Part shown: positions 1 through 60,723 of the stretch, piece after piece
Layout: each line of letters starts with the position of its first letter
Numbering within the stretch: the first letter of the stretch is position 1
Assembly: GCA_036172245.1 (NCBI GenBank)
Contig: JAYWIR010000022.1
Location: 3,162,001-3,222,723, forward strand
DNA length: 60,723 nucleotides
Reading direction: 5' to 3'
Source of the DNA: Raillietiella orientalis
Taxonomy: Eukaryota
Program-made: the position numbers and the translations under genes
The notes under the pieces: model-generated
Seen by the model: only the letters and a program-made list of their open reading frames with translations
The model's database searches: none
What the model was told of the DNA's origin: nothing

Positions 1-759
1 GCGCGTCGGCGAGGGGCGTGATGGCCAGGCGAGTCCACTTCTGGCTGTTCCAGACCTCATCCACCGTACAGGCTTCTCCCCCTGAAGTGGCAAGAGTCGG
101 CGCTGCTGCTGTTGCACTGGGGTCTTCCCTGCAACGTGCGCCGCTTCCACTGGACGCGGGGAGTGTAAGGCCTGATTGTTCCAGGTGTGGGGAGCGGGAA
201 TCGCTCCCCCACCTTCTTGTTGACTGTGCTGCCCCTCGATCCCTATGGGAATGGTTCGGGACGACTCTCGGGCTCCCAAAGGGCAGCACGCCCAGAGACG
301 TTTTCCGTCTTCTCTTCGTGCGGGACGCCCTACAGCCAACCGCAACGTTGCAGCGCTATGCTGCATCCGCGGCATCTAGGCTGCCTGGAGTGATGCCCAC
401 GACGAAGGAGTGGATTTACGCGAGAGGGATGTCATCCCATACGCTCTTCGCTTCTTGGTGAGAGCTACAGGATGGCACCAGCTGGGACAAATGCAGATGG
501 ACCTCAAGGGCATCCTGTGAAGGATGGGCCCACCTCAAAGTGGACAGTGATCCCTTCCCCCCCCTCCTAACTTTTTGTTTTTCCTTACTTTTTATTTTTC
601 TTTTTGGTTTTTCTCCCCCATCCCCTTCCACTGCCGAGGAGAGTCACGCCGGACTGCGTCCCGGCGTCCCGGCAGGTCCGGTGTTGTGTGGCCGTTAGTG
701 GGGCCTGGTACCACGTATGTTGAATGTTTTTTTATAAACGCCCCGGGATTATCCGGGTG
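1..759 (+). mobile_element. L1/Tx1-like non-LTR retrotransposon, 3' end (degenerate zf-RVT, 3' UTR, terminal hairpin)
   Basis: PDCSRCGERESLPHLLVDC zinc-finger (zf-RVT-like) motif; pyrimidine-rich 3' UTR; terminal motif ATAAACGCCCCGGGATTATCCGGGTG at 734-759. Confidence 0.85.
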
Positions 760-762
760 GAA

Positions 763-2273
763 ACCACCGTACAGTACGGAGAGAGGTTGGCGCAACGGAG
801 TTCCAAGAGGGAAACACCCTGTTGCTTTGCCCACTCATGCAACGACTCCTGGCGCCAGGCGTTCAAGTTCGTTGGGCTGCAGGAGATCCATGCGTGGGTT
901 ACCAGGAGCCGGTAAAGCGGTTTCAAGGGGAAACCGAAGCTTCTCGTGGCGCGCTCCGTATGTGACCGGAGCGACAGAAGTCCTTCGCTGACGGTGCAGC
1001 GCCTCAGTAGCAGGCGCTCGGGAGTACACCACAGAGTGAACCAGAGGTTGACGCAAAGGGCCAACATCCAAAGCTGCACTTGCAGTTCTATCCTCTCCAG
1101 CGTCAGGATGCCCAAGCTAACATCCCGACGCGGAGCCGCCAAATCTTTGAGGCGGATCCTGGACCTCGCGGGTCCCCACAAAGCGTTTCTCAACAGGCGT
1201 CTCGCCTGGAGCTTGGCCGGGTAGGGGGGCGGACAAACAAAAAACAGGGAGCAGAAGAGGGGGGCAACGAAGGTGTTCCAAACGGAGGTCCGCTCCGGCA
1301 GGACGAACCTGCCAAGATGGAACGGGATTAGAGCACTCGCAGCCTTCCGAAGGCAGTCCGACCACGCTTCCACTAGACTGATGTCCCCCAGCGGGACTCC
1401 TAAGTACTCGAAAGACGAAGCGGTCGAGATCCCCAGGTGGACTGACCCCCACGCTGCACCAACAGGAACGACCACACTCTTGCTCCGGTTTATGCTCACT
1501 CCCGCTCCCCGGCGAATCATCTCGAGGAAACCCTCGAGACTGGACACCAGGGTGGTCATGGGTAAAAGGAGAAGCAGGTCATCGGCATAGGCCTCCACGG
1601 ACGGCGTACCTGGACAAGAGCTCGGCAGGTTGTCCAGTTACAGCCTGTACGCTCTCAACACCAACTCAAAGAAGATGCTGAAGAGCAACGGACTTAAGCT
1701 GTCGCCCTACCTGATGCCCCGCCGCACCGGCACGCCGTACACGTGGCAGCCGCTGAAACAGATCGAGATGAGCTCGTGGCGCCAGCATGCGCGCAAATAG
1801 GCCACGAGGTGCACCGGGAGACCGAGGCGTTCCAGGAGCTCCAGGAGGAGTTCCTGTTTGATGCGGTCCAACGCCTTGCGGAGATCGACCGCGACCGCCT
1901 GGAGCACGGCTACGGGAGGACCACGCGACAAGAGTGCCATCCAATGCGCCGCCCAATTCTTGAGGAGGGCGTCGCGATGGCCCCACCTGGATCCGCAAAT
2001 AAAGGAAGAGCTTGCCGGCATCCTGAGAAGGATGATACGGCCCCAGCAGCAACAGTGATCCCTTCCCGTACCCTCCCACTCTTTTTTTTCCTCTTTTTGT
2101 TTAGTTTTTTGTTTTTCCCCTTCCCCCTGCTGCCTCGGTGGACCGAACCGGTCTGCGAGCCGGTGACGCGGCAGGCTCCGTGTTTCTTCGCGCGTGGCTG
2201 GAGCATTACTACAGCCACTGACATCTTTTTCTAAAGTTTATTTTCAAATAAACGACCCGGCGAAACCCGGGTG
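763..2273. mobile_element. L1/Tx1-like copy with an inverted RT segment (763-~1900, minus) joined to a plus-strand 3' end (~1900-2273)
   Basis: Minus strand: VDLRKALD, GVPVRRGIR*GDSLSP, AYADD, FEYLGVP. Plus strand 1910-2273 aligns with the 3' end at 3350-3693 and ends in AATAAACGACCCGGCGAAACCCGGGTG. Confidence 0.8.
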
Positions 2274-2289
2274 AAAATCGAACGCCTTG

Positions 2290-3693
2290 TCAGCGGACGA
2301 AGGACCTCCTTTGTATCGCCCCTTGGGCAACGGGAGGGCCCGAGTCCGCTTGAAGGACTTTTGCGCTCCGCGTCGGGACGGCGATCTCGTTCTCCTGACG
2401 TTGGAGCGGCTGGAGCTTCAGCTCCAGTTGAGGATGATGGCCGTTGTGCCGGAGTTGTGGTGCACCTGCTGCTGGGTCCCTGCACGCCTCCTCGTCATGC
2501 AAGCCACCGGCAAGATGGGGCTCACGTCCTTTCTTGCACTCCATCGCAGCCGCATCAACCTATGTGGACTCCAGCTACGGAGGGTGGCTGCCTTGACACG
2601 GAAAAACCAAGGATTGATCACCTATCGCCTCGCGAACGGTGGTGCCTGGTTACAGGAAAGCGTTCTCACGTGGGCACAGAGCGGCATGCAACGCGCCGTA
2701 CAGGAACGACGGTTCCTGTTCGGGCGCTACAGAAGTTGCACGCTCCAAGAGACCCTGGAGGATCCCAAGAAGAGAGCGTGGTCAGGAAGAATCCTCCTCG
2801 CTGCTGCGCTGGACCTCCTAAGGGAAGATCTGGACAGCGGTGTTGCGGCGAAATGGGAGGTTAACGTGAAAATCTCCGGAAAGGAGAAAAAGATAGGAGA
2901 GTGGAAGACGGGCCAGCTAACAGACGCTGCGACCCCGAGTACGCCTCCCCATGGACTTCTGCGCTGGGGCGTGCTGCTCGATGTTCCCATTGAACATCTG
3001 AAGTGGCCCCCGGTGCTCATGAACACCTCCACTCTCCCCTTAAAATGGCAGGAGTCGGCGCTATTGTTGCAGCACTGGGGACTGCCCTGCAACGCCCGCC
3101 GACACCACTGGACCTGGGGAGCGGTCGACCCCAATTGTGTTAGATGTGGGGAACGGGAGTCCCTTTCCCACCTCCTTGTGGATTGTGTTGCCCTTCGGCC
3201 CCTTTGGCTACGCTTTGCCGCGGCCATCGGAATCCCCTGCGGCAACCCCAGGGACTCTTTAAAAGCCCTCTTCGTTGCCGACGCCCTTCGGCCAGCGGCC
3301 TCGTTAGCAGCCCTGTTCTGCCTTCGCGGGATCGTCGCCGCTTGGAGCAAGGCCACAGGAGGACCTCGCAATAAGGGTGTCATCCAGCACGCCTCCGAAT
3401 TCTAAGAGAGATCGTTGCGATTGCCCCACCTGGATCCAGGCATCCTGCGAAGGGTCCAACGGCCCCAGCAGCAACAGTGATCGCTCCCCGTACGCTCTCA
3501 CGTTTTCTTTTCTTTTTGTTTAGTTTTTTGTTTATTCCCCTTCCGCCTGCTGCCGTGGTGGACCGTACCGGTCTGCGAACCGGTGACCCGGCAGGCTCTG
3601 TGTTTCTTCGTGCGTGGCTGGAGCACTGGTCCAGCCACAGCACGTGTTAAAGTCTGTTTGTTTTATAATAAACGCCCCGGCGAAACCCGGGTG
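2290..3693 (+). mobile_element. 5'-truncated L1/Tx1-like element (post-RT region, zf-RVT, 3' UTR, hairpin)
   Basis: ORF 2287-3405 contains VDPNCVRCGERESLSHLLVDC; terminal motif at 3667-3693. Confidence 0.85.
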
Positions 3694-3697
3694 AAAA

Positions 3698-3870
3698 TGG
3701 AAAGGCTTGCGGAGATCGGTCGCGACCGCCAAGGCGCCCGGCGCTTCCTCAGGCCGAATGCACCTACGCCTGGCCGTGGCAGCCGTCGTTGCGGTTGCCT
3801 GGCTGTCGTGCGTCACGCGTCGCTGTAGCTCGAGCCACGTGCGTGCGAATAGCAGCTTCGCCTCCATGGA
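3698..3870 (-). mobile_element. Short inverted RT fragment abutting the preceding hairpin
   Basis: Minus strand reads PGRSMEAKLLFARTWLEL...GALAVATDLRKPF, homologous to the RT region at 34600-34780 and 1870-1900. Confidence 0.65.
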
Positions 3871-4264
3871 CCGTCCGGGAACACGAGGGTTTTTTGTGAT
3901 GCTCCCGGGCCGGGTCACCCATGAAGTCTGCTCATCACGACATTCATGCTGAGACGTTGCAATTTGACAACGCTGCATCGCAAGATCTCTTTCGAAAGGA
4001 GTTTGCTGCAAACGTTTGGATGGTCTACGGAAATCACCAGTAAGCACCAAGTTTGTTATACGTTTAACTTCTGCTATCGAGTTTTTCCGTTTTCCATCAC
4101 TTTGCTTGATTCTTAGCCTTGTACACTTCTTGAAATGCAACCGCGGGTTTGTGAGAGAATCATTTGTTTTAAGAGGGAAGGTGGCTCACATTACCTTATG
4201 CATTAAAGTTCGAAGTTCTCTGTACTTGCATTGCAGCCATAATAAACGGTGCTTGTAAAGTCAT

Positions 4265-5746
<1,482 letters not shown>

Positions 5747-8700
5747 GTGCAAAAGTTGAATTTTGATAAGAGTGTATTGGTTGATTCGTACTTTACTGTT
5801 AGCTCATAAGAATTAATGTAAACTGTGATTAAATATCAAACTACAGAAGAGTTGATAATATGTCTAAACATTATGGAATATATCCTTGAATACTCTTCAT
5901 TCTGTGTACATGTAAAGGAAATCTTGTTTTAACGAACTCTGCCCATTACTTGAGAGTAGTTTCTTAACAAATGTGGAATATGATGTCTTTCACCATGATT
6001 GCTAAATTCTGGAAGATCTTAAAGTGAATTGCTGACACTTTTTACCATGATTTTATTAGGTAAAGGAGGATTCCTGATGTAAAATTTCTAATTTCAAAAA
6101 TGGAGTAAATTTTGTTGCAAATGCACGTACTTCTTGCAGATATAATTGTGTAATCTCCAAATTACTATCTAAGCACATTTAGAGCTCATTGTGTACGTCT
6201 TTGTCATTTGACATTAACATGTTTGGAGTTATTAGATTTTTTTCTCCTGATTTGTGCTTTGCTATCAGAGGGAAGTTTCATCACTTGAATAATAATAGAA
6301 TGTGGAGGATAATTCTCTGCCTTAAAATTTCTAGTCATAAAATGGCCAAATCAGCAAATGCATTAACATCTGTAAATATGCTTACACATTTCATTTCACT
6401 GAGACAATTCATATGCCTTTGGAACAATGTTTCATTGTGCATATCTGGCTGTGTGTATTTGTATTTTATCCATGGTTGAAAGCATAGCCTAATGTATTGA
6501 ACTGGTGTGGTGTGCATTTCAGTCATATCGGTCCCTGTGTGTTCTTAACAGATCACAATAATTTTTGAGGTACTAAACAACAACTATTAATTATTGCATT
6601 AAGTCTGCAATAATACATCAAGGATCTGAGCTTCATTTTCGTATCTGGAATATGAATTGATTTTTTCTGCAACCTTTAGGCATTACTGGACGTGTTGAGG
6701 TTTGCATAATGTAGGAACATGTAAGAAGCCTTCAGATATTCAGTAGCCAGAGGGGTTCCATAGCTACCTGAATGTATGTTCTTGTGTCATCAACTTGTAG
6801 GTGTGTGACGTCATTACAACTTGTTGGTGAAAATATTAGTTTCAATATAGTTACAGCTCTTGGATCAGGGTTTTTCATTACAAACAGTCTTTATTTAAAT
6901 TTTGCATGATAGTTTGGAAGCTTCATTTTATTTGAAATTAATATATTTTTCGACATTAATTGTCATGTTTTATGTACTGGATACATTATGGTATGTGTTA
7001 TTATTTTCCTCATGTGTTTAGATTCTCTAAGCAGTCCGAAATGATACCTTTGTGATTGGTAAGGATTGCTAGTGAGTACGCCGCAGTATCTTTGGCTAAG
7101 CAAGTAGATCGGTGCCTGTTGTTTTTTTTTTTTTTTTTCTGGCTTGGGGGGTCTTTTGTAAGGTGCACGTTTTTTTTTGGTACAGTTTCCCAAAGTTTCT
7201 TGTGAACCACTAAAGCAGAAGCTATGTCCGTAGAAACTTCGTAAAATACTACATATGAGAACCAGTGTGCATTTTAAAGTATTCCTTGATGAAATTCCTT
7301 TATATACTTTGATGCCTCAGGTTAACGGAATGTAAAATACGCGTATAGTATTAAATTAATATTCCAGCATATCTGGTGGAATTATCAAAGAAACATTCGT
7401 TTTACAAAAGCAGGAAACATGCAAGCGAGAGTGTTAAAGGGAAAACTAATAGAACACTGCGCGTTTTAAGCAAAAACCAGTTCATAGGATCGGCAGACGC
7501 ATTGCTTCTACGTCATCCATTTGGTTCAGTGCTGCATCCTTTCAGTACTGCTGTTTTGTGCTGTGGTGCAGCAAGGAGAGAATCATCTCCCGTTTTCGAA
7601 AAGATTAAAACTTTTTTAAAGCTTTGCTTTTCGCCTTGTTAAGGCACATCGTTCTTTTTTTCAGCTTGTTAAGAAGAGCATTACTACAAAATCAAATACC
7701 GTGGCAGAGCAAGTGCATCGAATACAAACTTCTCTTCCAAAAGGATATTTCCTTTGCGAGTCTTTGATGAGGTTCTCGCGGAAGACTTATCCGCAATATG
7801 GTGCAAAGCGTTTCCATTGCTGCTGCTTCACATAGACCAAATGATAGGATGCCACCAACCTCTTGTTGACCCAAATGATAAAGAGATCAAGGCTTCTTCC
7901 ACTTCTGATAATAATTATCTGCCCCTGGAACTGTTTGAATGCCTCCTTTGCTTTCATCATATTCGTTATGTCATTGCCGAAGTGTTCGTTTGCTGTGTTT
8001 GATTCCTGGTGATATGTTTGATTCCTGGTAAGAACGTCTGTATGGCTTCAAGCACAATCCGAGTCTATGAATCAGTCACGCTTTAAGCGTAAGGATCCTT
8101 TATTCGACACGGTTGAGGGGAGAATTCAGTTTTTCTTTAGTGCATCTGTTTCTCCGATTTCTGTGTTGTGCATGCTGCAACACCAATATTCATTTATCGT
8201 TGGTGTTTCCGTATTCCACGGATGTACGAGACAGCTATGCAAAGACGTCCCGCAATGATGCGACCTTTGTTTCCTTCCTATTCCGTATCCGTTTTAAGAC
8301 AGCTTCGAATGCTGCAGTAATGCAGCATCTCTGCATACTCATTGGGAAGTGAGAACATTTAGAAGACACTCAGGAAAATTTCCACTCGTCCACGGATGAT
8401 CCCATCCACATATAAGATTTTCCTGGAAGGCATACAGAAGTGCTCGAAGAAAGCAGAGAAATCTTCTAGTTACGATTTCAGCTGAAGATTCGTAAATCCC
8501 CATGTGACGGTAGTATATCACCCATGAGACAAGAGCATTACGATGGCGAGCCATGGAGCTGAGTTGATAAAGTTTGAAAGGTCGAGATGGACCTTGGGAA
8601 GTGAACAGGTAGCGGAAGAACTAGGCTCCTGCGTGGTTGGGAGCTCGTCCCTCGGTAATCTTCCCCTCCCTGATGCTCTGCGGTAAAATCTGTCCATTCT

Positions 8701-9373
8701 CAAGCAGAAGACAGGGCATGTGCTTCCGTCTCCGCACCACCACTACACGCAACACACACTGCAGTATGTAGCAGCAATCAACCAGAGTGGTGACAGTGTA
8801 GAGCACGCTTCCACCACTAGAAATACTACCGTCCAATTACTGATTTCGCACATCACCCTGACCCAGCCCAATTCGCGTTGCCTCTCGGGTGGCGATCACT
8901 TTGGTAATGACATGCGCGTCGTCTCTGGTGATGCCTTTTCTTTCCTTTGTTCCCTTTATCCCAATATTATATATTTGCTAGTATTTCATAGTGTCCATAC
9001 ATTAAAGTATTTCGTTGATTCTTTCTGACATATATAATCAATTTCGTTATTATATACCAGGTGTAATGTAGTTTAATTAAATGATCAATAGTTGAACATA
9101 TTTATGATAAATTATACACATTAAGACTATTTTTAATATTTATGTATATAAATTAAATACTAGGAAGGGATAAAGAATAATTCTAATGACTTTGTATCCT
9201 TAACTTCATTTAATAGCAATTTGAGATTATTTTCTACTGCTGTTTTCTAAAAATCGCATCACAATAACATCAAAGATTTACTTTTATTTGGAAACCGAGG
9301 GGTCGGAGAGGGCAAAGGAGAGTGGGGGACCAGGATAATATCTTTTACAAACGGTTGGAGGTTCGGGGCGACT

Positions 9374-11306
<1,933 letters not shown>

Positions 11307-11364
11307 GGCGCTTCCGTCCTTGTGAGGGTCTCCTCCGGGATGAAGTCTTCCGGGACTCCCCGGG

Positions 11365-11371
11365 TTATATA
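11365..11371 (-). promoter_or_regulatory. Putative TATA box of the cathepsin gene
   Basis: TATATAA on the minus strand ~60 nt upstream of the ATG, in a GC-rich context. Confidence 0.45.
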
Positions 11372-14300
11372 CGAGAAGGAACAGCCGCAATCGGTGAAAC
11401 GAACCGGCTCTCCTTGAGAGGCGCCGATAACCGCCTCACACCCTTATCGTGGCCGGGATCGCGGATTGGGCAAGCTGCTGGATGCTGGACCTCTCCGGCG
11501 CCCTTGCGCGCACTCGAGTGGAGAGGACGAAGCACCCTTCTTCCCCTTCCTCCTTCCCCACACTCCCTTTTTCCCCTCTCCTGTGCCTGCTGCCACCCTC
11601 ATCACCGCTGCATCGTGCTAGTTCCGACTTCCTCGCCCCTCCGCAAGCAAAGGGGAAGGGAAGGTCAGGGGGAAGAGTGCAGTGAGTCGAGGAGCCAGGA
11701 TGACCCGCGTCCTCGAGCTGAGGGAAACTTTCCCTGAACGGATGCTTCTCTATCCCTCGTCGGCATCGACCATAGGAACGTTCCCTACCTTCCCGGAGAG
11801 CGGTCCCTCGACCCGTGCGAAAGCCAGGAAGTTTCGGAGCTTCTCTTGGTTCCCTGCGGCAGTCCTTCCTCTGTCCCGGCCCTTGCTCGCACGAACCCTT
11901 TCCGGTCGCGGTCCAGCTGGCTCTCTTCCTCGGAGTCTTGAGAACAAAGAGAGGGAGGGAAGGGCAGGAGAAGGGCTCGTGCTCGGTGCCTCAGATCTTC
12001 TCCGACGGGAGGAAGCGCTACACCGGGAAAGGTGGTGGTGGGAGCGTTTCGGAGAGCGGAGAAGCCGCCAGAAACCAGAACTCTGAGAAGTCCGTACCGA
12101 AGGGCCGTATAACACTGTGAGACTGCTCCCGCCCTCCTCAAGAGAGGGTCCGAGATGAGGAAGGGAGGCCGCTGGGGTCCGCCCCAACTTCTTCCCTTTG
12201 TTGTTCAGTGAGGGCTCCTCCCTTCCTTCCCCCCTCTTCCCCCCGGTGAGGTCAGCTCGCTGAGCTGACGTTCGGGGGAGGGTCACGCCTTCATGCCTCC
12301 CAATTGGTGCGAATGGCTTCCGAGAGGGCTCGGACCGGCCCTTTCCTTTGCTGTTTCCCAACAGCTTCCAGCACGTGAGAACATCTCTTTCTGATCTGCG
12401 GCCAGTCTCCAGTCAGATGCTTTCCTGGAGCTTCCCAGCCTGGAAAGATGGTGCCTCTGGCGCTACGAGGAATCCTGAAAAAGGCCGAGAGGAGGGTTGT
12501 CGAGAGGAGGAGAAGAAGCCCAGAGTCACTTTCCGTGTACCTACCTGTTCTAAGGGAATCCATGCCAAGTGACGCGGACTCACGGAACTCCCAAACAGAA
12601 GATACAGGGCGAATGCCGAGGCGCTACGAGGAAGAGGAGCCAAAAGGACCCCGCTGCCAACAGCATCCACAAGAAGCGGAACAGCACCACATCTTCCTAG
12701 AGGCGGTAGAGTAGCATCCGTTCTTCTCAGAAAGCGGTTCCCTGTCTTCTTGGAGACGGCTCTGTGGACGAGGCTGGACAATGAGGAAAAAGGAACGAAA
12801 AGGGGTGGGCCAAGTGATCGGTAGCCCAAGAATACGTTTTCGTGTAGATGCACAGGATGAGCAATTACGGATCTTCTTGGTGAAGTCATCCGAAGAACTG
12901 GAAGATCTTCAACACCGAGGGCAACGGACCTCCTTAAGCGGTTGGTGGCCTTACTTTCCAAAAATTTGTGAAATTCAGGAGAGCAGTAGGGAGATCAACT
13001 CCGACCAGGGGTGACAGCCACTCGGTGCTATGAAGACTCGAGCTGAGAGGAGGTCGCACCTCCAAAGCATCGGGCGACATCCTTGGCAGAGATCCAGTTA
13101 GGCCAAGGGAGCGCGAGCACAGGAGCAGTCCTTCCATGGCTAAGACTCGAAGCCTCAGAGGGAAGGAATAGGACCGAGATAGGTGGAGTTCGCTATCGGC
13201 AGGCGAACAGACGCCAGGAATCATTTCGTTTCCTGCGGGGGACTTGACTGGCTGCACCGCGATCTCGAAACAGTCATCCATCTTTTGCCTGCTCCGTGGT
13301 ACTTGCTACTACCCACTGAGTAGTGTCGCCTATTCCGTTGGAGGCCGTGGTTTCCTTACGATTCTGTTGTCCCTAAGCACACTTGAGGCGCAAGGGAATA
13401 AGAGTTCCTTTTGCTTATATCCTCTCTCCCTTACATCTATCTCTTCCGTGCATCCTCTTTTTCCTCATACCCCTCTCTTACATCGTGCCCTCCTATCGCT
13501 TTGAATGGCTCCGTTGCCGCCCATTCCTCGTCTGGAAATGTGAAGGAAGGGATAAGCAGCATGTTGCTAGCAGTGGGGATGTAGCAAGCTCCATTCTTAT
13601 TGTGAAGCCGGATTTCCATCGTCAGCAGAGGCTTGGAACGAACTCTCCACGTAGTCTCTAGGAAGCGTGCAGTTTCCGCGGCAGGTAGGGGGGATGCAGT
13701 TCAAAGGCTGACAAGACCGTGAGGATGCACAGAAAAGCAGCGATGGTTTGTTCGCTCATCCTGGGAAAGCTCCACAGTCAAACCAACGCTGGAACTCCTC
13801 TGACCAAGGGGAGAATCTCCGTTCTCTAGCTTCGTGTCCCTGGACAGAGGTGGACATCGAACGGTCGTTTCATTCGGTTTACATTCGGAACGCATTCTCG
13901 ACGGGATTCTTGCGTCGATTTCAATCCAGCCGTGCTTTATCCCGGATTCCCTTCAGGGATGAATTCGAACGGATACTTGCGTACAGAGCTTTGCATGACT
14001 AGCCTGCACGACTGCTTTCTTGGCGCTATCTGAGCGCGTATTCATCTGGAAGATCCAAAGACCATGACTGTTGGAAACCGAAGGATTTTTCCACACCTTC
14101 GCGTGCGCTGAATTCAAACCAGTCTAAGGCTTTTCCTGGTGAGCGCCTATGAATTTCGTGAGGAAACGAGATCGGCCTCGAACAATCTGGTAAATCTCTT
14201 CCCTCTTGCCAGACAGCGGTTCAGCAAGCTTGCGGAAGTGCCGTTTTGGTCTTTGTGTGTTCTTTCTCTCTCAGCCGCCTTTTTCGGGTCACGTTTAGTT

Positions 14301-15169
14301 GACATAAGTTTAAACATTTGACGGCGTGGACCCCATCTTACTTCCCCAACGGATCGTGCAACGCGGTACATTGGTTTTCAAGACTAAAGAGTTTGCGGGG
14401 AATTTTTTGTTTTGCATCTTCTAATAGTCTCGTGCCACCTATAGGAATAGAATTGTATTCGGTCTCCGTTCCCAGTTTTGTGGAGAATCCGAGGTTAAAC
14501 AAAAACTAGAAGATTAAGAAAAGGAAGAGGAGAAGAAAAGCGGTAATTTCGTTTGGTTCCTCCTACACGGCCAAGAACCACTCAGAGCGGCTTCTTTTAA
14601 AGGAGCAGGGGTAAAATTGTTGTACGGAGACTCGCTGCAAGCCGCCATAGCAGTTGCTGACGACGAAACCGGTTCCGTCATGTGGGGCAGAAATCGGAGG
14701 ATTCACGGATTTTCTCGTTCCACGAGGAAGAGTCGATGTGATGAAACTAGGTTTCCAATCCAAGTGATGGGTCGTGGACACCGCAAGATCAGGTGGAACT
14801 GCTCCGGGTCCATTGGTGAGTTGCACAAGGCTCTCTCGACACGTTTTACAAGTTTTCATCAAGGAAACCAGCCACATTCGTGCGTGACGCTGCTACCCCT
14901 CTCTGCCTGTTGCCTTTCTCGCAGGGGGTTTGTGAGGAGGAAGTCATCGCTGCACCAGGCTCATAGGTTTTCGATTCCGGGCTTCGGGGGTTAGCAGTCT
15001 CCCTTTCTTCCTCTTGTGCTCCCGCACAGCGGCGCTGACTGCACGTTCGGTTTCGAATCCAGGTCCCTCCGGGGTGAATTGTCGGTGGAATGACGAGGAG
15101 CAAAGAGGAGATCAATTCATGAGTCGGCCGTTTCTTTGAGTCAGTGATCCTCGAGTAGAAGGATCGCAA

Positions 15170-15890
15170 GGTGTTGATACTTCAAGTTAGGGGAGCTACC
15201 CTCGGAAGGACACCACTCTCCGAATCCTGGAAGGGCTCCGGAGAAGGAAACCCGTTCCTCTCACGCCTGGGAAAGAACTCCGAAGGGAACCCTCCACCCT
15301 GGTTGTCTCCGAAGGGAACCCTGAAGAAGAACCTAACTTCCCGAGCCGCTCCAAGGGAACCTAACTTCTCTCCAAAGGGGTCCCCGGGGCGGAATGCACC
15401 TCATTTCTTCTCCGAGGGGGGACCGGAAAGGATCCGTTCCCGAAATTTCTTCTCCGGAGGGAATCGTAAGAGAGCCGCTCCTGGTTTCATCCTCTGTAGA
15501 GAATCCCGAAGAAGGCGCACTCTCCGTGGAGCTTCTTGACACTCTGGAGAAACATCACCCAGATCCATGGTAAGCAATGGGAGTTCCCATCCTCACAGTC
15601 GAAGGGAAATCCTAAGGGACTCCTCGATTCTTGGAAGGACCCTGGAGAGTCGACTTTCTATTTCGGCCGGTCGACGAGGGTATCCATCCGGTTTCCGGAT
15701 TCCACCCAGTACCGCCACACCGAAGTCCATCGGTCCAAACCAGCGTCATCTCAAGGAGGGAGGGGAGTGCTCAAAACCCGCGATGCACCCATGTCTCTTG
15801 GCGTCGATCCTTTCCCGGGCAAGATTCGAACCCGCGACTCCTGGTGCCACACGCGGAGACCGCCGCAGCCACCCAGCCGCCGACACGCTG
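15170..15890 (-). mobile_element. tRNA-derived SINE-like repeat (copy 1)
   Basis: Minus-strand head contains a B-box GGTTCGAATC (~15822-15831); body segments resemble 33790-34350. Boundaries approximate. Confidence 0.55.
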
Positions 15891-18800
15891 TTCGATACAA
15901 GTTGAGGTGTGAGGTTCGTAAGTTTTGTGGTGGCAAAGCTCAACCACCTATACATTTTTCGATACTACAGAACTATTCATTCCGTTTAGCGTGATGAAGC
16001 AACTTTAGATTCGCTGACTAAATCTACAAAGAAGAAGAGCATTAGATTTTTTTTTTTACTCTTTTTTCGGAAAGTAGGTGACTCAGATGTACTGGTACAA
16101 CGAAAGATGGCTTTTGAATGTGCCAGAGACGAACCCAACTGGGTTAGCTGGAACAGCCTCCAGAGAGGGTCACGCATCGAAGGCGGAATCAAGTGTGGCC
16201 TGTGTCCAGGATTGAGCGACGTAGAGAATGGACTTATCATCCAAACTGCGCTGGAGCCACCTGGGACCTGATAAGATCTCGAAGGCGTGAGCAGCTTGCC
16301 AGGCTGGTGCAATTCGAAGGATAGATTGGGCACAGCGTGGCCTTGGAGCGGCTCGGGAATTCACGGCGTCTGAGCCTGACGGGATCCCCAGTTTTCTTCC
16401 CCATCCATCCGTCCGCTTTCTAAGGAAGGGAGGATCTGGAGGTGACGCATCTCAAGTATCCTATTGGCCGAGTAACTTCGAGTCTGACTTTCCTGGTGAT
16501 CAGTGGGATAGGAAACTACATCTCCTACTCAGCTGCTGCCCGAAGCAGCAGCAGAAGCTGATCACTGCGTCCTGCACCTAGTTTCTCCACCCTTGGTGCC
16601 TTCCGGATGACCAAGCCGATCGACTTGGCCATCTGGAATGGGGTGGCGGCGTCATTTCCGTTTCTCAATTTGCCCTTGAAGCTTTGGATATGAAATCGAG
16701 ACGTCATCTTCATACCAGATTGTCCTTATTTACAAAGCAGAATCACAAATATCGTCTCCACTCCTTTGTTTTGGGATTTCACATAAGAAGAATAAAGAAA
16801 AAAAAAAAAGCAATGAAACAATAAAAGAAAACAAAACAAGAATGAAAACGGAGAAACGCTGACGGACTTTCCTTGTGTTGCTGGAAAGACCTTAGGGATT
16901 TCAACAATCCCACCGGGTTTTTCTTAGGAGAGGTCCATGGAGGAAGCACACGGAAAGGACTCCTGACAAAGTGACTTGCGCGGGCTCGATGCAAGCGCTT
17001 CGTGCAACGGAAGGATGGGCTCGAAACAGCAGCTTCACTTCAGCATTTTCTTTGTACTTCCACAGACTCCATCGGGATCAGAAAAAAGGGACCGAAAACT
17101 CGCAGACACTCGCTGTTTTTAATCCGCCACTGCCACCGTCTCTCAACTTTGTCTTCCCCAAGGTGATGCTGCTGGGAATTTGCATCTCTTCTGAGAATGG
17201 AGGGAGAGAATACTTTTGCTTCCTTTATCTCGAATGTCTTTGCTTCCCTTCTTGGCAATTTATCACAGTAACCGTCTTCACTAATTGCGGGTTTTTCTTT
17301 TAATGGGTTTTTATCAAGCCCTAAACTTTTCCGCGAGCTGTACATTTTTTTACTAATGGATTATTGATTGGTGTCCTTCACTTGCTTTCCATCATTCCGA
17401 GAAAGTTTGCGGGCTCCTCGTGTTTTGCAACTGTTTGCACCGCATACTGTTTTCCCTTATCCTCTCCGAAGAGATCCGGTCATTTCTATTTTCCACTTGA
17501 GTCCAAAACATTTATACGGTTTCAAGCTGACCACAGCCTACAGTAATTGCTTTTATTGGTTTTAAAAGTTATTGCTTCCTAAAGGAAAGGCCCTGCATTA
17601 GTCTCAGTGTGTTCATTATATAGAAATACGTGATTTCTGTCGAAATGTGTTCATCCTTATCCTTAGATCCTTACCCCATAGAGTCAGCTCTTTTTTTTGT
17701 TGTTTTCACTATTTCTGTATTTTCATCAAAAAGAATTACACCACTTCCGACTCCCATTATCCTCTGGTGGTTCCTTCATTTTATTTTATAATTGCATTTT
17801 GTATTTATGTTTGGTTTTCTTTTCAGAATTCGCCAAAAACAAAAGAGGTTGTTTTGGAATGCGTTTGAAAAAAAATTATGCCACTAAAAATAATCAAAAG
17901 CCAATATCGGTTGCATTTCTCAAAATTTAAGAAATTCTCACCTAGACTGAGGATAAAGAACAACTTATCTGGAAATACTTCTCGCTGGTCTTCTTTCTTC
18001 AAGCTTTGGTTCCTTTTCTGAAAATACTCCTTTCATTCTGACTCATTAACTAGAAAATTATTTGCATTTTTATAAAGCCCATTTCAGTACGAATGTCTGT
18101 GTCCGATCATGAAGTCGGATATTTGTATACTCATTTTTGTTCCTTATTTTTCTTCACTCTTTTTGTTAAACACTTGTTTGGAAAAATAAGCCAAACAAGA
18201 CAGATAATTAATTTTTCCTCTGCCTTATTAGATAACTGCAATTATCACTCGATTAACTCTCATCCCATGAAGCATTTGACAGTGGTATCACAGTGAAAAC
18301 TTCAAGGTGGAAAGAGACTGTAATGGAAAAATATCAGATAAGCACATTTGATAAGAAATTACGAATTTCAGGATATATAAGATAATGATAATAAGAAGCA
18401 GGTGCATGTATAAGTTCAAGAAAACATATGTTGGTTTTATGAATAAAGTTCAGGAGTTTTTCTCGGGAGAGATTAATGTTCCCTTATATATAAGATCATC
18501 CTACCAGACACAAAAATGAGAAAGTTTCCTGTCATAGGATTCATAACACATAAGAAGAGAAAATTTGTTAATATTCCACTGAATACATTGCAAATTGAGA
18601 AGACGCTACACAAGTTTTGTGGACTGATATACGTTTTCCTTTTATATGTCAAGTCACAAATGTTGCAAATGCTTAATAGGAAAAAAAAGTATTTGTATTT
18701 CCTTGAAAGTTTATCAGTTTCCATCGATGTTTAGTAGTTTTACCAGCACTCAATGATTTGCACTTCGTTGATAAGGATTCGTTTATTGTAATAAAGATTA

Positions 18801-19575
18801 AAAGTTTTTGGAGATTATCGATTTCCAGTGCATCTTAATAGATTATTTCGTACTTTGCCTTCTTATTTTTCTAAAGAACCTTTTCTAAAAAGTTTCTTCA
18901 GTCAAATGCTATTTGTTGTGATTATCTGATAAGTCTCTATGCCTTTTGGTTTTTTTAGAATAAGTGGACATGTATTTCCTGATTTCTTGTCTAAACAAAA
19001 CATTTGAAACCTTATGGTAATAACTAAAAGTAGATATTGTTATAAATAACAGAAAATTATTGATTTACTCTAAAAAAACACTTTTTTAAGAAAAAGTGAT
19101 AAATATAAAAAAGTTAGATTGATGGATAAGTCAATTTAAAACAGCGGTACCTTTAATATTACGGTATGTTTAATTATCCTTCAGAATTATAAAAAAAAAC
19201 AGTATGTTACTTTATTTTTATAATCATTATTTAGAATTTTTAATTTCAACTTTATTATTATGGGTTCACATTTCACATTCATTTATCACAATGACTTAAT
19301 GCAGTAATTTTTTTCTGGTTTGGGATCATAAAAGAAATTCGAAACGGAAATGTTATTTGGTAGTATCAGACAACAACAGCATTTTCCTGTTCCGTTGTTT
19401 TTTTTGCTGTTGGAGGAAACGTGTCGTGAACCCGGTGGGTGTCACAGTGTTTTTTAACGAACTCACATGAGATCAAGCTAGTAAACGGTAAGATGACAAA
19501 GCTGTTCCTTTACAGTTTGCGAGTTGTTGGTGTACCTTTTAGATCTGGTTAATCTTTAGGCAATCCACATTCGAA

Positions 19576-20896
19576 ATGGGTTGCAAGGATAAGAAATCGG
19601 GCTGGAAAGCCAGTTATTTTACAAAAGTTGTGGTAGGTTGACAGAACAATTAATTACAATATTTCCTAAATGAATCGGATGAAATTGCCTCCCTGTATAA
19701 TGCTGCTAAAGATGCATCAGTGCCAGAAATGGTTGAACCCAACTGATTGCTTAGCAGCAAATGCGCTTTTGAGGCTGTCTGAAGGTTAAAAAAATTTAAT
19801 TTGCTTTGCTCCTTTTTATTTTAAAATTTCAATAATTCAAAATCTTTTAGGATCAGTTCAATGAATATCCGAGGTGTTTTATTGTTAATGCAGATCATGT
19901 TGGATCAAAGCAAATGCAACAGATCCGGATTACGCTTCGCAACGTAGCAACTGTGCTAATGGGAAAAAACACAATGATTAGGAAAGCAATTCGCGGTTAT
20001 TTGGATAGGAATCCAAATTTAGAGAAGTAAATGATTTACTTAAGGGAGCATTTCAGTATGGATGTGTTTATGTGTTGGTAGGATTCTTCCTCATATTAAA
20101 GGAAATGTAGGATTTGTGTTTACCAAAGAAGATTTAGTTGAAGTTCGAGAAAAGCTTTTAGCCAATAAAGTTAAGGTACCTGCCAAAGCCGGAGCAGTTG
20201 CACCGTGTGATGTAATAATTCCTGCTCAAAATACAGGGATGCCTCCGGAAAAAACATCGTTTTTCCAGGCATTACAAATTCCTACTAAAATTTCTAAGAG
20301 TAGCATCGAAATTCTTGTAAGTAATGTTGTGAACTAATGCCAATTTAATCAAATTATGAGTAGAATGATGTTTTATTGGTTAAAGAAGGAGAAAAAGTAG
20401 ATGCTTCTGCTGCCACCTTACTTAACATGCTTAATATTTCTCCTTTCTTGTATGGACTTGTTGTTAAACAAGTATATGATTCTGGGACAGTGTTTGATCC
20501 TTCGATTTTGGATATCAAACCTGAGCATTTAGTTGATGAGCTGAAAGCAGGTCTTGCAAATGTAGTTAGTGTTTGCCTGCAGATTGGGTACCCAACTGCA
20601 GCCTCTGTACCACATTCAATCATAAATGGGTTCAAAAACCTTTTATCTCTTGCGGCAGTTACAGATATAGATTTCAAGGAAGCCAGCACTCTGAAGGAGT
20701 ATTTGAAGGTATTTCAAAACTTAAATGATATAAGTAATCAGTGTAATTTTAGGATCCAAGTAAATTTGCTGCATATGTTGTGTCGTCTGTTCCTAGCAGT
20801 GATGCTACTGTTACAAAAGTAGAACAGAAAAAAGAGGAGATTAAGGAAGAAAGCGAAGAGTCAGATGAGGATATGGGATTTGGATTGTTTGATTGA
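19576..20896 (+). CDS. RPLP0: 60S acidic ribosomal protein P0 (uL10), 5 coding exons
   Basis: Exons 19576-19632, 19851-20026, 20082-20316, 20364-20708, 20753-20896. Motifs [30 protein letters not shown] and C-terminal [22 protein letters not shown] at 20907-20912. Confidence 0.97.
19665..19785 (+). ncRNA. Intronic C/D-box snoRNA, U22 (SNORD22)-like
   Basis: In RPLP0 intron 19633-19850. CCT/AGG terminal stem, AATGAA near the 5' end, internal TGCTGCTAA/TTAGCAGCA stem, GGTTGAACCCAACTG and CTGTCTGA (box D), all resembling vertebrate U22; 121 nt. Confidence 0.7.
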
Positions 20897-21106
20897 TTCA
20901 TCTTGCAATAAAATGTGGAAACTTAGACAAGTTTACTGGTTGCTACTTGCAAGAAAACATGGGATCTGGTTTGCTGTACCCAATTTGGGAGATGATTTTG
21001 TAAATTTGAATGTTTGGTTAAAATTTGGGTTAGGGGTAGGGGTTGAAAGACATATCTTGTACTGCTTTTATTGTGATTTCACTGATATTGTTTTGGCAGT
21101 TCTAGC

Positions 21107-22469
21107 ATGAGTCTCAAAGGCAGAAAAGCAAATAAGAATCCACCAATTTTTAGTCATGAATTTGTTATACAGAACCATGCTGACTTAGTATCAATGCTGG
21201 TTATTTTACTGCTCCTTGGCCTGATGTTTCAGGTCACAGCACCTATTTCTTCCCTTTTTGTTACTCCTTCTCATAATGTAACAGATTCACAGAATTCGGA
21301 AGTTACTTTGTACACATATGGAATCCATGATGTTCGATGTGTTTTTTTCTATATGTTGATATGCATTCTGCTACATGCTATGCTCCAGGAATATGTGCTA
21401 GATGTAGGTCATCTATGAATTTGAGATCACCAATTTGTGTTTACAGAAGGTAAATCGCAAGCTCCATCTGTCCAAAACTAAGAATAGCAAATTTAATGAA
21501 TCTGGTCAGCTGCTGGCTTTTGGCCTTGTGTCTGTGATTTGGGGTGGTGATCTTATCCATACGTAAGAACTGTGTATACAAAGGAAGTTTGCATTAATGG
21601 CATTGGTATAGAGGTGGTTATTTATGGAACATTCCTTCACTCTGGGAAGGCTACCCACATATTCATATGGGCACATCATACAAATTGTTTTTTATCACCC
21701 AAATAGCTTATTGGATTCACACATTCCCTGAACTGTATTTACAGAAAGTGAAAAAAGAGGAACACATGGAACGTATGCATGTCAGTTTGCATTACCTAGT
21801 GTTTATCTTAGCTGCTTACTGTTTTTGGTAAGTATGAAGGTTTTTAAATAGCAGTGATGTATGTATTTAGCTATACACGGATTGCTTTGTGCCTGCTTGT
21901 TAGCCATTACGTTGTGGAGGTTTTGTTCCATGCATTTCAGATTTTGGCATTTGCTGATCGAAAGCCAATTTCTGAAATTGGTAAGTATGGTGAATTTTCT
22001 TGGAATCCAATTTGGGTTTAGGTTTCATGCTGTGGAATGTGGTTTTTGTGTTGGTCCGCTTGGGATCAATAACATTGTCTGTGCTCACCTTTTGGTATGG
22101 GATGGCAGCTAGTGATTCCATTGGTTTGACTATTCTTGGAATTCATTTGAATGGAAAAGTGATGAGGATGGCTTCATTAGTGGCTATTTGCACACTGCAA
22201 GCATGCCTCCTGTGGCTGTTCATTACATTTCATATGCAAAAGATGAGAGAAAGGGCAGCTGATAAGATGCAGCAGCAGAAAAAACAAGGTGATCAGCGTG
22301 CAAAAAAACTGAAAGCAGAATGTGAGTATAGGATGAGAGAAAATGTAAACCTTACCATGTTGTAGCCAAGCGGAATTCTGAAGAGGATATGAATGAGCTG
22401 CCAGAGGTGGACCAAAATACAAAGAAAAACTTTAAAGGAAGAGGAGCTTTCAAGGCAAAAGGCCTTTGA
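21107..22469 (+). CDS. TRAM1: Translocating chain-associated membrane protein (TRAM1-like), 6 exons
   Basis: [73 protein letters not shown]; GT-AG introns of ~42-50 nt; TGA ends at 22469. Confidence 0.95.
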
Positions 22470-25400
22470 TTGATTTATCAGCAATTTTTGGCTGTCTTCT
22501 ATTTGAAGCTCCAGTCGGTTTTATCAGTGTGGTTGGCTATTGATTTTTACCACATAGCCATTTTCCAAACATTGAAATTTTGTAAAGTTTTATCTTAACA
22601 AGGAAAATTATTTAGAAGATCTGATTGAAGCAGGGTTTGTTTGGCTTTATGCATTTCATCAGCTACATGTTTTTGAAATGTTCTTAGTTGATAAATACAA
22701 ATATCTAGCTTGTATTATTTGCAATAATTAGAACAGATAGTTGAGGTTTTGGTATTGGTCTGAACAGTTTCTGTAAATAAGATAATTGTGCCATCTTTGT
22801 AGTACTGGATTGGTGTGTGAAAAAGGTTTATCTGGTTTGCCAAAAGGGGTTACTTTTTTGGCAGACCAGATTTGAGGAAACCAGAATAATTAAAGGCAAT
22901 TGACACTATTGAAGAAATTTGTGATAATCATGAAATAATGATCAGTTTAGAGAATTCTTTTATTTCCTTTGAACTTTGGTTAATATATGGGGAAAAAATA
23001 CGTTTCATAATGTGCTTGTGTTTTTATTTTATTTCTTAAAATATACTTCAGTTTGACAATGCATGCTCATGTGGCTTATTATTGCTCTTGAGTGATGAAA
23101 AAATGTGATAATTTCGAAATTCTGCTATTCTGAAGGGAATGATCCAAAATTATTTTAAAGGGATTATAAAAACTAGGATCTAGCAAACAGGTAGACACGT
23201 AGCAAATAGGAAAGAATACAATATAAAGGAAATCAAAGGTGCGCTCTATGCACATCATGGCAAATCTACATAAGTGATCTAGCTTGATATGCATGTGGGG
23301 AAATGAATTTCACTTTAGAGCTACATTTGTTATGTAGTTTGGTCTTCAGGTATTGTGTGGTCCTCTTCAATTGTTTGTGATGTAGAAAATTGGAAGCCGT
23401 CTATCCAATTTCTGTACTTCAAGGGACCAAATGCTTTGGCTTATGTGTAATGAGCAGCATATTTATTTGGTAGAACTACGTAATATGGTTTCAGATGTAA
23501 AAGTGTTACAAGTTTCAGTTTGTATTGTTATGGTAAATTCTCATTAATATTTGTTCCATGCTGTTCTCTGTTGCAGTAGCAGCTGTTTTTTGTGATGAAA
23601 TTAAAGTGCCTTTCATTCAGCTATGCATTTGTAAGTGGCTTTCTGCAAGTGTTATAGCTTCCAGTTGTAATGTTCTACAGTTTTCTTTTAAGTTCTGCAG
23701 AAAATAAATGAATAAGAATATTTGAGTCCATGTAAGGAATTGCTGTTTATTTAATCATTTAGGTGTACTTCAGTTCTAGGCTTCCAAGCTAACTTCATCC
23801 TAAATGTGAGGAAGCTGGCATGTATTATGAATTCCTAACTGGTATTTCGTTCTTCAAGTGTATATATACTGAGTGGTTCAAGGCATGTTTGTTTTCTTAA
23901 TTTGGACTCTGTTAAGAGGTAATTATTGATTGGTTAGGATAGAAATAGGTTTGGATCTATTTCTTGCTTCTGTCAAGCTTCTGAAGTTTCATTTGCTTTA
24001 GGAAACTAGGTTCTATTTATAATCCAGATGGTTATGTAAAGTACGCTCATTCGTTAAGCTTGTGCTCAAAAAATTTCGAGACAAATTTAAAATTCTGTAA
24101 AAGTCTGGCATTTATGAATGCTTGCTAACAGTTAAAACATTTGTTTGTGATTATCGAAATCAAATATTAACGTATACGTACAGTCTCGCGGTTTGTTTTT
24201 AGCAAAACTGGATCACTTGTCCTTTCGTATTGATGAGTGCTTTGGATAACACATGATAACTAGGCAATAGAAAATTCGCATGCTTCTGTTTGCCTTGGCT
24301 GCGGCTGGTAATGCCAGAGATCGAATGAACTCAGATCTTTATGCTCTTAGCATAGTTATGAATCAAGCACCATTGTGTTCTGTATTTAAAAACAAGTGAA
24401 ACCTAGCGTGGAATTTATGGAAAAAAGATCAAGCTTATTTTTGTGTGCGTGTTTAATTGCGAGTAGTTAGCAGTGCGTAATTTGACACTTTGGTAACCTG
24501 ATCTCAAGTGTTTCTCGAGTGTGTTTGGTGTGTGATTTGTGCATATTGGGAGTATTTTTGCATGCGGGTTCTGCGAGTACACTTCCCTGATCTATTATGA
24601 GATTTATTATACGTTGAGAATGAGAACATTTACATGGATGAAAATTTGGGCTTTGCGAATATTAGAAGTACATTTTGGAAAAGGATGGCAGGTAATCAAC
24701 ATTTGCAAGAAGTTGCTGAAGTTCAGCGAATCTGATCTGAACTCGGTTACCGTGGCTGCCCTCAAGGCAGATTTATGGATCGTTATTTCTGTTAATGTTA
24801 CAATTGTCTTAAGAGATCAGGTCTTTCACGTGGGCGTATGCACCATTTCCGATCCCACGCAAGAGGCATCTACTCCAAGCCTATTACTACTACTACTAGC
24901 CTACTTACCTAGCCTATTACCAGCTCGTTCCGTAAGTGGAACAAATCTGAGAATTCCGTCCCCAAAGACTAAAGTGTGCAGTTCGTCTTTTCTGAGTATT
25001 AATATACTGTTGAATATTCAATCCATGGTACATAATTCTTCCTTTACAGCGTATTCAGCTCGATCACTAATCGACCTCTGGTTTGCGGTCACGGTCCGTG
25101 GGGCCAGTTTTTGTTTTATTTTTTCTGGTTGCACGAAGCAACCCGAAGAGAATGGAACACTTCCAAATCAGGGCTCTTATGGTTGGAATATCAAATCTGA
25201 AAACATTACGCTGATGTCTAAGAGATTCTTCAATATATGTTTTGTACTACTCTTCACGTCGTTCAGTCTTCCAAAAAGTAGTATCCTTTTCATGGGATTC
25301 GGGACATAAGATTACCGCTGATCAGGAAAGCTTATGGAGGGAAAAATATGTTTTGCGGACATCAAGTCTTTCGTATCATATTATACATTATTGTCAATCT

Positions 25401-26689
25401 TTATTAGCAGCGTTGCGCACATTGTATTTCAAAGTAACTAACCGGAATAATACATCAATTCCGTTCCTCAGACTCTGGGAATTATTTAATTTCATAGCGT
25501 CGTTTATTGCTAACCATGGTCTGAACTCTGTCATGAAACACATCCGAAGTTTAGATTAATGCTTTTCGAATTTTATTCCCCCTGAGGCAACCGGAAGAGA
25601 TTTTTCGCCAACATAATTAAAAGTCTCAGATGATAATCTAAGCTTTGGTTTCAATTAGGCAGCGTTACTTAGGTATCTCATTAAAGTAAGAAACTCGATG
25701 ATAGTTCTAATTGAATGCTGCACATTTTGAAGCCTCAACTCAATGAGAATTTCTGAAAGGCATTTTTTTGTGTAAGTAGGACAATGCAAATTTATGTATC
25801 TGGAGTAATGAGAATTACATTTTACACATGAAACAACCGTATATTTTTCATAAGTGAACTAATATGTGCTTGATTACCTTATCTACGATGTATGGTGTAA
25901 TCATGTTTTCCAAAAACCTGAAAAAATTTACCTTTTGTCATACACATTGCTGGCTTGTTTCTCATTGTGCTTGTTCTTCAACTGTCTGGTTACAACTGCT
26001 TGGTTTGACAGTTTTTTTTTTTCTTTAAGGAGTTTAACACCTACCAAGTTGAAATAAAAGTAGACAACCCTGCCATAGCCGGTCTGATGCACAAAATGTT
26101 TCATTTGTTTTGGAATTTTAAACTACTTTTTCAGAGACCGGGACCAGTTGCGAAACTGGTTTTCACAACTGGTTTCGTCGCAGCTTTTTAGGATGTTAGG
26201 ACGACAACGTTTGGAAAGATAGGATTTAATTTTCAGAAGAATCATACGTGTATAGCAGAAGCTCGTCGGAGGAAGTGATCGACGATGTGATTGTTCTAGA
26301 GCAGGACAGACAAGACATATTAAGGATATGCAAATGTCGATTCCAGGTTGGAATTTCTTGTCTATGCAAACAGTCTACGTAAATTGTATACCTTGAGCAT
26401 AGGAGGTTTGCATTAATATATTGAGGAAGAAGCCGAACCAGATGAAACAGCCACTTTCTTGAAATGGACTCTAGGTATCCTTAGTTCCCAGTTGGATCTT
26501 TCCCGTCCCTGACTTCCGTGTTGGTAGCAGGGGCGAAAATCATTTTGCTCCTCAATACTCATCCACTTCGTTGCAGCATTTGCTATCTGCTTGGCATGCT
26601 CTCCAGTAAATGCTTCGACTCTTGCCATGCCGTCTCCGACCATGGATAACGGGAAATTCTGTCATCTGCCTCAAACAAGGAATTTCTCC

Positions 26690-28920
26690 TGCTCGATGAT
26701 CATGTCGATGAAGAGCGGGTTCGTCCTCGAGGTCTATGCATCATCACTTCGTTTTATCAAAGCCTTTGATTGCATCTTGCACTCCCTTCTTCAAGAAGTG
26801 CTGAAGGAATGTTAGACGGACGAAGTTTTCGTGCACATCATCAAGGATTTCTGCTGGCAAGGCATGAAATCCGTGGTCTCATACGTCCAGATCACTGACC
26901 GGATCACGAATGCGAAACGGGTTGAGAAGAGGGTTGTGAAGGATGCACTTCTGTTTAATCTGGCGTTCGAGCATGTGTTAAAAATCGATGAAGTCCACTG
27001 TTCTTGGGGGGCTTATTGCTTGCGTACTCCAATGGCCTAGCGATGATCACCGAGTTTGTTCCCGTGACGGAAACATCGTTAAAGGAATTGTGTGTGTGAC
27101 AGCAGAGCTCTGGCCGAAGACCGTTCTTAGGAACTGTACCTCCTTCCATTTTTACCTTGTTCCTTTTGGACGTGTCGAATGAAGTTTTATTTCAACTGTT
27201 TACCAGTTCCGATCTCTACGTTACACGAAGCGTCGGAGTAGCTAGCCACGTTCCTCGGGACAGACATCTTTACTCCGCACTCAAGAATGGAAGGTGTATC
27301 AAAGGTGGAGGTGGAGTGCTGGTTAGGTGGTGTGATCATAAGATGGGCTATCTGTCATGCGACTGTTTTTTTCAATGTTTCTTCGTTTCCAAGGACCTGA
27401 AAATTTCTTCAAATCGACTAGGCTCATGTATATGACAAACTGCTGGTGAAGCTTGTAAAGCAGGCTCTCGTTCTCTCGAGCAGGTTCATCTAAGGAGTGT
27501 CCCTGGGATAAGAGATTCCAAGGTTACCCTGCTCTTGTGAGTCTGCCCTAAGCTATGTCAAGATACTCATGCCTCTCGACGGAATGATTACGAAGAATCA
27601 CGCACGACATTGTCTGCGCGATGATCTGTAGAAAAACATTGCTTGCGGCCATTCTGATGATCATCATTTGGGCAAGTACATGCTAGGAGAGTCTTGCGGA
27701 TGCTACTCAATACAGGGTAGCGATCTCAGTAGCCTGAGACCGTCTGGAAGATAAACGTCTACTACACTAAAACTCCTATGGAAATTTGAGATGGTAAGGG
27801 ACGGTGTGGAGCTCTCGGTCGATACGAGACATGCCCCTTGACAGGCATGCTCACTGCAGAATCCTCTAGCGAAACAAGAATTAGGAGTAGCATTCCTGCG
27901 TGAGTCGGGGGAAGGACATACCTGTGTGTCTCTTTCGTTAGCGTTCAGTTGCTTCCTGGGCATCAGAAAAGCCCTGCCCTTCATCCGTACTGCACGGATC
28001 AACCTCATCCCTGTCAAGGTGCAGAAAAAAAGGAAGCTAGAAGAAAGTCAGTGTGTGGTTAGAGACCAGGCAGTGCCTCTTGTCTTGACCTCTTGAATGA
28101 GACTTTCTAATCTTTACACGGAAAAACCTGGGCAGGGCAGCAGCTCTGTTCAGAAGACTATGTTCTCGAGAATGAGAGAAGTCTTCGGTACAGATCGGAG
28201 GGTGCTGGGAACTGAACGGAATCTTAACCCGGATCTGTTTTTTTTTGAGAAAGAAGAACCAGATCCTTGTACTCTATGTGTTTTATTCCTTCGAGAACAC
28301 ATCTTTCCTGAAGAACTGGAAAAAAGATAGCAAAGATTCCACCACCTAGCGCTGAAATTATTTTCGATAGGCTACAGGGGAACGGTGAAGTCACTGATCT
28401 TCGGCTCACTCGGTGCCTGGCGCACACAGAGAATGAGGACCTCATGTCTGGGCTGCAGATAACGTCGCCGTATGCATGTAACAGCTCATGACTGTCGCAA
28501 CATTCACTACTCCAAGACATCTATCAGACTTGTCGCCTTTGAAAATCTTTCCCATATGCGATCACAGGCCCTTCTTGCTTCCCTCTCCAACCGAACGATA
28601 GTTCTTGTGGTGATCCAGTGCAACATTTTTTTAAAATGTGCAACGAACTCGGAAACTGCGTGAATGCTCCGGTGAGGCAGTTTCATGGAGATGGCAAAAT
28701 CCGATCCTAAGAGTTTCTTCTACCTGTGTGTGGGAATACTTGGGTGTAAATCTTACCCTTGGAAGTCTGCATAAGGTTGGCACCATCGAGACAGCTCCGC
28801 TTCTGAACGTTGAACATGAGCTTATTACATGGTCCTTCCAAAATAACGATAGGCGAATGGATGTATGGCTGGACAGATAGATGCTGATAACGATAGATAG
28901 CTTGCTGTGACAAGTAAGTG
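26690..28920 (+). mobile_element. Highly degenerate non-LTR retrotransposon remnant (RT, possibly RLE-type C-terminus)
   Basis: FIKAFDCILH and ALLFNLAFEHVL RT-like motifs with many stops and frameshifts. Boundaries approximate. Confidence 0.5.
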
Positions 28921-31149
28921 GGTTCATACAGAGTTGTTTCGTATCAACTTTTCTTGTTTCGTCGAGTTTTAAAACAACTAGGAAGCTGATTTTTCATGCA
29001 GCACACATTTCATTGTCTTACGAAAAACTCAGAAAAGCACGAGAGCATTACAATCTATCTGGAGGGGGGGGGGGATGAATTTCTGCTGTTCGATGGGTGA
29101 ATACCAAAAGCAATGCAAAGCGTTACTCCTGTCTTAGCAATACGGAAGCATGGTTTCATACCTTACTCGAAGAAACAAGGAATGATTTAATGATATATAA
29201 TCTCATTTCCTTTCATAAGGCTTAAACAACTGTGCATTCCTTGTTTTTCTGAGAACCCTATCATTATAATTGCCTAAACTTAGCTACATGTTTCAGAAAC
29301 TCAAAGCTGCGAGAGCCCTGATAAAATCAGCATTCTGCCTTTTTTTTTATAACGATTGACTCATCTAGAGCGAACGATCTTTCAGCAGATACTGAAGAAT
29401 GATTCCTTAATTAGGGAGTGTATGCTGTGAGCATGAGCATGAAGTGCACAAAATTTCACCTCTGTACCATGCAGTCGAAACAGTTCTCTGCAGACGTGTA
29501 GTAGCGCGATGCTTCGAGGTCACCGGATCACATGAAGAAAGTATGTGTATGAATAACGCCTTGGGACAGATATCTGACTTCAATGCACCCACGTTGTTCC
29601 ACTCCAACGGCGGGATGGGATTTGTAGATGGAAGAAGTTCCGTCGAGAAACCGCACTTTCCAACTATGTAGCGTGGAAAAGAGTCACTCTAAAAAAGCTT
29701 GCAACTCCTTCCACCCTTCGCACCAGAATGTTTCTTTTGTCTCCGTCATTTGTTTTGTATCGCTCTTAATTGATTTTGTATTCGGATTCAATAGGAGAAG
29801 AGAACTTAATTCGTTTCCGAGATGCTAAACTTGGATGAAATTTGGGCTTGCTTCCCGCCATCTCCACGCCTTGGCATCAGTGAAAGGAACAGCTATGAAT
29901 CCATAAACGCCACCTGGGAGCTCCTGCAGCAGATTTTGAAAACTGGCGTGGTAATGGACCTCTGGATCTCTATGGCTCTCGGGAATGTTTCAGTGATTCT
30001 GATTTCCAGAGATGTGGCAGCTGCTGTGAAAGCGAACTCGAGAAATGGAAAACTGCCGTCCGAAGAGATGCTATAGGGAGCTTTTATTCGTCAGGAACGT
30101 TTGCTTCCGCGAGTTCTTAGTTGCCTGCAGAGTGCGAGATTTCAGCACATTCTTTCGACACTTTGGTTCCGGAAGCGACTCTTGACTTTCTTTGTTGATT
30201 CCCAATCTTAAGCGTGGTTTCTGAATCACGCATCACGCCCATACTAGAAAACGCCTTCTTGGGCTGAATTTCTATCAGAGATCTTCACCTTTCCTGTGAG
30301 GTCCTTCTCCAGTCACTTTATTTGCTAGTTGCTGCAACAAGGGAGACACACGAAGTTCACTGTTCACCACACATTTGTTGCATAGCAATTGATGCTTCGA
30401 AACCATTGCAGAATCTGCGACCGTAAAGAGTGTTCCGCGTAGCACGAAGAATAGTGCCCGCAATGCTGACAAGGTGGAAATGCATCCGGTCTACGGTATG
30501 TGCTCCCGTGTTCCTGCCATCGTGTGCGCTTCCTTCGTTTTTCCCTTTGGTGAACATCCAACGAGGAAGAGTACCGAAAATCGTAACGATCCTCCTCCAA
30601 GCAGTTCGCTAACGGCACAGTGAAGTATTTGTTCTCTAGGGCAGCTGCACATCTGTCCTTTACCTCCTCAACATTCAATTATATGTACATCTAAATAAAA
30701 AAAACTGTAAGTAGCGATCGTTCTTTTTTTCACCTTTATTGAATCGCATGCGTTCTTGGTGAAGATTCTTACAACATTTCTAACAATCCTCACCATATTA
30801 TGGAATACTGCATGTTTATTAGCATTCTGCCCATTCCTGGTATTCAGAAAGCAAAACACTTCTGGATATCTCATCTTGAAAAATAACTACAAATAATATT
30901 CGCAGGGTCAGATGAAGAATATATCTGTTAATAATTAATCAAATGAATATACTTACATGATACGGTCTACGTTAGTAATTTTAACTAGAAAAGTGTTTAT
31001 TTAACTACAGATATAAATAATAAATATTATGAGATAAGGTTTAAAATTGCTTTCTGCTCCAAGATCAGCCTCCATTATTGACTCTCGATTGCCTACGCCT
31101 ATGTTTAAATGTTGTGTTCCGTCATTATTTTATGGGACCCATGGATTGA

Positions 31150-31900
31150 ATAAACTCTTCTCTTTCAAGAGAAGGATTTGTTCAGCCGTATCCTTGAACC
31201 TCTGGCGTGCAGAACCGCGCATCCCGATAGGCTCGACTCTACGGTTTCCCCGATCAGACCAGCCGTGGGGACAGTTTGTTCGAAACTTACAGCCAACATT
31301 GCACGGTGGCTGGCTTCCTCAAACGCCATGATCTTTTTTTGGTCCTCAAGTTCACTCCAAGTTTCCCTGCACTGCAATTATCCTTCCCGTTGCTCAGACT
31401 CTATTTTCTGTTCAAATGCCGCAATGGTGCGTCCTCCTTACACGTCTGCAGTCTGCTCTTCTGCTCTGCTGCAGTCCCATCATGATGCTGTCCTCGGCTG
31501 TTTTGCCTTGTCGCAACTTTGATCCACACACTGGTGAAAAAGAAGACTGTCATCTCCACGATCGAGTGGCATGTGGCATCCTTCTCCTGTTGAAAAAAAA
31601 AAAAAAGAACAGCAACAACCTTTATGCAGTATCTCGTTACCAGACTACAGATACGGCCAAAGAGTTGACCTAGAACTCATTTGCAGTTTGCTGGAATGCC
31701 CTGAAGCTTCACCGTTTCCTGCGTTTGCAACATGGTGAAACCACATCCTTGCACGAGAGAGCACAACCCGAACCCTAATCGGGGATCGCTCCGTCATCCG
31801 TATTGCCACTGACCCATGACTGTTGTAGGCGTTTCTGCAACCCGGTCAACTTCACTTACCACAAGAATCAAGCTTCTTCTCATTCATGAAGGTATATGTT
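31150..31900 (-). mobile_element. Degenerate LINE remnant (RTE-like 3' region)
   Basis: Minus-strand GSARQRFKD resembles the C-terminal motif of RTE-clade ORFs; otherwise decayed. Confidence 0.3.
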
Positions 31901-32137
31901 CGGAAGCTGTAACCTAGACAACTCCTGTTGTGAGCCAATTTTCAAACTTTCCATCTCTTTTCCCTTACACAGAATTCTCAGATCCGTGCCCAAGGAAGAC
32001 GATTTTCTGGAGATTCGCCCAAAGGCATTCCACGTAGCAAGGAGGAGCATAGTTACCTGCTGCCTTTGGATAACAGCGCGATCGATGCGAAGACGCTAGT
32101 GGATCTTCAGGAGGAAGTGCTCAGCCGACGGGAGAAC

Positions 32138-32443
32138 ATGGAGACCTTCACTTCTGATTCATTCCACAGTTTCGTGAAAGAAAAATGCCTATTCTCTAAG
32201 GCACATTATCTCCCAGGCTTGAGCGATTCGCTTCTTGTATCCCTGGAACAACACGGATTCGAGTATCTTTGGCAGCTGTACGCCTTGTTTGAGAACTCCG
32301 AATACGACCTAAATAGATTTGTGTCTATGCTGTGTGACAAGATCAGAGACAGTGCTCTGGAGAACAAAAGCCATGTTGAAATGATGTTCCTGTCTTTTCT
32401 TTGCTGGGAATTATGGAATCGCTGTAAATCCGAGGAAGCGTGA
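32138..32443 (+). CDS. Divergent barrier-to-autointegration factor (BAF/BANF)-like protein
   Basis: TSDSFHSFVKE...LPGLSDSLLVSLEQHGFEYLWQLYALF...DLNRFVSMLCD aligns without gaps to the BAF pattern TS..H..FV.E...L.GIG..L...LE..GF......F.....D...F...L.D; AATAAA at 32491-32496. Start codon uncertain (frame is open from 32066). Confidence 0.65.
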   Translation: METFTSDSFHSFVKEKCLFSKAHYLPGLSDSLLVSLEQHGFEYLWQLYALFENSEYDLNRFVSMLCDKIRDSALENKSHVEMMFLSFLCWELWNRCKSEEA

Positions 32444-33059
32444 AGTGTGCACACACAGGAGCATGCATGCTGCCCGCTTTGAGTGCGCGAAATAAAGCTC
32501 CGTGTCGTATTCCTAGTGCGTTTAGCTGCATCTGTCCTCCAGCCGTGTCTGTACAATAAACAAACGAGAGGCAGAGGAGGGAGTGCGAAGTAGAGGTGCT
32601 GAAGCAGTGGTCCATCCTCGGCTTTCACGAATTTGGGACCTCCCTGTCAAGTACATTCAGGATCTCCACTGGTGGGAATGCCATTCAGGCGCTCCGGCGT
32701 CACCTTTGCGGAGGTCGAATCACATCCTCTCCCCCACCTCCATGCCATCATACTAAGCTTCTTCCGCCATCTTCGTGCGTAAGAATAGTGCACGTACGAG
32801 CTCCCAATCCAGGACAACGCGTGCCAAGTTTCGGAGCACGCGCCGCCTCCGACGGGGGACCTCTGCCACCGACAAACAAGCGCATCCGACCGGTGGCCAT
32901 GCGCAGATGGAGATGCGAAATCAGCGTGTGCATGCTCAGTCTGGCTTTTCTAGAGTTGACGGCTTTCCTGCAGTCGTCCAGGCCATTTTCTCCGGCTTGT
33001 GCTTCTCTCGAGGACGCTCGCATCGACGAATTGTAGCCCACTCGTGGATCCCGCGAGCG

Positions 33060-33155
33060 GCATCAACCCATCTATACATAGAAGTCGCAGGATCACGCTT
33101 CATATCACTCACCTTTATGTTTCTTTTTTGAATAAAGCCCCGGCGTGACCGAGTG
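33060..33155 (+). mobile_element. L1/Tx1-family 3' terminus (hairpin motif)
   Basis: T-rich tract followed by AATAAAGCCCCGGCGTGACCGAGTG at 33131-33155. Confidence 0.6.
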
Positions 33156-33385
33156 TCAACCCACTTGAGAAACCCGCGTCGCAGGCACTTTTCATGCAGC
33201 CTGAGGGCACCAGTCTCCCGTGGACGCTGATCTTCAGCCTTCGACATCATCCGATTCGTTGTGCCACGAATCGGGGCAAGGATGGGAGCCGATTCCACCT
33301 GCCACTATGCAGCCTTTATCTCCCGAATAACATCTTGACGATCATTGTTAAGAACTTGGTTCCCTGATCCTTTCCCTTCCTCCAC

Positions 33386-33455
33386 AGTCTTGCGCACGGG
33401 CAGTATCGTAGGCGAGGAAGGTGACTGAGCCGCGATTATTGCTAGTTGAAAACTT
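33386..33455 (+). pseudogene. U4 snRNA 5' fragment (retrocopy) with 11-bp flanking direct repeat
   Basis: AGTCTTGCGCACGGGCAGTATCGTAG...GCGATTATTGCTAGTTGAAAACT matches the U4 5' domain; no Sm site follows; CTTCCTCCACA at 33376-33386 and 33453-33463. Confidence 0.85.
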
Positions 33456-33789
33456 CCTCCACACGCAACGTCGTCTACCGCAGCGAAGTTTCCAGCTTCG
33501 CGAAGAATCGACCCTGCTTCTTGCTGGATGAACGGCGCCCCATCGATCAGTGAGGCGAGTTCATCTTTCTCTCTCCTCCCCCTTCACCTCTCTGCTGACT
33601 GCGCGGTTCGCGCCAGAGATGCATCCTCCGGCTATTGGGATTCGAACTCTCAGCAGCACCCATAAAGATTCCCATGGCCCTCTCTCTAATCATCTTTTTC
33701 TCCTAGCCCTCAGATCTCAGAGTGTCGCAGAATCCGTCTGTTTTTTCTGGACCAGCACTCGCAGCAGCTTGCGTTCAGCATTTCGTGGA

Positions 33790-34350
33790 TGGATTCCAAG
33801 GTTCAATGGAGTTCCACCCTGGAATCTTCTCAAGGGGGGAGATCCGCTTCATTTTTCTTCTCCGGAGGGGACCCGCTAGGGAATCGTTTCCTGTTCATTC
33901 CTGAAAAGAACCTCGAAGGGACTCTTCCGAAATCCAGAAGGGACACTGTTTCTCCAGAGGAATCGATTGCTCTCGCTTCCTTGCACTCTCTGGAGAGGTG
34001 GCGACGCACTTGCTCCATCAGCACTACTCGTAGGGTCCCCCCACAGAATGGGGAGTTCGCTCCCTTAACAACATCTGGAGGGGTGCCTTACGATAGGGAG
34101 TCCACACTCTGTTGCACAACCGGAGAGGGAACTTCACACTCCTTGATTCCTGGAAAAACTCGAAGGTTGACTAACCTTGTTTCGGCCTTCATCGGGGACC
34201 TTCAGTTTTAAACGCTAGCGGTGCTGCGCCCGAATGTTGGTAGGCCAAACATCTTGCAGGAGGAACTCAAAACCCAACCCTTCTGCGTCAGTTTCAGTCG
34301 GAGTATTGGAACCTGCGACCTATGGTGCCACGCGCGGAAGCCATAACCAC
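33790..34350 (-). mobile_element. tRNA-derived SINE-like repeat (copy 2, more decayed)
   Basis: ATTGGAACCTGCGACCTATGGTGCCACGCGCGGA resembles ATTCGAACCCGCGACTCCTGGTGCCACACGCGGA at ~15823; TCATTTTTCTTCTCCGGAGGGGACC resembles ~15402-15425. Confidence 0.5.
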
Positions 34351-34379
34351 AAAGCCTCCAAGCTCGCGCCCCTGGTGCA

Positions 34380-36555
34380 GAAGATGGAACGGCTGATTCG
34401 AGAAACGGAAGAGGTACTTGCCTCGTTTCGGTCAGCTAAAGTAAGGCTCCTCCCGAAAAGAGGAGGAGATCTACGTAACATCGGCAGCTGGCGACCGATT
34501 ATGGTAGTAAGTGCAGATGCTAAGTTTCTGGAGAAGCTGTGGTCCGAGAGAATCAGACGGGTGGCTGAAACGTTCATAAGTCCGGAGCAGATGTACACTG
34601 TTTCCGGCAGATCGATGGAATGTAACCTATTCCTCGAGAGGACCTGGCTTGCACTGATACAGCGGGGTGACTCAGCAGGACGAGGGAATCCTCGATTCCC
34701 CGCGAGCCAGGGACAGAGAGGTCCTCTGTCGGAGGAATGTCAGGAACTCTTCCGGTCGCGGTCGATCTGAGCCAAGAGTTCGACTGATTCGACCAGGAGC
34801 TCCTCTTAGAGATTCCAGAACGCTTGGGCTGGCCACCCGTATGACTTACTTGCGCTCCTACTGGCATGCTGCGCTGATAAACATCTCTGAAAGAGATGGT
34901 GCAGAGCAGAATTAGGCAGGGAGACAGCCTGAACCACCAGTGCTAAAGAGCACTTTCTTCGAGTTGGTGCTGAGGGAGTACAGGGTTACTTTGGCTACCC
35001 TTCCGAGCTCGTGCTCGGTACGTCTGTCGTGCTAGCCTATGCAGATGATGACCTCTTGCTGCTGCTCCTTAGGTCTGCCCCTGCGGACGGACTCAAGGAA
35101 TTCTATGAGCTATTAAGCAGAACAGGCATCGAGGTGAACAGAGAGAAGACAAGAGTGTGCCCGGTCGGCACGACGTGGTCTGGGCAGTTGGACTGGATCC
35201 GTTTAAGAATCCCCACAGTCCGGTACTTCAAGTACCTCGGCGTGCCTCTAGGGGACATTTCCTCTATGGAAGTGTGGTCGGGCTGCCTCCAGAAAGCAGA
35301 GTCGATACTCGGCCCGTTCCAAGGAGACAACTTCCGGTTTCCGGAGCGGGCCGTCATTTGGAACACTTTTGTGGCCCCTGTCCCCCGACTTCTGGGTTCT
35401 GTTTCACTTCCTCCCCCCGGTGTGGTGAAAAGGACGAAGGGTCTCCTTCGAAAATCCCTCTGGGCCAATAAGAGGTCCGGGGTCCGAGTAAAAGACTAGT
35501 GAGCTCTTCGTCGAGACGGAGGACTTGGACTCCTGACGTTGGAGCGCATGGAAGTTGAACTGAACTTTGCACAGAACTGGGCTACCCATTGGTGTGCCTC
35601 TGCACGTTCGCTCTCTTGGCTGGCGATCGGTGGCGAAGGACTCGCAACACTGTTTGCATGCCACCACCGCTGCCACCCATCTTGCGGCTTCCCATTCCGG
35701 TGTGTCGCTGCTCTGGCGAGAGCGAACACGTGGATTTCATGCCGCCTTGCGAACAAATCGGCCTGACGGCAGGAGAAAGTGAGGACGTGGGCCCAGCTCA
35801 CCCGGACCTTGCTGCCAGAAATTACCTTCTGCCGAGAGTTTCAGAAGAACGGAAGAACATTGGAGTAGTGGCTAATAAGCTGACTGTGCTAGCCTACCCA
35901 GCAGCCACCCCCTTCGCTGTCGCGATGTTCTTCGCTATCGAGTTACATGGCACCTGCCTACCAGCGAAGTGGGAGGTTTCCTGCGAGATCTCGGCCCCTC
36001 AGAAAGCCTGTCGCTGGCTGTACTACGCATCAACTGGCTGTCGCAACAGCAGCAACAACCGGTCCAAAGGACTGGAACGTTGGGACGAACTCTTCTCCAT
36101 TCAGCCCGAAGAGTTCGAAGTGCCCCCTGTGATTCCGGACAGTGAGCTGCTTCCCCTCAATTGGCAGCAATCGATGGCAGCTGGTACTGCACTGAGGTCT
36201 CCAGTGCAATACGCGCCGGCACCACTGGACGAGGGTAAGCTCATCGTCGAAGTGTGCCAGGTGTGGAGAGAAGGAAACCTTCCTCCACCTCATAGTGCAG
36301 TGTGTCGGTCTCCGGGAACTGTGGGAACGTTTCTCTGTGTCCCTTCCGCACTCCGTATACGATCCCAGAGACTCTTTGAGACCCCTCTTCGTGCGGGACG
36401 CCATGACGTCCGCAGCCGCAATCGCAGCGCTGTGCTGCGTCCGCGGTGTTGCGGCGAAGTGCGACGCCGAGAGAGGCCTGAGCGAAGGGGGGGCTGTCCT
36501 GCACGCCATCCACTTTCTGCAGATAGCTTCGAGATGGCCCCACCTGGAAGAATGA
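34380..36555 (+). mobile_element. L1/Tx1-like ORF2 remnant (RT plus zf-RVT), frameshifted
   Basis: LLPKRGGDLRNIGSWRPI, SPEQMYTVSGRS, LAYADD, FKYLGVP; ends RWPHLEE*; no terminal hairpin seen. Confidence 0.85.
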
Positions 36556-39500
36556 ACAATATAAAATTTATATTTTAGGCCATGAGCTTCCAGCCATATA
36601 GCGATACGTTCCTTTTTCATATTTATACCCACGTGGAACACAATACTCCGCCTACGGGCTTTATATCTTTCTCTCCACGGCATTTTGTGAAATTTAACCA
36701 TTCTTTCAGAATTTCGTGCTTTCGATTCATGAAAGATGTTCTCATTTTCGTTTTCCAACGTTCCATCTGTTCATCATATTTTCTGCGTCGCAGCAAATAA
36801 CAGTATTTTGCTTCCAGTGGATCAATAAAGGCCTCATACAATTACATTCTAAATCTGGTAACTCAGGACACTTTGCAAAATTCACCAGATCAGCGTAGGA
36901 CAAGCAAAAGTCTACTGTGTAAACAGTGTGCAGAATAGCCACCAAAGACGGCAGATTTCTGTCCAGAGAAGTAGCTGGAGCATAAAAGCAATGCTCTTCT
37001 TTTGAACTTCTGCTGATCACGGCACAGTCTTACGAAATTGTTTTTGACAACTAGCATGGAACTGAAGGAGTTGCATATCACACCCATCATGTCTGCGTGA
37101 AAAAATGCATCTGATGTTTGATCGGAAGCAAAAATAGAGAAAGAACTATTAGGAACAGAGATACCAATTGTCATGTCGGCAATTAAACTTACATCGCCAT
37201 GAATGTATAAGAGCACAAAAAACCACTGAAAATCAAAATCAGCAGACAAATTAAAACAAAATTCTCCTTTCCCATTCTAGACGGAATCCTAAATTCACAA
37301 GGTACCTGGGTATAAGTGTACTGCTTCAACTAAGCAAGAATTTTAGGAAAAATTTCTGAAATATAAACGAGAAGCATCATGGAATTAAATGAAATGCATG
37401 TGCTGCGAATGTTGTATATTTGCAATCACATGGAAGTGCAGAATGTTATTAAAGAATGGGAATTGCCGACTGAAATCTGAAAGTGATTAGTGAAAGAGCT
37501 GCATTTCATTAGTTTTCAAATTCCAAACGAATGTAGGAATCGTGTTCGTTGTCTCCACTGTTTCAGAATTTTGAAGAAAGCTTGGAGATGCCGACACGTT
37601 TCCATAGTTTCAATTCAAACTCAGTGTGTACATGTGCAGAAAAAGTACGATAAGAAAGGCAAAAATGAAATGAGAAAGCTTTAGCATGAAGTGGTAACGG
37701 AAGTGCATGTAATCCACCCGTCCAAAATGTGGTAACTCGCCATTGTGTTAGCGACCGACTTGTATGAGCGTGGTAAGTGCAATTTTGTTGCTGAGCTTGT
37801 GTTGTTTATGTTAACCGAACCATTTGAAAGAGTTTTGTGCTTTCACTGATTGACTGTAAAAGTACTGTGAAACTTCAGCTAATTGTAAAATAATGCATGG
37901 TTTACGTGTAAAGGAACTGCTCTTGATTTATGTAGAAATGTTCTGGGTATACCATATTTGCAAACACTGGGAGTAAGACGGTGCAAAATTGGGTGCGTGT
38001 CTGTTGTGGATGTTGCCAGCGTTTTCCAGAGAGAGGTTGTAGTCATGCAAATGTGTAAGTCCCATTATTCGCTGAAAGACCGGCATGATTGTACTGGGTT
38101 CTTTTTGAGCGCCATGATATTTAATAATTATTGGGAAGCTCTTGTTTTCTTCATTTCCTATTACTGGTTTTGTACGACAGCACACGGGAAATGTGATTCC
38201 ATTCCACAGACAATGGAGTTCATCTTGAGGTATTTTCTGAAAGGTGTAACAGTTCATTCTGTTATCTTCAGATGGCATTTTTCATCCCAGTGCAGTGGAG
38301 TAGTATCACTATAAGTGAAGTATGCATTGTGGTAAATATTAACCAGAAAATTTCGAAAGATAGCAAAGCCAAAAAAGTGTGGCTTCCATTAGAAAAGAAT
38401 ATTTAAGATAGCATTGTTATAGGGGTGGGTTTTCATAGTTCAAAGATAAGAGATGGAATACAGGAAGGTTGTTTGATTTACATATATACGTGGTGGGGAG
38501 AGGTAGAAAACTGTAGAATTTCCTGTGCTGACTTGAGAGAAGATGCTGGTTATGAATAAATCTTGATATGGTATAGTGTCCATGTGAGAGTAGAACAAAA
38601 TCGATGTGATGAATCCTGCAAGTACCAATTATTGCAATGGATTGGCTCTTGTCAAGCAAGGTTCTCTATGTCATTGGTCATGTGTGATTGTCTGTGCTAT
38701 ATGATCAGCATTGATGACTCTTCTGCTGACCACCATGTTGAGATGCAGTGTGAGCTACTTGCATGGTTTGGTTATTTGTTCATTTGAAAAAGAAATTCGA
38801 TGATAATTTCATTTTCTATTAGATTTCCTCGTAAGAATGTGGAATGCAATCTGAAGTGATGGAGGTAAACTAAATTGAGTTTGCTCATCTTGTAAGTTCC
38901 GTCTCCCATTTGCAAGAAAAAGCAGTGAATTTTGTTGCATCTAGTTAGGTGAATTTAGCAAACCAATTTACTCCCTGCATGCCTCTATGCTTGCTGGTGG
39001 TACTCTTGCATGGGTTGGTGTATACAGGCCTACATAAATGTATGTGCTTAATATATGTGCTGAAATTACCCATAAGGTTTGACAGTGTCGGACATTGTTA
39101 GGCATTTTTGATAAGCAGACAATGCAAATATAGCAGTGTAGTCAACAGTGAAAATACTTTTTCCGTTCCGAATCAATTTCATGTAAATATTATGCCATCT
39201 CACATGAAACTCAAGAGTGCATTCAGTAGTAAGACTGTTGGAATTTCAGTGTTGTTGATTATGTTTGCAATGCCATGTTGGCCCCTAGAAATGTGCGTAA
39301 AAATTGGATGTTCATTTGATTATTTAGGGAGTGTGTTATGCAGTGGGTAATTAGGAATAAGGATCTTTGTTGAGTTGATATCGTTTTCATGTTTGCTTAA
39401 AGTTGCTTTTGTGAGAAAGAATTTCCAGGTGAAACATGGTTTCAAATTCAGGATGCAAGTTGTGCGGTACCGATGCAAGCGTATTTAGTGGAAATTATTT

Positions 39501-42500
39501 CCTTGGACAATTGATGGAGTTGGATTTTCTTTGTGGTATGTTTTTTTTTGGCAAGAGTTGTTTTAGGCGCTCGTTTTCCTGTTTGTTGAGCTGAAAGTAT
39601 TTGTTTTTGCATCTTATACCTCCTGGAACTTAATCGCAAACGATATTCTCCGTATGTTTCTCCAGATTCACAGTTTCAGTCCACTGACTTTCAAGTTCTC
39701 CATCTGTGCCATGCTTCTTAGTGCGGACCGAGTTACGTAACTTGAATTGCGTGTATAGAGAAAGGCTGTTGACTATACCCTGGATACCGCTGGCCAGAAT
39801 AGCGTTATGAGTCCCTGCATGTGAATTTCGAGAATAGCGACCATGTGTTCTGAGGTACCAATGCTTTGTGAGTGCATGTGAGAAAATGCATTGCTTGGGT
39901 TCTTAATTCGAAAATGCGTCTTTATTTCCCTTAGCCCATGTTGTATCTTGTGCTCTTGGTCTTTTTTGTCCCCTTGGCATATTTCGATCTACGGAACATG
40001 CTGTCGAATTATTTTGCCTAGAAAGTGAAATGCTTCAAAAATGCTTGTGGAATGTGAAGAACTCCTTGAAGTTAGAGAGCTTATCCGGCTGTTCGAAGAG
40101 TAATGAAAGAACATGTGATTATTTCCAGGGATGATGCTCCATCTGATTATTTTTATTTGACGTACTCAGTCATTAAAGAAGTTTTATTTCAGTGCAAATC
40201 ATGGTAATTAAGGATACGTATCGGCAACATTGTTTCTATCAGTCATAGTGAACAAGTGTTGAATTGGAATTCCTTCTGTGTTCATAACTGTGTATAACTA
40301 CCCTTGCGTTTATAGGAGCACTGTTTAGATTGCGGGACTTCCTTCCTTGAATGTGAGTTTAAAAAGGAGAAATATGAGACTGCACTTTAGGAAGATGCTG
40401 TAGTTGTGAATTTCGGGAACACAAAGTATCGTTGCTTTTTGCTTCGAAATGCTTTTGGCACTGGGGGGTGATTCGCTGTTGCAAGTGTAATCCAGAATTG
40501 TGAATAAAGCTGAGGTAACCCTTTTTACACTTCACCTTCTACTGAAAAAAGTCAGTGAGAAAGGAACAGGTTTAATATTTTCTGAACACCGTGACGTACG
40601 TATTTCTTACGAGATATGATGGTGGTCTAAACTCAGTGGAATGCTTCCAAGCTTCTAGACTATTTGGAGATTCCGAAACTCAGTTTCCAATAGGAGGACT
40701 GATAGTCAAGATTTCATGGAGCTCAGTTATCCAGGAAGCTGCGAAACGAACCATTTTCTTTTTTTGTTTATCTTTGTCGATAATACGCATGAACCCTAAT
40801 AGCTCGCATTGTAAACCATCTTGAAAAAGTGCAGGCGTGGCCCTTCGTTGATTTGGTCACACGTTCTACAAATGCTAAAAATAAGTAGTTCGTAGTTGCG
40901 ATCCATTTCTGAGTTGGACCATGGTCAGATGAATAGTACTGACCGTGGCAGCTGAAAAAAAGATTCCGAACTTGATGCTAACTGCATAGTGGGAAGCAAG
41001 CAGGCACGGACTGTCATTTGCAGAATGTTTCATTTTTGTTCTTTATGCAAGCTGCAAAATTCTTGGGACCATCTGCAGCCACTTCTTTGCAGAATAAAAC
41101 AGAAACCTCGTCTTCTGGATTGTTGTTTGAGGGTGAATTTCTGTACAAAGTGCAAAATGGAAGCTATCTTATATGTCGTATGGCGATCGTAGATTATACA
41201 GAAATCTGTGAAATTGAGAAATTGACAGATGAGTTCATTGCATGCAATTCTTGTGAGTAATGTAAATGTTCGAAACAAGCTTAAACATGAATAGAGACGT
41301 ACGTTTGCACGTTCGTGTATACAGTGAACACTTATCTGGTTGCCTGCTTTCTCACGTGATCTATTTTCTTGCAGAGAGCATAGCTTAGAAGGAATGGTGT
41401 TTGTATTGCTTGCTGCTTTTTGTATTGCTGTTTCTTTCTTGCTTCTTTGAATAGTACTCTTGGACTTATTCCTATATGCACTTTTAGGGCATAAGGTATT
41501 TTTGTCCATTGGATATCGCTGATGTTTCCTATTAAGAATGACCTAAGTTTTGAATTTCCTAGTATTAAGTAAAAATTGTTGGTATGCAGTGCTGAGCATC
41601 TTGCGAAGGAATGCATCTTGAATGGTTGCGGTTATTCGTTTCTTTGTTTTCATTGTTAACCTTAGTAAAGCAGGTGAGCAATACTGCAATAAACTACGTA
41701 GATCATGGTGAAATACAAACACAAGAAGTAAATTAAGCATGTTCATGCGATGCGAAGCATTTAGTCATGCAGGAAAAATTTGCTTTTTCCTGTACTACCT
41801 TTGCGTCAGGGAGCATGCAGTGTATACTTCCTTGAAACTGTTCCGATACATGTAACGTAAACCAACAAAAACTAAAGTTTGAAGTAGTTTCTGCTTTTGC
41901 AATCGTGGGCATGCCAATAGTGCGTGCAGTTTCGCCTCTGGGTGGGATAGATGCACGAAAGGGATGAACAATAAATGCACATACATGACAAGGTGTGGGT
42001 ATTTCATTCAGTTCATGCATACTATTTGTTCTACATTGTGTGAGATTTGACATGGGGGAGCTTTGCAGATAGGCAGCTTGCTTGAGACTCCAGAGGTATT
42101 TTGCAAAAGTTCTTTTGGTGCTACTGACTGCAGTCAAGTATCCAGTAGATTTGCCCAGGGTATGGGGATGGTTGATTATTTCCGGCAAGATCTGTCACCG
42201 TGACTCGATTTCAATAATTCTTAGACGTCTGTTTGCAGCATACTCAATCTAAATATTTTCTCAATAAATGCATGCATTCTCTCCCCCCTCTCCCTGCCCC
42301 CCCAAAACTAAAATACTTCTAATGGAATCTGTATCAGTCAGGCTCCGATATTCCTAAATCTGGCTCTAAATGCAGATGGGACTTTCAAATGGTCCAACTC
42401 ATTGCAGTTTTTAGAAAGGAGGCTGCTCCCTTCCTGAGAACTGCAGAAAGTTGACCTCCCTTCGCTGCATTCGAAACTGCAACACAAAGTACATTCACGA

Positions 42501-43069
42501 TGTAGCGGATGCAATGAACAACAGTAGTGCAACAGTGCAATGAACTCCACACGAAAGTCCGTCGTGTAGGGAAAAACGCCGTTGAAGATACAGAGGTGTT
42601 TGGATGCAAAATGCTGAAGCGAGCCTGAATATCATCATACGGCTTTGCTGTTTTTGTATTGGGGCTTCCCTCGAGGAGTTGCGCAGGCTTAAAGTAAAAA
42701 CGGAGGGTCCAAGAGGCCTCATGCTTTGGTAGCCGCGAGGACCAAGCCACTCCATCGAAGCCGACTGTTCTCGTAGCGAGAAGGCGGCTGCCGCTCACTA
42801 AGGCGTGCTCCATAATTTCGCCGCAAGGGTGAATCTTAAAAATTGGAGCTGGCTCTCCGTCCTCTCCAGCTTAGGGACTAGTCTACATACGCGGAATACT
42901 CAAGTTCTAGAGTCGAAATCTGGGCCTCCCTAACCTCACAGGGCTTTTCCGATGATGTCGTCGGTCCTTTTCTCGATGGTTGGAGGGGCAGGACAATGAA
43001 AGAGCAGGGAATGAAGGAGAGGAGAAGCAAACGCGTTGCAGATCGGGACTCTTTCCGGCAAGTGAATTT

Positions 43070-43690
43070 TTTTTTTAACAGTGAATTTTTATTACGTCAT
43101 TAATACACGTGTTTCCCTTTAATAAAGGGTTTTCTTTCACAAGAATGTTTAACAAATCACGTATCATAACAATACAACACGAACAAAACAGCACACAGAG
43201 ACATCAACATATACATAAACATAAATATAGACATAAACAAACATAAATAGGAACAAAAACAACCATTACAATAGCAATAACAAATACAAGGAAGCAACAC
43301 TAAACAAACACTATGGGGGGAAAGGGACATATCAGGGAACACCATTAGAGAGAGGCTAGTATAGCCATTCCTCCCCCGGATGGGCGATGCGAAGTCATCT
43401 TGCAGGACGGCAGAACACGGGTCGTCGATGCACACAAATATTTAGGGGGTAGGGTCTCGGCTTTGGGCTGGGGGAACCAAAGGAGGAGCTGACGATGGGA
43501 TTCCTATCGAAGGAGGAGTTGAGCAGGAGGAGGGTTGGCATCGGAGATGTGTTCAATGTATATGTCTCGTGAGCCCTTGATGGTTTGAAGTACGATGGCA
43601 GAAGATATCGATTTCAAGGCATGTTGAATTAGGCCAGCTTGTCTTAAGACTGGGTCATTGAGAGGATCTCAAGATCGTCAAGGGCTCCTA
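43070..43690 (-). mobile_element. 3' fragment of an RLE-type LINE with A-rich tail
   Basis: DPLNDPVLRQAGL...IKGSRDIYIEHI is homologous to 44240-44380; AATAAA and an A-run near 43065-43095. Confidence 0.7.
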
Positions 43691-43950
43691 GCAGAGAGTG
43701 AGCTTGTAGCCATGGACTGCATATGCTCGCAACTCCGCTTTTTCAGGGGGTGCTTCGTTCGCTGCTGCAGCCTTGACTACGGCCGCAAAACTTCGCGCCG
43801 GTGGCGAGGCAAAACCGGTAGAGATGGGCAGACCATCCAAAGTTGGAACTTCGTTGGAGGCTGCAGTCTTCACCTTCATCCTCTCTTGCGATGGCTTTAT
43901 GGTGTACTAGCAGTGACACGAGAACACAAGAAACAAGGCTCAAACACATG
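43691..43950 (-). mobile_element. 5' fragment of an L1/Tx1-like ORF1
   Basis: PARSFAAVVKA...AELRAYAVHGY resembles ARAWSAVVSA...AELSAYVEEGY of the ORF1 at 58879. Confidence 0.5.
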
Positions 43951-44029
43951 CTGTAAATCTTGTGCCCGCGTTTTCGCTGGCGCTTGTGTGTTCCTATGTA
44001 TGGATAGAACAGGTAGTAGTGTAGATAGG

Positions 44030-46800
44030 GTTCACTTGTGACGTTCGCAGCTCGGCTAGGATAGCGAAGAGCGAATCCTATTGCAGTGGTATGCTCCTCA
44101 TCAGTTAGAATAGCTCCACACGGGTCGTCGATTCCCACCAACTTAGGAGAATTGGGCATGGGTTGAAGACTAGGCACTTCGGAGTGAGAAGATGGATTTG
44201 GTGGGTGTGGAGGCAGAGCTGGGTCGTTTTCGATGTTTTTGAGGTATATCTCGCGCGACCCACTGATAACTTGCATCACATTTTGGGAAGCTATAGTTTT
44301 CACTTTACAGTTCGAGAGACCGGCTGCTCTGAGCACTGCATCATTGAGTGGATCCCAGTAGCCTAAGGCGCCGACTACAATGGCTTCGTTCAGCACTTGT
44401 GGTCCCTGGACTTGAAGGCTGCTTTGCAGCTCTGCGCATTTATTCTTTCTATGACGTGCACGCTTAAAGGAGACGGAAGGATTTTCATGTTACAAGGTCA
44501 ATTATCAAGGCGTGGGTTTGATCTTGTAGGAATATAACAGGTCGTAACGCTGACTCAGAGTTGGGGATTCTCTGATTACTGAAAGAAATCGGCCATGGGG
44601 AAGGAGAGTCTTTTAGGTTGCCTAAAATGAGATCATGTCTCTTTGTGATCCAAGTTTTAAAGTGAGCTGAGCAGTGACAGGACATAGGCGAGGGTTTCTT
44701 TTGGGTATACGCTGGCACTGTTCATTAAACCTAGGGCGTTTTCTATTCTTGTTAAGGGTAAGCTGATTCAGTCTCACCCTGTGTATAAAGCGTCAGTATG
44801 CAAACCTGAGAAACTTTCCAGCAGAAACGTTCTGTCCTCAATGAAGCTCATTGAGGCAGGATTAAGTACAATGCATTCAATCGATTTGCCCTGATCCGGT
44901 TTAGCAAGTAGAGGCTTTTTTATGGTCTCGAAGTAGCGATCGGATGGCTTTCGCAACTTAACGTCTCTTGGAGGAAAGGATAATGCGGGGGTTCTCCAAA
45001 TTGGAATTGTGCAGACGAAGAGCAATTTGTCCTTCTACTTAGTCCCATTTGACTGGGATCGTCTTAGCAATTGATCGGCACCTCGACCAGAGTTCTTGGA
45101 TCTCCACTTGGTTTGTCAAGGGGGGAAGTGTAGAGTCATTCAAATAATCAATTGCTCATTGTTTACCTACTTGGAAACGGGACTTCCTTTTGACTGCGTC
45201 TATTAAGGAATCCAGACAAAGAGAAGAGGTACTCTGGCCGGGACAGGTCAGCAATTTGAATACCGAGTCGATCAGCATAATTGTGGCTTCTTCCGAAACA
45301 GGCATTACTCCTAAGCAACCATCTTTGACTACCATACAGGTACTCCGTCGAGGGGGCTTGCCTAAGAGGAAGTATGTTCTGTTTGAGGGTGTTTCTGATC
45401 GACTTTTCGAATTTGACTTATTCAGGCAGGAGTTTTGTCCATTTTCAGGTCATGAGTAAGGGATGGTAAGAAAAAGAGTTTAATGGCTTCGAGTTCTTGC
45501 CTGGGCGCGAGTTGGGAGGACGCAATTGATCCGAATTTATCAAGGAATTCGAAGACGTCGCCAGCGTAGAATGTAGGGTCAAATCCAACGGGTGTACCAA
45601 GGTATTTATAGGTCGCATGCGCTTGGAGAGCAGGAAGATTTTCACCATATATGGAGATAGACGTCGGCAAGACTTGAGGAGAGGCGATGTAATTAAAGGA
45701 TCCGCATATTTGAGCATTGACTTGGAGACCTAGTTGGGCTGCAAAATTACAGATGTGAGTAACTGCAATTTGAAGTTCTTAAAAGCAGTTGCATATAAGA
45801 GCAGTATCGTCCGCATACGCGAGTGGAGGTAAGTAAAGGAAACAGCTCTCAACTGATATAAGTAGAGGCTTGATAGCGAGCTTGAATAAGAGTCCACTAA
45901 GGGGGCAATCCTGTGTGACGCCGGTGTTAATCGCAACTGGGTCACTAAGGTCATTCATTCCACAGATAGCGGTGGAGGAAATCATATATAGGTCCTTAAT
46001 GATGTCCATAAAGTCGCAACCTAAGCCGGAGTATTGCAGTGCTCTAAGGATTAGTTGGTGAAGAATTGAAGAAAAGGCATCCTTGGAGTCTAGTCATCAT
46101 ACAATGTTGTGTGAACCCTGGCTTTCTCCAGCAGATTGGCGAGTAGAAAGTTCTGTTCTAGCACACCGTCAAAGGGCGGCAACCCTTTTTGGTGTGCGCC
46201 AAGGACAGAATTTTCTAGAATCCAGGAGCGGAGTCGGCTTGCGAGTAATTTACACTAAAGTTTTCCAAGCGTACAGCTGATTGAAATGGGGCGGAATTGG
46301 GAGATATCGGGAGAGGAGGACTCGACCTTTCGGATGAGCACTGTTCTTGATGTTTTCCAAGAGGGAATCCTATTGTGTCGTAGACACAGGGAAGCACTGA
46401 ACACTAAGGCAAGGCAAGTCCCTGATAGGTCAGTCTTCCTCAATACAGAGTAAGGAATGCTATCTTTACCAGGACTGGAGTCGGGAGCAAACCTGAATGT
46501 GCACATTACCTCTTCTGTGGTACTCCTTGATAAGTTGCAGTCAATGGGTGGAGGAGGGAAGGGAAGAGTGTCAAATAGCGATAGATTGCAGTCTTTGGAA
46601 ACTTTTCAGAGAAAAATGAGTACATTTCACTAGAGGAACCGTTAAGCTCAATAGGATTGGGTAGAATAATTGAGCGTATCACTAGCTTATTGTTCCGTCG
46701 GTATAAAGCCTGTAAATTACGTAGTGGGGGATCGACCTTGTGGCTTCAAAGTGTAAGATCGGATGAGAAAATGGGACTGGAGTGTTCACCATACCATTAA
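44030..46800 (-). mobile_element. RLE-type non-LTR retrotransposon (NeSL/Utopia/R2-like), degenerate
   Basis: SSPGKDSIPY, FRPISI, TGVTQDCPLSGLLF, LAYADD, YKYLGTPVG, KRHDLI, LIIDL, VVGALGYWDPLND in the expected order, with frameshifts. Confidence 0.85.
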
Positions 46801-46842
46801 TGTTTTCTACGGTGACTTGCCTAGATTCGTTGGAAGTTTGAA

Positions 46843-48140
46843 CACGGTCGCGCCGAAGCGTTTATTCATAAAAACAAACCACGAACTTGAAGGGATATGT
46901 ATCGCCAAGACACAAAAAACGCCCATACAAAAAGTTCAACCGGAAAAACCACAGGCACGCAGGCCGCATGAAAAAAGATGGGAACGGAGAGAGGGGACAC
47001 AAAATAAACAAAAAACAAAGGAGGGTGGGGACGGATCTTTGGTACAGAACATTCCTCATCTAGAAGCGCCGCTTGACGATGGCGACTTCCCTGGCGAATT
47101 TTCTGGACAGATGAGCCCACCTTGCAGCTGCTGCCTTCATTATGTTGTTGGCTATGCTGGTGGCGTCCTTTCGCTGCGAACTTAATTCGAGCTCACGGTG
47201 GGCTGTCACGATGGCGCGGATGCAAAAGATTGTTGCGATCACAGCGCTTTTCTTCAGTCCGCCTTCGCTGAAGAAGCGTTTCAGCAGGTTGATGGAAGTG
47301 TCCTCGGGACGACGAAGTGCCGAGGCAAGTCTCCGCCACAACTCTCGAAAAACACTGCACTCCAGAAGTAGGTGCGGAAGCGATTCCATCGCTCTGCACC
47401 TAAGAAAGTTTGGGGAGGGAACTCCCCCGTAAACCAGGTGTCTACGCTGATTGCACTGGAAGCCCCAGTGCAGGAATAGCAGAACATCCTGTTTCCAAAT
47501 AAGCGGGAACACCGACGTGTCCACACAGAGAGAAGGGACCACGAGTTCTTCGAAGGGTACACTAAGAAGTTTACTCCACCGGAGGAGTCCCTTTACCTGG
47601 TGACGAGGACTGGCTGCATCCACCAACTCTCTCGTATTGCAGAAACTCGAAAGTTTTTCGACTACTGCAATACTGCAGGAGAACTCCCGCCCTGCCGGTT
47701 GGCTACTATCGTTGTTTGCCCTGAGGGCCAACAGCGCAGCCGCCAGAGGTGAGACGGCTACCCGGGACCAAAGCGACCAATCCTGCAAGATAACTTCAAG
47801 CGGTTTGCGTAGACCCTGTAGAGGGCGCATTTGCTCTAGACGCACATCCAAAGTGGAAGTCCAGTGCTCCAGAGCTTTCTGCCACCAGACATTCCAGTTC
47901 GTGGGGCGGCAGGAGATACAGGAATGGGCTAGCAACAACGAGGATAGATGCCTCAGAAGATAGCCAAATGCAGTCTCCCGGCGTAGGTTGCGCGGCAGTA
48001 ACGAAAGAAGTCCTGAACTGCTGATATATCGCTAGAGGCTATAGCGAGCCGGAGCACACCAGTGCGAAGACCACAATTTCCCACATAGGGAGAGAAGCCG
48101 GAACTGCTTCTGCAGACCAATCTGTTCCGTTCGACTCTCA
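46843..48140 (-). mobile_element. 5'-truncated L1/Tx1-like element
   Basis: HWGFQCN...RCRAMESLPHLLLEC; variant terminal motif AATAAACGCTTCGGCGCGACCGTG at 46843-46866; starts directly after the hairpin at 48148. Confidence 0.8.
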
Positions 48141-48147
48141 GCCTTGA

Positions 48148-49600
48148 CACCTGGATATGCCGGGGCATTTATATATGAAAAAATAAAAACACAAAGAATT
48201 GTCGCGTGGCGAACCCGAAGGTCCACCACACCAAAACAGCTTGCTGCTTTCCGACGCTATGCCGGCGAGGTCCTTCCGATGCGCGGGGATGGGAAATAAA
48301 AAACAAAAAGAAACAAAAAGTTCAAATGTGTGGGGGGGGAAAACAAATGTTATAGGGGTGGGAGGGCGGGGAAGGAATCACTTTGCGCTTGGATAGGTCC
48401 TCTAGATCCTATTCAGGATCCGGACAAGCTGAGCCCTGTCTGCGCCTAAGTGGCGCCACTTGCAGACACTGCGCGCGAAAAGGCGAGTCCAGTGTAAGGC
48501 GTTGCCGGTTGGCTGACGCCTTCTTCTGGTGGCGTTCCAAGCCGCCACTATTCCTCGGATGCAGCAGAGGACTGCTACACTAGCGGGCGGGGACAAGGCG
48601 TCACGACAGAAGAGGCGCCTGATAACGTCCTTTGGGCCGCATCCGCGCAAGTCCAGGATCGCCGCAAGACGATCCCACAAAGGGCGGAGGGCGCTACACT
48701 CAAGAAGAAGGAGGGGGAATGTTTCCTTTTCCCCACACCGGTCGCAGTTAGGATCCACAGCCCCCCGGGTGGTGTGATGCAGGCGTGCTTTGAATGGTAA
48801 TCCCCAGAGTACCACAAGGAACGCCACATCCTGCCATTTCAGGGGGAGGGAGCCACTGTTCCAGGACACTGGGAGCCACTTCATCTTCTCCGGAGATAGT
48901 CCGAGTAGCTCGACCCAGCGTCGAATTCCGTTGGGCGGGTCACTCGGCGTCGCAGCATTTGTTGGCTGCCGAGATGTCCACGCCTTTATCGTTTGTGTCC
49001 TGCCGCCTATGGTGCAGGACACGGTCCATTTACCCTGCTCGCTACTGTCCCAGGCATTTATAAGGAAGGGCACCACTGGGGCAAGGGGGGTAATGTGAGC
49101 CCACAGAAGCTTATCGTGGAACTGCACGATCTTCTGCAGCGTCCAGCGGGCGTGGCTTTTTAGGCCAGTGTTCTTTGTGCCCGCCGGAACGTGGATCTTT
49201 TCCCAGGTGGAGACTGACTCATGCAACCATGCAGAGGAGTTCCCTGGGAGGCAGGAGATATAGGTGTTCTCCCGTGCCACAACGGCCATTCGTCGCAGGT
49301 GAAAGTCGTTGTGTGCTTTCCTGCGTTGGCACACCAACGGAAACGACAAAAGTCCGCCGGATCCGAAGGCTCGTTGGGTCAGGAGGCGTGCTGGGACGCA
49401 CCAGGGCGTGTCCCACAGTTCTGCCGCGAGGGCGAGAGTCCTAAATGGAATTTGCACTTCCATGCGCTCCAGCGTAAGAGCGCCAAGTCCACCATCCTTG
49501 CGTGGATAGCACAAGTCTTTGAGTCTCACACGGGACCTCCCTTTGCCCCAAAGGACTGTCCTCAGGAGACCCGCTGCTCTTTTACGGACAAAATGAGGAC
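48148..49600 (-). mobile_element. 5'-truncated L1/Tx1-like element fused to virus-like segment 3
   Basis: ORF 48402-49529: RKDGGLG...VDPNCDRCGEKETF; terminal motif at 48148-48172. Confidence 0.85.
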
Positions 49601-50969
49601 CTTAGAGCAGAACGCCTCCCACTCAGGGGAGAAGTCTTATTTTGATTCCACAGCCTGTTGCGACGTGTGGGGATAAGCATAGCGTTGACTTTGGATATAC
49701 GTTTAACATAAATGATCCCAAACGTTCGAGGGTAGAGTCTGCGTCTGAGTCATTAAAGTTGGTTCTACGTTGCCCAGTTATGTAACGAGCATTAATGTGG
49801 TGGTGCATCTCATTTAACATAATGCCCGCATAGGCTTCGCCCAGAAATATCATTTTCGATCTCTGGGCAGTTGGCAGCTTGTGCCCAGTTTACCAAGCGT
49901 TCAAACGCTTCGTAGGCCACAGCATGCCTATGAGTGCCTGCGAGTGCCTACGAGTGTCTCCACGTGGAGACAAAAACCTCAAAAGTGCGTCTTGGGAAAT
50001 CGTTACGGGCTTAAAGGGTGGACCATGCACAGTTAAGAGGACAGACTGAATCATATGCGTAAAGCCAGCTAATTCTAATACACGTAATGTGCTACATAAA
50101 TGTCCGAGAGTGTGAGCTACGTCCATGCCCTTTTCCTCCGACAGGGGAGACCGGGCAAACAACGACCGCCACACTTAAAGTGGATAGCCAGCACCCCTTG
50201 TGCTGTCTTTTCTGACTCCTGTATGGTGATTCGTTAGCCACCACGACACTTTAGTCGCGATGACTAGTACCATACAATTCGTGGAAAGCTGTTGGTTCAA
50301 TGCTGCCTGACTTGAAGCTCTCTGCGCGGATGTTAGATCATAGCTCTGTGTAGTCGGCCTCCAATCGCCGTCTGGTACAAGCACCCCGTTGACTGATCGA
50401 TATCGCACCATGTCGTACGTGAGCAGTGCATGGATTCCATTAACCATGAATGTAAGTTGAGCATCCTTGAATTGTTTCGAGCTGTATAACCACCCATTGG
50501 CTACAGCTGCCATGTTCTTGATGGATACTCTCGAATTTGTGGGTTGGTACACAGGTAAACGCTTATCTTCTGGGAAATCTATGTCAGTTCCAGTATTCAA
50601 CCCGATCTCGATATCTCCATGGAGATCAGGGAGGCTGTTACTGTATTCCTCGAAAGTGGACACAAGTTCATCTTCACTAGCTGCAGCCATTACATACTAA
50701 GTCAAGTACTACCTGAGGTGAGAAAGAACATTAGCATCTTTTGCAAAGTCACATGCCTACCCTATTAACCCCAATTGCCATGCATGAACCATAACATGTA
50801 CATTCCCAGCACTCGACTTCCATTATCACAGTCTATAAACATGCTTATCATGCCTATAAGGGTCCCGGGGTCTACCTGGCCACTGTGATGTTGGACCGAG
50901 TCAGTGTTGATTTTTCATTGATGATGAAGGCTGTGATCCCACTCCTTCATTTTACGACGTAGAACCCTC
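49601..50969 (-). pseudogene. Putative endogenous viral element, nucleoprotein-like segment copy 3 (CDS from 50690; disrupted, 3'-truncated)
   Basis: Homologous to copies 1 and 2 (IATKVSWWLTNHHTG, HTLGH, HINARYITG); intronless; stops and frameshifts. Viral assignment is from recalled motif similarity. Confidence 0.6.
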
Positions 50970-51323
50970 GTGTTTGAAGTCCCCCGCGACGAGGTGCGGC
51001 ACTTGGGGGCCGGAGTTGTTGAGCCAGTGGCTCTGCACCTCACCAAAGAAAGCTACTCTTTCTTCGAGGTAGCGAGAGCCACTCGGCGCGTAGACGTTCG
51101 TAACGACGAGATCGATGGACTCGGACCACTTGATGACAAATTGGCCTACCCGTCCGTCGTCGTCGAAACGAACACTACGCACCGCTTCCGCCATTTTTCG
51201 TCGTACGAGGAACGTGACGCCGCACATGTGTGAGTCGCCGCACCGCCAATGTAGCGTTCCTCCTGCGCGCTCCTCGATTTCGGCTGCCTGCTCGTCGGAG
51301 ATTACGTGAATCTCCTGCAGGGA
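50970..51323 (-). mobile_element. APE endonuclease-domain fragment of the L1/Tx1-like family
   Basis: LQEIH, CGVTFL, DDDGR, NVYAP, HLVAGDF are canonical APE motifs. Confidence 0.85.
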
Positions 51324-53010
51324 CAGCCACGCCATCGCAAACCACACCTTGTGTTCCATCGACTGCCTATATGTGAGTGACCCAATAAACTACACACACA
51401 AAATCCAACAAACTTCATTCATACAATATTAACATATACAGTCATGAACACAGAGTAATGGCACGATATAGGGAGGGCGATCACTTTTTTATTGCATGGG
51501 CTCGGCCGCAGGCAGAACTTACTCGTGTTGCCTCAGCCTAATGGCTCGGGGAAGCCTATGTTCAAATGTCCTGATCGCCTCATATAGCTTTGTTCTTATG
51601 CCTGCTATGCGATCAGTCCCTAGGGTAGGAGTGATCATCTCTATTGTCTTGAGTGAAAGTTCTTTGGGGAATTTGGAACAAAAGGCTTCCCACTCAGGGG
51701 TGAAGTCCTCTTTAGATTCTACAGCTTGTTGTGACATGCGGGGAGAGGCACAACGTGGATTTAGGATACACATTTAACATGAATGATCCTAAACGTCCAA
51801 GGGTGGAATCAGCATCCGAATCATTAAAATTGGTTCGGGCTTGACCGGTTATATATCGTGCACCAATATGGTAATGTTTCGCATTCAGCATTATTCCCGC
51901 ATAGGCTTCCCCCAGGAATAGCATATTTTCAATCTCTGGGCAATTGGCCGCTTGTACCCAGTTGACTAAGCGCTTGAACGCTTGATAGGCAACCGCATGC
52001 CTGTGGGTGCCGGCGGGTGGTGACAAGAATCTTAAGAGTGCGTCCTGCGATATTGTAACGGGCTTGAAGGTTGGCCCATGCACAGTCAAAGGGATAGATT
52101 GTATCATTTGTGTGAAACCAGCCAGTTCGAGCACATGCAACGTGCTACAAAAGTGCCCAAGCGTGTGAGCAACATCCATTCCCTTTTCTTCTGATGAGGG
52201 AGATCGGGCAAATAGCGAACGCCACACTTTAAGCGGGTAACCAGCACCTCTTGTACTGTCCTTACGTACACCGGTATGGTGATTGGTTAACCACCACGAC
52301 ACCTTAGTTGCGATAACCAACACCATACAGTTTGTAGCAAGCTGCTGGCTGGCTGGATGCCCTTTGTGCGGAAGTCCAGTCGTAACGTTGTGGAGTTGGC
52401 CTCCAGTCCCCGTCTGGCACAAGTACTCCATTGACGGATCTAAATCTTATCATGTCATATGCCAATAATGCGTAAATTCCATTTATCATTAGGGTTAACT
52501 GGGCGTCCTTGAATTGCTTTGAACTATAAAGCCACCCGTTAGCCACTGCTGCTATGTTCTTAGTAGTCAATCTGGCATTAGTGGGTTAATGTATCGGCCA
52601 ACGCTTATCCTCGGGTAAGGCTATGTCCGTCCCAGTAGTCAGCCCGATCTCAATGTCCCCATCAAGATCAGGGAGACTGCTACTATATTCTTCAAACGCA
52701 GCTGCAAGCTCATCCTCACTCGCTGCAGCAATATTGCACCGGAACAAGTACTACCTGAGGAAAGAAAGTGCATCAACACTCATTGTAGAGACATATTCCC
52801 ACCCCATTTCCCCCAGATACCATGCATGAACCATAACATGCTCATCTCCAGTATTCGGCTTCCACTATTACAGTTCATATACATGCTCAGCATGCCCATA
52901 AAAGTTATGGAGTCTACCTGGCTACTGTGATATTGGATCGAGTTCGTATTGATATTCGGATGATTTTTAAAGCGATGATCGCACTCTCTTATGTTACGAC
53001 GAAGAACCCT
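51324..53010 (-). pseudogene. Putative endogenous viral element, nucleoprotein-like segment copy 2 (~1.7 kb with UTRs; CDS ~52730-51490, disrupted)
   Basis: FEEYSSSLPDLDG, TKVSWWLTNHHTG, SPPAGTHRHAVAY, YHIGARYITG; start codon lost; frameshifts. Confidence 0.6.
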
Positions 53011-53040
53011 CAGGTATTATAGCGGGAGATTGAAATTTGT

Positions 53041-53849
53041 CACCCGGTCACGCCGGGGCGTTTATTAATAATAAGAAACCGGTCAGGGACAATGTCCCCA
53101 ACCAACAGAACGACAGGGAACAGAAAGGAATTACCGGCACGCAGGCCTGGCAAACAAACCGCTTGCAACGTGGGAGGAATGAGGGGAAAACAAACAAAAA
53201 TCAAAAACTGGAGGGAAGGGTAACGGGTTTTTGGTTAGGATCCGTACTCACGGGGATTTAAACGGGGAGCACCTGAAATGTTCCGGAGCCTATGGGGATG
53301 CGGATGTAAAAAGAAAATACAAAATTAGTTCATGGAGGGTAGGGCAATGATCACTGGGTTGGTCGCTGCTGAGCTTGTGTAAACCGGCGGTGTATTTCGG
53401 CGAGATTCCTTCTTGACTCCTGTCAAATGAGGCCATGTAGCGGCTGCTTCCATGTAGAAGGATGCTTTGCCGATTACCTCTTGGTGCTGCCCGTTGATTA
53501 CCAACGCCTGGCGGACTGAAACTATCGCGCGTATGCAACCGATGGTTGCAATCCTTGCGCTTAGGGACAGACCGCTCGGCGTGAAGAATCGTCGCAGCAA
53601 GTCTCTTGCGGTGTCCACGGGATGCATTAGTGCTGTTGCCAGCCTACGCCACGGTCCTTGTAGGACACCGCAGTCCAGAAGTAGGTGTGGGATCGACTCC
53701 GTCGACCCGCATCGAACGCAGTTCGCAGATGCAAGTTCCCCGGAGTCTCGATGCCAACGCTCGTTGCACTGAAAACCCCAGTGAACGAAAAGCAGCACGG
53801 CTTGTTTCCAAGCAAGGGGGAGCAGCGAACTGTCAACACTGTGAAAAAG
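53041..53849 (-). mobile_element. 5'-truncated L1/Tx1-like element fused to virus-like segment 1
   Basis: HWGFQCN...NCVRCGSTESIPHLLLDC; terminal motif at 53041-53066. Confidence 0.85.
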
Positions 53850-55622
53850 CAGCCACGCCATCGCAAACAAAACTCTCGGTTCCACCATCACGATATTATA
53901 TCTGAAATGATAACAATAGATAAGTGAAAAACCACTGTCAGTACTGTATGCCCTTTATTATCACGTAATTACAACTTAATCCATACAGACTAATAACAAT
54001 AATGATACAATCAACAATAACAACTGGAACCACATCCATTCTGGTTGTACATTGCAGGTCAAATGTAATCTTGCACTTAAACTGGCTCAGCAGCTGGGAT
54101 AATTTCCTCATGTGGTTGCACATCATGTAACTGGGGCATCCTCTGCTCAAATGCGCGAATCGTCTCATACAGCTTGGTACGTATCTCTGCTACTTTGTCC
54201 ACTCCGGGTGTTGGTAAGATCATTTCTATGGGCTTCATGGCTAACTCTTTGGGAACTTTTGCATAGAAACCGTCCCACTCTGGGGAAAAATCTTTGGATT
54301 CAATAGATTGCTGAGTCATATGGGGGGATGAACACAAAGTAGACTTAGATTAAAGGTTCAGCATGAAAGAGCTTAAGCGTCCTAGGGTACAGTCCGCATG
54401 AGCATCATTAAATACACGCCTGGGCAAACCAGTTAAGTATTTTGCTCCGATGTGATACATTTTCGAGTCCAGCATTATATTGGCATATGCTTGCCCCAGA
54501 AAGATCATGTTTTCAATTTCCGGGCAGTTTCCTTCTTGTGCCCAGTTTACCAGTCTTCGAAAAGCCTGGTACGCCACAGCATGCCTGTGGGTACCGGCTG
54601 GTGGTGATAGAAATCTAATCAGAGCATCCTGGGAAATTATTAGTTCTTTGAATGGCTCTCCAGTTATATGCAAAGGATAAGTCCGCACAAGTCCAACAAA
54701 TCCAGCTAACCTAAGCACCTCTAATGTGCTAGCAAAATGCCCAAGTATGTGAGCAGTCTCCATTGCTCTCTCTTCTGACACTGGAGACCTACCAAATAAA
54801 GCTCTCCATACTTTCAGAGGGAAGCCTGCGCCTCTCGAGCTATCGCGCCTTACACCGGTATGATGGTTTGTTAACCACCAGGATACCTTGGTGGCAATAA
54901 TCAACACCATCATGTTGTTAACCATTTGTTGATTAATAATCGTAGGGGCAGCTGATCTTTGTCCAGGTGTAGTATCATGCCGAGTGGTGATCACTTTCCA
55001 ATCTCCATCTGGGACCAGAGGCTGACCTTCACCTTCTCTCTTGAATCGTATCAAGTTATAGGTGAGCATACCATACACCTTATTCATCATCATGGACAAA
55101 GGGGTGTCTTTATATAACTTCGTAGAGTGTATCCAACCGTTAGCAACTGCGGCTATATTCTTTATAGTAGCTGTTGCATCAGTTGGTTGGTATATTTGCA
55201 GTTTCTTATCGTCAGGTAACGCAATGTCCGTACCAGTCGTAAGCCCAAGCCCGATATTCCCATCTAGGTCAGGCAAACTGGCACTATATTCTTCGAAAAC
55301 ATTGGTAGGAACCTCTGGATTTGTGGTAGCCATTTTATCGTAGATATGTAGCAACCTACAGTGAGAGAGATCTGGTTAGATTACATAGGATAATAAGGAT
55401 ATTCCCCCCTAAAATCCACAAAACCCAACATTGTGCTCATGCAGGTGATTGAGGCCAGGTGTTTCATGCAGTTAGTGACTGTTATCTGACAGCACTTTCA
55501 CCACACTTATGGAAATACCTGGTTGTCCTGAGTAGCCTCTAAGATGAACGAGGGTTCTGACATTTCGATAATAAGCTGTAGGGTATGGATAGTATACGAC
55601 GACATACATTCAAGGGGGGTCG
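53850..55622 (-). pseudogene. Putative endogenous viral element, nucleoprotein-like segment copy 1 (~1.8 kb; CDS 55333-54077, ~420 codons, one frameshift near 54350)
   Basis: ORF 54350-55354 continues in the 54077-54337 frame. Intronless, with a composition unlike the flanking LINE. Motifs ATKVSWWLTNHHTG, PPAGT and YHIGAKYLTG resemble, as recalled, qinvirus-like segment-2 proteins. Confidence 0.6.
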
Positions 55623-55630
55623 GAGATTGA

Positions 55631-55699
55631 AGTTTTCAACTAGCAATAATCACGGCTCAGTCGCCTTCCTCGCCTATGATACTGCCCGTGCGCAAGGCT
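55631..55699 (-). pseudogene. U4 snRNA 5' fragment (second copy)
   Basis: Reverse complement AGCCTTGCGCACGGGCAGTATCATAG...GATTATTGCTAGTTGAAAACT is nearly identical to 33386-33454. Confidence 0.85.
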
Positions 55700-55740
55700 A
55701 TCAGGTGAAGATAAGTTGAGATTGAAGTAAGATTTGAACG

Positions 55741-55858
55741 GAGATTGAAGTCTCCCGCTATCAGGTGAGCCTTTCGCACGTTTGTGTCCGCCAGCCAGTT
55801 TCGTTTTAGGGTTTCCAGCAACCTGGTACGGTCGGGATAGCCCTTTTTCCCGCTGAGT
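55741..55858 (-). mobile_element. Short APE-domain fragment ending at the GDFN motif
   Basis: Reads RLLETLKRNWLADTNVRKAHLIAGDFNL, paralleling FFGEVQSHWLNNSGPQVPHLVAGDF at 50975-51050. Confidence 0.7.
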
Positions 55859-57706
55859 TCACACCCGGATGTGCCGGGGCATTTATTTCATGGAAATAAA
55901 AATACATTAAAATGTCGCGTGGCGAACCCGAAGGTTCACCACTCCAAAACAGCTTGCTGGTTGCCAGCTCTATGCTGGAGAGGTCCTTCCGATGCGCGGG
56001 GATGGGAAATAAAAAACAAAAAGAAACAAAAAGTTCAAATGTGTGGGGAGGGGAAAGCAAATGCTATAGGGGTGGGAGGGCGGGGAAAGGATCACTTTGC
56101 GCTTGGATAGGTCCTCTAGATCCTATTCAGGATCCGGACAAGCTGAGCCCTGTCTGCGCCTAAGTGGCGCCACTTGCAGACACTGCGCGCGAAAAGGCGA
56201 GTCCAGTGTAAGGCGTTGCCGGTTGGCTGACGCCTTCTTCTGGTGGCGTTCCAAGCCGCCACTATTCCTCGGATGCAGCAGAGGACTGCTACACTAGCGG
56301 GCGGGGACAAGGCGTCACGACAGAAGAGGCGCCTGATAACGTCCTTTGGGCCGCATCCGCGCAAGTCCAGGATTGCCGCGAGACGATCCCACAAAGGGCG
56401 GAGGGCGCTACACTCAAGAAGAAGGAGGAGGAATGTTTCCTTTTCCCCACACCGGTCGCAGTTAGGATCCACAGCCCCCCGGGTGGTGTGATGCAGGCGT
56501 GCTTTGAATGGTAATCCCCAGAGTACCACAAGGAACGCCACATCCTGCCATTTCAGGGGGAGGGAGCCACTGTTCCAGGACACTGGGAGCCACTTCATCT
56601 TCTCCGGAGATAGTCCGAGTAGCTCGACCCAGCGTCGAATTCCGTTGGGCGGGTCACTCGGCGTCGCAGCATTTGTTGGCTGCCGAGATGTCCACGCCTT
56701 TATCGTTTGTGTCCTGCCGCCTATGGTGCAGGACACTGTCCATTTCCCCTTCTCGCTACTGTCCCTGGCGTTCACAAGGAAGGGCAGCACTGAGGCAAGG
56801 GGGGTTATCAGAGCCCACAGAATCTGGTCGTAGGACTGCACCATTTCCTGCAGCGTCCAGCGGGCGTGCCTTTTCATACAAGTGTTCCTTGTGCCCGCCG
56901 GAACGTGGATCTTTTCCCAGGTGGAGACTGACTCGTGCAACCAGGCGGAGTAGTTCCCTGGGAGGCAGGACATCCAGGCGTTCTCCCGAACCGCAACGGC
57001 CATGCGTCGCAGGTGAGAGCCACAGTGCACTTCTGCCGACGAGCGCCAACAGAAACGACAAAGATCCGCCGGCTCGTTGGGCCAGGAGGCGTGCTGGGAT
57101 GCACCAGGGCGTGTCCCACAGTTCTGCCGCGAGGGCGAGAGTCCTAAACTGAAGTTGCATTTCCATGCGCTCCAGCGTAAGAGCGCCAAGTCCACCGTCC
57201 TTACGTGGAGCGCACAAGTCTTTGAGCCTCACACGGGACCTCCCTTTGCCCCAAAGGACTGTCCTCAGGAGGCCCACTGCTCGTTTTCGAATAAAATGAG
57301 GGGCGGGGCACACAAAAAGTAGAAGGCGAAGGAGGGGGCCGCAAACGCGTTCCACACCGCGGCCCGTTCCTGCAAGTAGAACTTGCCTTCTTGGAACGGA
57401 CCGATCGCCAAGGCTGCCTTTTGGAGACGTTCGGATCAGACTTTCGCTGCGCAGAAGTCCCCCAACGGTACGCTGAGATACTTGAAGCACCTGCTCGTGG
57501 GGATCCCCAAGCGGATCCAGTCCGACCGTCCAGCCCACGCCGAACCGACAAAGACCATGGACGACTTCGCCCTGTTCACCTCCAGGCCCGTCCCGCGGCG
57601 CAGCAACTCGAAGAAGTCCTCGAGTGCACTCGCCGGGGTGGACCCGGGAAGCAGCAGCAGAAGATCGTCTGCATAGGCCGACACGGCAGGCGTGCCGGCA
57701 CACGAG

Positions 57707-58590
57707 CTCGGCAGGGTTGCCAGAGATACCCTGTATGCTCTTAGCGCAGTAGATGCTGGAGACCGGAGTAGATGCTGCAGCTGTGCATGTATATGGCGCC
57801 CTTCTTGAGGTAGAGAAATTTGGCAAATGTGGTTTTGCCGTGTCCACCTTCGGGGTCGAAGAACCAGTATATTTTTCTGACGTCAGGGGTTGTTCTTATA
57901 AGTTTTAGTATGTCTATCTGCCATGTACGAAGTTGGAGTCCAGCCATGGGATTTGGATGTAATCGGCTTCTTGTTAATCGGAAGCATTCTTTGACGAAGT
58001 TTATGTTTTTGCTGTAGAACTTCGTATGGTTTTCCAGGATGTCAAGCTCTGTTGCTCCGTTTTTAATTTGCTGGAGAATCTGGAAGATATTGGAATTATT
58101 ATCATAATATATTATAATTACCATGTCCTGGTAGTCGGTCGTTTCTTTGTGTTGTTGTAATAGGCCGTATGTCCACGCTTCCTTATCTTCTTTTGTGCAG
58201 TACCGTAAGTTGCTTTCGGGTGATCCTTTTGCTCGTTCGAGATGTGCTTTGTCGAATGGCGGTCTTTTGAGGCTTGGCAAGGTTCGTGGATCGCGTAACT
58301 GGAAATAGCCTTGCAGGTGAGGTGTTCCAGTGGAAGCTGTTTCCTTGCCGATGACTGCATAGGTACATTGGCGTCTGCACCATTCTTTTATCTGTTGGAG
58401 TTCTTCTTCGATGTAATTGCATAGTGTGAAACACCAATAGAGAAAGTGTCCGTAGGGCATGATGTCTTCAGAAATTCTGTCGAGGTGAGACTGGTGTATG
58501 CCTCATTGTGTGGTGGTATATATACTTGGTAACTCGGCAGGGTTGCCAGAGATACCCTGTATGCTCTTAGCGCAGTAGATGCTGAAGACC
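57707..58590. repeat. 58-bp direct repeat of LINE sequence flanking the Rep insert
   Basis: 57707-57764 and 58533-58590: 52 bp identical (CTCGGCAGGGTTGCC...GTAGATGCTG), then one mismatch, then AGACC. Confidence 0.9.
57765..58460 (-). pseudogene. rep: CRESS-DNA-virus Rep (HUH endonuclease plus start of SF3 helicase), nanovirus/circovirus-like, 3'-truncated
   Basis: RCR motif I WCFTLCN, motif II PHLQGY, motif III YCTKE, Walker A IYWFFDPEGGHGKTT; the sequence breaks off before Walker B. Confidence 0.92.
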
Positions 58591-58878
58591 AAAGGGCTCA
58601 GGCTTTCACCCTGCCGTATGCCGCGGCGCACAGGCACACCGTACACTTGCCGGCCGCTGAAACCAATGTTGATTATCGCGTTGCGCCAGCAGGAGCGCAT
58701 GTAGGAATGGAGCACGGCCGGCAAACCCATGCGTTCCAAGAGCTCCAGAAGGAGTTCCCGATCTACGCAGTCGAACGCCTTGTGCTCTCTAGGGTGGACG
58801 CGTTTTCTCGGTGCTCCTCGTGCCAGGAAGTCTCCCCCAGTGCAAGCGTCGTGTGGTTCGGTGGTCGATCAGGCAGCG

Positions 58879-59916
58879 ATGCCTGACGCGACCACCAGGG
58901 ATGGCCAGGGGGCAGCGGCAACGCTGGCCCCAGAGGCGATGGAGAGCCAGGAGGCGGCGGCAACGTCGCCCCCGGAGGCGATGGAGGTGGGGGCATCCGG
59001 CCCCACAGAATCGGTCCCCGCTGCAGCGCGGGCGTGGAGCGCCGTTGTGTCGGCGCCATCACCTGCAGCCGCGGCGGAATTGTCGGCCTATGTAGAGGAG
59101 GGGTACAACCCCTCATTGTTCTACAAGGTAGGCAATTTATATTCTTTAGAGAGCGCGCGCGCCTTCTCGAAGGGCATGCGCGCTCTCGATGTAAAAGAGG
59201 AGGAGCTTAGCGCTATGACCATCCGCAGCGGGGGTCAGTACGTTGAGGTCATCTGCAAACAAGCAGAGCTGGCCCAACGACTGCTTAAAACCCCCGTTGT
59301 GATGGGGACGCGCAGGCTCCTCCCAACTACGGCGGACCGCAGCATGGTGGTCCACCTGTTAGGCGTGACCGCGCGAATGCGCAAAGAACAGGTTCGCGCC
59401 GCTTTGGAACAGTTTGGAAGGGTCCACGCGCAGTGGACGAAAGTTAGTCCTTTCGAGGACTACACGGGGCTGCAACACGGCCTCACTGCTGCGCGCGTGA
59501 CCGTTCGGGAGGGCTGCACTCTTCCCCACTAACTGGTGGTCGAAGGCGAAACCGTCGACCTCTGGTATGTGGGGAAGCCGAAATACTGTGGCTTCTGCAA
59601 TACGTCGGGCCACCTCAAAAAGAGGTGTCCCAATGTGCAGTGCCAAGTATGCGGCACAATGGGCCACACGAGGGAGGTGTGCTCAAAAGCAGCAGTGCGG
59701 GTGGTTTCCAAGAGAAACCTTAAAAAACGCGCCCGGCTTCTGCAGAAAAGGCTGGCGGCGAAAGCTGCCGCGAAGGCTGTGCCAATCGCGCCCAAGACCC
59801 AGGCCGCACCCGTGACCCCGGCGACCAACGCCGAAAAAGTTGAGGGAGACGCCCAGGAGACTGGGTGGCAAGTGGCAGCGGACAAAAAATCAAAGAAGGA
59901 GAGGAGGATGGAATAG
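58879..59916 (+). mobile_element. L1/Tx1-like ORF1 (Gag-like, two CCHC zinc knuckles) with an internal stop at 59530-59532
   Basis: CGFCNTSGHLKKRC and CQVCGTMGHTREVC; WSAVV motif; RRM-like VRAALEQFGRV. Confidence 0.85.
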
Positions 59917-60276
59917 AAAATCGCCTACCAACAGAAGAAGAAAGAGCAGGGTAGCGCGATAATTAAAAAGTGCAGCGTCGTTGTCGAACGCGTTCTCGAT
60001 GTTGCCGAACGCTGCCGGAAAGAACTCGCCGCTACCGACGACCTCCCCTCTGTTGACACAGTCAACAGTGAGGTGAGCGAGCCGGCGGCGGCGTACGTCA
60101 TCGACACCACCATCGATGACGTAGCCTTCGCGCGAGCCGCGGAGGAGCTGGCAGCCTCGTTCCAGCCAGCCCCCTCCGCGGCCAGTTGGAGGACGTGTTT
60201 TTCCTTCACTCCCCAAAGAGTAGTAGGAAAGCGCTTTTTCTTCTGTGTGGTGTTTTGTGTACATCGTCGGTGTCCA

Positions 60277-60723
60277 ATGGCCACAACGCCAGAGGACACC
60301 GCGATGGAGGTGGGAGTGGGGGAGGATAGTTCGCCCCCACAGCCTACTGGAGCAGGGGCAGCCGCCCCGGAATCATCCCCGGCCACGCCGAGGACATGGA
60401 GCGCCATGGTGGCCGCGCCCAGCGCAGAAGCCATGGCGGAGATGGCCGCATAAAAGGCCTCCGGGTACTAGCCATCGCTTGTCTACCAGGTAGGCAACTT
60501 GTTCGACGGCCGGACAGCGCGCGCCTTCAGCAAAGCGTTGAAGGACGCGAATGTTAATGAGAAGGATCTGGACGGCCTCTCCGTCCTCAGCGGCGGGCAG
60601 CGGGTCGAGGTGGTCTGCAAAGATGTCACCTTGGCTCACCGCCTTATCCATGCGCCGCTGAACGTAGACGGCCGCAAGATCCTGCCAGTATCTATGGACC
60701 GCTCCGTGGTGGTCCACATGACT
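60277..60723 (+). mobile_element. Second ORF1 copy (related subfamily, with stops), running off the window end
   Basis: TWSAMVAAPS...PSLVYQVGNL...SGGQRVEVVCK...DRSVVVH is colinear with 59030-59357. Confidence 0.8.

Follow-up and report, generated by a model that had tools for sequence, protein, structure and literature searches.

The minus strand of the window (the whole 60,723-nt stretch of Raillietiella orientalis contig JAYWIR010000022.1 that was analysed) carries, between positions 46837 and 58868, four head-to-tail, 5'-truncated non-LTR (LINE) units, A to D, with 0-18 nt between the end of one unit and the start of the next. This region is probably a mosaic of retrocopies, produced by the reverse transcriptase (RT) of one promiscuous, self-clustering LINE family as a by-product of its activity during viral infection of the germ line. 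The units hold seven cargo pieces: a fragment of a CRESS-DNA-virus Rep gene, a copy of the U4 snRNA, three copies of a gene predicted to encode a viral nucleoprotein (N), and two pieces of a LINE apurinic-type endonuclease (APE). All seven are in sense orientation relative to the LINE 3' ends, as expected if sense RNAs had been copied. The identities, order, strand and boundaries of the pieces, their repeats and their pattern of divergence were read directly from the window (Table 1). Re-reading returned the same minus-strand order of units and cargo as the original prediction, and likewise its single orientation: the 3' ends of one LINE family all point one way. Units had been said to begin within about 10 nt of the preceding hairpin; they do abut, at the somewhat wider spacing given above.

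Table 1. Features of the LINE array and of related elements in the window (window coordinates)
Feature	Position	Strand	Remarks
Unit A	~58868-55858	-	RT, Rep insert, RT remainder, 3' domain, UTR, end motif
5'-truncated LINE RT fragment (start of unit A)	58533..58868	-	Pfam RVT_1 2.6e-7, 31.0 bits
58-nt repeat, copy 1	58533-58590	-	last 58 nt of RT fragment
CRESS-DNA-virus Rep fragment	57765..58532	-	Pfam Viral_Rep 8.7e-16, 58.4 bits (cutoff 26)
58-nt repeat, copy 2	57707-57764	-	start of RT remainder
Rest of unit A	55858..57764	-	RT with YADD, 3' domain (stop at 56116), 3' UTR
End motif of unit A (AATAAA plus stem)	55862-55886	-	
Unit B	55857-53037	-	APE fragment, U4, viral segment 1, LINE 3' part
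LINE APE fragment (start of unit B)	55700..55857	-	through GDFN motif
U4 spliceosomal snRNA copy	55537..55699	-	Rfam RF00015; sense relative to LINE
Linker after U4	55526-55536	-	11 nt
Viral segment 1	53850..55525	-	whole 1,676-nt copy, N-coding sense
LINE 3' part of unit B	53037..53849	-	end motif 53041-53065
Unit C	53036-48144	-	filler, segment 2, APE fragment, segment 3, LINE 3' part
Filler of unit C	53019..53036	-	18 nt; contains 10-mer common to APE GDFN region and U4
Viral segment 2	51324..53018	-	whole 1,695-nt copy, both termini
LINE APE fragment between segments 2 and 3	50974..51323	-	LQE motif to GDF
Viral segment 3	49596..50976	-	3' edge ~49596
LINE 3' part of unit C	48144..49595	-	end motif 48148-48172
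Unit D	48143-46837	-	LINE 3' part, degenerate end motif
LINE 3' part of unit D	46837..48143	-	degenerate end motif
Conventional zinc-knuckle ORF1 of the LINE family	58.9-59.9 kb	+	
Second U4 copy	33386..33466	+	5' 81 nt only; joined to same-family LINE
Further head-to-tail array, same LINE family	1..3697	+	ends at 763, 2277, 3697
Further array, same LINE family	32560-36555		

Segments 1 to 3 are diverged copies of one gene, and stops or frameshifts are present in all three. The frame of segment 1 (~432 codons) has one in-frame stop, at 54350-54352. Segment 2 lacks an ATG at the aligned start codon and has one premature stop plus frameshifts; segment 3, with stops and frameshifts, keeps its 5' terminus and is cut at its 3' end within the C-terminal coding part. 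From structure prediction, the gene is a qinvirus-like nucleoprotein, of a negative-strand RNA virus. The AF2 model of N (pLDDT 86.7) had seven matches in BFVD at E <= 1e-3 (TM 0.64-0.76), four to named qin or qin-like viruses and three to proteins annotated as nucleoprotein or nucleocapsid protein. The N frame matched no Pfam family and nothing in PDB at E <= 1e-3; PDB sequence searches gave nothing at E <= 0.1, PHROGs and a word-index protein search were empty, and the ESM Atlas returned no usable match. The copies share 52-71% amino acid identity with one another and at most 37% with any of 1.84 billion representatives. Synonymous differences between them are saturated (pS 0.79-0.89) and non-synonymous differences are few (pN 0.075 and 0.23-0.25), which indicates that the copies evolved apart as functional viral genes and only later were captured, each separately. 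Viral homology, the host chromosomal context and the disabling lesions in all three N copies mark these sequences as endogenous viral elements (EVEs).

The two whole copies also resemble complete viral segments. IMG/VR contigs with an N homologue are 1,601-1,883 nt long, and segments 1 and 2 fit this range. One such contig (L010) has 13-nt complementary termini and another (L008) has the same motif near both ends; the starts of the window copies match this motif at 7/8 and 8/10 positions and their ends match its complement at 7/8, a comparison that covers two of four contigs, the ends of L009 and L011 being different. End-to-end complementarity within each window copy is only about 6/8. Segments 1 and 2 finish in an identical 17 nt, which has just these two exact matches in the window, and are then followed by differing LINE sequence.

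The original prediction of cargo from both ssDNA and RNA viruses was borne out by the Rep fragment alongside the N copies. The Rep piece consists of a leader of ~70 nt and codons 1 to ~232, with no internal stop. It encodes the HUH endonuclease domain and Walker A and ends ~60 aa short of the usual terminus; cut off after Walker A, its superfamily-3 helicase is incomplete. Its best match among PDB Rep chains had an E-value of 1.4e-14, and it is colinear through Walker A with Reps on 2.0-3.2-kb IMG/VR contigs (30-35% identity). A 42-nt AT-rich stretch, considered as an intron, aligns with a variable linker of related Reps. RT and Rep had been described as parts of one unit; both are present, with Rep lying inside the LINE RT domain, between the copies of a 58-nt direct repeat (57/58 alike, 98%).

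U4 had been called a fragment, a description we drop because the Rfam alignment (63 bits against a gathering score of 46) spans the model end to end, positions 1-138. The 3' half of this copy adds only ~4 bits over the 81-nt second copy, which lies 226 nt past a LINE end motif at 33132-33155. Cargo is not exclusively viral: the window has U4 twice and the LINE's own APE pieces twice. Leaders of segments 2 and 3 were also considered as derived from the 3' half of U4; their local alignments were like those of shuffled sequences (z -0.9 to 1.9), and the Rfam U4 model had no match there.

The family had been placed in the L1/Tx1 clade. Of the markers relevant to such a placement, the window has APE, RT and, in the plus-strand ORF1, CCHC knuckles; zf-RVT scored under the Pfam cutoff. 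No named relative was found for the LINE 3' domain in the word-index protein search (among longer proteins), and a PDB search with the RT piece gave no useful match. The APE homology in unit B begins 4 nt past the end of unit A, and this piece is 30% identical over 37 aa, up to GDFN, to the other APE piece (BLASTP, E 2e-6); a motif-like stutter of ~50 nt directly follows it. The APE fragment between segments 2 and 3 scored 18.4 bits (1.9e-3) for Exo_endo_phos, below the Pfam cutoff of 24.5, and a contig from sequencing run X1 is identical to 50974-51321. We rejected the 17 nt shared by segments 1 and 2 as the start of APE: the Pfam alignment and the X1 contig begin downstream of it, and in reverse complement it agrees with the viral terminal motif. 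The LINE 3' part of unit C is 91% identical in amino acids to that of unit A, whereas unit B's belongs to a different subfamily (53% to unit D). For unit D, the first 37 aa show homology from residue 7 onwards (E 2e-8). A 5'-truncated LINE of another kind follows unit D on the same strand, with its RT at 45422-46093.

All four LINE 3' parts reach the family's own 3' terminus, three recognised by a conserved end motif (AATAAA plus a 5-bp stem) and the fourth in degenerate form. With up to three mismatches allowed, the motif has four matches in the window, and a looser pattern, defined after the ends had been viewed, has seven exact matches; none of 100 shuffles contained any match to either. 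The end of unit D matches neither pattern and folds no better than shuffles (z +0.28). These ends had been described as terminal hairpins. The motif and its stem are conserved, but only one of the six ends folded reached z <= -2, so "hairpin" denotes a conserved motif and not a proven structure. The window has eight 3' ends of this LINE family, four per strand. Five run into recognisable LINE sequence within 0-18 nt (in one case LINE of another kind), which fits the earlier proposal that the element inserts next to itself; one is followed by the 18-nt filler and viral cargo, and two by mainly unidentified sequence.

The junctions include 0-18 nt that could be assigned to neither neighbour. Their inspection revealed an 11-nt match at the 3' junction of Rep and an overlap of 4-6 nt between segment 3 and LINE. 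The GDFN region of APE and U4 share 13 nt of identity, located at or near four junctions. The two APE-to-virus junctions are offset by ~14 nt, indicating independent origins. Neither a target-site duplication (TSD) nor a poly(A) tail was found for any unit by reading the borders (for TSDs also by repeat search), so target-primed reverse transcription is not directly shown; TSDs may be unrecognisable where units abut one another. The exact RNA-end junctions, the microhomologies, the re-copied 58 nt and the uniform sense fit serial template switching by a LINE RT, the mechanism that had been put forward earlier.

For the retrocopy mosaic, we infer the RNA templates, the order of the jumps and the making of each unit as a single cDNA. 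Synthesis would begin at the AATAAA-plus-short-stem motif of a LINE RNA 3' end and continue on other germ-cell RNAs. To form unit B, the RT would pass from the LINE 3' part to the exact 3' end of a full-length, N-sense qinvirus-like segment RNA, run off at the viral 5' end onto U4 snRNA, copy this from 3' end to 5' end, and move on to the LINE's own APE region. Unit C would arise by a switch from the LINE 3' part to an internal site of a second viral RNA, copied to its 5' end, then to the LINE APE region at the GDFN codons, then to the exact 3' end of a third viral RNA and, from that RNA's 5' end, to the 18-nt filler. In unit A, the switch would lead from the LINE RT region to an internal site of a CRESS Rep transcript and on to the transcript's 5' end; the return onto LINE RNA, 58 nt downstream, would re-copy 58 nt. 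New cDNA would join a resident copy precisely at its 3' terminus, through self-targeted insertion or else because the RT jumps to another LINE RNA's 3' end. The present sequence would fit both sequential accretion and a single cDNA made by serial jumps. If unit C is one cDNA, two diverged viral lineages must have been present in the same cell simultaneously. Full-length antigenome RNA, moreover, is normally coated by nucleoprotein, and its use as template is not obviously easy.

Two further arrays of the same LINE family are present in the window, one of them (1..3697) including a unit with an inverted 5' part. No viral sequence was identified in either, which suggests that array building belongs to the element and not to a virus-specific system. 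Host genes in the window comprise cathepsin L exons at 9.4-10.6 kb and a spliced host exon. One cathepsin L exon resembles proteins from many animal phyla, with identities of up to 73%, and so marks the host as a metazoan. The ORF at 31934-32440 was considered as retro-copied cargo, but a splice-acceptor-like site precedes it and it has the look of an exon resident in the host genome.

These two arrays bear on the view that the region is a selected, heritable antiviral archive, an analogue of piRNA clusters whose one-way transcription would yield small RNAs against the captured viruses. This reading is compatible with an origin by template switching, since it only adds a function. Within 12 kb of dense transposon sequence, one strand carries four pieces derived from viruses of two unrelated groups, three diverged lineages of one viral gene are kept at a single locus, and in Aedes cells EVEs in transposon-dense loci give rise to anti-genomic piRNAs (bioRxiv 10.1101/127498). 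We nevertheless consider the archive unlikely: arrays of the same family occur without identified viral sequence, the two U4 copies and the LINE's own pieces are expected of non-selective template choice, and a piRNA-based antiviral system cannot be assumed in this host. Also improbable, in our judgement, is the wider idea that a non-LTR family would be a recorder of infections of the germ line, extending itself in one direction by chaining to its 3' ends, with whole antigenome copies of three lineages and ssDNA-virus transcripts in an array that templates antiviral small RNAs.

The region could instead have originated at the DNA level, from independent LINE insertions and viral DNA fragments later reshaped by deletion, microhomology end joining, duplication and gene conversion. 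The 58-nt duplication around Rep would also fit an insertion at a staggered break, and the TATA-like run ~60 nt upstream of the Rep ATG, within the captured piece, is unexpected in an mRNA template. Microhomology likewise marks end joining, and a ~600-nt block shared by units A and C at 99.5% identity, with flanks at only 58-97% per 60-nt stretch, suggests exchange between neighbouring copies. However, every cargo piece reads in the sense direction, exact RNA termini delimit two of the viral segments, the U4 copy stops precisely at the snRNA's 5' end, the LINE pieces end at the family's exact 3' terminus with the next unit immediately after, and RNA-virus sequence needs reverse transcription regardless. 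We therefore regard a DNA-level origin as doubtful.

Mis-joining of similar LINE repeats during assembly, which would make the array or some junctions unreal, is very improbable. The region is repeat-dense, near-identical blocks lie 7.7 kb apart, and no unit junction is confirmed by a read or contig; yet the joins pair unlike sequences (virus to LINE, U4 to virus) outside shared repeats, and three diverged N copies cannot be one collapsed sequence. A search of sequencing runs listed one run, X1, apparently DNA and containing 0.11 of the sampled words, and no RNA run. Contigs from X1 were placed at >=90% likeness as 85 pieces, nearly all on LINE parts, and none of those listed bridges a unit junction. 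The two joints reported from X1 connect similar LINE pieces, one with only 30 nt on the shorter side, and the placement neither supports nor refutes the assembly. Finally, N as a working part of a composite retroelement, for example replacing the LINE ORF1 and diverging in the genome under selection, can hardly be right: the copies are far closer to one another than to any representative, show strong purifying selection and each lie upstream of LINE sequence, but they have virus-like segment termini on both sides, are followed by different LINE parts (mid-APE without its first ~30 aa, the 3' domain, a site upstream of the 3' domain), have in no case their own LINE 3' end directly attached in a common fashion, and the family has a conventional zinc-knuckle ORF1 on the other strand.

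Template switching of LINEs to snRNAs is described from several clades, including triple chimeras (PMC4476161, PMC2104539), and for U6/L1-type chimeras preferred switch sites and double switches are documented (PMC4476161, PMC2104539, PMC11838501). As in U6/L1 and tripartite chimeras, 5'-truncated LINE 3' parts in the array are directly joined to sense copies of other RNAs, among them an snRNA whose copy extends to the 5' end. It differs in that the snRNA is U4, whose chimeras with L1 are described as extremely rare in mammals (PMC4476161), in its head-to-tail chaining, and in showing neither TSD nor poly(A); the text of PMC11838501 on LINE chimeras contains neither "virus" nor "viral". Once a cDNA is finished, the R2 protein jumps to further 3' UTR RNAs, both in vitro and in cells; its products include cDNA fused to U6 and head-to-tail tandem copies (PMC11371274). 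Jumps to the 3' ends of further RNAs, fusion to a spliceosomal snRNA and head-to-tail products would be common to both systems. Unlike R2, with its restriction-like endonuclease and rDNA target, the array element is APE-type and has no identified target site. Like the EVE-rich piRNA loci of Aedes (bioRxiv 10.1101/127498, PMC5497376), the array combines non-retroviral virus and retrotransposon sequence in a repeat-dense setting; those loci have LTR partners and measured piRNAs, whereas the array has a non-LTR partner and whole segments with exact termini.

The mechanism is a known one, exemplified by U6/L1 and tripartite chimeras; in the array, each unit would involve four to five switches, and the templates include viral ones. 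Chains of head-to-tail, 5'-truncated non-LTR elements, the 3' end of one abutting the truncated 5' end of the next, make up the HeT-A/TART arrays at Drosophila telomeres. The arrays in the window share this orientation and junction type, but they occur on both strands beside ordinary genes, and a chromosome-end location is unlikely. Mammalian bornavirus-like nucleoprotein elements are processed copies of mRNA type that lie at scattered loci and have poly(A) and TSDs. The array copies, by contrast, represent full-length segments, terminal sequences included, and are joined to LINE pieces. Common to the array and the mammalian elements (PMC4982594) are a negative-strand nucleoprotein gene, the germ line and LINE machinery, L1 in mammals.

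The array offers a junction-by-junction view of how a non-LTR RT can convert viral RNA to DNA that is inherited. Viral segments complete with both termini are joined to LINE sequence at microhomologies; inferences of such fusion mostly concern LTR elements in insects and mRNA-type copies in mammals. Qinviridae were called obscure in 2024, with trypanosomatids as the only confirmed hosts, and the EVE treated in that account is tombus-like (PMC11108086). The present copies place qinvirus-like viruses in an animal germ line and keep three diverged lineages of them as fossils. The LINE family indicated by these findings switches templates and clusters with itself unusually often. It could supply its host genome quite generally with chimeric genes and EVEs and, if the recorder reading were true, would represent the LINE equivalent of the EVE clusters that LTR elements have built in mosquitoes, in an animal that is not among the insects investigated to date.

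We read the minus strand of the array using open reading frames, Pfam, Rfam, and tblastn within the window. Four 5'-truncated LINE units (A to D) lie head-to-tail on this strand and carry seven cargo pieces: a CRESS-DNA-virus Rep fragment, a U4 snRNA, three nucleoprotein (N) segments of viral origin, and two APE pieces. These searches bore out the single-strand order of LINE, Rep, U4, APE, and virus-like parts described in the original prediction. Similarity of the APE fragment in unit B to the other APE piece begins 4 nt past the end of unit A (E 2e-6), and similarity in unit D starts 18 nt past the end of unit C (E 2e-8). Contigs of the one sequencing run compared with the window contained related LINE copies at 90-99%, and none of the pieces listed bridged a unit junction. 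The features are summarized in the table.

Features of the array, and LINE 3' ends in the window
Feature	Position	Strand	Remarks
Unit A	~58868-55858	minus	Begins within LINE reverse transcriptase (RT); RVT_1 31.0 bits
Rep fragment, breaking up unit A	58532-57765	minus	CRESS-type; Viral_Rep 58.4 bits
Unit A after Rep		minus	YADD, C-terminal domain (stop at 56116), 3' UTR
Unit A end	55886-55862	minus	AATAAA and 5-bp stem, then a few A's
Unit B	55857-53037	minus	Opens with APE endonuclease fragment
U4 snRNA, unit B	55699-55537	minus	Rfam 63 bits, model positions 1-138
Linker, unit B			11 nt, between U4 and segment 1
Viral segment 1, unit B	55525-53850	minus	Lesions: one stop
LINE 3' part, unit B	3' of segment 1	minus	0.8 kb; different subfamily
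Unit C	53036-48144	minus	Opens with 18-nt filler
Viral segment 2, unit C	53018-51324	minus	Lesions: ATG absent at aligned start codon, one premature stop, 11-nt gap
APE piece, unit C	51323-50974	minus	350 nt
Viral segment 3, unit C	50976-~49596	minus	Lesions: two stops, 20-nt insertion, 2-nt gap
LINE 3' part, unit C		minus	1.45 kb; 91% aa identity to unit A counterpart
Unit D	48143-46837	minus	LINE 3' part
LINE of another kind, next after unit D	46093-45422 (RT)	minus	5'-truncated; Pfam
LINE 3' ends	763, 2277, 3697, 33159	plus
LINE 3' ends	55858, 53037, 48144, 46837	minus
13-nt site, junction 1			APE to segment 3
13-nt site, junction 2			Filler before segment 2
13-nt site, junction 3			Stutter before U4
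13-nt site, junction 4	33466		Break of second U4 copy
Regions of shared 2-nt gap	51700-51760 and 49640-49700	minus	Compared with 54290-54350

On the plus strand, positions 58880-60723 hold two tandem LINE ORF1-like frames, diverged copies of one another (47.5% aa), arranged head to head with unit A at its truncated 5' end. CCHC zinc knuckles are present in the first, and the second leaves the window before that region. These frames could be either separate pieces or a 5' part in inverted orientation.

The longest frame of viral segment 1 encodes 341 amino acids (55375-54350, minus strand); it belonged to no Pfam family, and a word-index protein search gave no match. A HMMER scan of 1.84 billion representatives with this frame returned 284 relatives at E <= 1e-3, including 19 at E <= 1e-30; the closest has 37% identity. 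Ten relative clusters were examined: eight had no name and came from contigs of 1.2-1.9 kb, and one was a JGI protein of unnamed function on a 2.1-kb contig. The tenth, from the ant Formica fusca, is annotated as a "hypothetical protein" and lies on a 15.5-Mb contig; it may be another endogenous copy of the same virus family in an animal genome. An AlphaFold model built from 59 sequences was confident (pLDDT 86.7, pTM 0.83). Searched against predicted viral structures, it matched seven proteins (E 3e-18 to 9e-11, TM 0.64-0.76), four from named qin(-like) viruses and three annotated as nucleoprotein or nucleocapsid; the weaker rows were nucleoproteins of other negative-strand viruses. Against the PDB there was no match at E <= 1e-3, and rabies N heads the weak list. 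In the family alignment, a 90-aa frame past the stop at 54350-54352 is the C-terminal part of the same protein; segment 1 therefore holds one frame of ~432 codons with a single in-frame stop.

The N homologue was also found on four IMG/VR viral contigs of 1,601-1,883 nt (4 of 44 candidate stretches confirmed). One of these, L010, has 13-nt complementary ends, and the motif recurs close to each end of a second, L008; the ends of L009 and L011 are different. The starts of segments 1 and 3 match this terminal motif at 7/8 and 8/10 positions, respectively, and at the other end segments 1 and 2 carry its complement (7/8). An identical 17 nt closes segments 1 and 2; these are its only two exact matches in the window, although the LINE sequences that follow the two segments differ from each other. 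At 1,676 and 1,695 nt, segments 1 and 2 are of a length consistent with a complete small segment. Our conclusion is that the N-coding-sense RNA of a qinvirus-like small segment was copied into DNA in all three cases, over its full length in segments 1 and 2 and with the 3' end cut off in segment 3. Because of the terminal sequences, we infer that the template was probably the antigenome, not mRNA.

The three N copies are diverged. Segment 1 shares 58-71% of its amino acids with the two frame pieces of segment 2 and 52% with segment 3. Compared codon by codon, the proportion of synonymous differences is 0.79-0.89 and saturated, whereas non-synonymous differences amount to a proportion of 0.075 for segments 2 and 3 and 0.23-0.25 for segment 1 against the others; identity is 36-48% at third and 77-94% at second codon positions. 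Nearly all of the divergence thus arose before capture, while purifying selection was acting, and the copies carry few lesions. Separate captures from diverged viruses are favoured by the exact viral termini, by the different LINE pieces attached to each copy, and by two APE-to-virus junctions that lie ~14 nt apart; these features speak against a single capture with later divergence inside the genome. A single-cDNA origin of unit C would mean that two viral lineages occupied one cell simultaneously.

A 2-nt gap relative to segment 1 is common to segments 2 and 3, just past a conserved SPH motif. Upstream of the gap, most differences between these two segments are synonymous in one frame; downstream, most are synonymous in another. 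From this pattern, the shared frame change does not look like decay after insertion; it looks like one that the virus lineage tolerated, by slippage, frameshifting, or use of two ORFs.

Rep has an open frame of 253 codons. In the PDB it matched eight sequences at E <= 0.01 (best 1.4e-14), which are solved circovirus-type Rep endonuclease domains. In IMG/VR, 7 of 54 stretches were confirmed, giving matches to seven contigs 2.0-3.8 kb long; the alignment is colinear from residue 1 to just beyond Walker A, with identities of 35% and 30%, and ends there. Two copies of a 58-nt RT stretch, alike at 57/58 positions, flank the fragment, its 3' border has an 11-nt Rep/LINE match, and a TATA-like run, which would not be expected in an mRNA template, lies inside the captured Rep leader.

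The junction anatomy supports the proposed origin by reverse transcription. All seven cargo pieces are in sense orientation; both ends of two viral segments and the 5' end of U4 are exact RNA ends, and internal borders have short overlaps. The APE GDFN codons and U4 share a 13-nt identity, which occurs at or near four junctions. Serial template switching by a non-LTR reverse transcriptase would account for these features: it would be the source of the sense cargo, exact ends, and overlaps, the 58-nt stretch around Rep would have been re-copied during a switch, and the 13-nt identity would be a recurrent switch site. The ~50 nt between the APE GDFN codons and the U4 5' end (55700-55750, minus strand) include two further, incomplete copies of the motif common to both, which looks like repeated polymerase slipping or short jumps. 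Target-site duplications (TSDs) and poly(A) tails were not found for units A to D. Chimeras of snRNA and LINE sequence are described in several LINE clades, triple chimeras included (PMC4476161), and preferred switch sites and a tripartite chimera flanked by a TSD have been reported (PMC2104539).

A second U4 copy (33386-33466, plus strand) comprises the first 81 nt only (59.2 bits) and breaks at a short motif common to U4 and the LINE GDFN codons. The LINE joined to it is longer (RT 34219-35496, ORF end ~36555), and its 3' UTR has no end motif.

The window contains eight LINE 3' ends of this kind. Recognisable LINE sequence follows within 0-18 nt after five of them, in line with the claim that the family inserts next to itself; after the 763 end it is inverted (tblastx E 1e-13), and after the 46837 end it is of another kind. 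Of the remaining three, one is followed by the 18-nt filler with a viral segment behind it, another by an RT-like stretch of 25 nt and then sequence of no recognised kind, and the third by 226 nt of no recognised kind before U4 and LINE. Given what adjoins these eight ends, chaining is therefore a habit of the LINE family. No viral sequence was identified in the family's other two arrays (1-3697 and 32560-36555, plus strand).

Chaining could reflect jumps onto further LINE RNAs within one long cDNA or self-targeted insertion, and exact joins free of filler fit such jumps just as well. The unit at 764-2277 (plus strand) has ~1.2 kb of antisense RT and 3' domain, then a sense 3' end, and starts exactly at the preceding unit's 3' end. 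From its arrangement it looks like a separate insertion of the twin-priming type at a resident 3' end, and it mildly favours self-targeted insertion. For their triple chimeras, the authors of PMC4476161 leave the same two possibilities: the enzyme switched twice, or another copy inserted into the 3' end of the first. R2 protein can pass from a finished cDNA to further 3' UTR RNAs, with cDNA fused to U6 and head-to-tail tandem copies (PMC11371274). Units A and C share a ~600-nt block (56142-56741 and 48428-49027) at 99.5% identity, with flanks at 58-97% per 60-nt stretch; this suggests later gene conversion between neighbours or recombinant LINE templates.

Of the predicted terminal hairpin, the recurring motif was borne out more clearly than the structure. 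The end motif (AATAAA and a 5-bp stem) had four matches at <=3 mismatches, and a looser pattern, devised after the ends had been seen, had seven exact matches; none of 100 shuffles gave any match to either. The motif is far above chance expectation. Folding z-scores for six ends were -2.0, -1.1, -0.7, +0.3, +0.5, and -1.4, and as a structure it is weak.

Beside the arrays lie host cathepsin L-like exons (Peptidase_C1; 9445-10594, minus strand). Identity of the cathepsin L exon to proteins of many animal phyla does not exceed 73%, whether from molluscs, vertebrates, or arachnids; the host is, judged by its sequence, metazoan. A host terminal exon (31934-32440, plus strand) has a splice-acceptor-like site, a stop codon, and AATAAA signals, and a LINE 3' fragment follows directly. 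The suggested role of the array as an immune archive is a hypothesis that we consider very improbable. LINE template-switch chimeras and EVE formation are known kinds of event. The array is notable for how many template switches it would record, for complete segment copies that come from three lineages of a little-known RNA virus family, for the presence of an ssDNA-virus gene alongside them, and for a LINE that chains onto itself.

Follow-up and report, generated by a model that had tools for sequence, protein, structure and literature searches.

In a 60,723-nt stretch of Raillietiella orientalis DNA (assembly GCA_036172245.1, contig JAYWIR010000022.1, positions 3,162,001 to 3,222,723; hereafter the window), three nucleoprotein copies, designated c1, c2 and c3, were identified, and we regard it as likely that they are endogenous viral elements derived from S-segment RNA, captured by a template-switching LINE reverse transcriptase (RT), with most of their divergence dating from the virus phase. 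The RNA copied would be the nucleocapsid-coding small (S) segment of negative-strand RNA viruses akin to qinviruses (order Muvirales), and most of the difference between the copies would have built up on virus segments replicating under purifying selection, not after integration. The features of the region are collected in Table 1.

Table 1. Viral copies, LINE pieces and associated features, with positions as numbered in the window
Feature	Position	Strand	Remarks
LINE A, 5'-truncated LINE 3' part	48144..49598	-	zf-RVT; 92% identity to 55858-57301
c3 nucleoprotein pseudogene	49598..50690	-	ATG present; three stops; three frame changes; 3'-truncated at about codon 360
c3 5' UTR	50691..50972	-	
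APE2, open LINE endonuclease fragment	50976..51389	-	145 codons; between c2 and c3; LQE motif region to GDF
c2 nucleoprotein pseudogene	51489..52732	-	without ATG; two stops; two frame changes
c2 5' UTR	52733..53015	-	283 nt
LINE B	53040..53888	-	endonuclease start of 39 nt, joined to LINE C-terminal region (zf-RVT) and hairpin of the 3' end
c1 3' UTR/spacer	53889..54076	-	weak likeness to c2 spacer (score reached by 23 of 500 shuffles)
c1 nucleoprotein ORF	54077..55333	-	418 codons plus terminal stop; ATG kept; in-frame stop 54350-54352
c1 5' region, presumed viral 5' UTR	55334..55536	-	203 nt between U4 copy and c1 ATG
Full-length U4 snRNA copy	55537..55699	-	fused head-to-tail, directly 5' of c1
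APE0, LINE endonuclease (EEP) fragment	55747..55854	-	lies upstream of U4; GDFN motif at its end
LINE A-prime, RT and C-terminal part	55858..58868	-	carries Rep fossil
Circovirus-like (CRESS) Rep fossil	57765..58532	-	within LINE A-prime RT domain; Pfam Viral_Rep E 8.7e-16

Relationship to qinvirus nucleoproteins

The first-pass annotation, made from the DNA letters and their translations, had tentatively named Qinviridae as the source of the copies. This assignment holds: when c1 and its relatives were made into a search profile, named qinvirid nucleoproteins were retrieved, namely those of Sanxia qinvirus-like virus 1 (E 2.7e-73), the ICTV exemplar of the species Yingvirus sanxiaense (PMC10721934), Shahe qinvirus-like virus 1 (E 1.8e-53) and Beihai sesarmid crab virus 4 (E 1.7e-50). 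The profile search yielded 741 representative clusters at E <= 0.001, and qinvirid names were found on three of the 10 clusters looked up. A BLASTP comparison, which had been proposed as a check, showed 35% identity between c1 and the Sanxia nucleoprotein over 182 aa (E 2e-26); the closest relatives are viral, and not cellular or transposon proteins.

Among 1481 candidates, 12 relatives of c1 were detected at E <= 0.001, originating from ant genomes and from contigs of 1.2-2.3 kb. A second word-indexed protein search, run with the alignment, added only one further protein, and sequence searches of Pfam, NCBIfam and PDB with c1 gave nothing useful. The copies of the nucleoprotein present in ant and beetle genomes are most simply regarded as further viral fossils. 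A quick tree placed c1, c2 and c3 in one clade (SH-aLRT 100) on a long stem of 1.58, with no free-living virus sequence between the three copies, and the nearest of the 162 proteins retrieved is at most 40% identical across at least 200 residues. Judged by their sequences, the copies appear to represent a deep qin-like lineage that is so far unsampled as free virus. The family rank of Qinviridae rests on the polymerase (L segment), and a scan of 92 of the 111 ORFs in the window revealed none resembling a polymerase.

The predicted fold points in the same direction. The AlphaFold model of c1 (pLDDT 78, pTM 0.80) was compared with the BFVD models using Foldseek, another of the checks proposed, and seven matches at E <= 0.001 were obtained; the best six are named qin-like nucleoprotein models (E 4.5e-18 to 2.2e-11, TMq 0.66-0.83) and the seventh is nameless. 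Foldseek of the same model against PDB gave no match at E <= 0.001. Solved structures provided one weak whole-length match, the N protein of hPIV3 (Z 4.7, rmsd 5.3, 191 aligned), and the wide structural search with c1 otherwise returned mostly helical-bundle matches to residues 245-327.

Likeness and lesions of the three copies

The three homologues are intronless, as had been claimed, and all lie on the minus strand. Blastn of the window against itself showed 73.6% identity between c2 and c3 over 1380 nt (49594-50969 vs 51665-53011) and 65.4% between c1 and c2 over 1174 nt. The view that c1 is the more distant copy agrees with the amino acid identities, which are 65% to c2 and 61% to c3, as compared with 84% for c2-c3. 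The peptide said to be common to c2 and c3 could be confirmed as 27 identical residues at 52231-52311 (c2) and 50178-50258 (c3); 15 of the 81 nt differ, all of them synonymously (two at first, none at second and 13 at third codon positions).

A frameshift correction had been envisaged for c1 but is unneeded, since its frame is continuous and its sole break is the in-frame stop at codon 328. The same copy keeps all 23 of the testable residues that are invariant across the 12 relatives. Lesions in c2 comprise the absent ATG, stops at 52586-52588 and 51519-51521, and frame changes near 52357 and 51729; those in c3 are a stop at 50175-50177, two stops within inserted sequence, and frame changes near 49963, 49851 and 49661. 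It had been stated that every copy has its own disabling mutations, and private lesions do occur in each, but c2 and c3 also have in common a frame change near codon 341, which is odd for two separately captured viruses. Over the 18 codons downstream of this shift, eight are identical, eight differ silently and two change the residue. The lesion loads are unequal (one in c1, four in c2 and about six in c3), which counts against an explanation by capture. At present c2 and c3 are dead and c1 is one stop codon short of an open frame; none of the three has the maintained intact frame of a domesticated viral nucleoprotein gene. With coding capacity lost in all three, and viral sequence lying amid LINE fragments on both sides and cathepsin exons, the copies have the characteristics of endogenous elements. 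The cathepsin exons are located at 9448-10594 of the window.

Divergence and selection

The proposal that the copies diverged under purifying selection was corroborated by differences of 0.58-0.73 at four-fold degenerate sites (0.576, 0.654 and 0.727 for the three pairs) beside pN values of 0.09-0.25. The pN/pS pairs are 0.090/0.810 for c2-c3, and 0.226/0.803 and 0.245/0.876 for the others, and are not indicative of a dN/dS near 1. For c2-c3, differences at the first, second and third codon positions amount to 0.147, 0.069 and 0.546. Third-position differences are evenly spread and no identical run exceeds 14 nt, so that a gene-conversion tract is absent, and gene conversion as the source of the frameshift common to c2 and c3 was rejected for want of a tract of raised identity. 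The strong purifying selection on the copies therefore excludes recent genomic duplication followed by neutral decay. Set beside a 5' UTR difference of only 0.26, the silent-site divergence of c2-c3 is the pattern of RNA virus segments and not of neutral host DNA. The first-pass annotation had concluded that the copies came from different viruses by independent captures. The divergence under purifying selection supports different viral sources, but independence of capture is put in doubt by the single clade, the LINE fragments with the same limits and the common frameshift. The copies may go back to one multi-template capture, to several captures or, less probably, to an old duplication kept under selection.

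LINE fragments, the U4 copy and their junctions

The U4 copy spans the whole of the Rfam model RF00015 (positions 1-138 of 138), with 63 bits where the gathering score is 46 (E 1.2e-12). It is full-length, in the same orientation as c1, and 5' of the c1 UTR and ORF, as in a chimeric retrocopy. A second U4 copy was observed at 33386-33466, upstream of another LINE RT. Candidate 28-nt target-site repeats around the chimera have a common 10-nt exact core but, compared by hand, agree in no more than 19 of the 28 positions, and a clean target-site duplication around U4-c1-LINE B was accordingly dropped; no poly(A) tail was seen.

The LINE endonuclease fragments have matching limits, with starts after c1 and c2 and GDFN ends before c3 and before U4-c1. 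A LINE 3' end stands at the 3' end of the chimera, LINE B after c1 and LINE A after c3. LINE B (Pfam zf-RVT E 0.012) has a 19-nt exact repeat and a 3' hairpin motif, and its start agrees with the start of APE2 in 33 of 36 aligned columns (none of 500 shuffles is as good). The Pfam match of APE2 to Exo_endo_phos (E 0.0019) is under the cut-off, and of its 30 feature hits in a protein atlas, 23 belong to the set of clusters displayed under Pfam Exo_endo_phos, at scores of 0.94. In tblastn within the window, APE0 and APE2 are 31% identical over 36 aa (E 5.5e-4); their nucleotides align gap-free at 43.5% identity, with the second codon position least changed. A third endonuclease-start copy was considered at 3799-3873 and rejected, the match being weak (E 0.039) and the surrounding sequence lending no support. 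The junction alignment showed the cut end of c3 joined to LINE A via 5-6 nt of microhomology (CCTCA), and no remainder of c3 was found beyond LINE A. For the LINE ORF at 48402-49601 no homologue was found.

Direct repeats of 58 nt, identical at 57 of 58 positions, stand on either side of the Rep fossil (57707-57764 and 58533-58590), as expected if the enzyme had left the LINE RNA and then returned to it. A LINE ORF1 of the zinc-knuckle type occurs on the plus strand at 59533-59913 (zf-CCHC E 0.025, below the Pfam cut-off), and LINE fragments lie on both strands elsewhere in the window.

Segment architecture

The c2 unit consists of a 283-nt UTR, a 1244-nt ORF and a spacer of about 130 nt, which is the layout of an S segment. 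It measures ~1.5 kb from 5' UTR to stop codon, in keeping with the segment-length argument made earlier, and S segments are 1.6-1.9 kb long according to the ICTV (PMC10721934). In related free contigs, 1.6-1.8 kb in length, the 5' UTR takes up about 230 nt. The 5' UTRs of c2 and c3 are 73.8% identical over 279 nt with a three-base periodicity; the c1 5' region could not be aligned to the c2 UTR (274 of 500 shuffles score as well). Several other readings of these regions were discarded. A U4 origin for the 5' regions of c2 and c3 found no Rfam U4 match even at E <= 10, and conserved hairpins in the spacers that follow c1 and c2 were rejected at z-scores of -1.04 and +0.60. The idea that the 5' filler nucleotides are cap-snatched leaders was dropped given the mononegavirus-type capping domain in the ICTV profile of Qinviridae (PMC10721934). 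An assignment of the APE-like region to the viral segment was ranked low, since conservation is much higher in the endonuclease start than in the flanking UTRs.

Alternative explanations and proposed origin

The order of nucleoprotein then endonuclease recurs head to tail with matching boundaries, for which a duplicated composite unit would be the simpler explanation: one capture beside a LINE endonuclease fragment, two duplications of the resulting ~2.05-kb unit, a long period of host selection, and recent inactivation of all three copies. The monophyly of the copies, the frameshift common to c2 and c3, and the preservation in c1 of every testable family-invariant residue with one stop only would all accord with this history. 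We nevertheless consider it improbable. Neutral host flanks should diverge at least as much as silent sites, yet the four-fold sites are near saturation while the c2-c3 UTRs differ by 0.26 and the endonuclease starts are nearly identical. APE2 is still open over 145 codons, and the gap-free alignment of APE0 with APE2, in which the second codon position is best kept, suggests two LINE lineages and not old neutral duplicates. Furthermore, purifying selection persists downstream of the common frameshift, which is not predicted for a truncated host gene, and U4 lies exactly at the unit junction.

A nucleoprotein-like gene serving as the first ORF of a LINE family, with the copies as diverged subfamilies, would owe its purifying selection to transposon function, and c1 and c2 do each lie 130-190 nt upstream of an ATG-started endonuclease reading frame. 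This arrangement is very unlikely to be a genuine LINE, since the endonuclease fragment lacks an alignment to the Pfam profile before position 34 of 225, stops after c2 at the GDF motif with c3 following instead of a reverse transcriptase, and is joined after c1 directly to a LINE C-terminal piece. The LINE ORF1 observed in the window belongs to the zinc-knuckle type, and relatives of the protein occur on free contigs of 1.2-2.8 kb and in named qinvirids. Membership of named qinvirid nucleoproteins in the profile family, together with the agreement of the fold with qin-like models, also makes it scarcely credible that a cellular or transposon protein family merely resembles nucleoproteins, even though Pfam and NCBIfam matches are absent and some ant-genome relatives are annotated as 'uncharacterized protein'.

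Capture of viral RNA by the host LINE machinery is the origin that we favor. PMC2104539 describes LINE reverse transcription with double template jumps and with jumps at specific sites. The U4 fusion, the c3-LINE microhomology, the matching endonuclease limits and the Rep fossil with its 58-nt repeats argue for an RT that would have switched templates among LINE RNA, U4 snRNA and viral RNA, leaving LINE pieces, U4 and viral copies as a mosaic on one strand, without ordinary host DNA between them. We infer both the RT mechanism and the timing of capture, rather than observing them directly. It is conceivable, although rather unlikely, that the mosaic from ~48.1 to 58.9 kb is a single cDNA from one LINE RT run with at least eight hops, reading on the minus strand 5' to 3' LINE A-prime (Rep inside), APE0, U4, c1, LINE B, c2, APE2, c3 and LINE A. 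Three distinct S-segment RNAs would then have been present in one germ cell at once, through triple infection or in a qin-like virus with several paralogous nucleoprotein segments, and the c2/c3 frame change, which has visible selection to either side, would reflect true recoding by that virus, through polymerase slippage or ribosomal frameshifting, and not damage.

The copies would record an unsampled deep qin-like lineage and its infection of the host germline. The U4 fusion, LINE fusions and Rep insert with its 58-nt repeat may be considered unusually direct sequence evidence of the entry of viral transcripts into a genome, by a route that would cover transcripts of RNA viruses and small DNA viruses alike. 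The c2/c3 frame change offers a concrete prediction for living relatives. As to present activity of the copies, the sole plausible one would be as a template for small RNAs.

Comparison with known systems

The find is another case of endogenous viral elements, a kind already known. In the endogenous bornavirus-like nucleoprotein elements (EBLNs) of mammals, nucleoprotein mRNA of a negative-strand RNA virus was put into the germline by LINE machinery, and these elements show poly(A) tails and target-site duplications. Here neither of the two is clear; instead there are U4 and LINE fusions, and three diverged copies stand side by side. The layout of snRNA, second RNA and LINE 3' end is the same as in the snRNA-LINE chimeric retrocopies (U6-L1; bipartite and tripartite forms in Magnaporthe and mammals), whereas here the snRNA is U4, RNA-virus RNA takes the middle place and the flanking repeats are candidates only.

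Viral-fossil clusters feed piRNA production in Aedes. Compared with such arthropod clusters, the present locus has three qin-like N copies and a CRESS Rep amid transposon fragments in one orientation over ~10 kb, while LINE fragments elsewhere in the window are on both strands. Among the papers retrieved, none describing qinvirid nucleoprotein fossils was found; the closest of them is a sea-louse study reporting piRNAs from qin-like sequences (PMC10287012). Little is known of the family Qinviridae: virion and replication are given as unknown in the ICTV profile (PMC10721934), and trypanosomatids are the only confirmed hosts according to PMC11108086. The likeness to the Qinviridae S segment (Sanxia) extends from the profile (E 2.7e-73), BLASTP (35% over 182 aa) and predicted fold (TM 0.83) to the single large ORF, long 5' UTR and ~1.5-1.6 kb unit (PMC10721934). 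The copies differ from that segment in being chromosomal DNA with stops and frameshifts, and in belonging to a deep lineage, no more than 40% identical to any of the 162 relatives retrieved.

Identity of the encoded protein

The c1 protein, taken from one of three nucleoprotein-like homologues (c1, c2 and c3) read as endogenous copies of the small, nucleocapsid-coding (S) segment of qinvirus-like viruses, matched nothing in Pfam, NCBIfam or PDB sequence searches. Of 1481 candidates in a word-indexed protein search, 12 qualified as relatives at E <= 0.001; two of these are ant-genome proteins labelled "uncharacterized", and the others lie on contigs of 1.2-2.3 kb. The profile built from 13 sequences (c1 and the 12 relatives) was run against 1.84 billion representatives and retrieved 741 clusters at E <= 0.001, including 259 at E <= 1e-30. 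Ten clusters were examined: virus names were present on three (Sanxia qinvirus-like virus 1, whose member is a nucleoprotein on a 1653-nt contig, Shahe qinvirus-like virus 1 and Beihai sesarmid crab virus 4), and a beetle genome protein was also found within one of the ten. Sanxia qinvirus-like virus 1 is the ICTV exemplar of Qinviridae (PMC10721934), and in a direct alignment its protein shares 35% identity with c1 across 182 residues (E 2e-26). Residues 1-327 of c1 were modelled with AlphaFold2 from the 13-row alignment (pLDDT 78, pTM 0.80); the best six BFVD matches of the model were qin-like nucleoproteins (E 4.5e-18 to 2.2e-11, TM 0.66-0.83), and a seventh significant match had no name. 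The matches that came next, ophiovirus and rhabdovirus nucleoproteins, were below significance (E > 0.04). Because of the named profile matches, the direct Sanxia alignment and the qin-like fold matches, the protein family was verified as qinvirid. The Qinviridae assignment made in the first-pass annotation is thus upheld at the protein-family level, the family rank itself being polymerase-based, and the BLASTP and Foldseek checks proposed there both led to qinvirid or qin-like nucleoproteins. Foldseek gave no significant match of the model to solved structures. A wide structural aligner gave a weak whole-length match to the parainfluenza virus 3 nucleoprotein (Z 4.7, rmsd 5.3, 191 aligned), a result in line with, though not proof of, the paramyxovirus-like fold that ICTV notes for qinvirid nucleoproteins (PMC10721934).

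The three copies and 48 proteins chosen from the 162 retrieved (the 11 initial hits, the three with names and, among those 330-560 aa long, the first 34 in order of id) made up the 51 rows of a quick maximum-likelihood tree, in which the copies form a single clade (SH-aLRT 100, stem 1.58) nested inside qin-like proteins. Since c1 shares no more than 40% identity with any of the 162 proteins across at least 200 residues, and the copies form one clade on a long stem, their viral lineage is new.

Features identified in the window (window positions)
Feature	Position	Strand	Description
c1	55333 to 54077	minus	418-codon frame starting with ATG; sole defect one in-frame stop, 54350-54352
c2	52732 to 51489	minus	no ATG; stops 52586-52588 and 51519-51521; frame changes near 52357 and 51729
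c3	50690 to 49598	minus	ATG present; stop 50175-50177 and two stops within inserted sequence
c3 frame changes	near 49963, 49851, 49661	minus	c3 ends at about codon 360
U4 snRNA, complete	55699-55537	minus	Rfam 63 bits, E 1.2e-12, model 1-138
Second U4	33386-33466	plus	Rfam 59 bits; model ends 1-138 in 81 nt, hence internally shortened
LINE RT	34219-35496	plus	second U4 about 750 nt upstream
LINE A	49598 to 48144	minus	5'-truncated; 92% identical to 57301 to 55858
APE2	51389 to 50976	minus	LINE endonuclease fragment between c2 and c3; 145 open codons
Rep fossil	57765-58532	minus	circovirus-like (CRESS DNA virus); 253 open codons; Pfam Viral_Rep E 8.7e-16
Rep-flanking direct repeats	57707-57764, 58533-58590		58 nt of LINE sequence; 57/58 identical
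LINE ORF1-like frame	58705-59913	plus	repeated from about 60300
Cathepsin-like ORFs	9448-10594	minus	three exon-like ORFs; Peptidase_C1, best E 4.9e-22
Weak Pfam match	20364-20819	plus	ribosomal protein P0 insertion domain, below cut-off
Weak Pfam match	21994-22362	plus	TLC domain, below cut-off

Divergence and selection

Comparison of the window with itself by blastn bore out the three homologous copies, all on the minus strand, with 73.6% identity between c2 and c3 over 1380 nt and 65.4% between c1 and c2 over 1174 nt. The 27-residue peptide said to be identical in c2 (52231-52311) and c3 (50178-50258) is indeed so, 15 of its 81 nt differing and every change being silent. When c2 and c3 were placed codon by codon on c1 by frameshift-aware alignment, differences at codon positions 1/2/3 were 0.147/0.069/0.546 (c2-c3), 0.302/0.184/0.590 (c1-c2) and 0.314/0.212/0.641 (c1-c3), and four-fold sites differed at 0.576, 0.654 and 0.727, respectively. 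Nei-Gojobori pN/pS values, left uncorrected because silent-site saturation was too high for a corrected dS, were 0.090/0.810, 0.226/0.803 and 0.245/0.876 for the same pairs. With pN far below pS in all pairs, the proposed divergence under purifying selection is supported, and neutral decay following genomic duplication is excluded. The c2-c3 differences are evenly distributed (longest identical run, 14 nt), with 128 transitions and 62 transversions at third positions. At 23 testable positions unvarying in the 12 relatives, c1 retained 23, c2 22 and c3 19; the single position lost in c2 is also lost in c3.

The 279-nt 5' UTR of c2 and c3 differs at 0.26, and 5' UTRs of related free contigs measure about 230 nt. 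A non-coding UTR far better kept than silent sites is the pattern of a replicating RNA segment, unlike host flanks. Within these UTRs (52780-53022 and 50765-50962), change follows a three-base periodicity (0.34/0.14/0.30), and homologous open frames of 49-78 codons (minus strand) and 55-61 codons (plus strand) might represent a small extra gene.

The frame of c1, said earlier to need frameshift correction, is continuous apart from its one in-frame stop. Each copy carries private lesions, as had been claimed, but one net frame change is common to c2 and c3, located in both at one position near codon 341. Over the 18 codons that follow, read in the new frame, eight are identical, eight differ silently and two change the residue, which shows that the new frame was under selection between c2 and c3; conservation of the old frame was not apparent when the alignment outputs were read by eye. 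The common change could stem from genuine recoding in the virus lineage of c2 and c3, from losses that occurred in parallel at a small repeat, or from a short conversion that escaped detection.

Architecture of the locus

The complete U4 lies head-to-tail with c1, 203 nt upstream of its ATG. LINE A, the piece joined to c3, starts exactly where c3 ends at codon 360, with 5-6 nt common to both partners at the junction, and no remainder of c3 was found beyond it. APE2 fell below the Pfam cut-off (E 0.0019) and scored 0.94 to Exo_endo_phos clusters in the protein atlas. The same endonuclease start follows c1 (33/36 aligned columns identical; 0/500 shuffles as good), fused to a C-terminal LINE piece and a LINE 3' end. 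Immediately upstream of U4 is APE0, an endonuclease fragment from another LINE (43.5% nt identity to APE2) with the same GDFN end motif, and a short "TTCAATCTCC" remnant lies upstream of c2. The Rep fossil sits within the RT domain of the next LINE upstream, in the same orientation, and together with its flanking repeats this suggests that a Rep transcript was captured in the course of LINE reverse transcription. From 48.1 to 58.9 kb only RNA-derived pieces were observed, in a single orientation.

The 12-mer ACTTCAATCTCC occurs four times with at most one mismatch (0.35 expected; minus strand, 55622-55751 and 53025-53036), at or near unit junctions in every case: inside U4, at the GDFN-coding endonuclease end, between those two, and directly upstream of c2. 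It may be a microhomology steering template switching. The second U4 and the plus-strand LINE RT probably form a U4-LINE chimera. By eye the two U4 copies show three differences, each at a CpG site, a possible sign that the host methylates CpG. Two CCHC-like zinc-knuckle motifs were seen by eye in the ORF1-like frame (Pfam zf-CCHC E 0.025, below cut-off); its plus-strand position means that the transposon pieces of the window are not all in one orientation. The Pfam scan covered 92 of the 111 window ORFs of at least 110 aa, and the ORFs matching papain-family cysteine protease belong to a spliced host cathepsin gene.

Discussion

Fusion to U4 is a hallmark of template switching by LINE reverse transcriptase. 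Bipartite and tripartite chimeras have been reported for LINEs, as has switching at preferred sites (PMC2104539, PMC4476161). The U4 fusion, together with the Rep insert and its 58-nt repeat, where the enzyme would have left the LINE RNA and then returned, suggests that viral S-segment RNAs were captured by a template-switching LINE enzyme. No poly(A) tail was found at the locus, and comparison of the flanks by hand found no clean target-site duplication, the best candidate repeats matching at 19 of 28 positions. As for how many events took place, a single multi-jump event would fit the absence of host DNA between the pieces, the position of U4 exactly at a junction and the repeated landings directly 3' of the GDFN-coding site. 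Several events would fit the unequal numbers of lesions (1 in c1, 4 in c2 and about 6 in c3), a difference that is not significant.

A rival to template-switching capture is one capture followed by tandem duplication, with the copies long under host selection. Such a history would account for the repeated boundaries; however, it conflicts with the conserved c2/c3 UTR, the nearly identical endonuclease start and its still open frame, and the selection past the common c2/c3 frameshift. Of the proposals in the first-pass annotation, different viral sources for the copies are supported, but independent captures are not demonstrated, the tree showing no interleaving of the copies with other viral sequences.

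Within the parts of the literature on Qinviridae fossils consulted, supplements of which might list some, no description of a qinvirid nucleoprotein fossil was found, and the nearest report there is of sea louse piRNAs from two qin-like sequences (PMC10287012). The locus is a non-retroviral endogenous viral element derived from the nucleoprotein gene of a negative-strand virus, which is a known type of element. The classic case of such fossils is the bornavirus-like elements of mammals, which, like this locus, are endogenous nucleoprotein genes of a negative-strand virus; the novelty here lies in the family of the virus, in how deep its lineage is and in the U4-virus-LINE architecture.

Follow-up and report, generated by a model that had tools for sequence, protein, structure and literature searches.

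The DNA considered here, referred to as the window, is a stretch of 60,723 nucleotides from Raillietiella orientalis (assembly GCA_036172245.1, contig JAYWIR010000022.1, positions 3,162,001 to 3,222,723 of the forward strand). Towards its end lies one copy of a non-LTR retrotransposon (LINE), truncated at its 5′ end, which runs on the minus strand from ~58790 down to 55857 and which is split by a piece of a viral Rep gene. This insert (57765-58532, 768 bp) has a GC content of 0.434, the LINE that flanks it having 0.586 on one side and 0.585 on the other. A 58-bp stretch of RT sequence is found at each of its ends, the two copies being identical at 57 of the 58 positions (57707-57764 and 58533-58590; blastn E 3.5e-23). 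The preliminary description of the sequence, which had recognized an AT-richer insert of about 770 bp between 58-bp duplications of the RT gene, was therefore correct on this point. It was correct also in giving Rep the orientation of the LINE, since the RVT_1 matches to the left and to the right of the insert lie on the strand that encodes Rep. The features of the locus are collected in Table 1.

Table 1. Features of the Rep-bearing LINE copy and of its surroundings (window coordinates).
Feature	Position	Strand	Remarks
LINE 3′ part	55857..57706	-	RT motif C (YADD) onward, C-terminal domain, 3′ UTR; one nonsense codon and two frameshifts
Left 58-bp copy of LINE RT sequence	57707..57764		probably derived G at 57759; 8-nt deletion common to both copies
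GG, no template assigned	57765..57766		between the left 58-bp copy and the filler
11-nt templated filler AGTAGATGCTG	57767..57777		exact re-copy of LINE bases 57748-57758
Open fusion frame	57741..58502	-	253 codons and a stop: leader, Rep 1-227, 26 codons from filler and LINE
Rep codons 1-227, divergent CRESS-DNA virus	57780..58460	-	HUH endonuclease domain, linker, Walker A; ends before Walker B, motif C and arginine finger
Rep motif I	58413-58430	-	FTLCNY
Rep motif II	58308-58322	-	PHLQG
Rep motif III	58188-58202	-	YCTKE
Rep Walker A	57828-57848	-	GGHGKTT
In-frame 42-nt segment	58080..58121	-	19% GC; starts GTAATT, ends TTCCAG; missing from 10 of 10 aligned homologues
Viral upstream region, 72 nt before the Rep ATG	58461..58532	-	TATA, initiator-like element, upstream ATG
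TATA box TATATATA	58517-58524	-	the insert has no other TATAWAW on the Rep strand
Initiator-like CCAGTCT	58488-58494	-	A at 58492, 32 nt past the first T of the TATA
Out-of-frame upstream ATG	58504-58506	-	upstream of the predicted transcription start
Right 58-bp copy of LINE RT sequence	58533..58590		probably ancestral A at 58585; same 8-nt deletion
LINE 5′ part	58591..58790	-	RT motifs A-B, same 5′-truncated copy; upper border approximate
Qinvirus-like EVE candidates (three)	49574-50654, 51669-52735, 54155-55339	-	55-78% amino-acid identity among copies
LINE 3′-end 29-nt motif	48144-48172, 53037-53065, 55858-55886		79-90% alike; in two cases a qinvirus-like unit lies closely downstream

The surroundings are crowded with mobile and viral sequences. 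Pieces of LINE occupy much (about half) of the region from 47 to 60.7 kb, and between 47060 and 58868 nine named elements (five LINE pieces, three qinvirus-like EVEs and Rep) all lie on the minus strand, an arrangement that resembles, by analogy, a one-strand trap of the piRNA-cluster kind. The three qinvirus-like copies are homologous to a protein of Hubei qinvirus-like virus 1 annotated as hypothetical (E 5.4e-28) and also to uncharacterised proteins of an ant and of a sea spider, and they are probably, from these similarities, EVEs of a negative-strand RNA virus; they gave no match in Pfam, the PDB or the Protein Atlas. Only copy C keeps a long open frame (54350-55336). No LINE duplication was found flanking any of the three. 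Copy A (window 49560-49680) is cut at about residue 318-343 of ~375, at the place (~49598) where a LINE paralogue begins in the same orientation, so that virus and LINE either form a chimera at this joint or meet there because the LINE was inserted into the EVE.

On the other side of the Rep-bearing LINE, from 58790 to 60723 on the plus strand, two ORF1-like LINE frames with CCHC knuckles (~58879-59916 and ~60270-60723, 47.5% identical over 141 residues) stand head-to-head with its truncated 5′ end, which could reflect an inversion of the twin-priming type or a nested insertion. An inverted repeat of 71 nt, 94% identical, one arm of which (55629-55699) separates the 3′ end of the LINE from qinvirus-like copy C, the other lying at 33386-33456, may be a short mobile element. 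Farther away, AT-richer DNA contains an exon of a papain-family protease, a fragment of a host gene (9445-9912, minus strand; Peptidase_C1, 2.7e-6), and a weak match, below the cut-off, to the insertion domain of ribosomal protein P0 (20364-20822, plus strand; 8.8e-4, 19.6 bits against 29.1). Four open frames of 153-248 codons, devoid of Pfam matches, are found at 41030-44489 on the minus strand, with an internal repeat at 43528-43668; the one at 43743-44489 had no match in the Protein Atlas.

The viral part of the insert is read from the minus strand, where a frame remains open for 253 codons (58502..57741), with the Rep ATG at 58460. Its product matches the Pfam family Viral_Rep (PF02407) over ORF residues 22-105 with an E value of 8.7e-16 and 58.4 bits for a cut-off of 26, and the RCR motifs I-III and the Walker A that had been noticed at the outset could all be located on that strand. 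The motifs FTLCNY, PHLQG and YCTKE, which we take to be HUH motifs I-III under their customary names and consensus, fall on the columns T12, N15, Y16, P47-Q50, Y87, C88 and K90, invariant among 11 sequences. In the alignment with ten homologues Rep retains every invariant column, and departs at a single position, 14, among those conserved at 90% or more. Homology stops at residue 227, while all ten homologues run on for some 50-140 residues, and 13 queries recovered no further piece of Rep, the C-terminal one included, elsewhere in the window. Of an SF3 helicase only Walker A is present, the rest being cut off. Judging from its sequence, this Rep is thus a fragment of a member of the CRESS-DNA virus Rep family, not a whole gene, and the truncated product is predicted to be one that cannot work as a helicase.

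The relatives of this fragment are distant. When 1.84 billion representative proteins were searched, 8884 homologues reached E<=1e-3, just one of them below 1e-30, and no closer viral relative was found; the best identities are 36-38% over Rep residues 8-227 and 46-48% over the endonuclease domain alone, with 47-49% over the first ~90-100 residues across the searches made. INPHARED added three unclassified viruses at 27-38% identity. Among the homologues listed, the contigs measure ~0.9-4.9 kb and are mostly near 2 kb, the size of a CRESS genome. In the PDB, endonuclease domains match residues 6-110 with E values between 1.3e-14 and 3.1e-10, the circovirus-type Reps 7kii (1.3e-14), 2hw0 (2.2e-10) and 7lar among them, which have the HUH endonuclease domain in common with the present Rep. 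At this level the match is confined to the N-terminal domain, the helicase of the fragment breaking off past Walker A; matches to the nanovirus domains 6h8o and 2hwt are weaker (~3e-5 to 5e-5). By these comparisons the source virus is a very divergent CRESS-DNA virus lineage, without a close relative in the representative proteins. The in-frame segment of 42 nt may be an unspliced mini-intron or an insertion in the linker.

The 72 nt that precede the Rep ATG bear on the nature of the molecule that was copied. When 200,000 random 72-mers of the composition of the insert were drawn, a TATA turned up in 3.8% and a TATA followed by a correctly spaced initiator in 0.15%, and by our reading a TATA box lies 31-46 nt before the Rep ATG in five of seven related viral loci. 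Measured against the usual consensus and spacing of promoter elements, the region looks like one that includes a putative Rep core promoter, as the spacing of its motifs suggests. If this reading holds, the insert comprises the TATA and ~40 nt of DNA upstream of the likely transcription start, that is, untranscribed DNA, which makes an ordinary Rep mRNA an unlikely source; the source looks like viral DNA, not a canonical Rep mRNA.

Another reading was tried for the same edge. The four outermost bases of the insert are TTAC, and in three related viral loci (L001, L002 and L004) an origin nonanucleotide motif lies 85-160 nt before the ATG, on either strand. On this reading TTAC would close the nonanucleotide, the 13 nt beyond it would form one arm of its stem, and copying would have halted at the site nicked by Rep. 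The partner of that stem is absent from the insert, and two extra bases still need explaining. The TATA and initiator give a better fit, and we rated the origin proposal below them. An exact scan of IMG/VR with the 18-nt edge of the insert gave no match.

We may now turn to the junctions, described along the plus strand. On the left, LINE sequence continues to 57764 and is followed by GG, by the 11-nt re-copy at 57767-57777 and then by viral sequence, the border between filler and virus being placed to within ~3 nt. The 11 nt are an exact second copy of bases lying 19 nt upstream (57748-57758), the GG separating them from the left 58-bp copy, and are for this reason to be seen as templated filler rather than as microhomology between virus and LINE. 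The extra copy seen in the preliminary description is therefore real, lying at 57767-57777 and not at 57768-57778, while its interpretation as microhomology has to be given up. On the right, viral base 58532 abuts LINE base 58533 with zero shared bases, in a blunt join. The sole mismatch between the two 58-bp copies opposes G57759 on the left to A58585 on the right, and because the LINE paralogue at 1470-1760 carries A at this position, the A of the right copy is probably the ancestral state.

This paralogue and another at 34890-35180, on the reverse strand, both diverged, span the insertion point and have an empty site, with one contiguous copy each of the 58 bp. They retain 8 nt that are absent from both 58-bp copies of the Rep-bearing LINE. 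The first of them reads SPLLFSIFFELVLRAYR...YADD in a single frame, whereas in the Rep-bearing LINE SPLVFSIY and LRAYRVSLATLPSSC...YADD lie in separate frames. Since the frameshifting deletion is found in both copies of the duplication, the RT gene was already broken when the duplication arose. Further lesions of the same LINE, namely a nonsense codon at ~57436 and two more shifts of frame, at ~57300 and ~57030, bring the count to four in ~2.1 kb, against none in the 0.7 kb of Rep, a difference that is not significant (P ~0.25 by estimate for equal ages). The 3′ end of the LINE is devoid of poly(A) and carries the terminal 29-nt motif common to three copies in the window. A third paralogue (48287-49598), the one that meets qinvirus-like copy A, is 93% identical to 56000-57301. 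As to the clade of the LINE, a protein search with the C-terminus of the RT returned no match.

With a structure of this kind one must ask whether a chimeric read or a faulty assembly could have joined contaminating viral DNA to that of the host. In one public read run, matched by a small share of words, contigs were obtained on the LINE flanks alone (57521-57729 and 58574-58731), with none over the insert or its joints, an outcome that counts neither for nor against the insert. Against it, the viral sequence is continuous on both sides with the RT sequence of one and the same LINE copy, only a fragment of the virus is present, and a 58-bp duplication with a mismatch, together with templated filler, is not a product of ligation or assembly chimeras. 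An artefact is hence very improbable, and we take the insert to be a genuine endogenous viral element.

The event is also recent, as had been proposed from the open frame. If neutral decay proceeds with one indel for every ten substitutions, a frame still open together with at most one difference between the repeats has a joint probability of 0.29 for a divergence of 1%, of 0.058 for 2% and of 0.004 for 3.5%. Under this model the insertion is young, with a neutral divergence of ~2% at most.

How did the viral sequence enter? The structure is that of a copy-choice insertion. The account that we favour, tentatively and at slightly less than even chances, is that viral DNA was inserted by copy-choice at the level of DNA into a LINE copy that was already dead. 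A polymerase synthesizing the plus strand of the window over the LINE would have stopped after 57764, slipped back and re-copied 11 nt, and would then have switched to Rep-sense viral DNA, copying it from the Walker A region to 72 nt upstream of the ATG. It would finally have returned to the LINE template 58 nt behind its point of departure, generating the flanking duplication. Viral DNA would have served as the template, whether as the single-stranded genome or as a replicative form, and the enzyme would most likely have been a replication or repair polymerase of the host, engaged in synthesis resembling MMBIR/FoSTeS or that of polymerase theta, the LINE being an innocent and very abundant target. 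The viral identity, the boundaries, the duplication, the filler, the empty site and the earlier frameshift are observed; the succession of copying steps, the preference for DNA over mRNA as the source and the choice of polymerase are what we infer.

Short exact re-copies taken from nearby are a signature of polymerase-theta end joining and of MMBIR junctions, which the filler may resemble. Retention of the intron-like segment of 42 nt, capture of promoter-like DNA, prior death of the LINE and abundance of the target all speak for copying at the DNA level; LINE debris is so abundant here that insertion into a LINE requires no special explanation. Other features go the opposite way. The orientation common to Rep and LINE would arise only half the time by random capture of DNA, and a 58-bp flanking duplication is unusual for simple end-joining capture. 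The viral piece, moreover, has a complete 5′ end and a truncated 3′ end, the shape that a polymerase would give it by copying a linear Rep-sense template right to the end. A random fragment of a ~2-kb circle would begin within ~150 nt upstream of rep in ~7% of cases, by our estimate. The flanking duplication and the filler templated nearby, which are what copy-choice leaves behind, are compatible with an RT too.

This brings us to the main competitor, a template jump of the LINE RT during target-primed reverse transcription, which we regard as a serious though less likely possibility. In this scenario the RT would have left the LINE RNA after 57764, stuttered, and gone over to a viral nucleic acid of Rep sense, be it a long or non-canonical viral transcript or single-stranded viral DNA, which it would have followed as far as the 5′ end; once back on the LINE RNA that it had left, it would have taken up synthesis 58 nt behind and ended ~260 nt further on (5′ truncation), so that a LINE-Rep-LINE chimera would have resulted from one retrotransposition. 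Such a course accounts at once for the shared orientation, for a viral part complete in 5′ and cut in 3′ after which the LINE resumes upstream, and for the intact 3′ end of the LINE with its terminal motif. LINEs lacking poly(A) are of the type mobilised via a 3′ tail, which implies that defective LINE RNAs may be used in trans. The 93% paralogue that abuts, at ~49598 and in sense orientation, the 3′-truncated EVE of an RNA virus suggests that LINE-virus chimeras may arise in this host genome. Elsewhere, LINE chimeras are strongly biased towards the sense orientation and template switching has been described (bioRxiv 10.1101/2025.02.02.635956), and Rep EVEs embedded in LINE-1 are reported for carnivores (PMC6372831).

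Several observations weigh against the RT jump. The LINE RNA would have carried an RT frameshifted by the 8-nt deletion, present in both copies, contrary to cis preference. The putative TATA box with the ~40 nt upstream of the likely start, and the intron-like segment, do not point to a processed Rep mRNA. No TSD was found around the whole LINE copy, in that 55780-55870 and 58760-58920 have no word of at least 7 nt in common, a trace that neighbouring insertions may have erased; and the return junction shows no microhomology. Among the traits of a LINE chimera, the locus does have a foreign part in sense orientation joined to a 5′-truncated LINE with an intact 3′ end, but its template RNA would not have come from a competent element, and its foreign part does not look like a transcript. 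When the preliminary description proposed that the RT had left its template and returned ~58 nt back, it thus captured a geometry that fits the structure, and the LINE RT that it named as the enzyme is not supported as stated, in view of the shared frameshift, of the TATA with its ~40 nt, and of the abundance of LINE debris.

Repair at a staggered break had been offered as the alternative to that jump. An event at the level of DNA is indeed, in general, at least as likely as a jump of the RT, while the specific form in which a double-stranded viral fragment is captured between nicks 58 bp apart on opposite strands, with fill-in of the overhangs, end joining and filler added by an error-prone polymerase, is rated lower than the RT jump and seems improbable to us. 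It would explain a duplication that flanks the insert exactly, as with any staggered cut, filler at one junction with a blunt join at the other, and the inclusion of putative promoter DNA in a LINE already dead. It has to cope with the fact that a duplex of 58 bp between two nicks would not separate unaided, and that end-joining captures usually delete bases of the target instead of duplicating them. DNA-repair capture is among the routes proposed for non-retroviral EVEs (Thézé et al., PMC4231630); around 54 EVEs of an isopod, the same authors saw no obvious TSDs. No sequence feature here separates this capture from replicative template switching.

A last route, retrotransposition in trans, would have the LINE machinery nick an old LINE copy and prime on a viral transcript, the cut of the second strand, 58 bp away, yielding a long TSD. 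It provides for the flanking duplication, and LINE-mediated endogenization with TSDs is accepted for some EVEs of RNA viruses (work cited in PMC4231630). The insert, however, has no 3′ tail, neither the poly(A) nor the tail of a LINE: it ends in Rep codon 227/228, within the helicase domain, and is followed by filler. The absence of any tail makes this route unlikely, as do the LINE family of the host, which has a conserved 3′ motif and no poly(A), and the putative promoter. We give it hardly any credence.

It is instructive to set the favoured reading, copy-choice on DNA, beside known systems. FoSTeS/MMBIR and polymerase-theta insertions duplicate the copied sequence, re-copy bases from within 20 nt, and use little or no microhomology. 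The flanking duplication and the short templated re-copy found here are alike, with the difference that the inserted template is an extrachromosomal viral genome; we know of no described case of the FoSTeS/MMBIR type for a CRESS virus, and a literature search for a CRESS-virus case of replicative template-switch insertion found none. Chimeric LINE retrocopies of the U6/L1 type (bioRxiv 10.1101/2025.02.02.635956) fuse foreign sequence, in sense, to the 3′ part of a 5′-truncated LINE. They differ from the present locus, where the LINE resumes upstream with an overlap of 58 nt, where the foreign part comes from a DNA virus and bears a putative promoter, where the LINE template was already frameshifted, and where no duplication was found flanking the whole unit.

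EVEs derived from the Rep of circular ssDNA viruses occur widely among eukaryotes, and most of them are rep fragments from lineages that belong to none of the named families (Liu et al. 2011, PMC3198968). The element described here resembles them in being a truncated Rep fragment of such a virus in nuclear DNA; it is unlike them in its two readable junctions, its 58-bp duplication, its templated filler and its putative captured promoter. In carnivores, Rep EVEs embedded in LINE-1 were amplified along with it, (Dennis et al. 2019, PMC6372831); the link to the LINE explains later copying there, not entry itself. For the isopod with 20 circovirus-like EVEs, Thézé et al. (2014, PMC4231630) report no obvious TSDs.

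The kind of element found in Raillietiella is therefore already known, and what gives the case its value is that the junctions can still be read and that the Rep is so divergent. Rep-derived EVEs are common, but the route by which they entered is almost never readable, their junctions having decayed. Here both junctions are fresh, with a duplication of 58 bp, a templated filler, an empty site in the paralogues, and a frameshift that places the death of the LINE before the event, and this freshness makes the choice between a jump of the RT and copy-choice at the level of DNA an answerable question. The Rep itself marks a lineage of CRESS viruses, adjoining three qinvirus-like EVEs within a one-strand cluster of LINEs and EVEs. 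Were it the case, as we hold less likely, that a LINE RT in the middle of retrotransposition copied the nucleic acid of a DNA virus to its end and came back to its own RNA 58 nt behind, an open, truncated and promoter-bearing Rep would thereby have been added to LINE pieces and RNA-virus EVEs that form a cluster on one strand. The cluster would then act as a trap, driven by LINEs, in which RNA viruses and DNA viruses alike are recorded, and antisense small RNAs or a dominant-negative Rep could arise from it.
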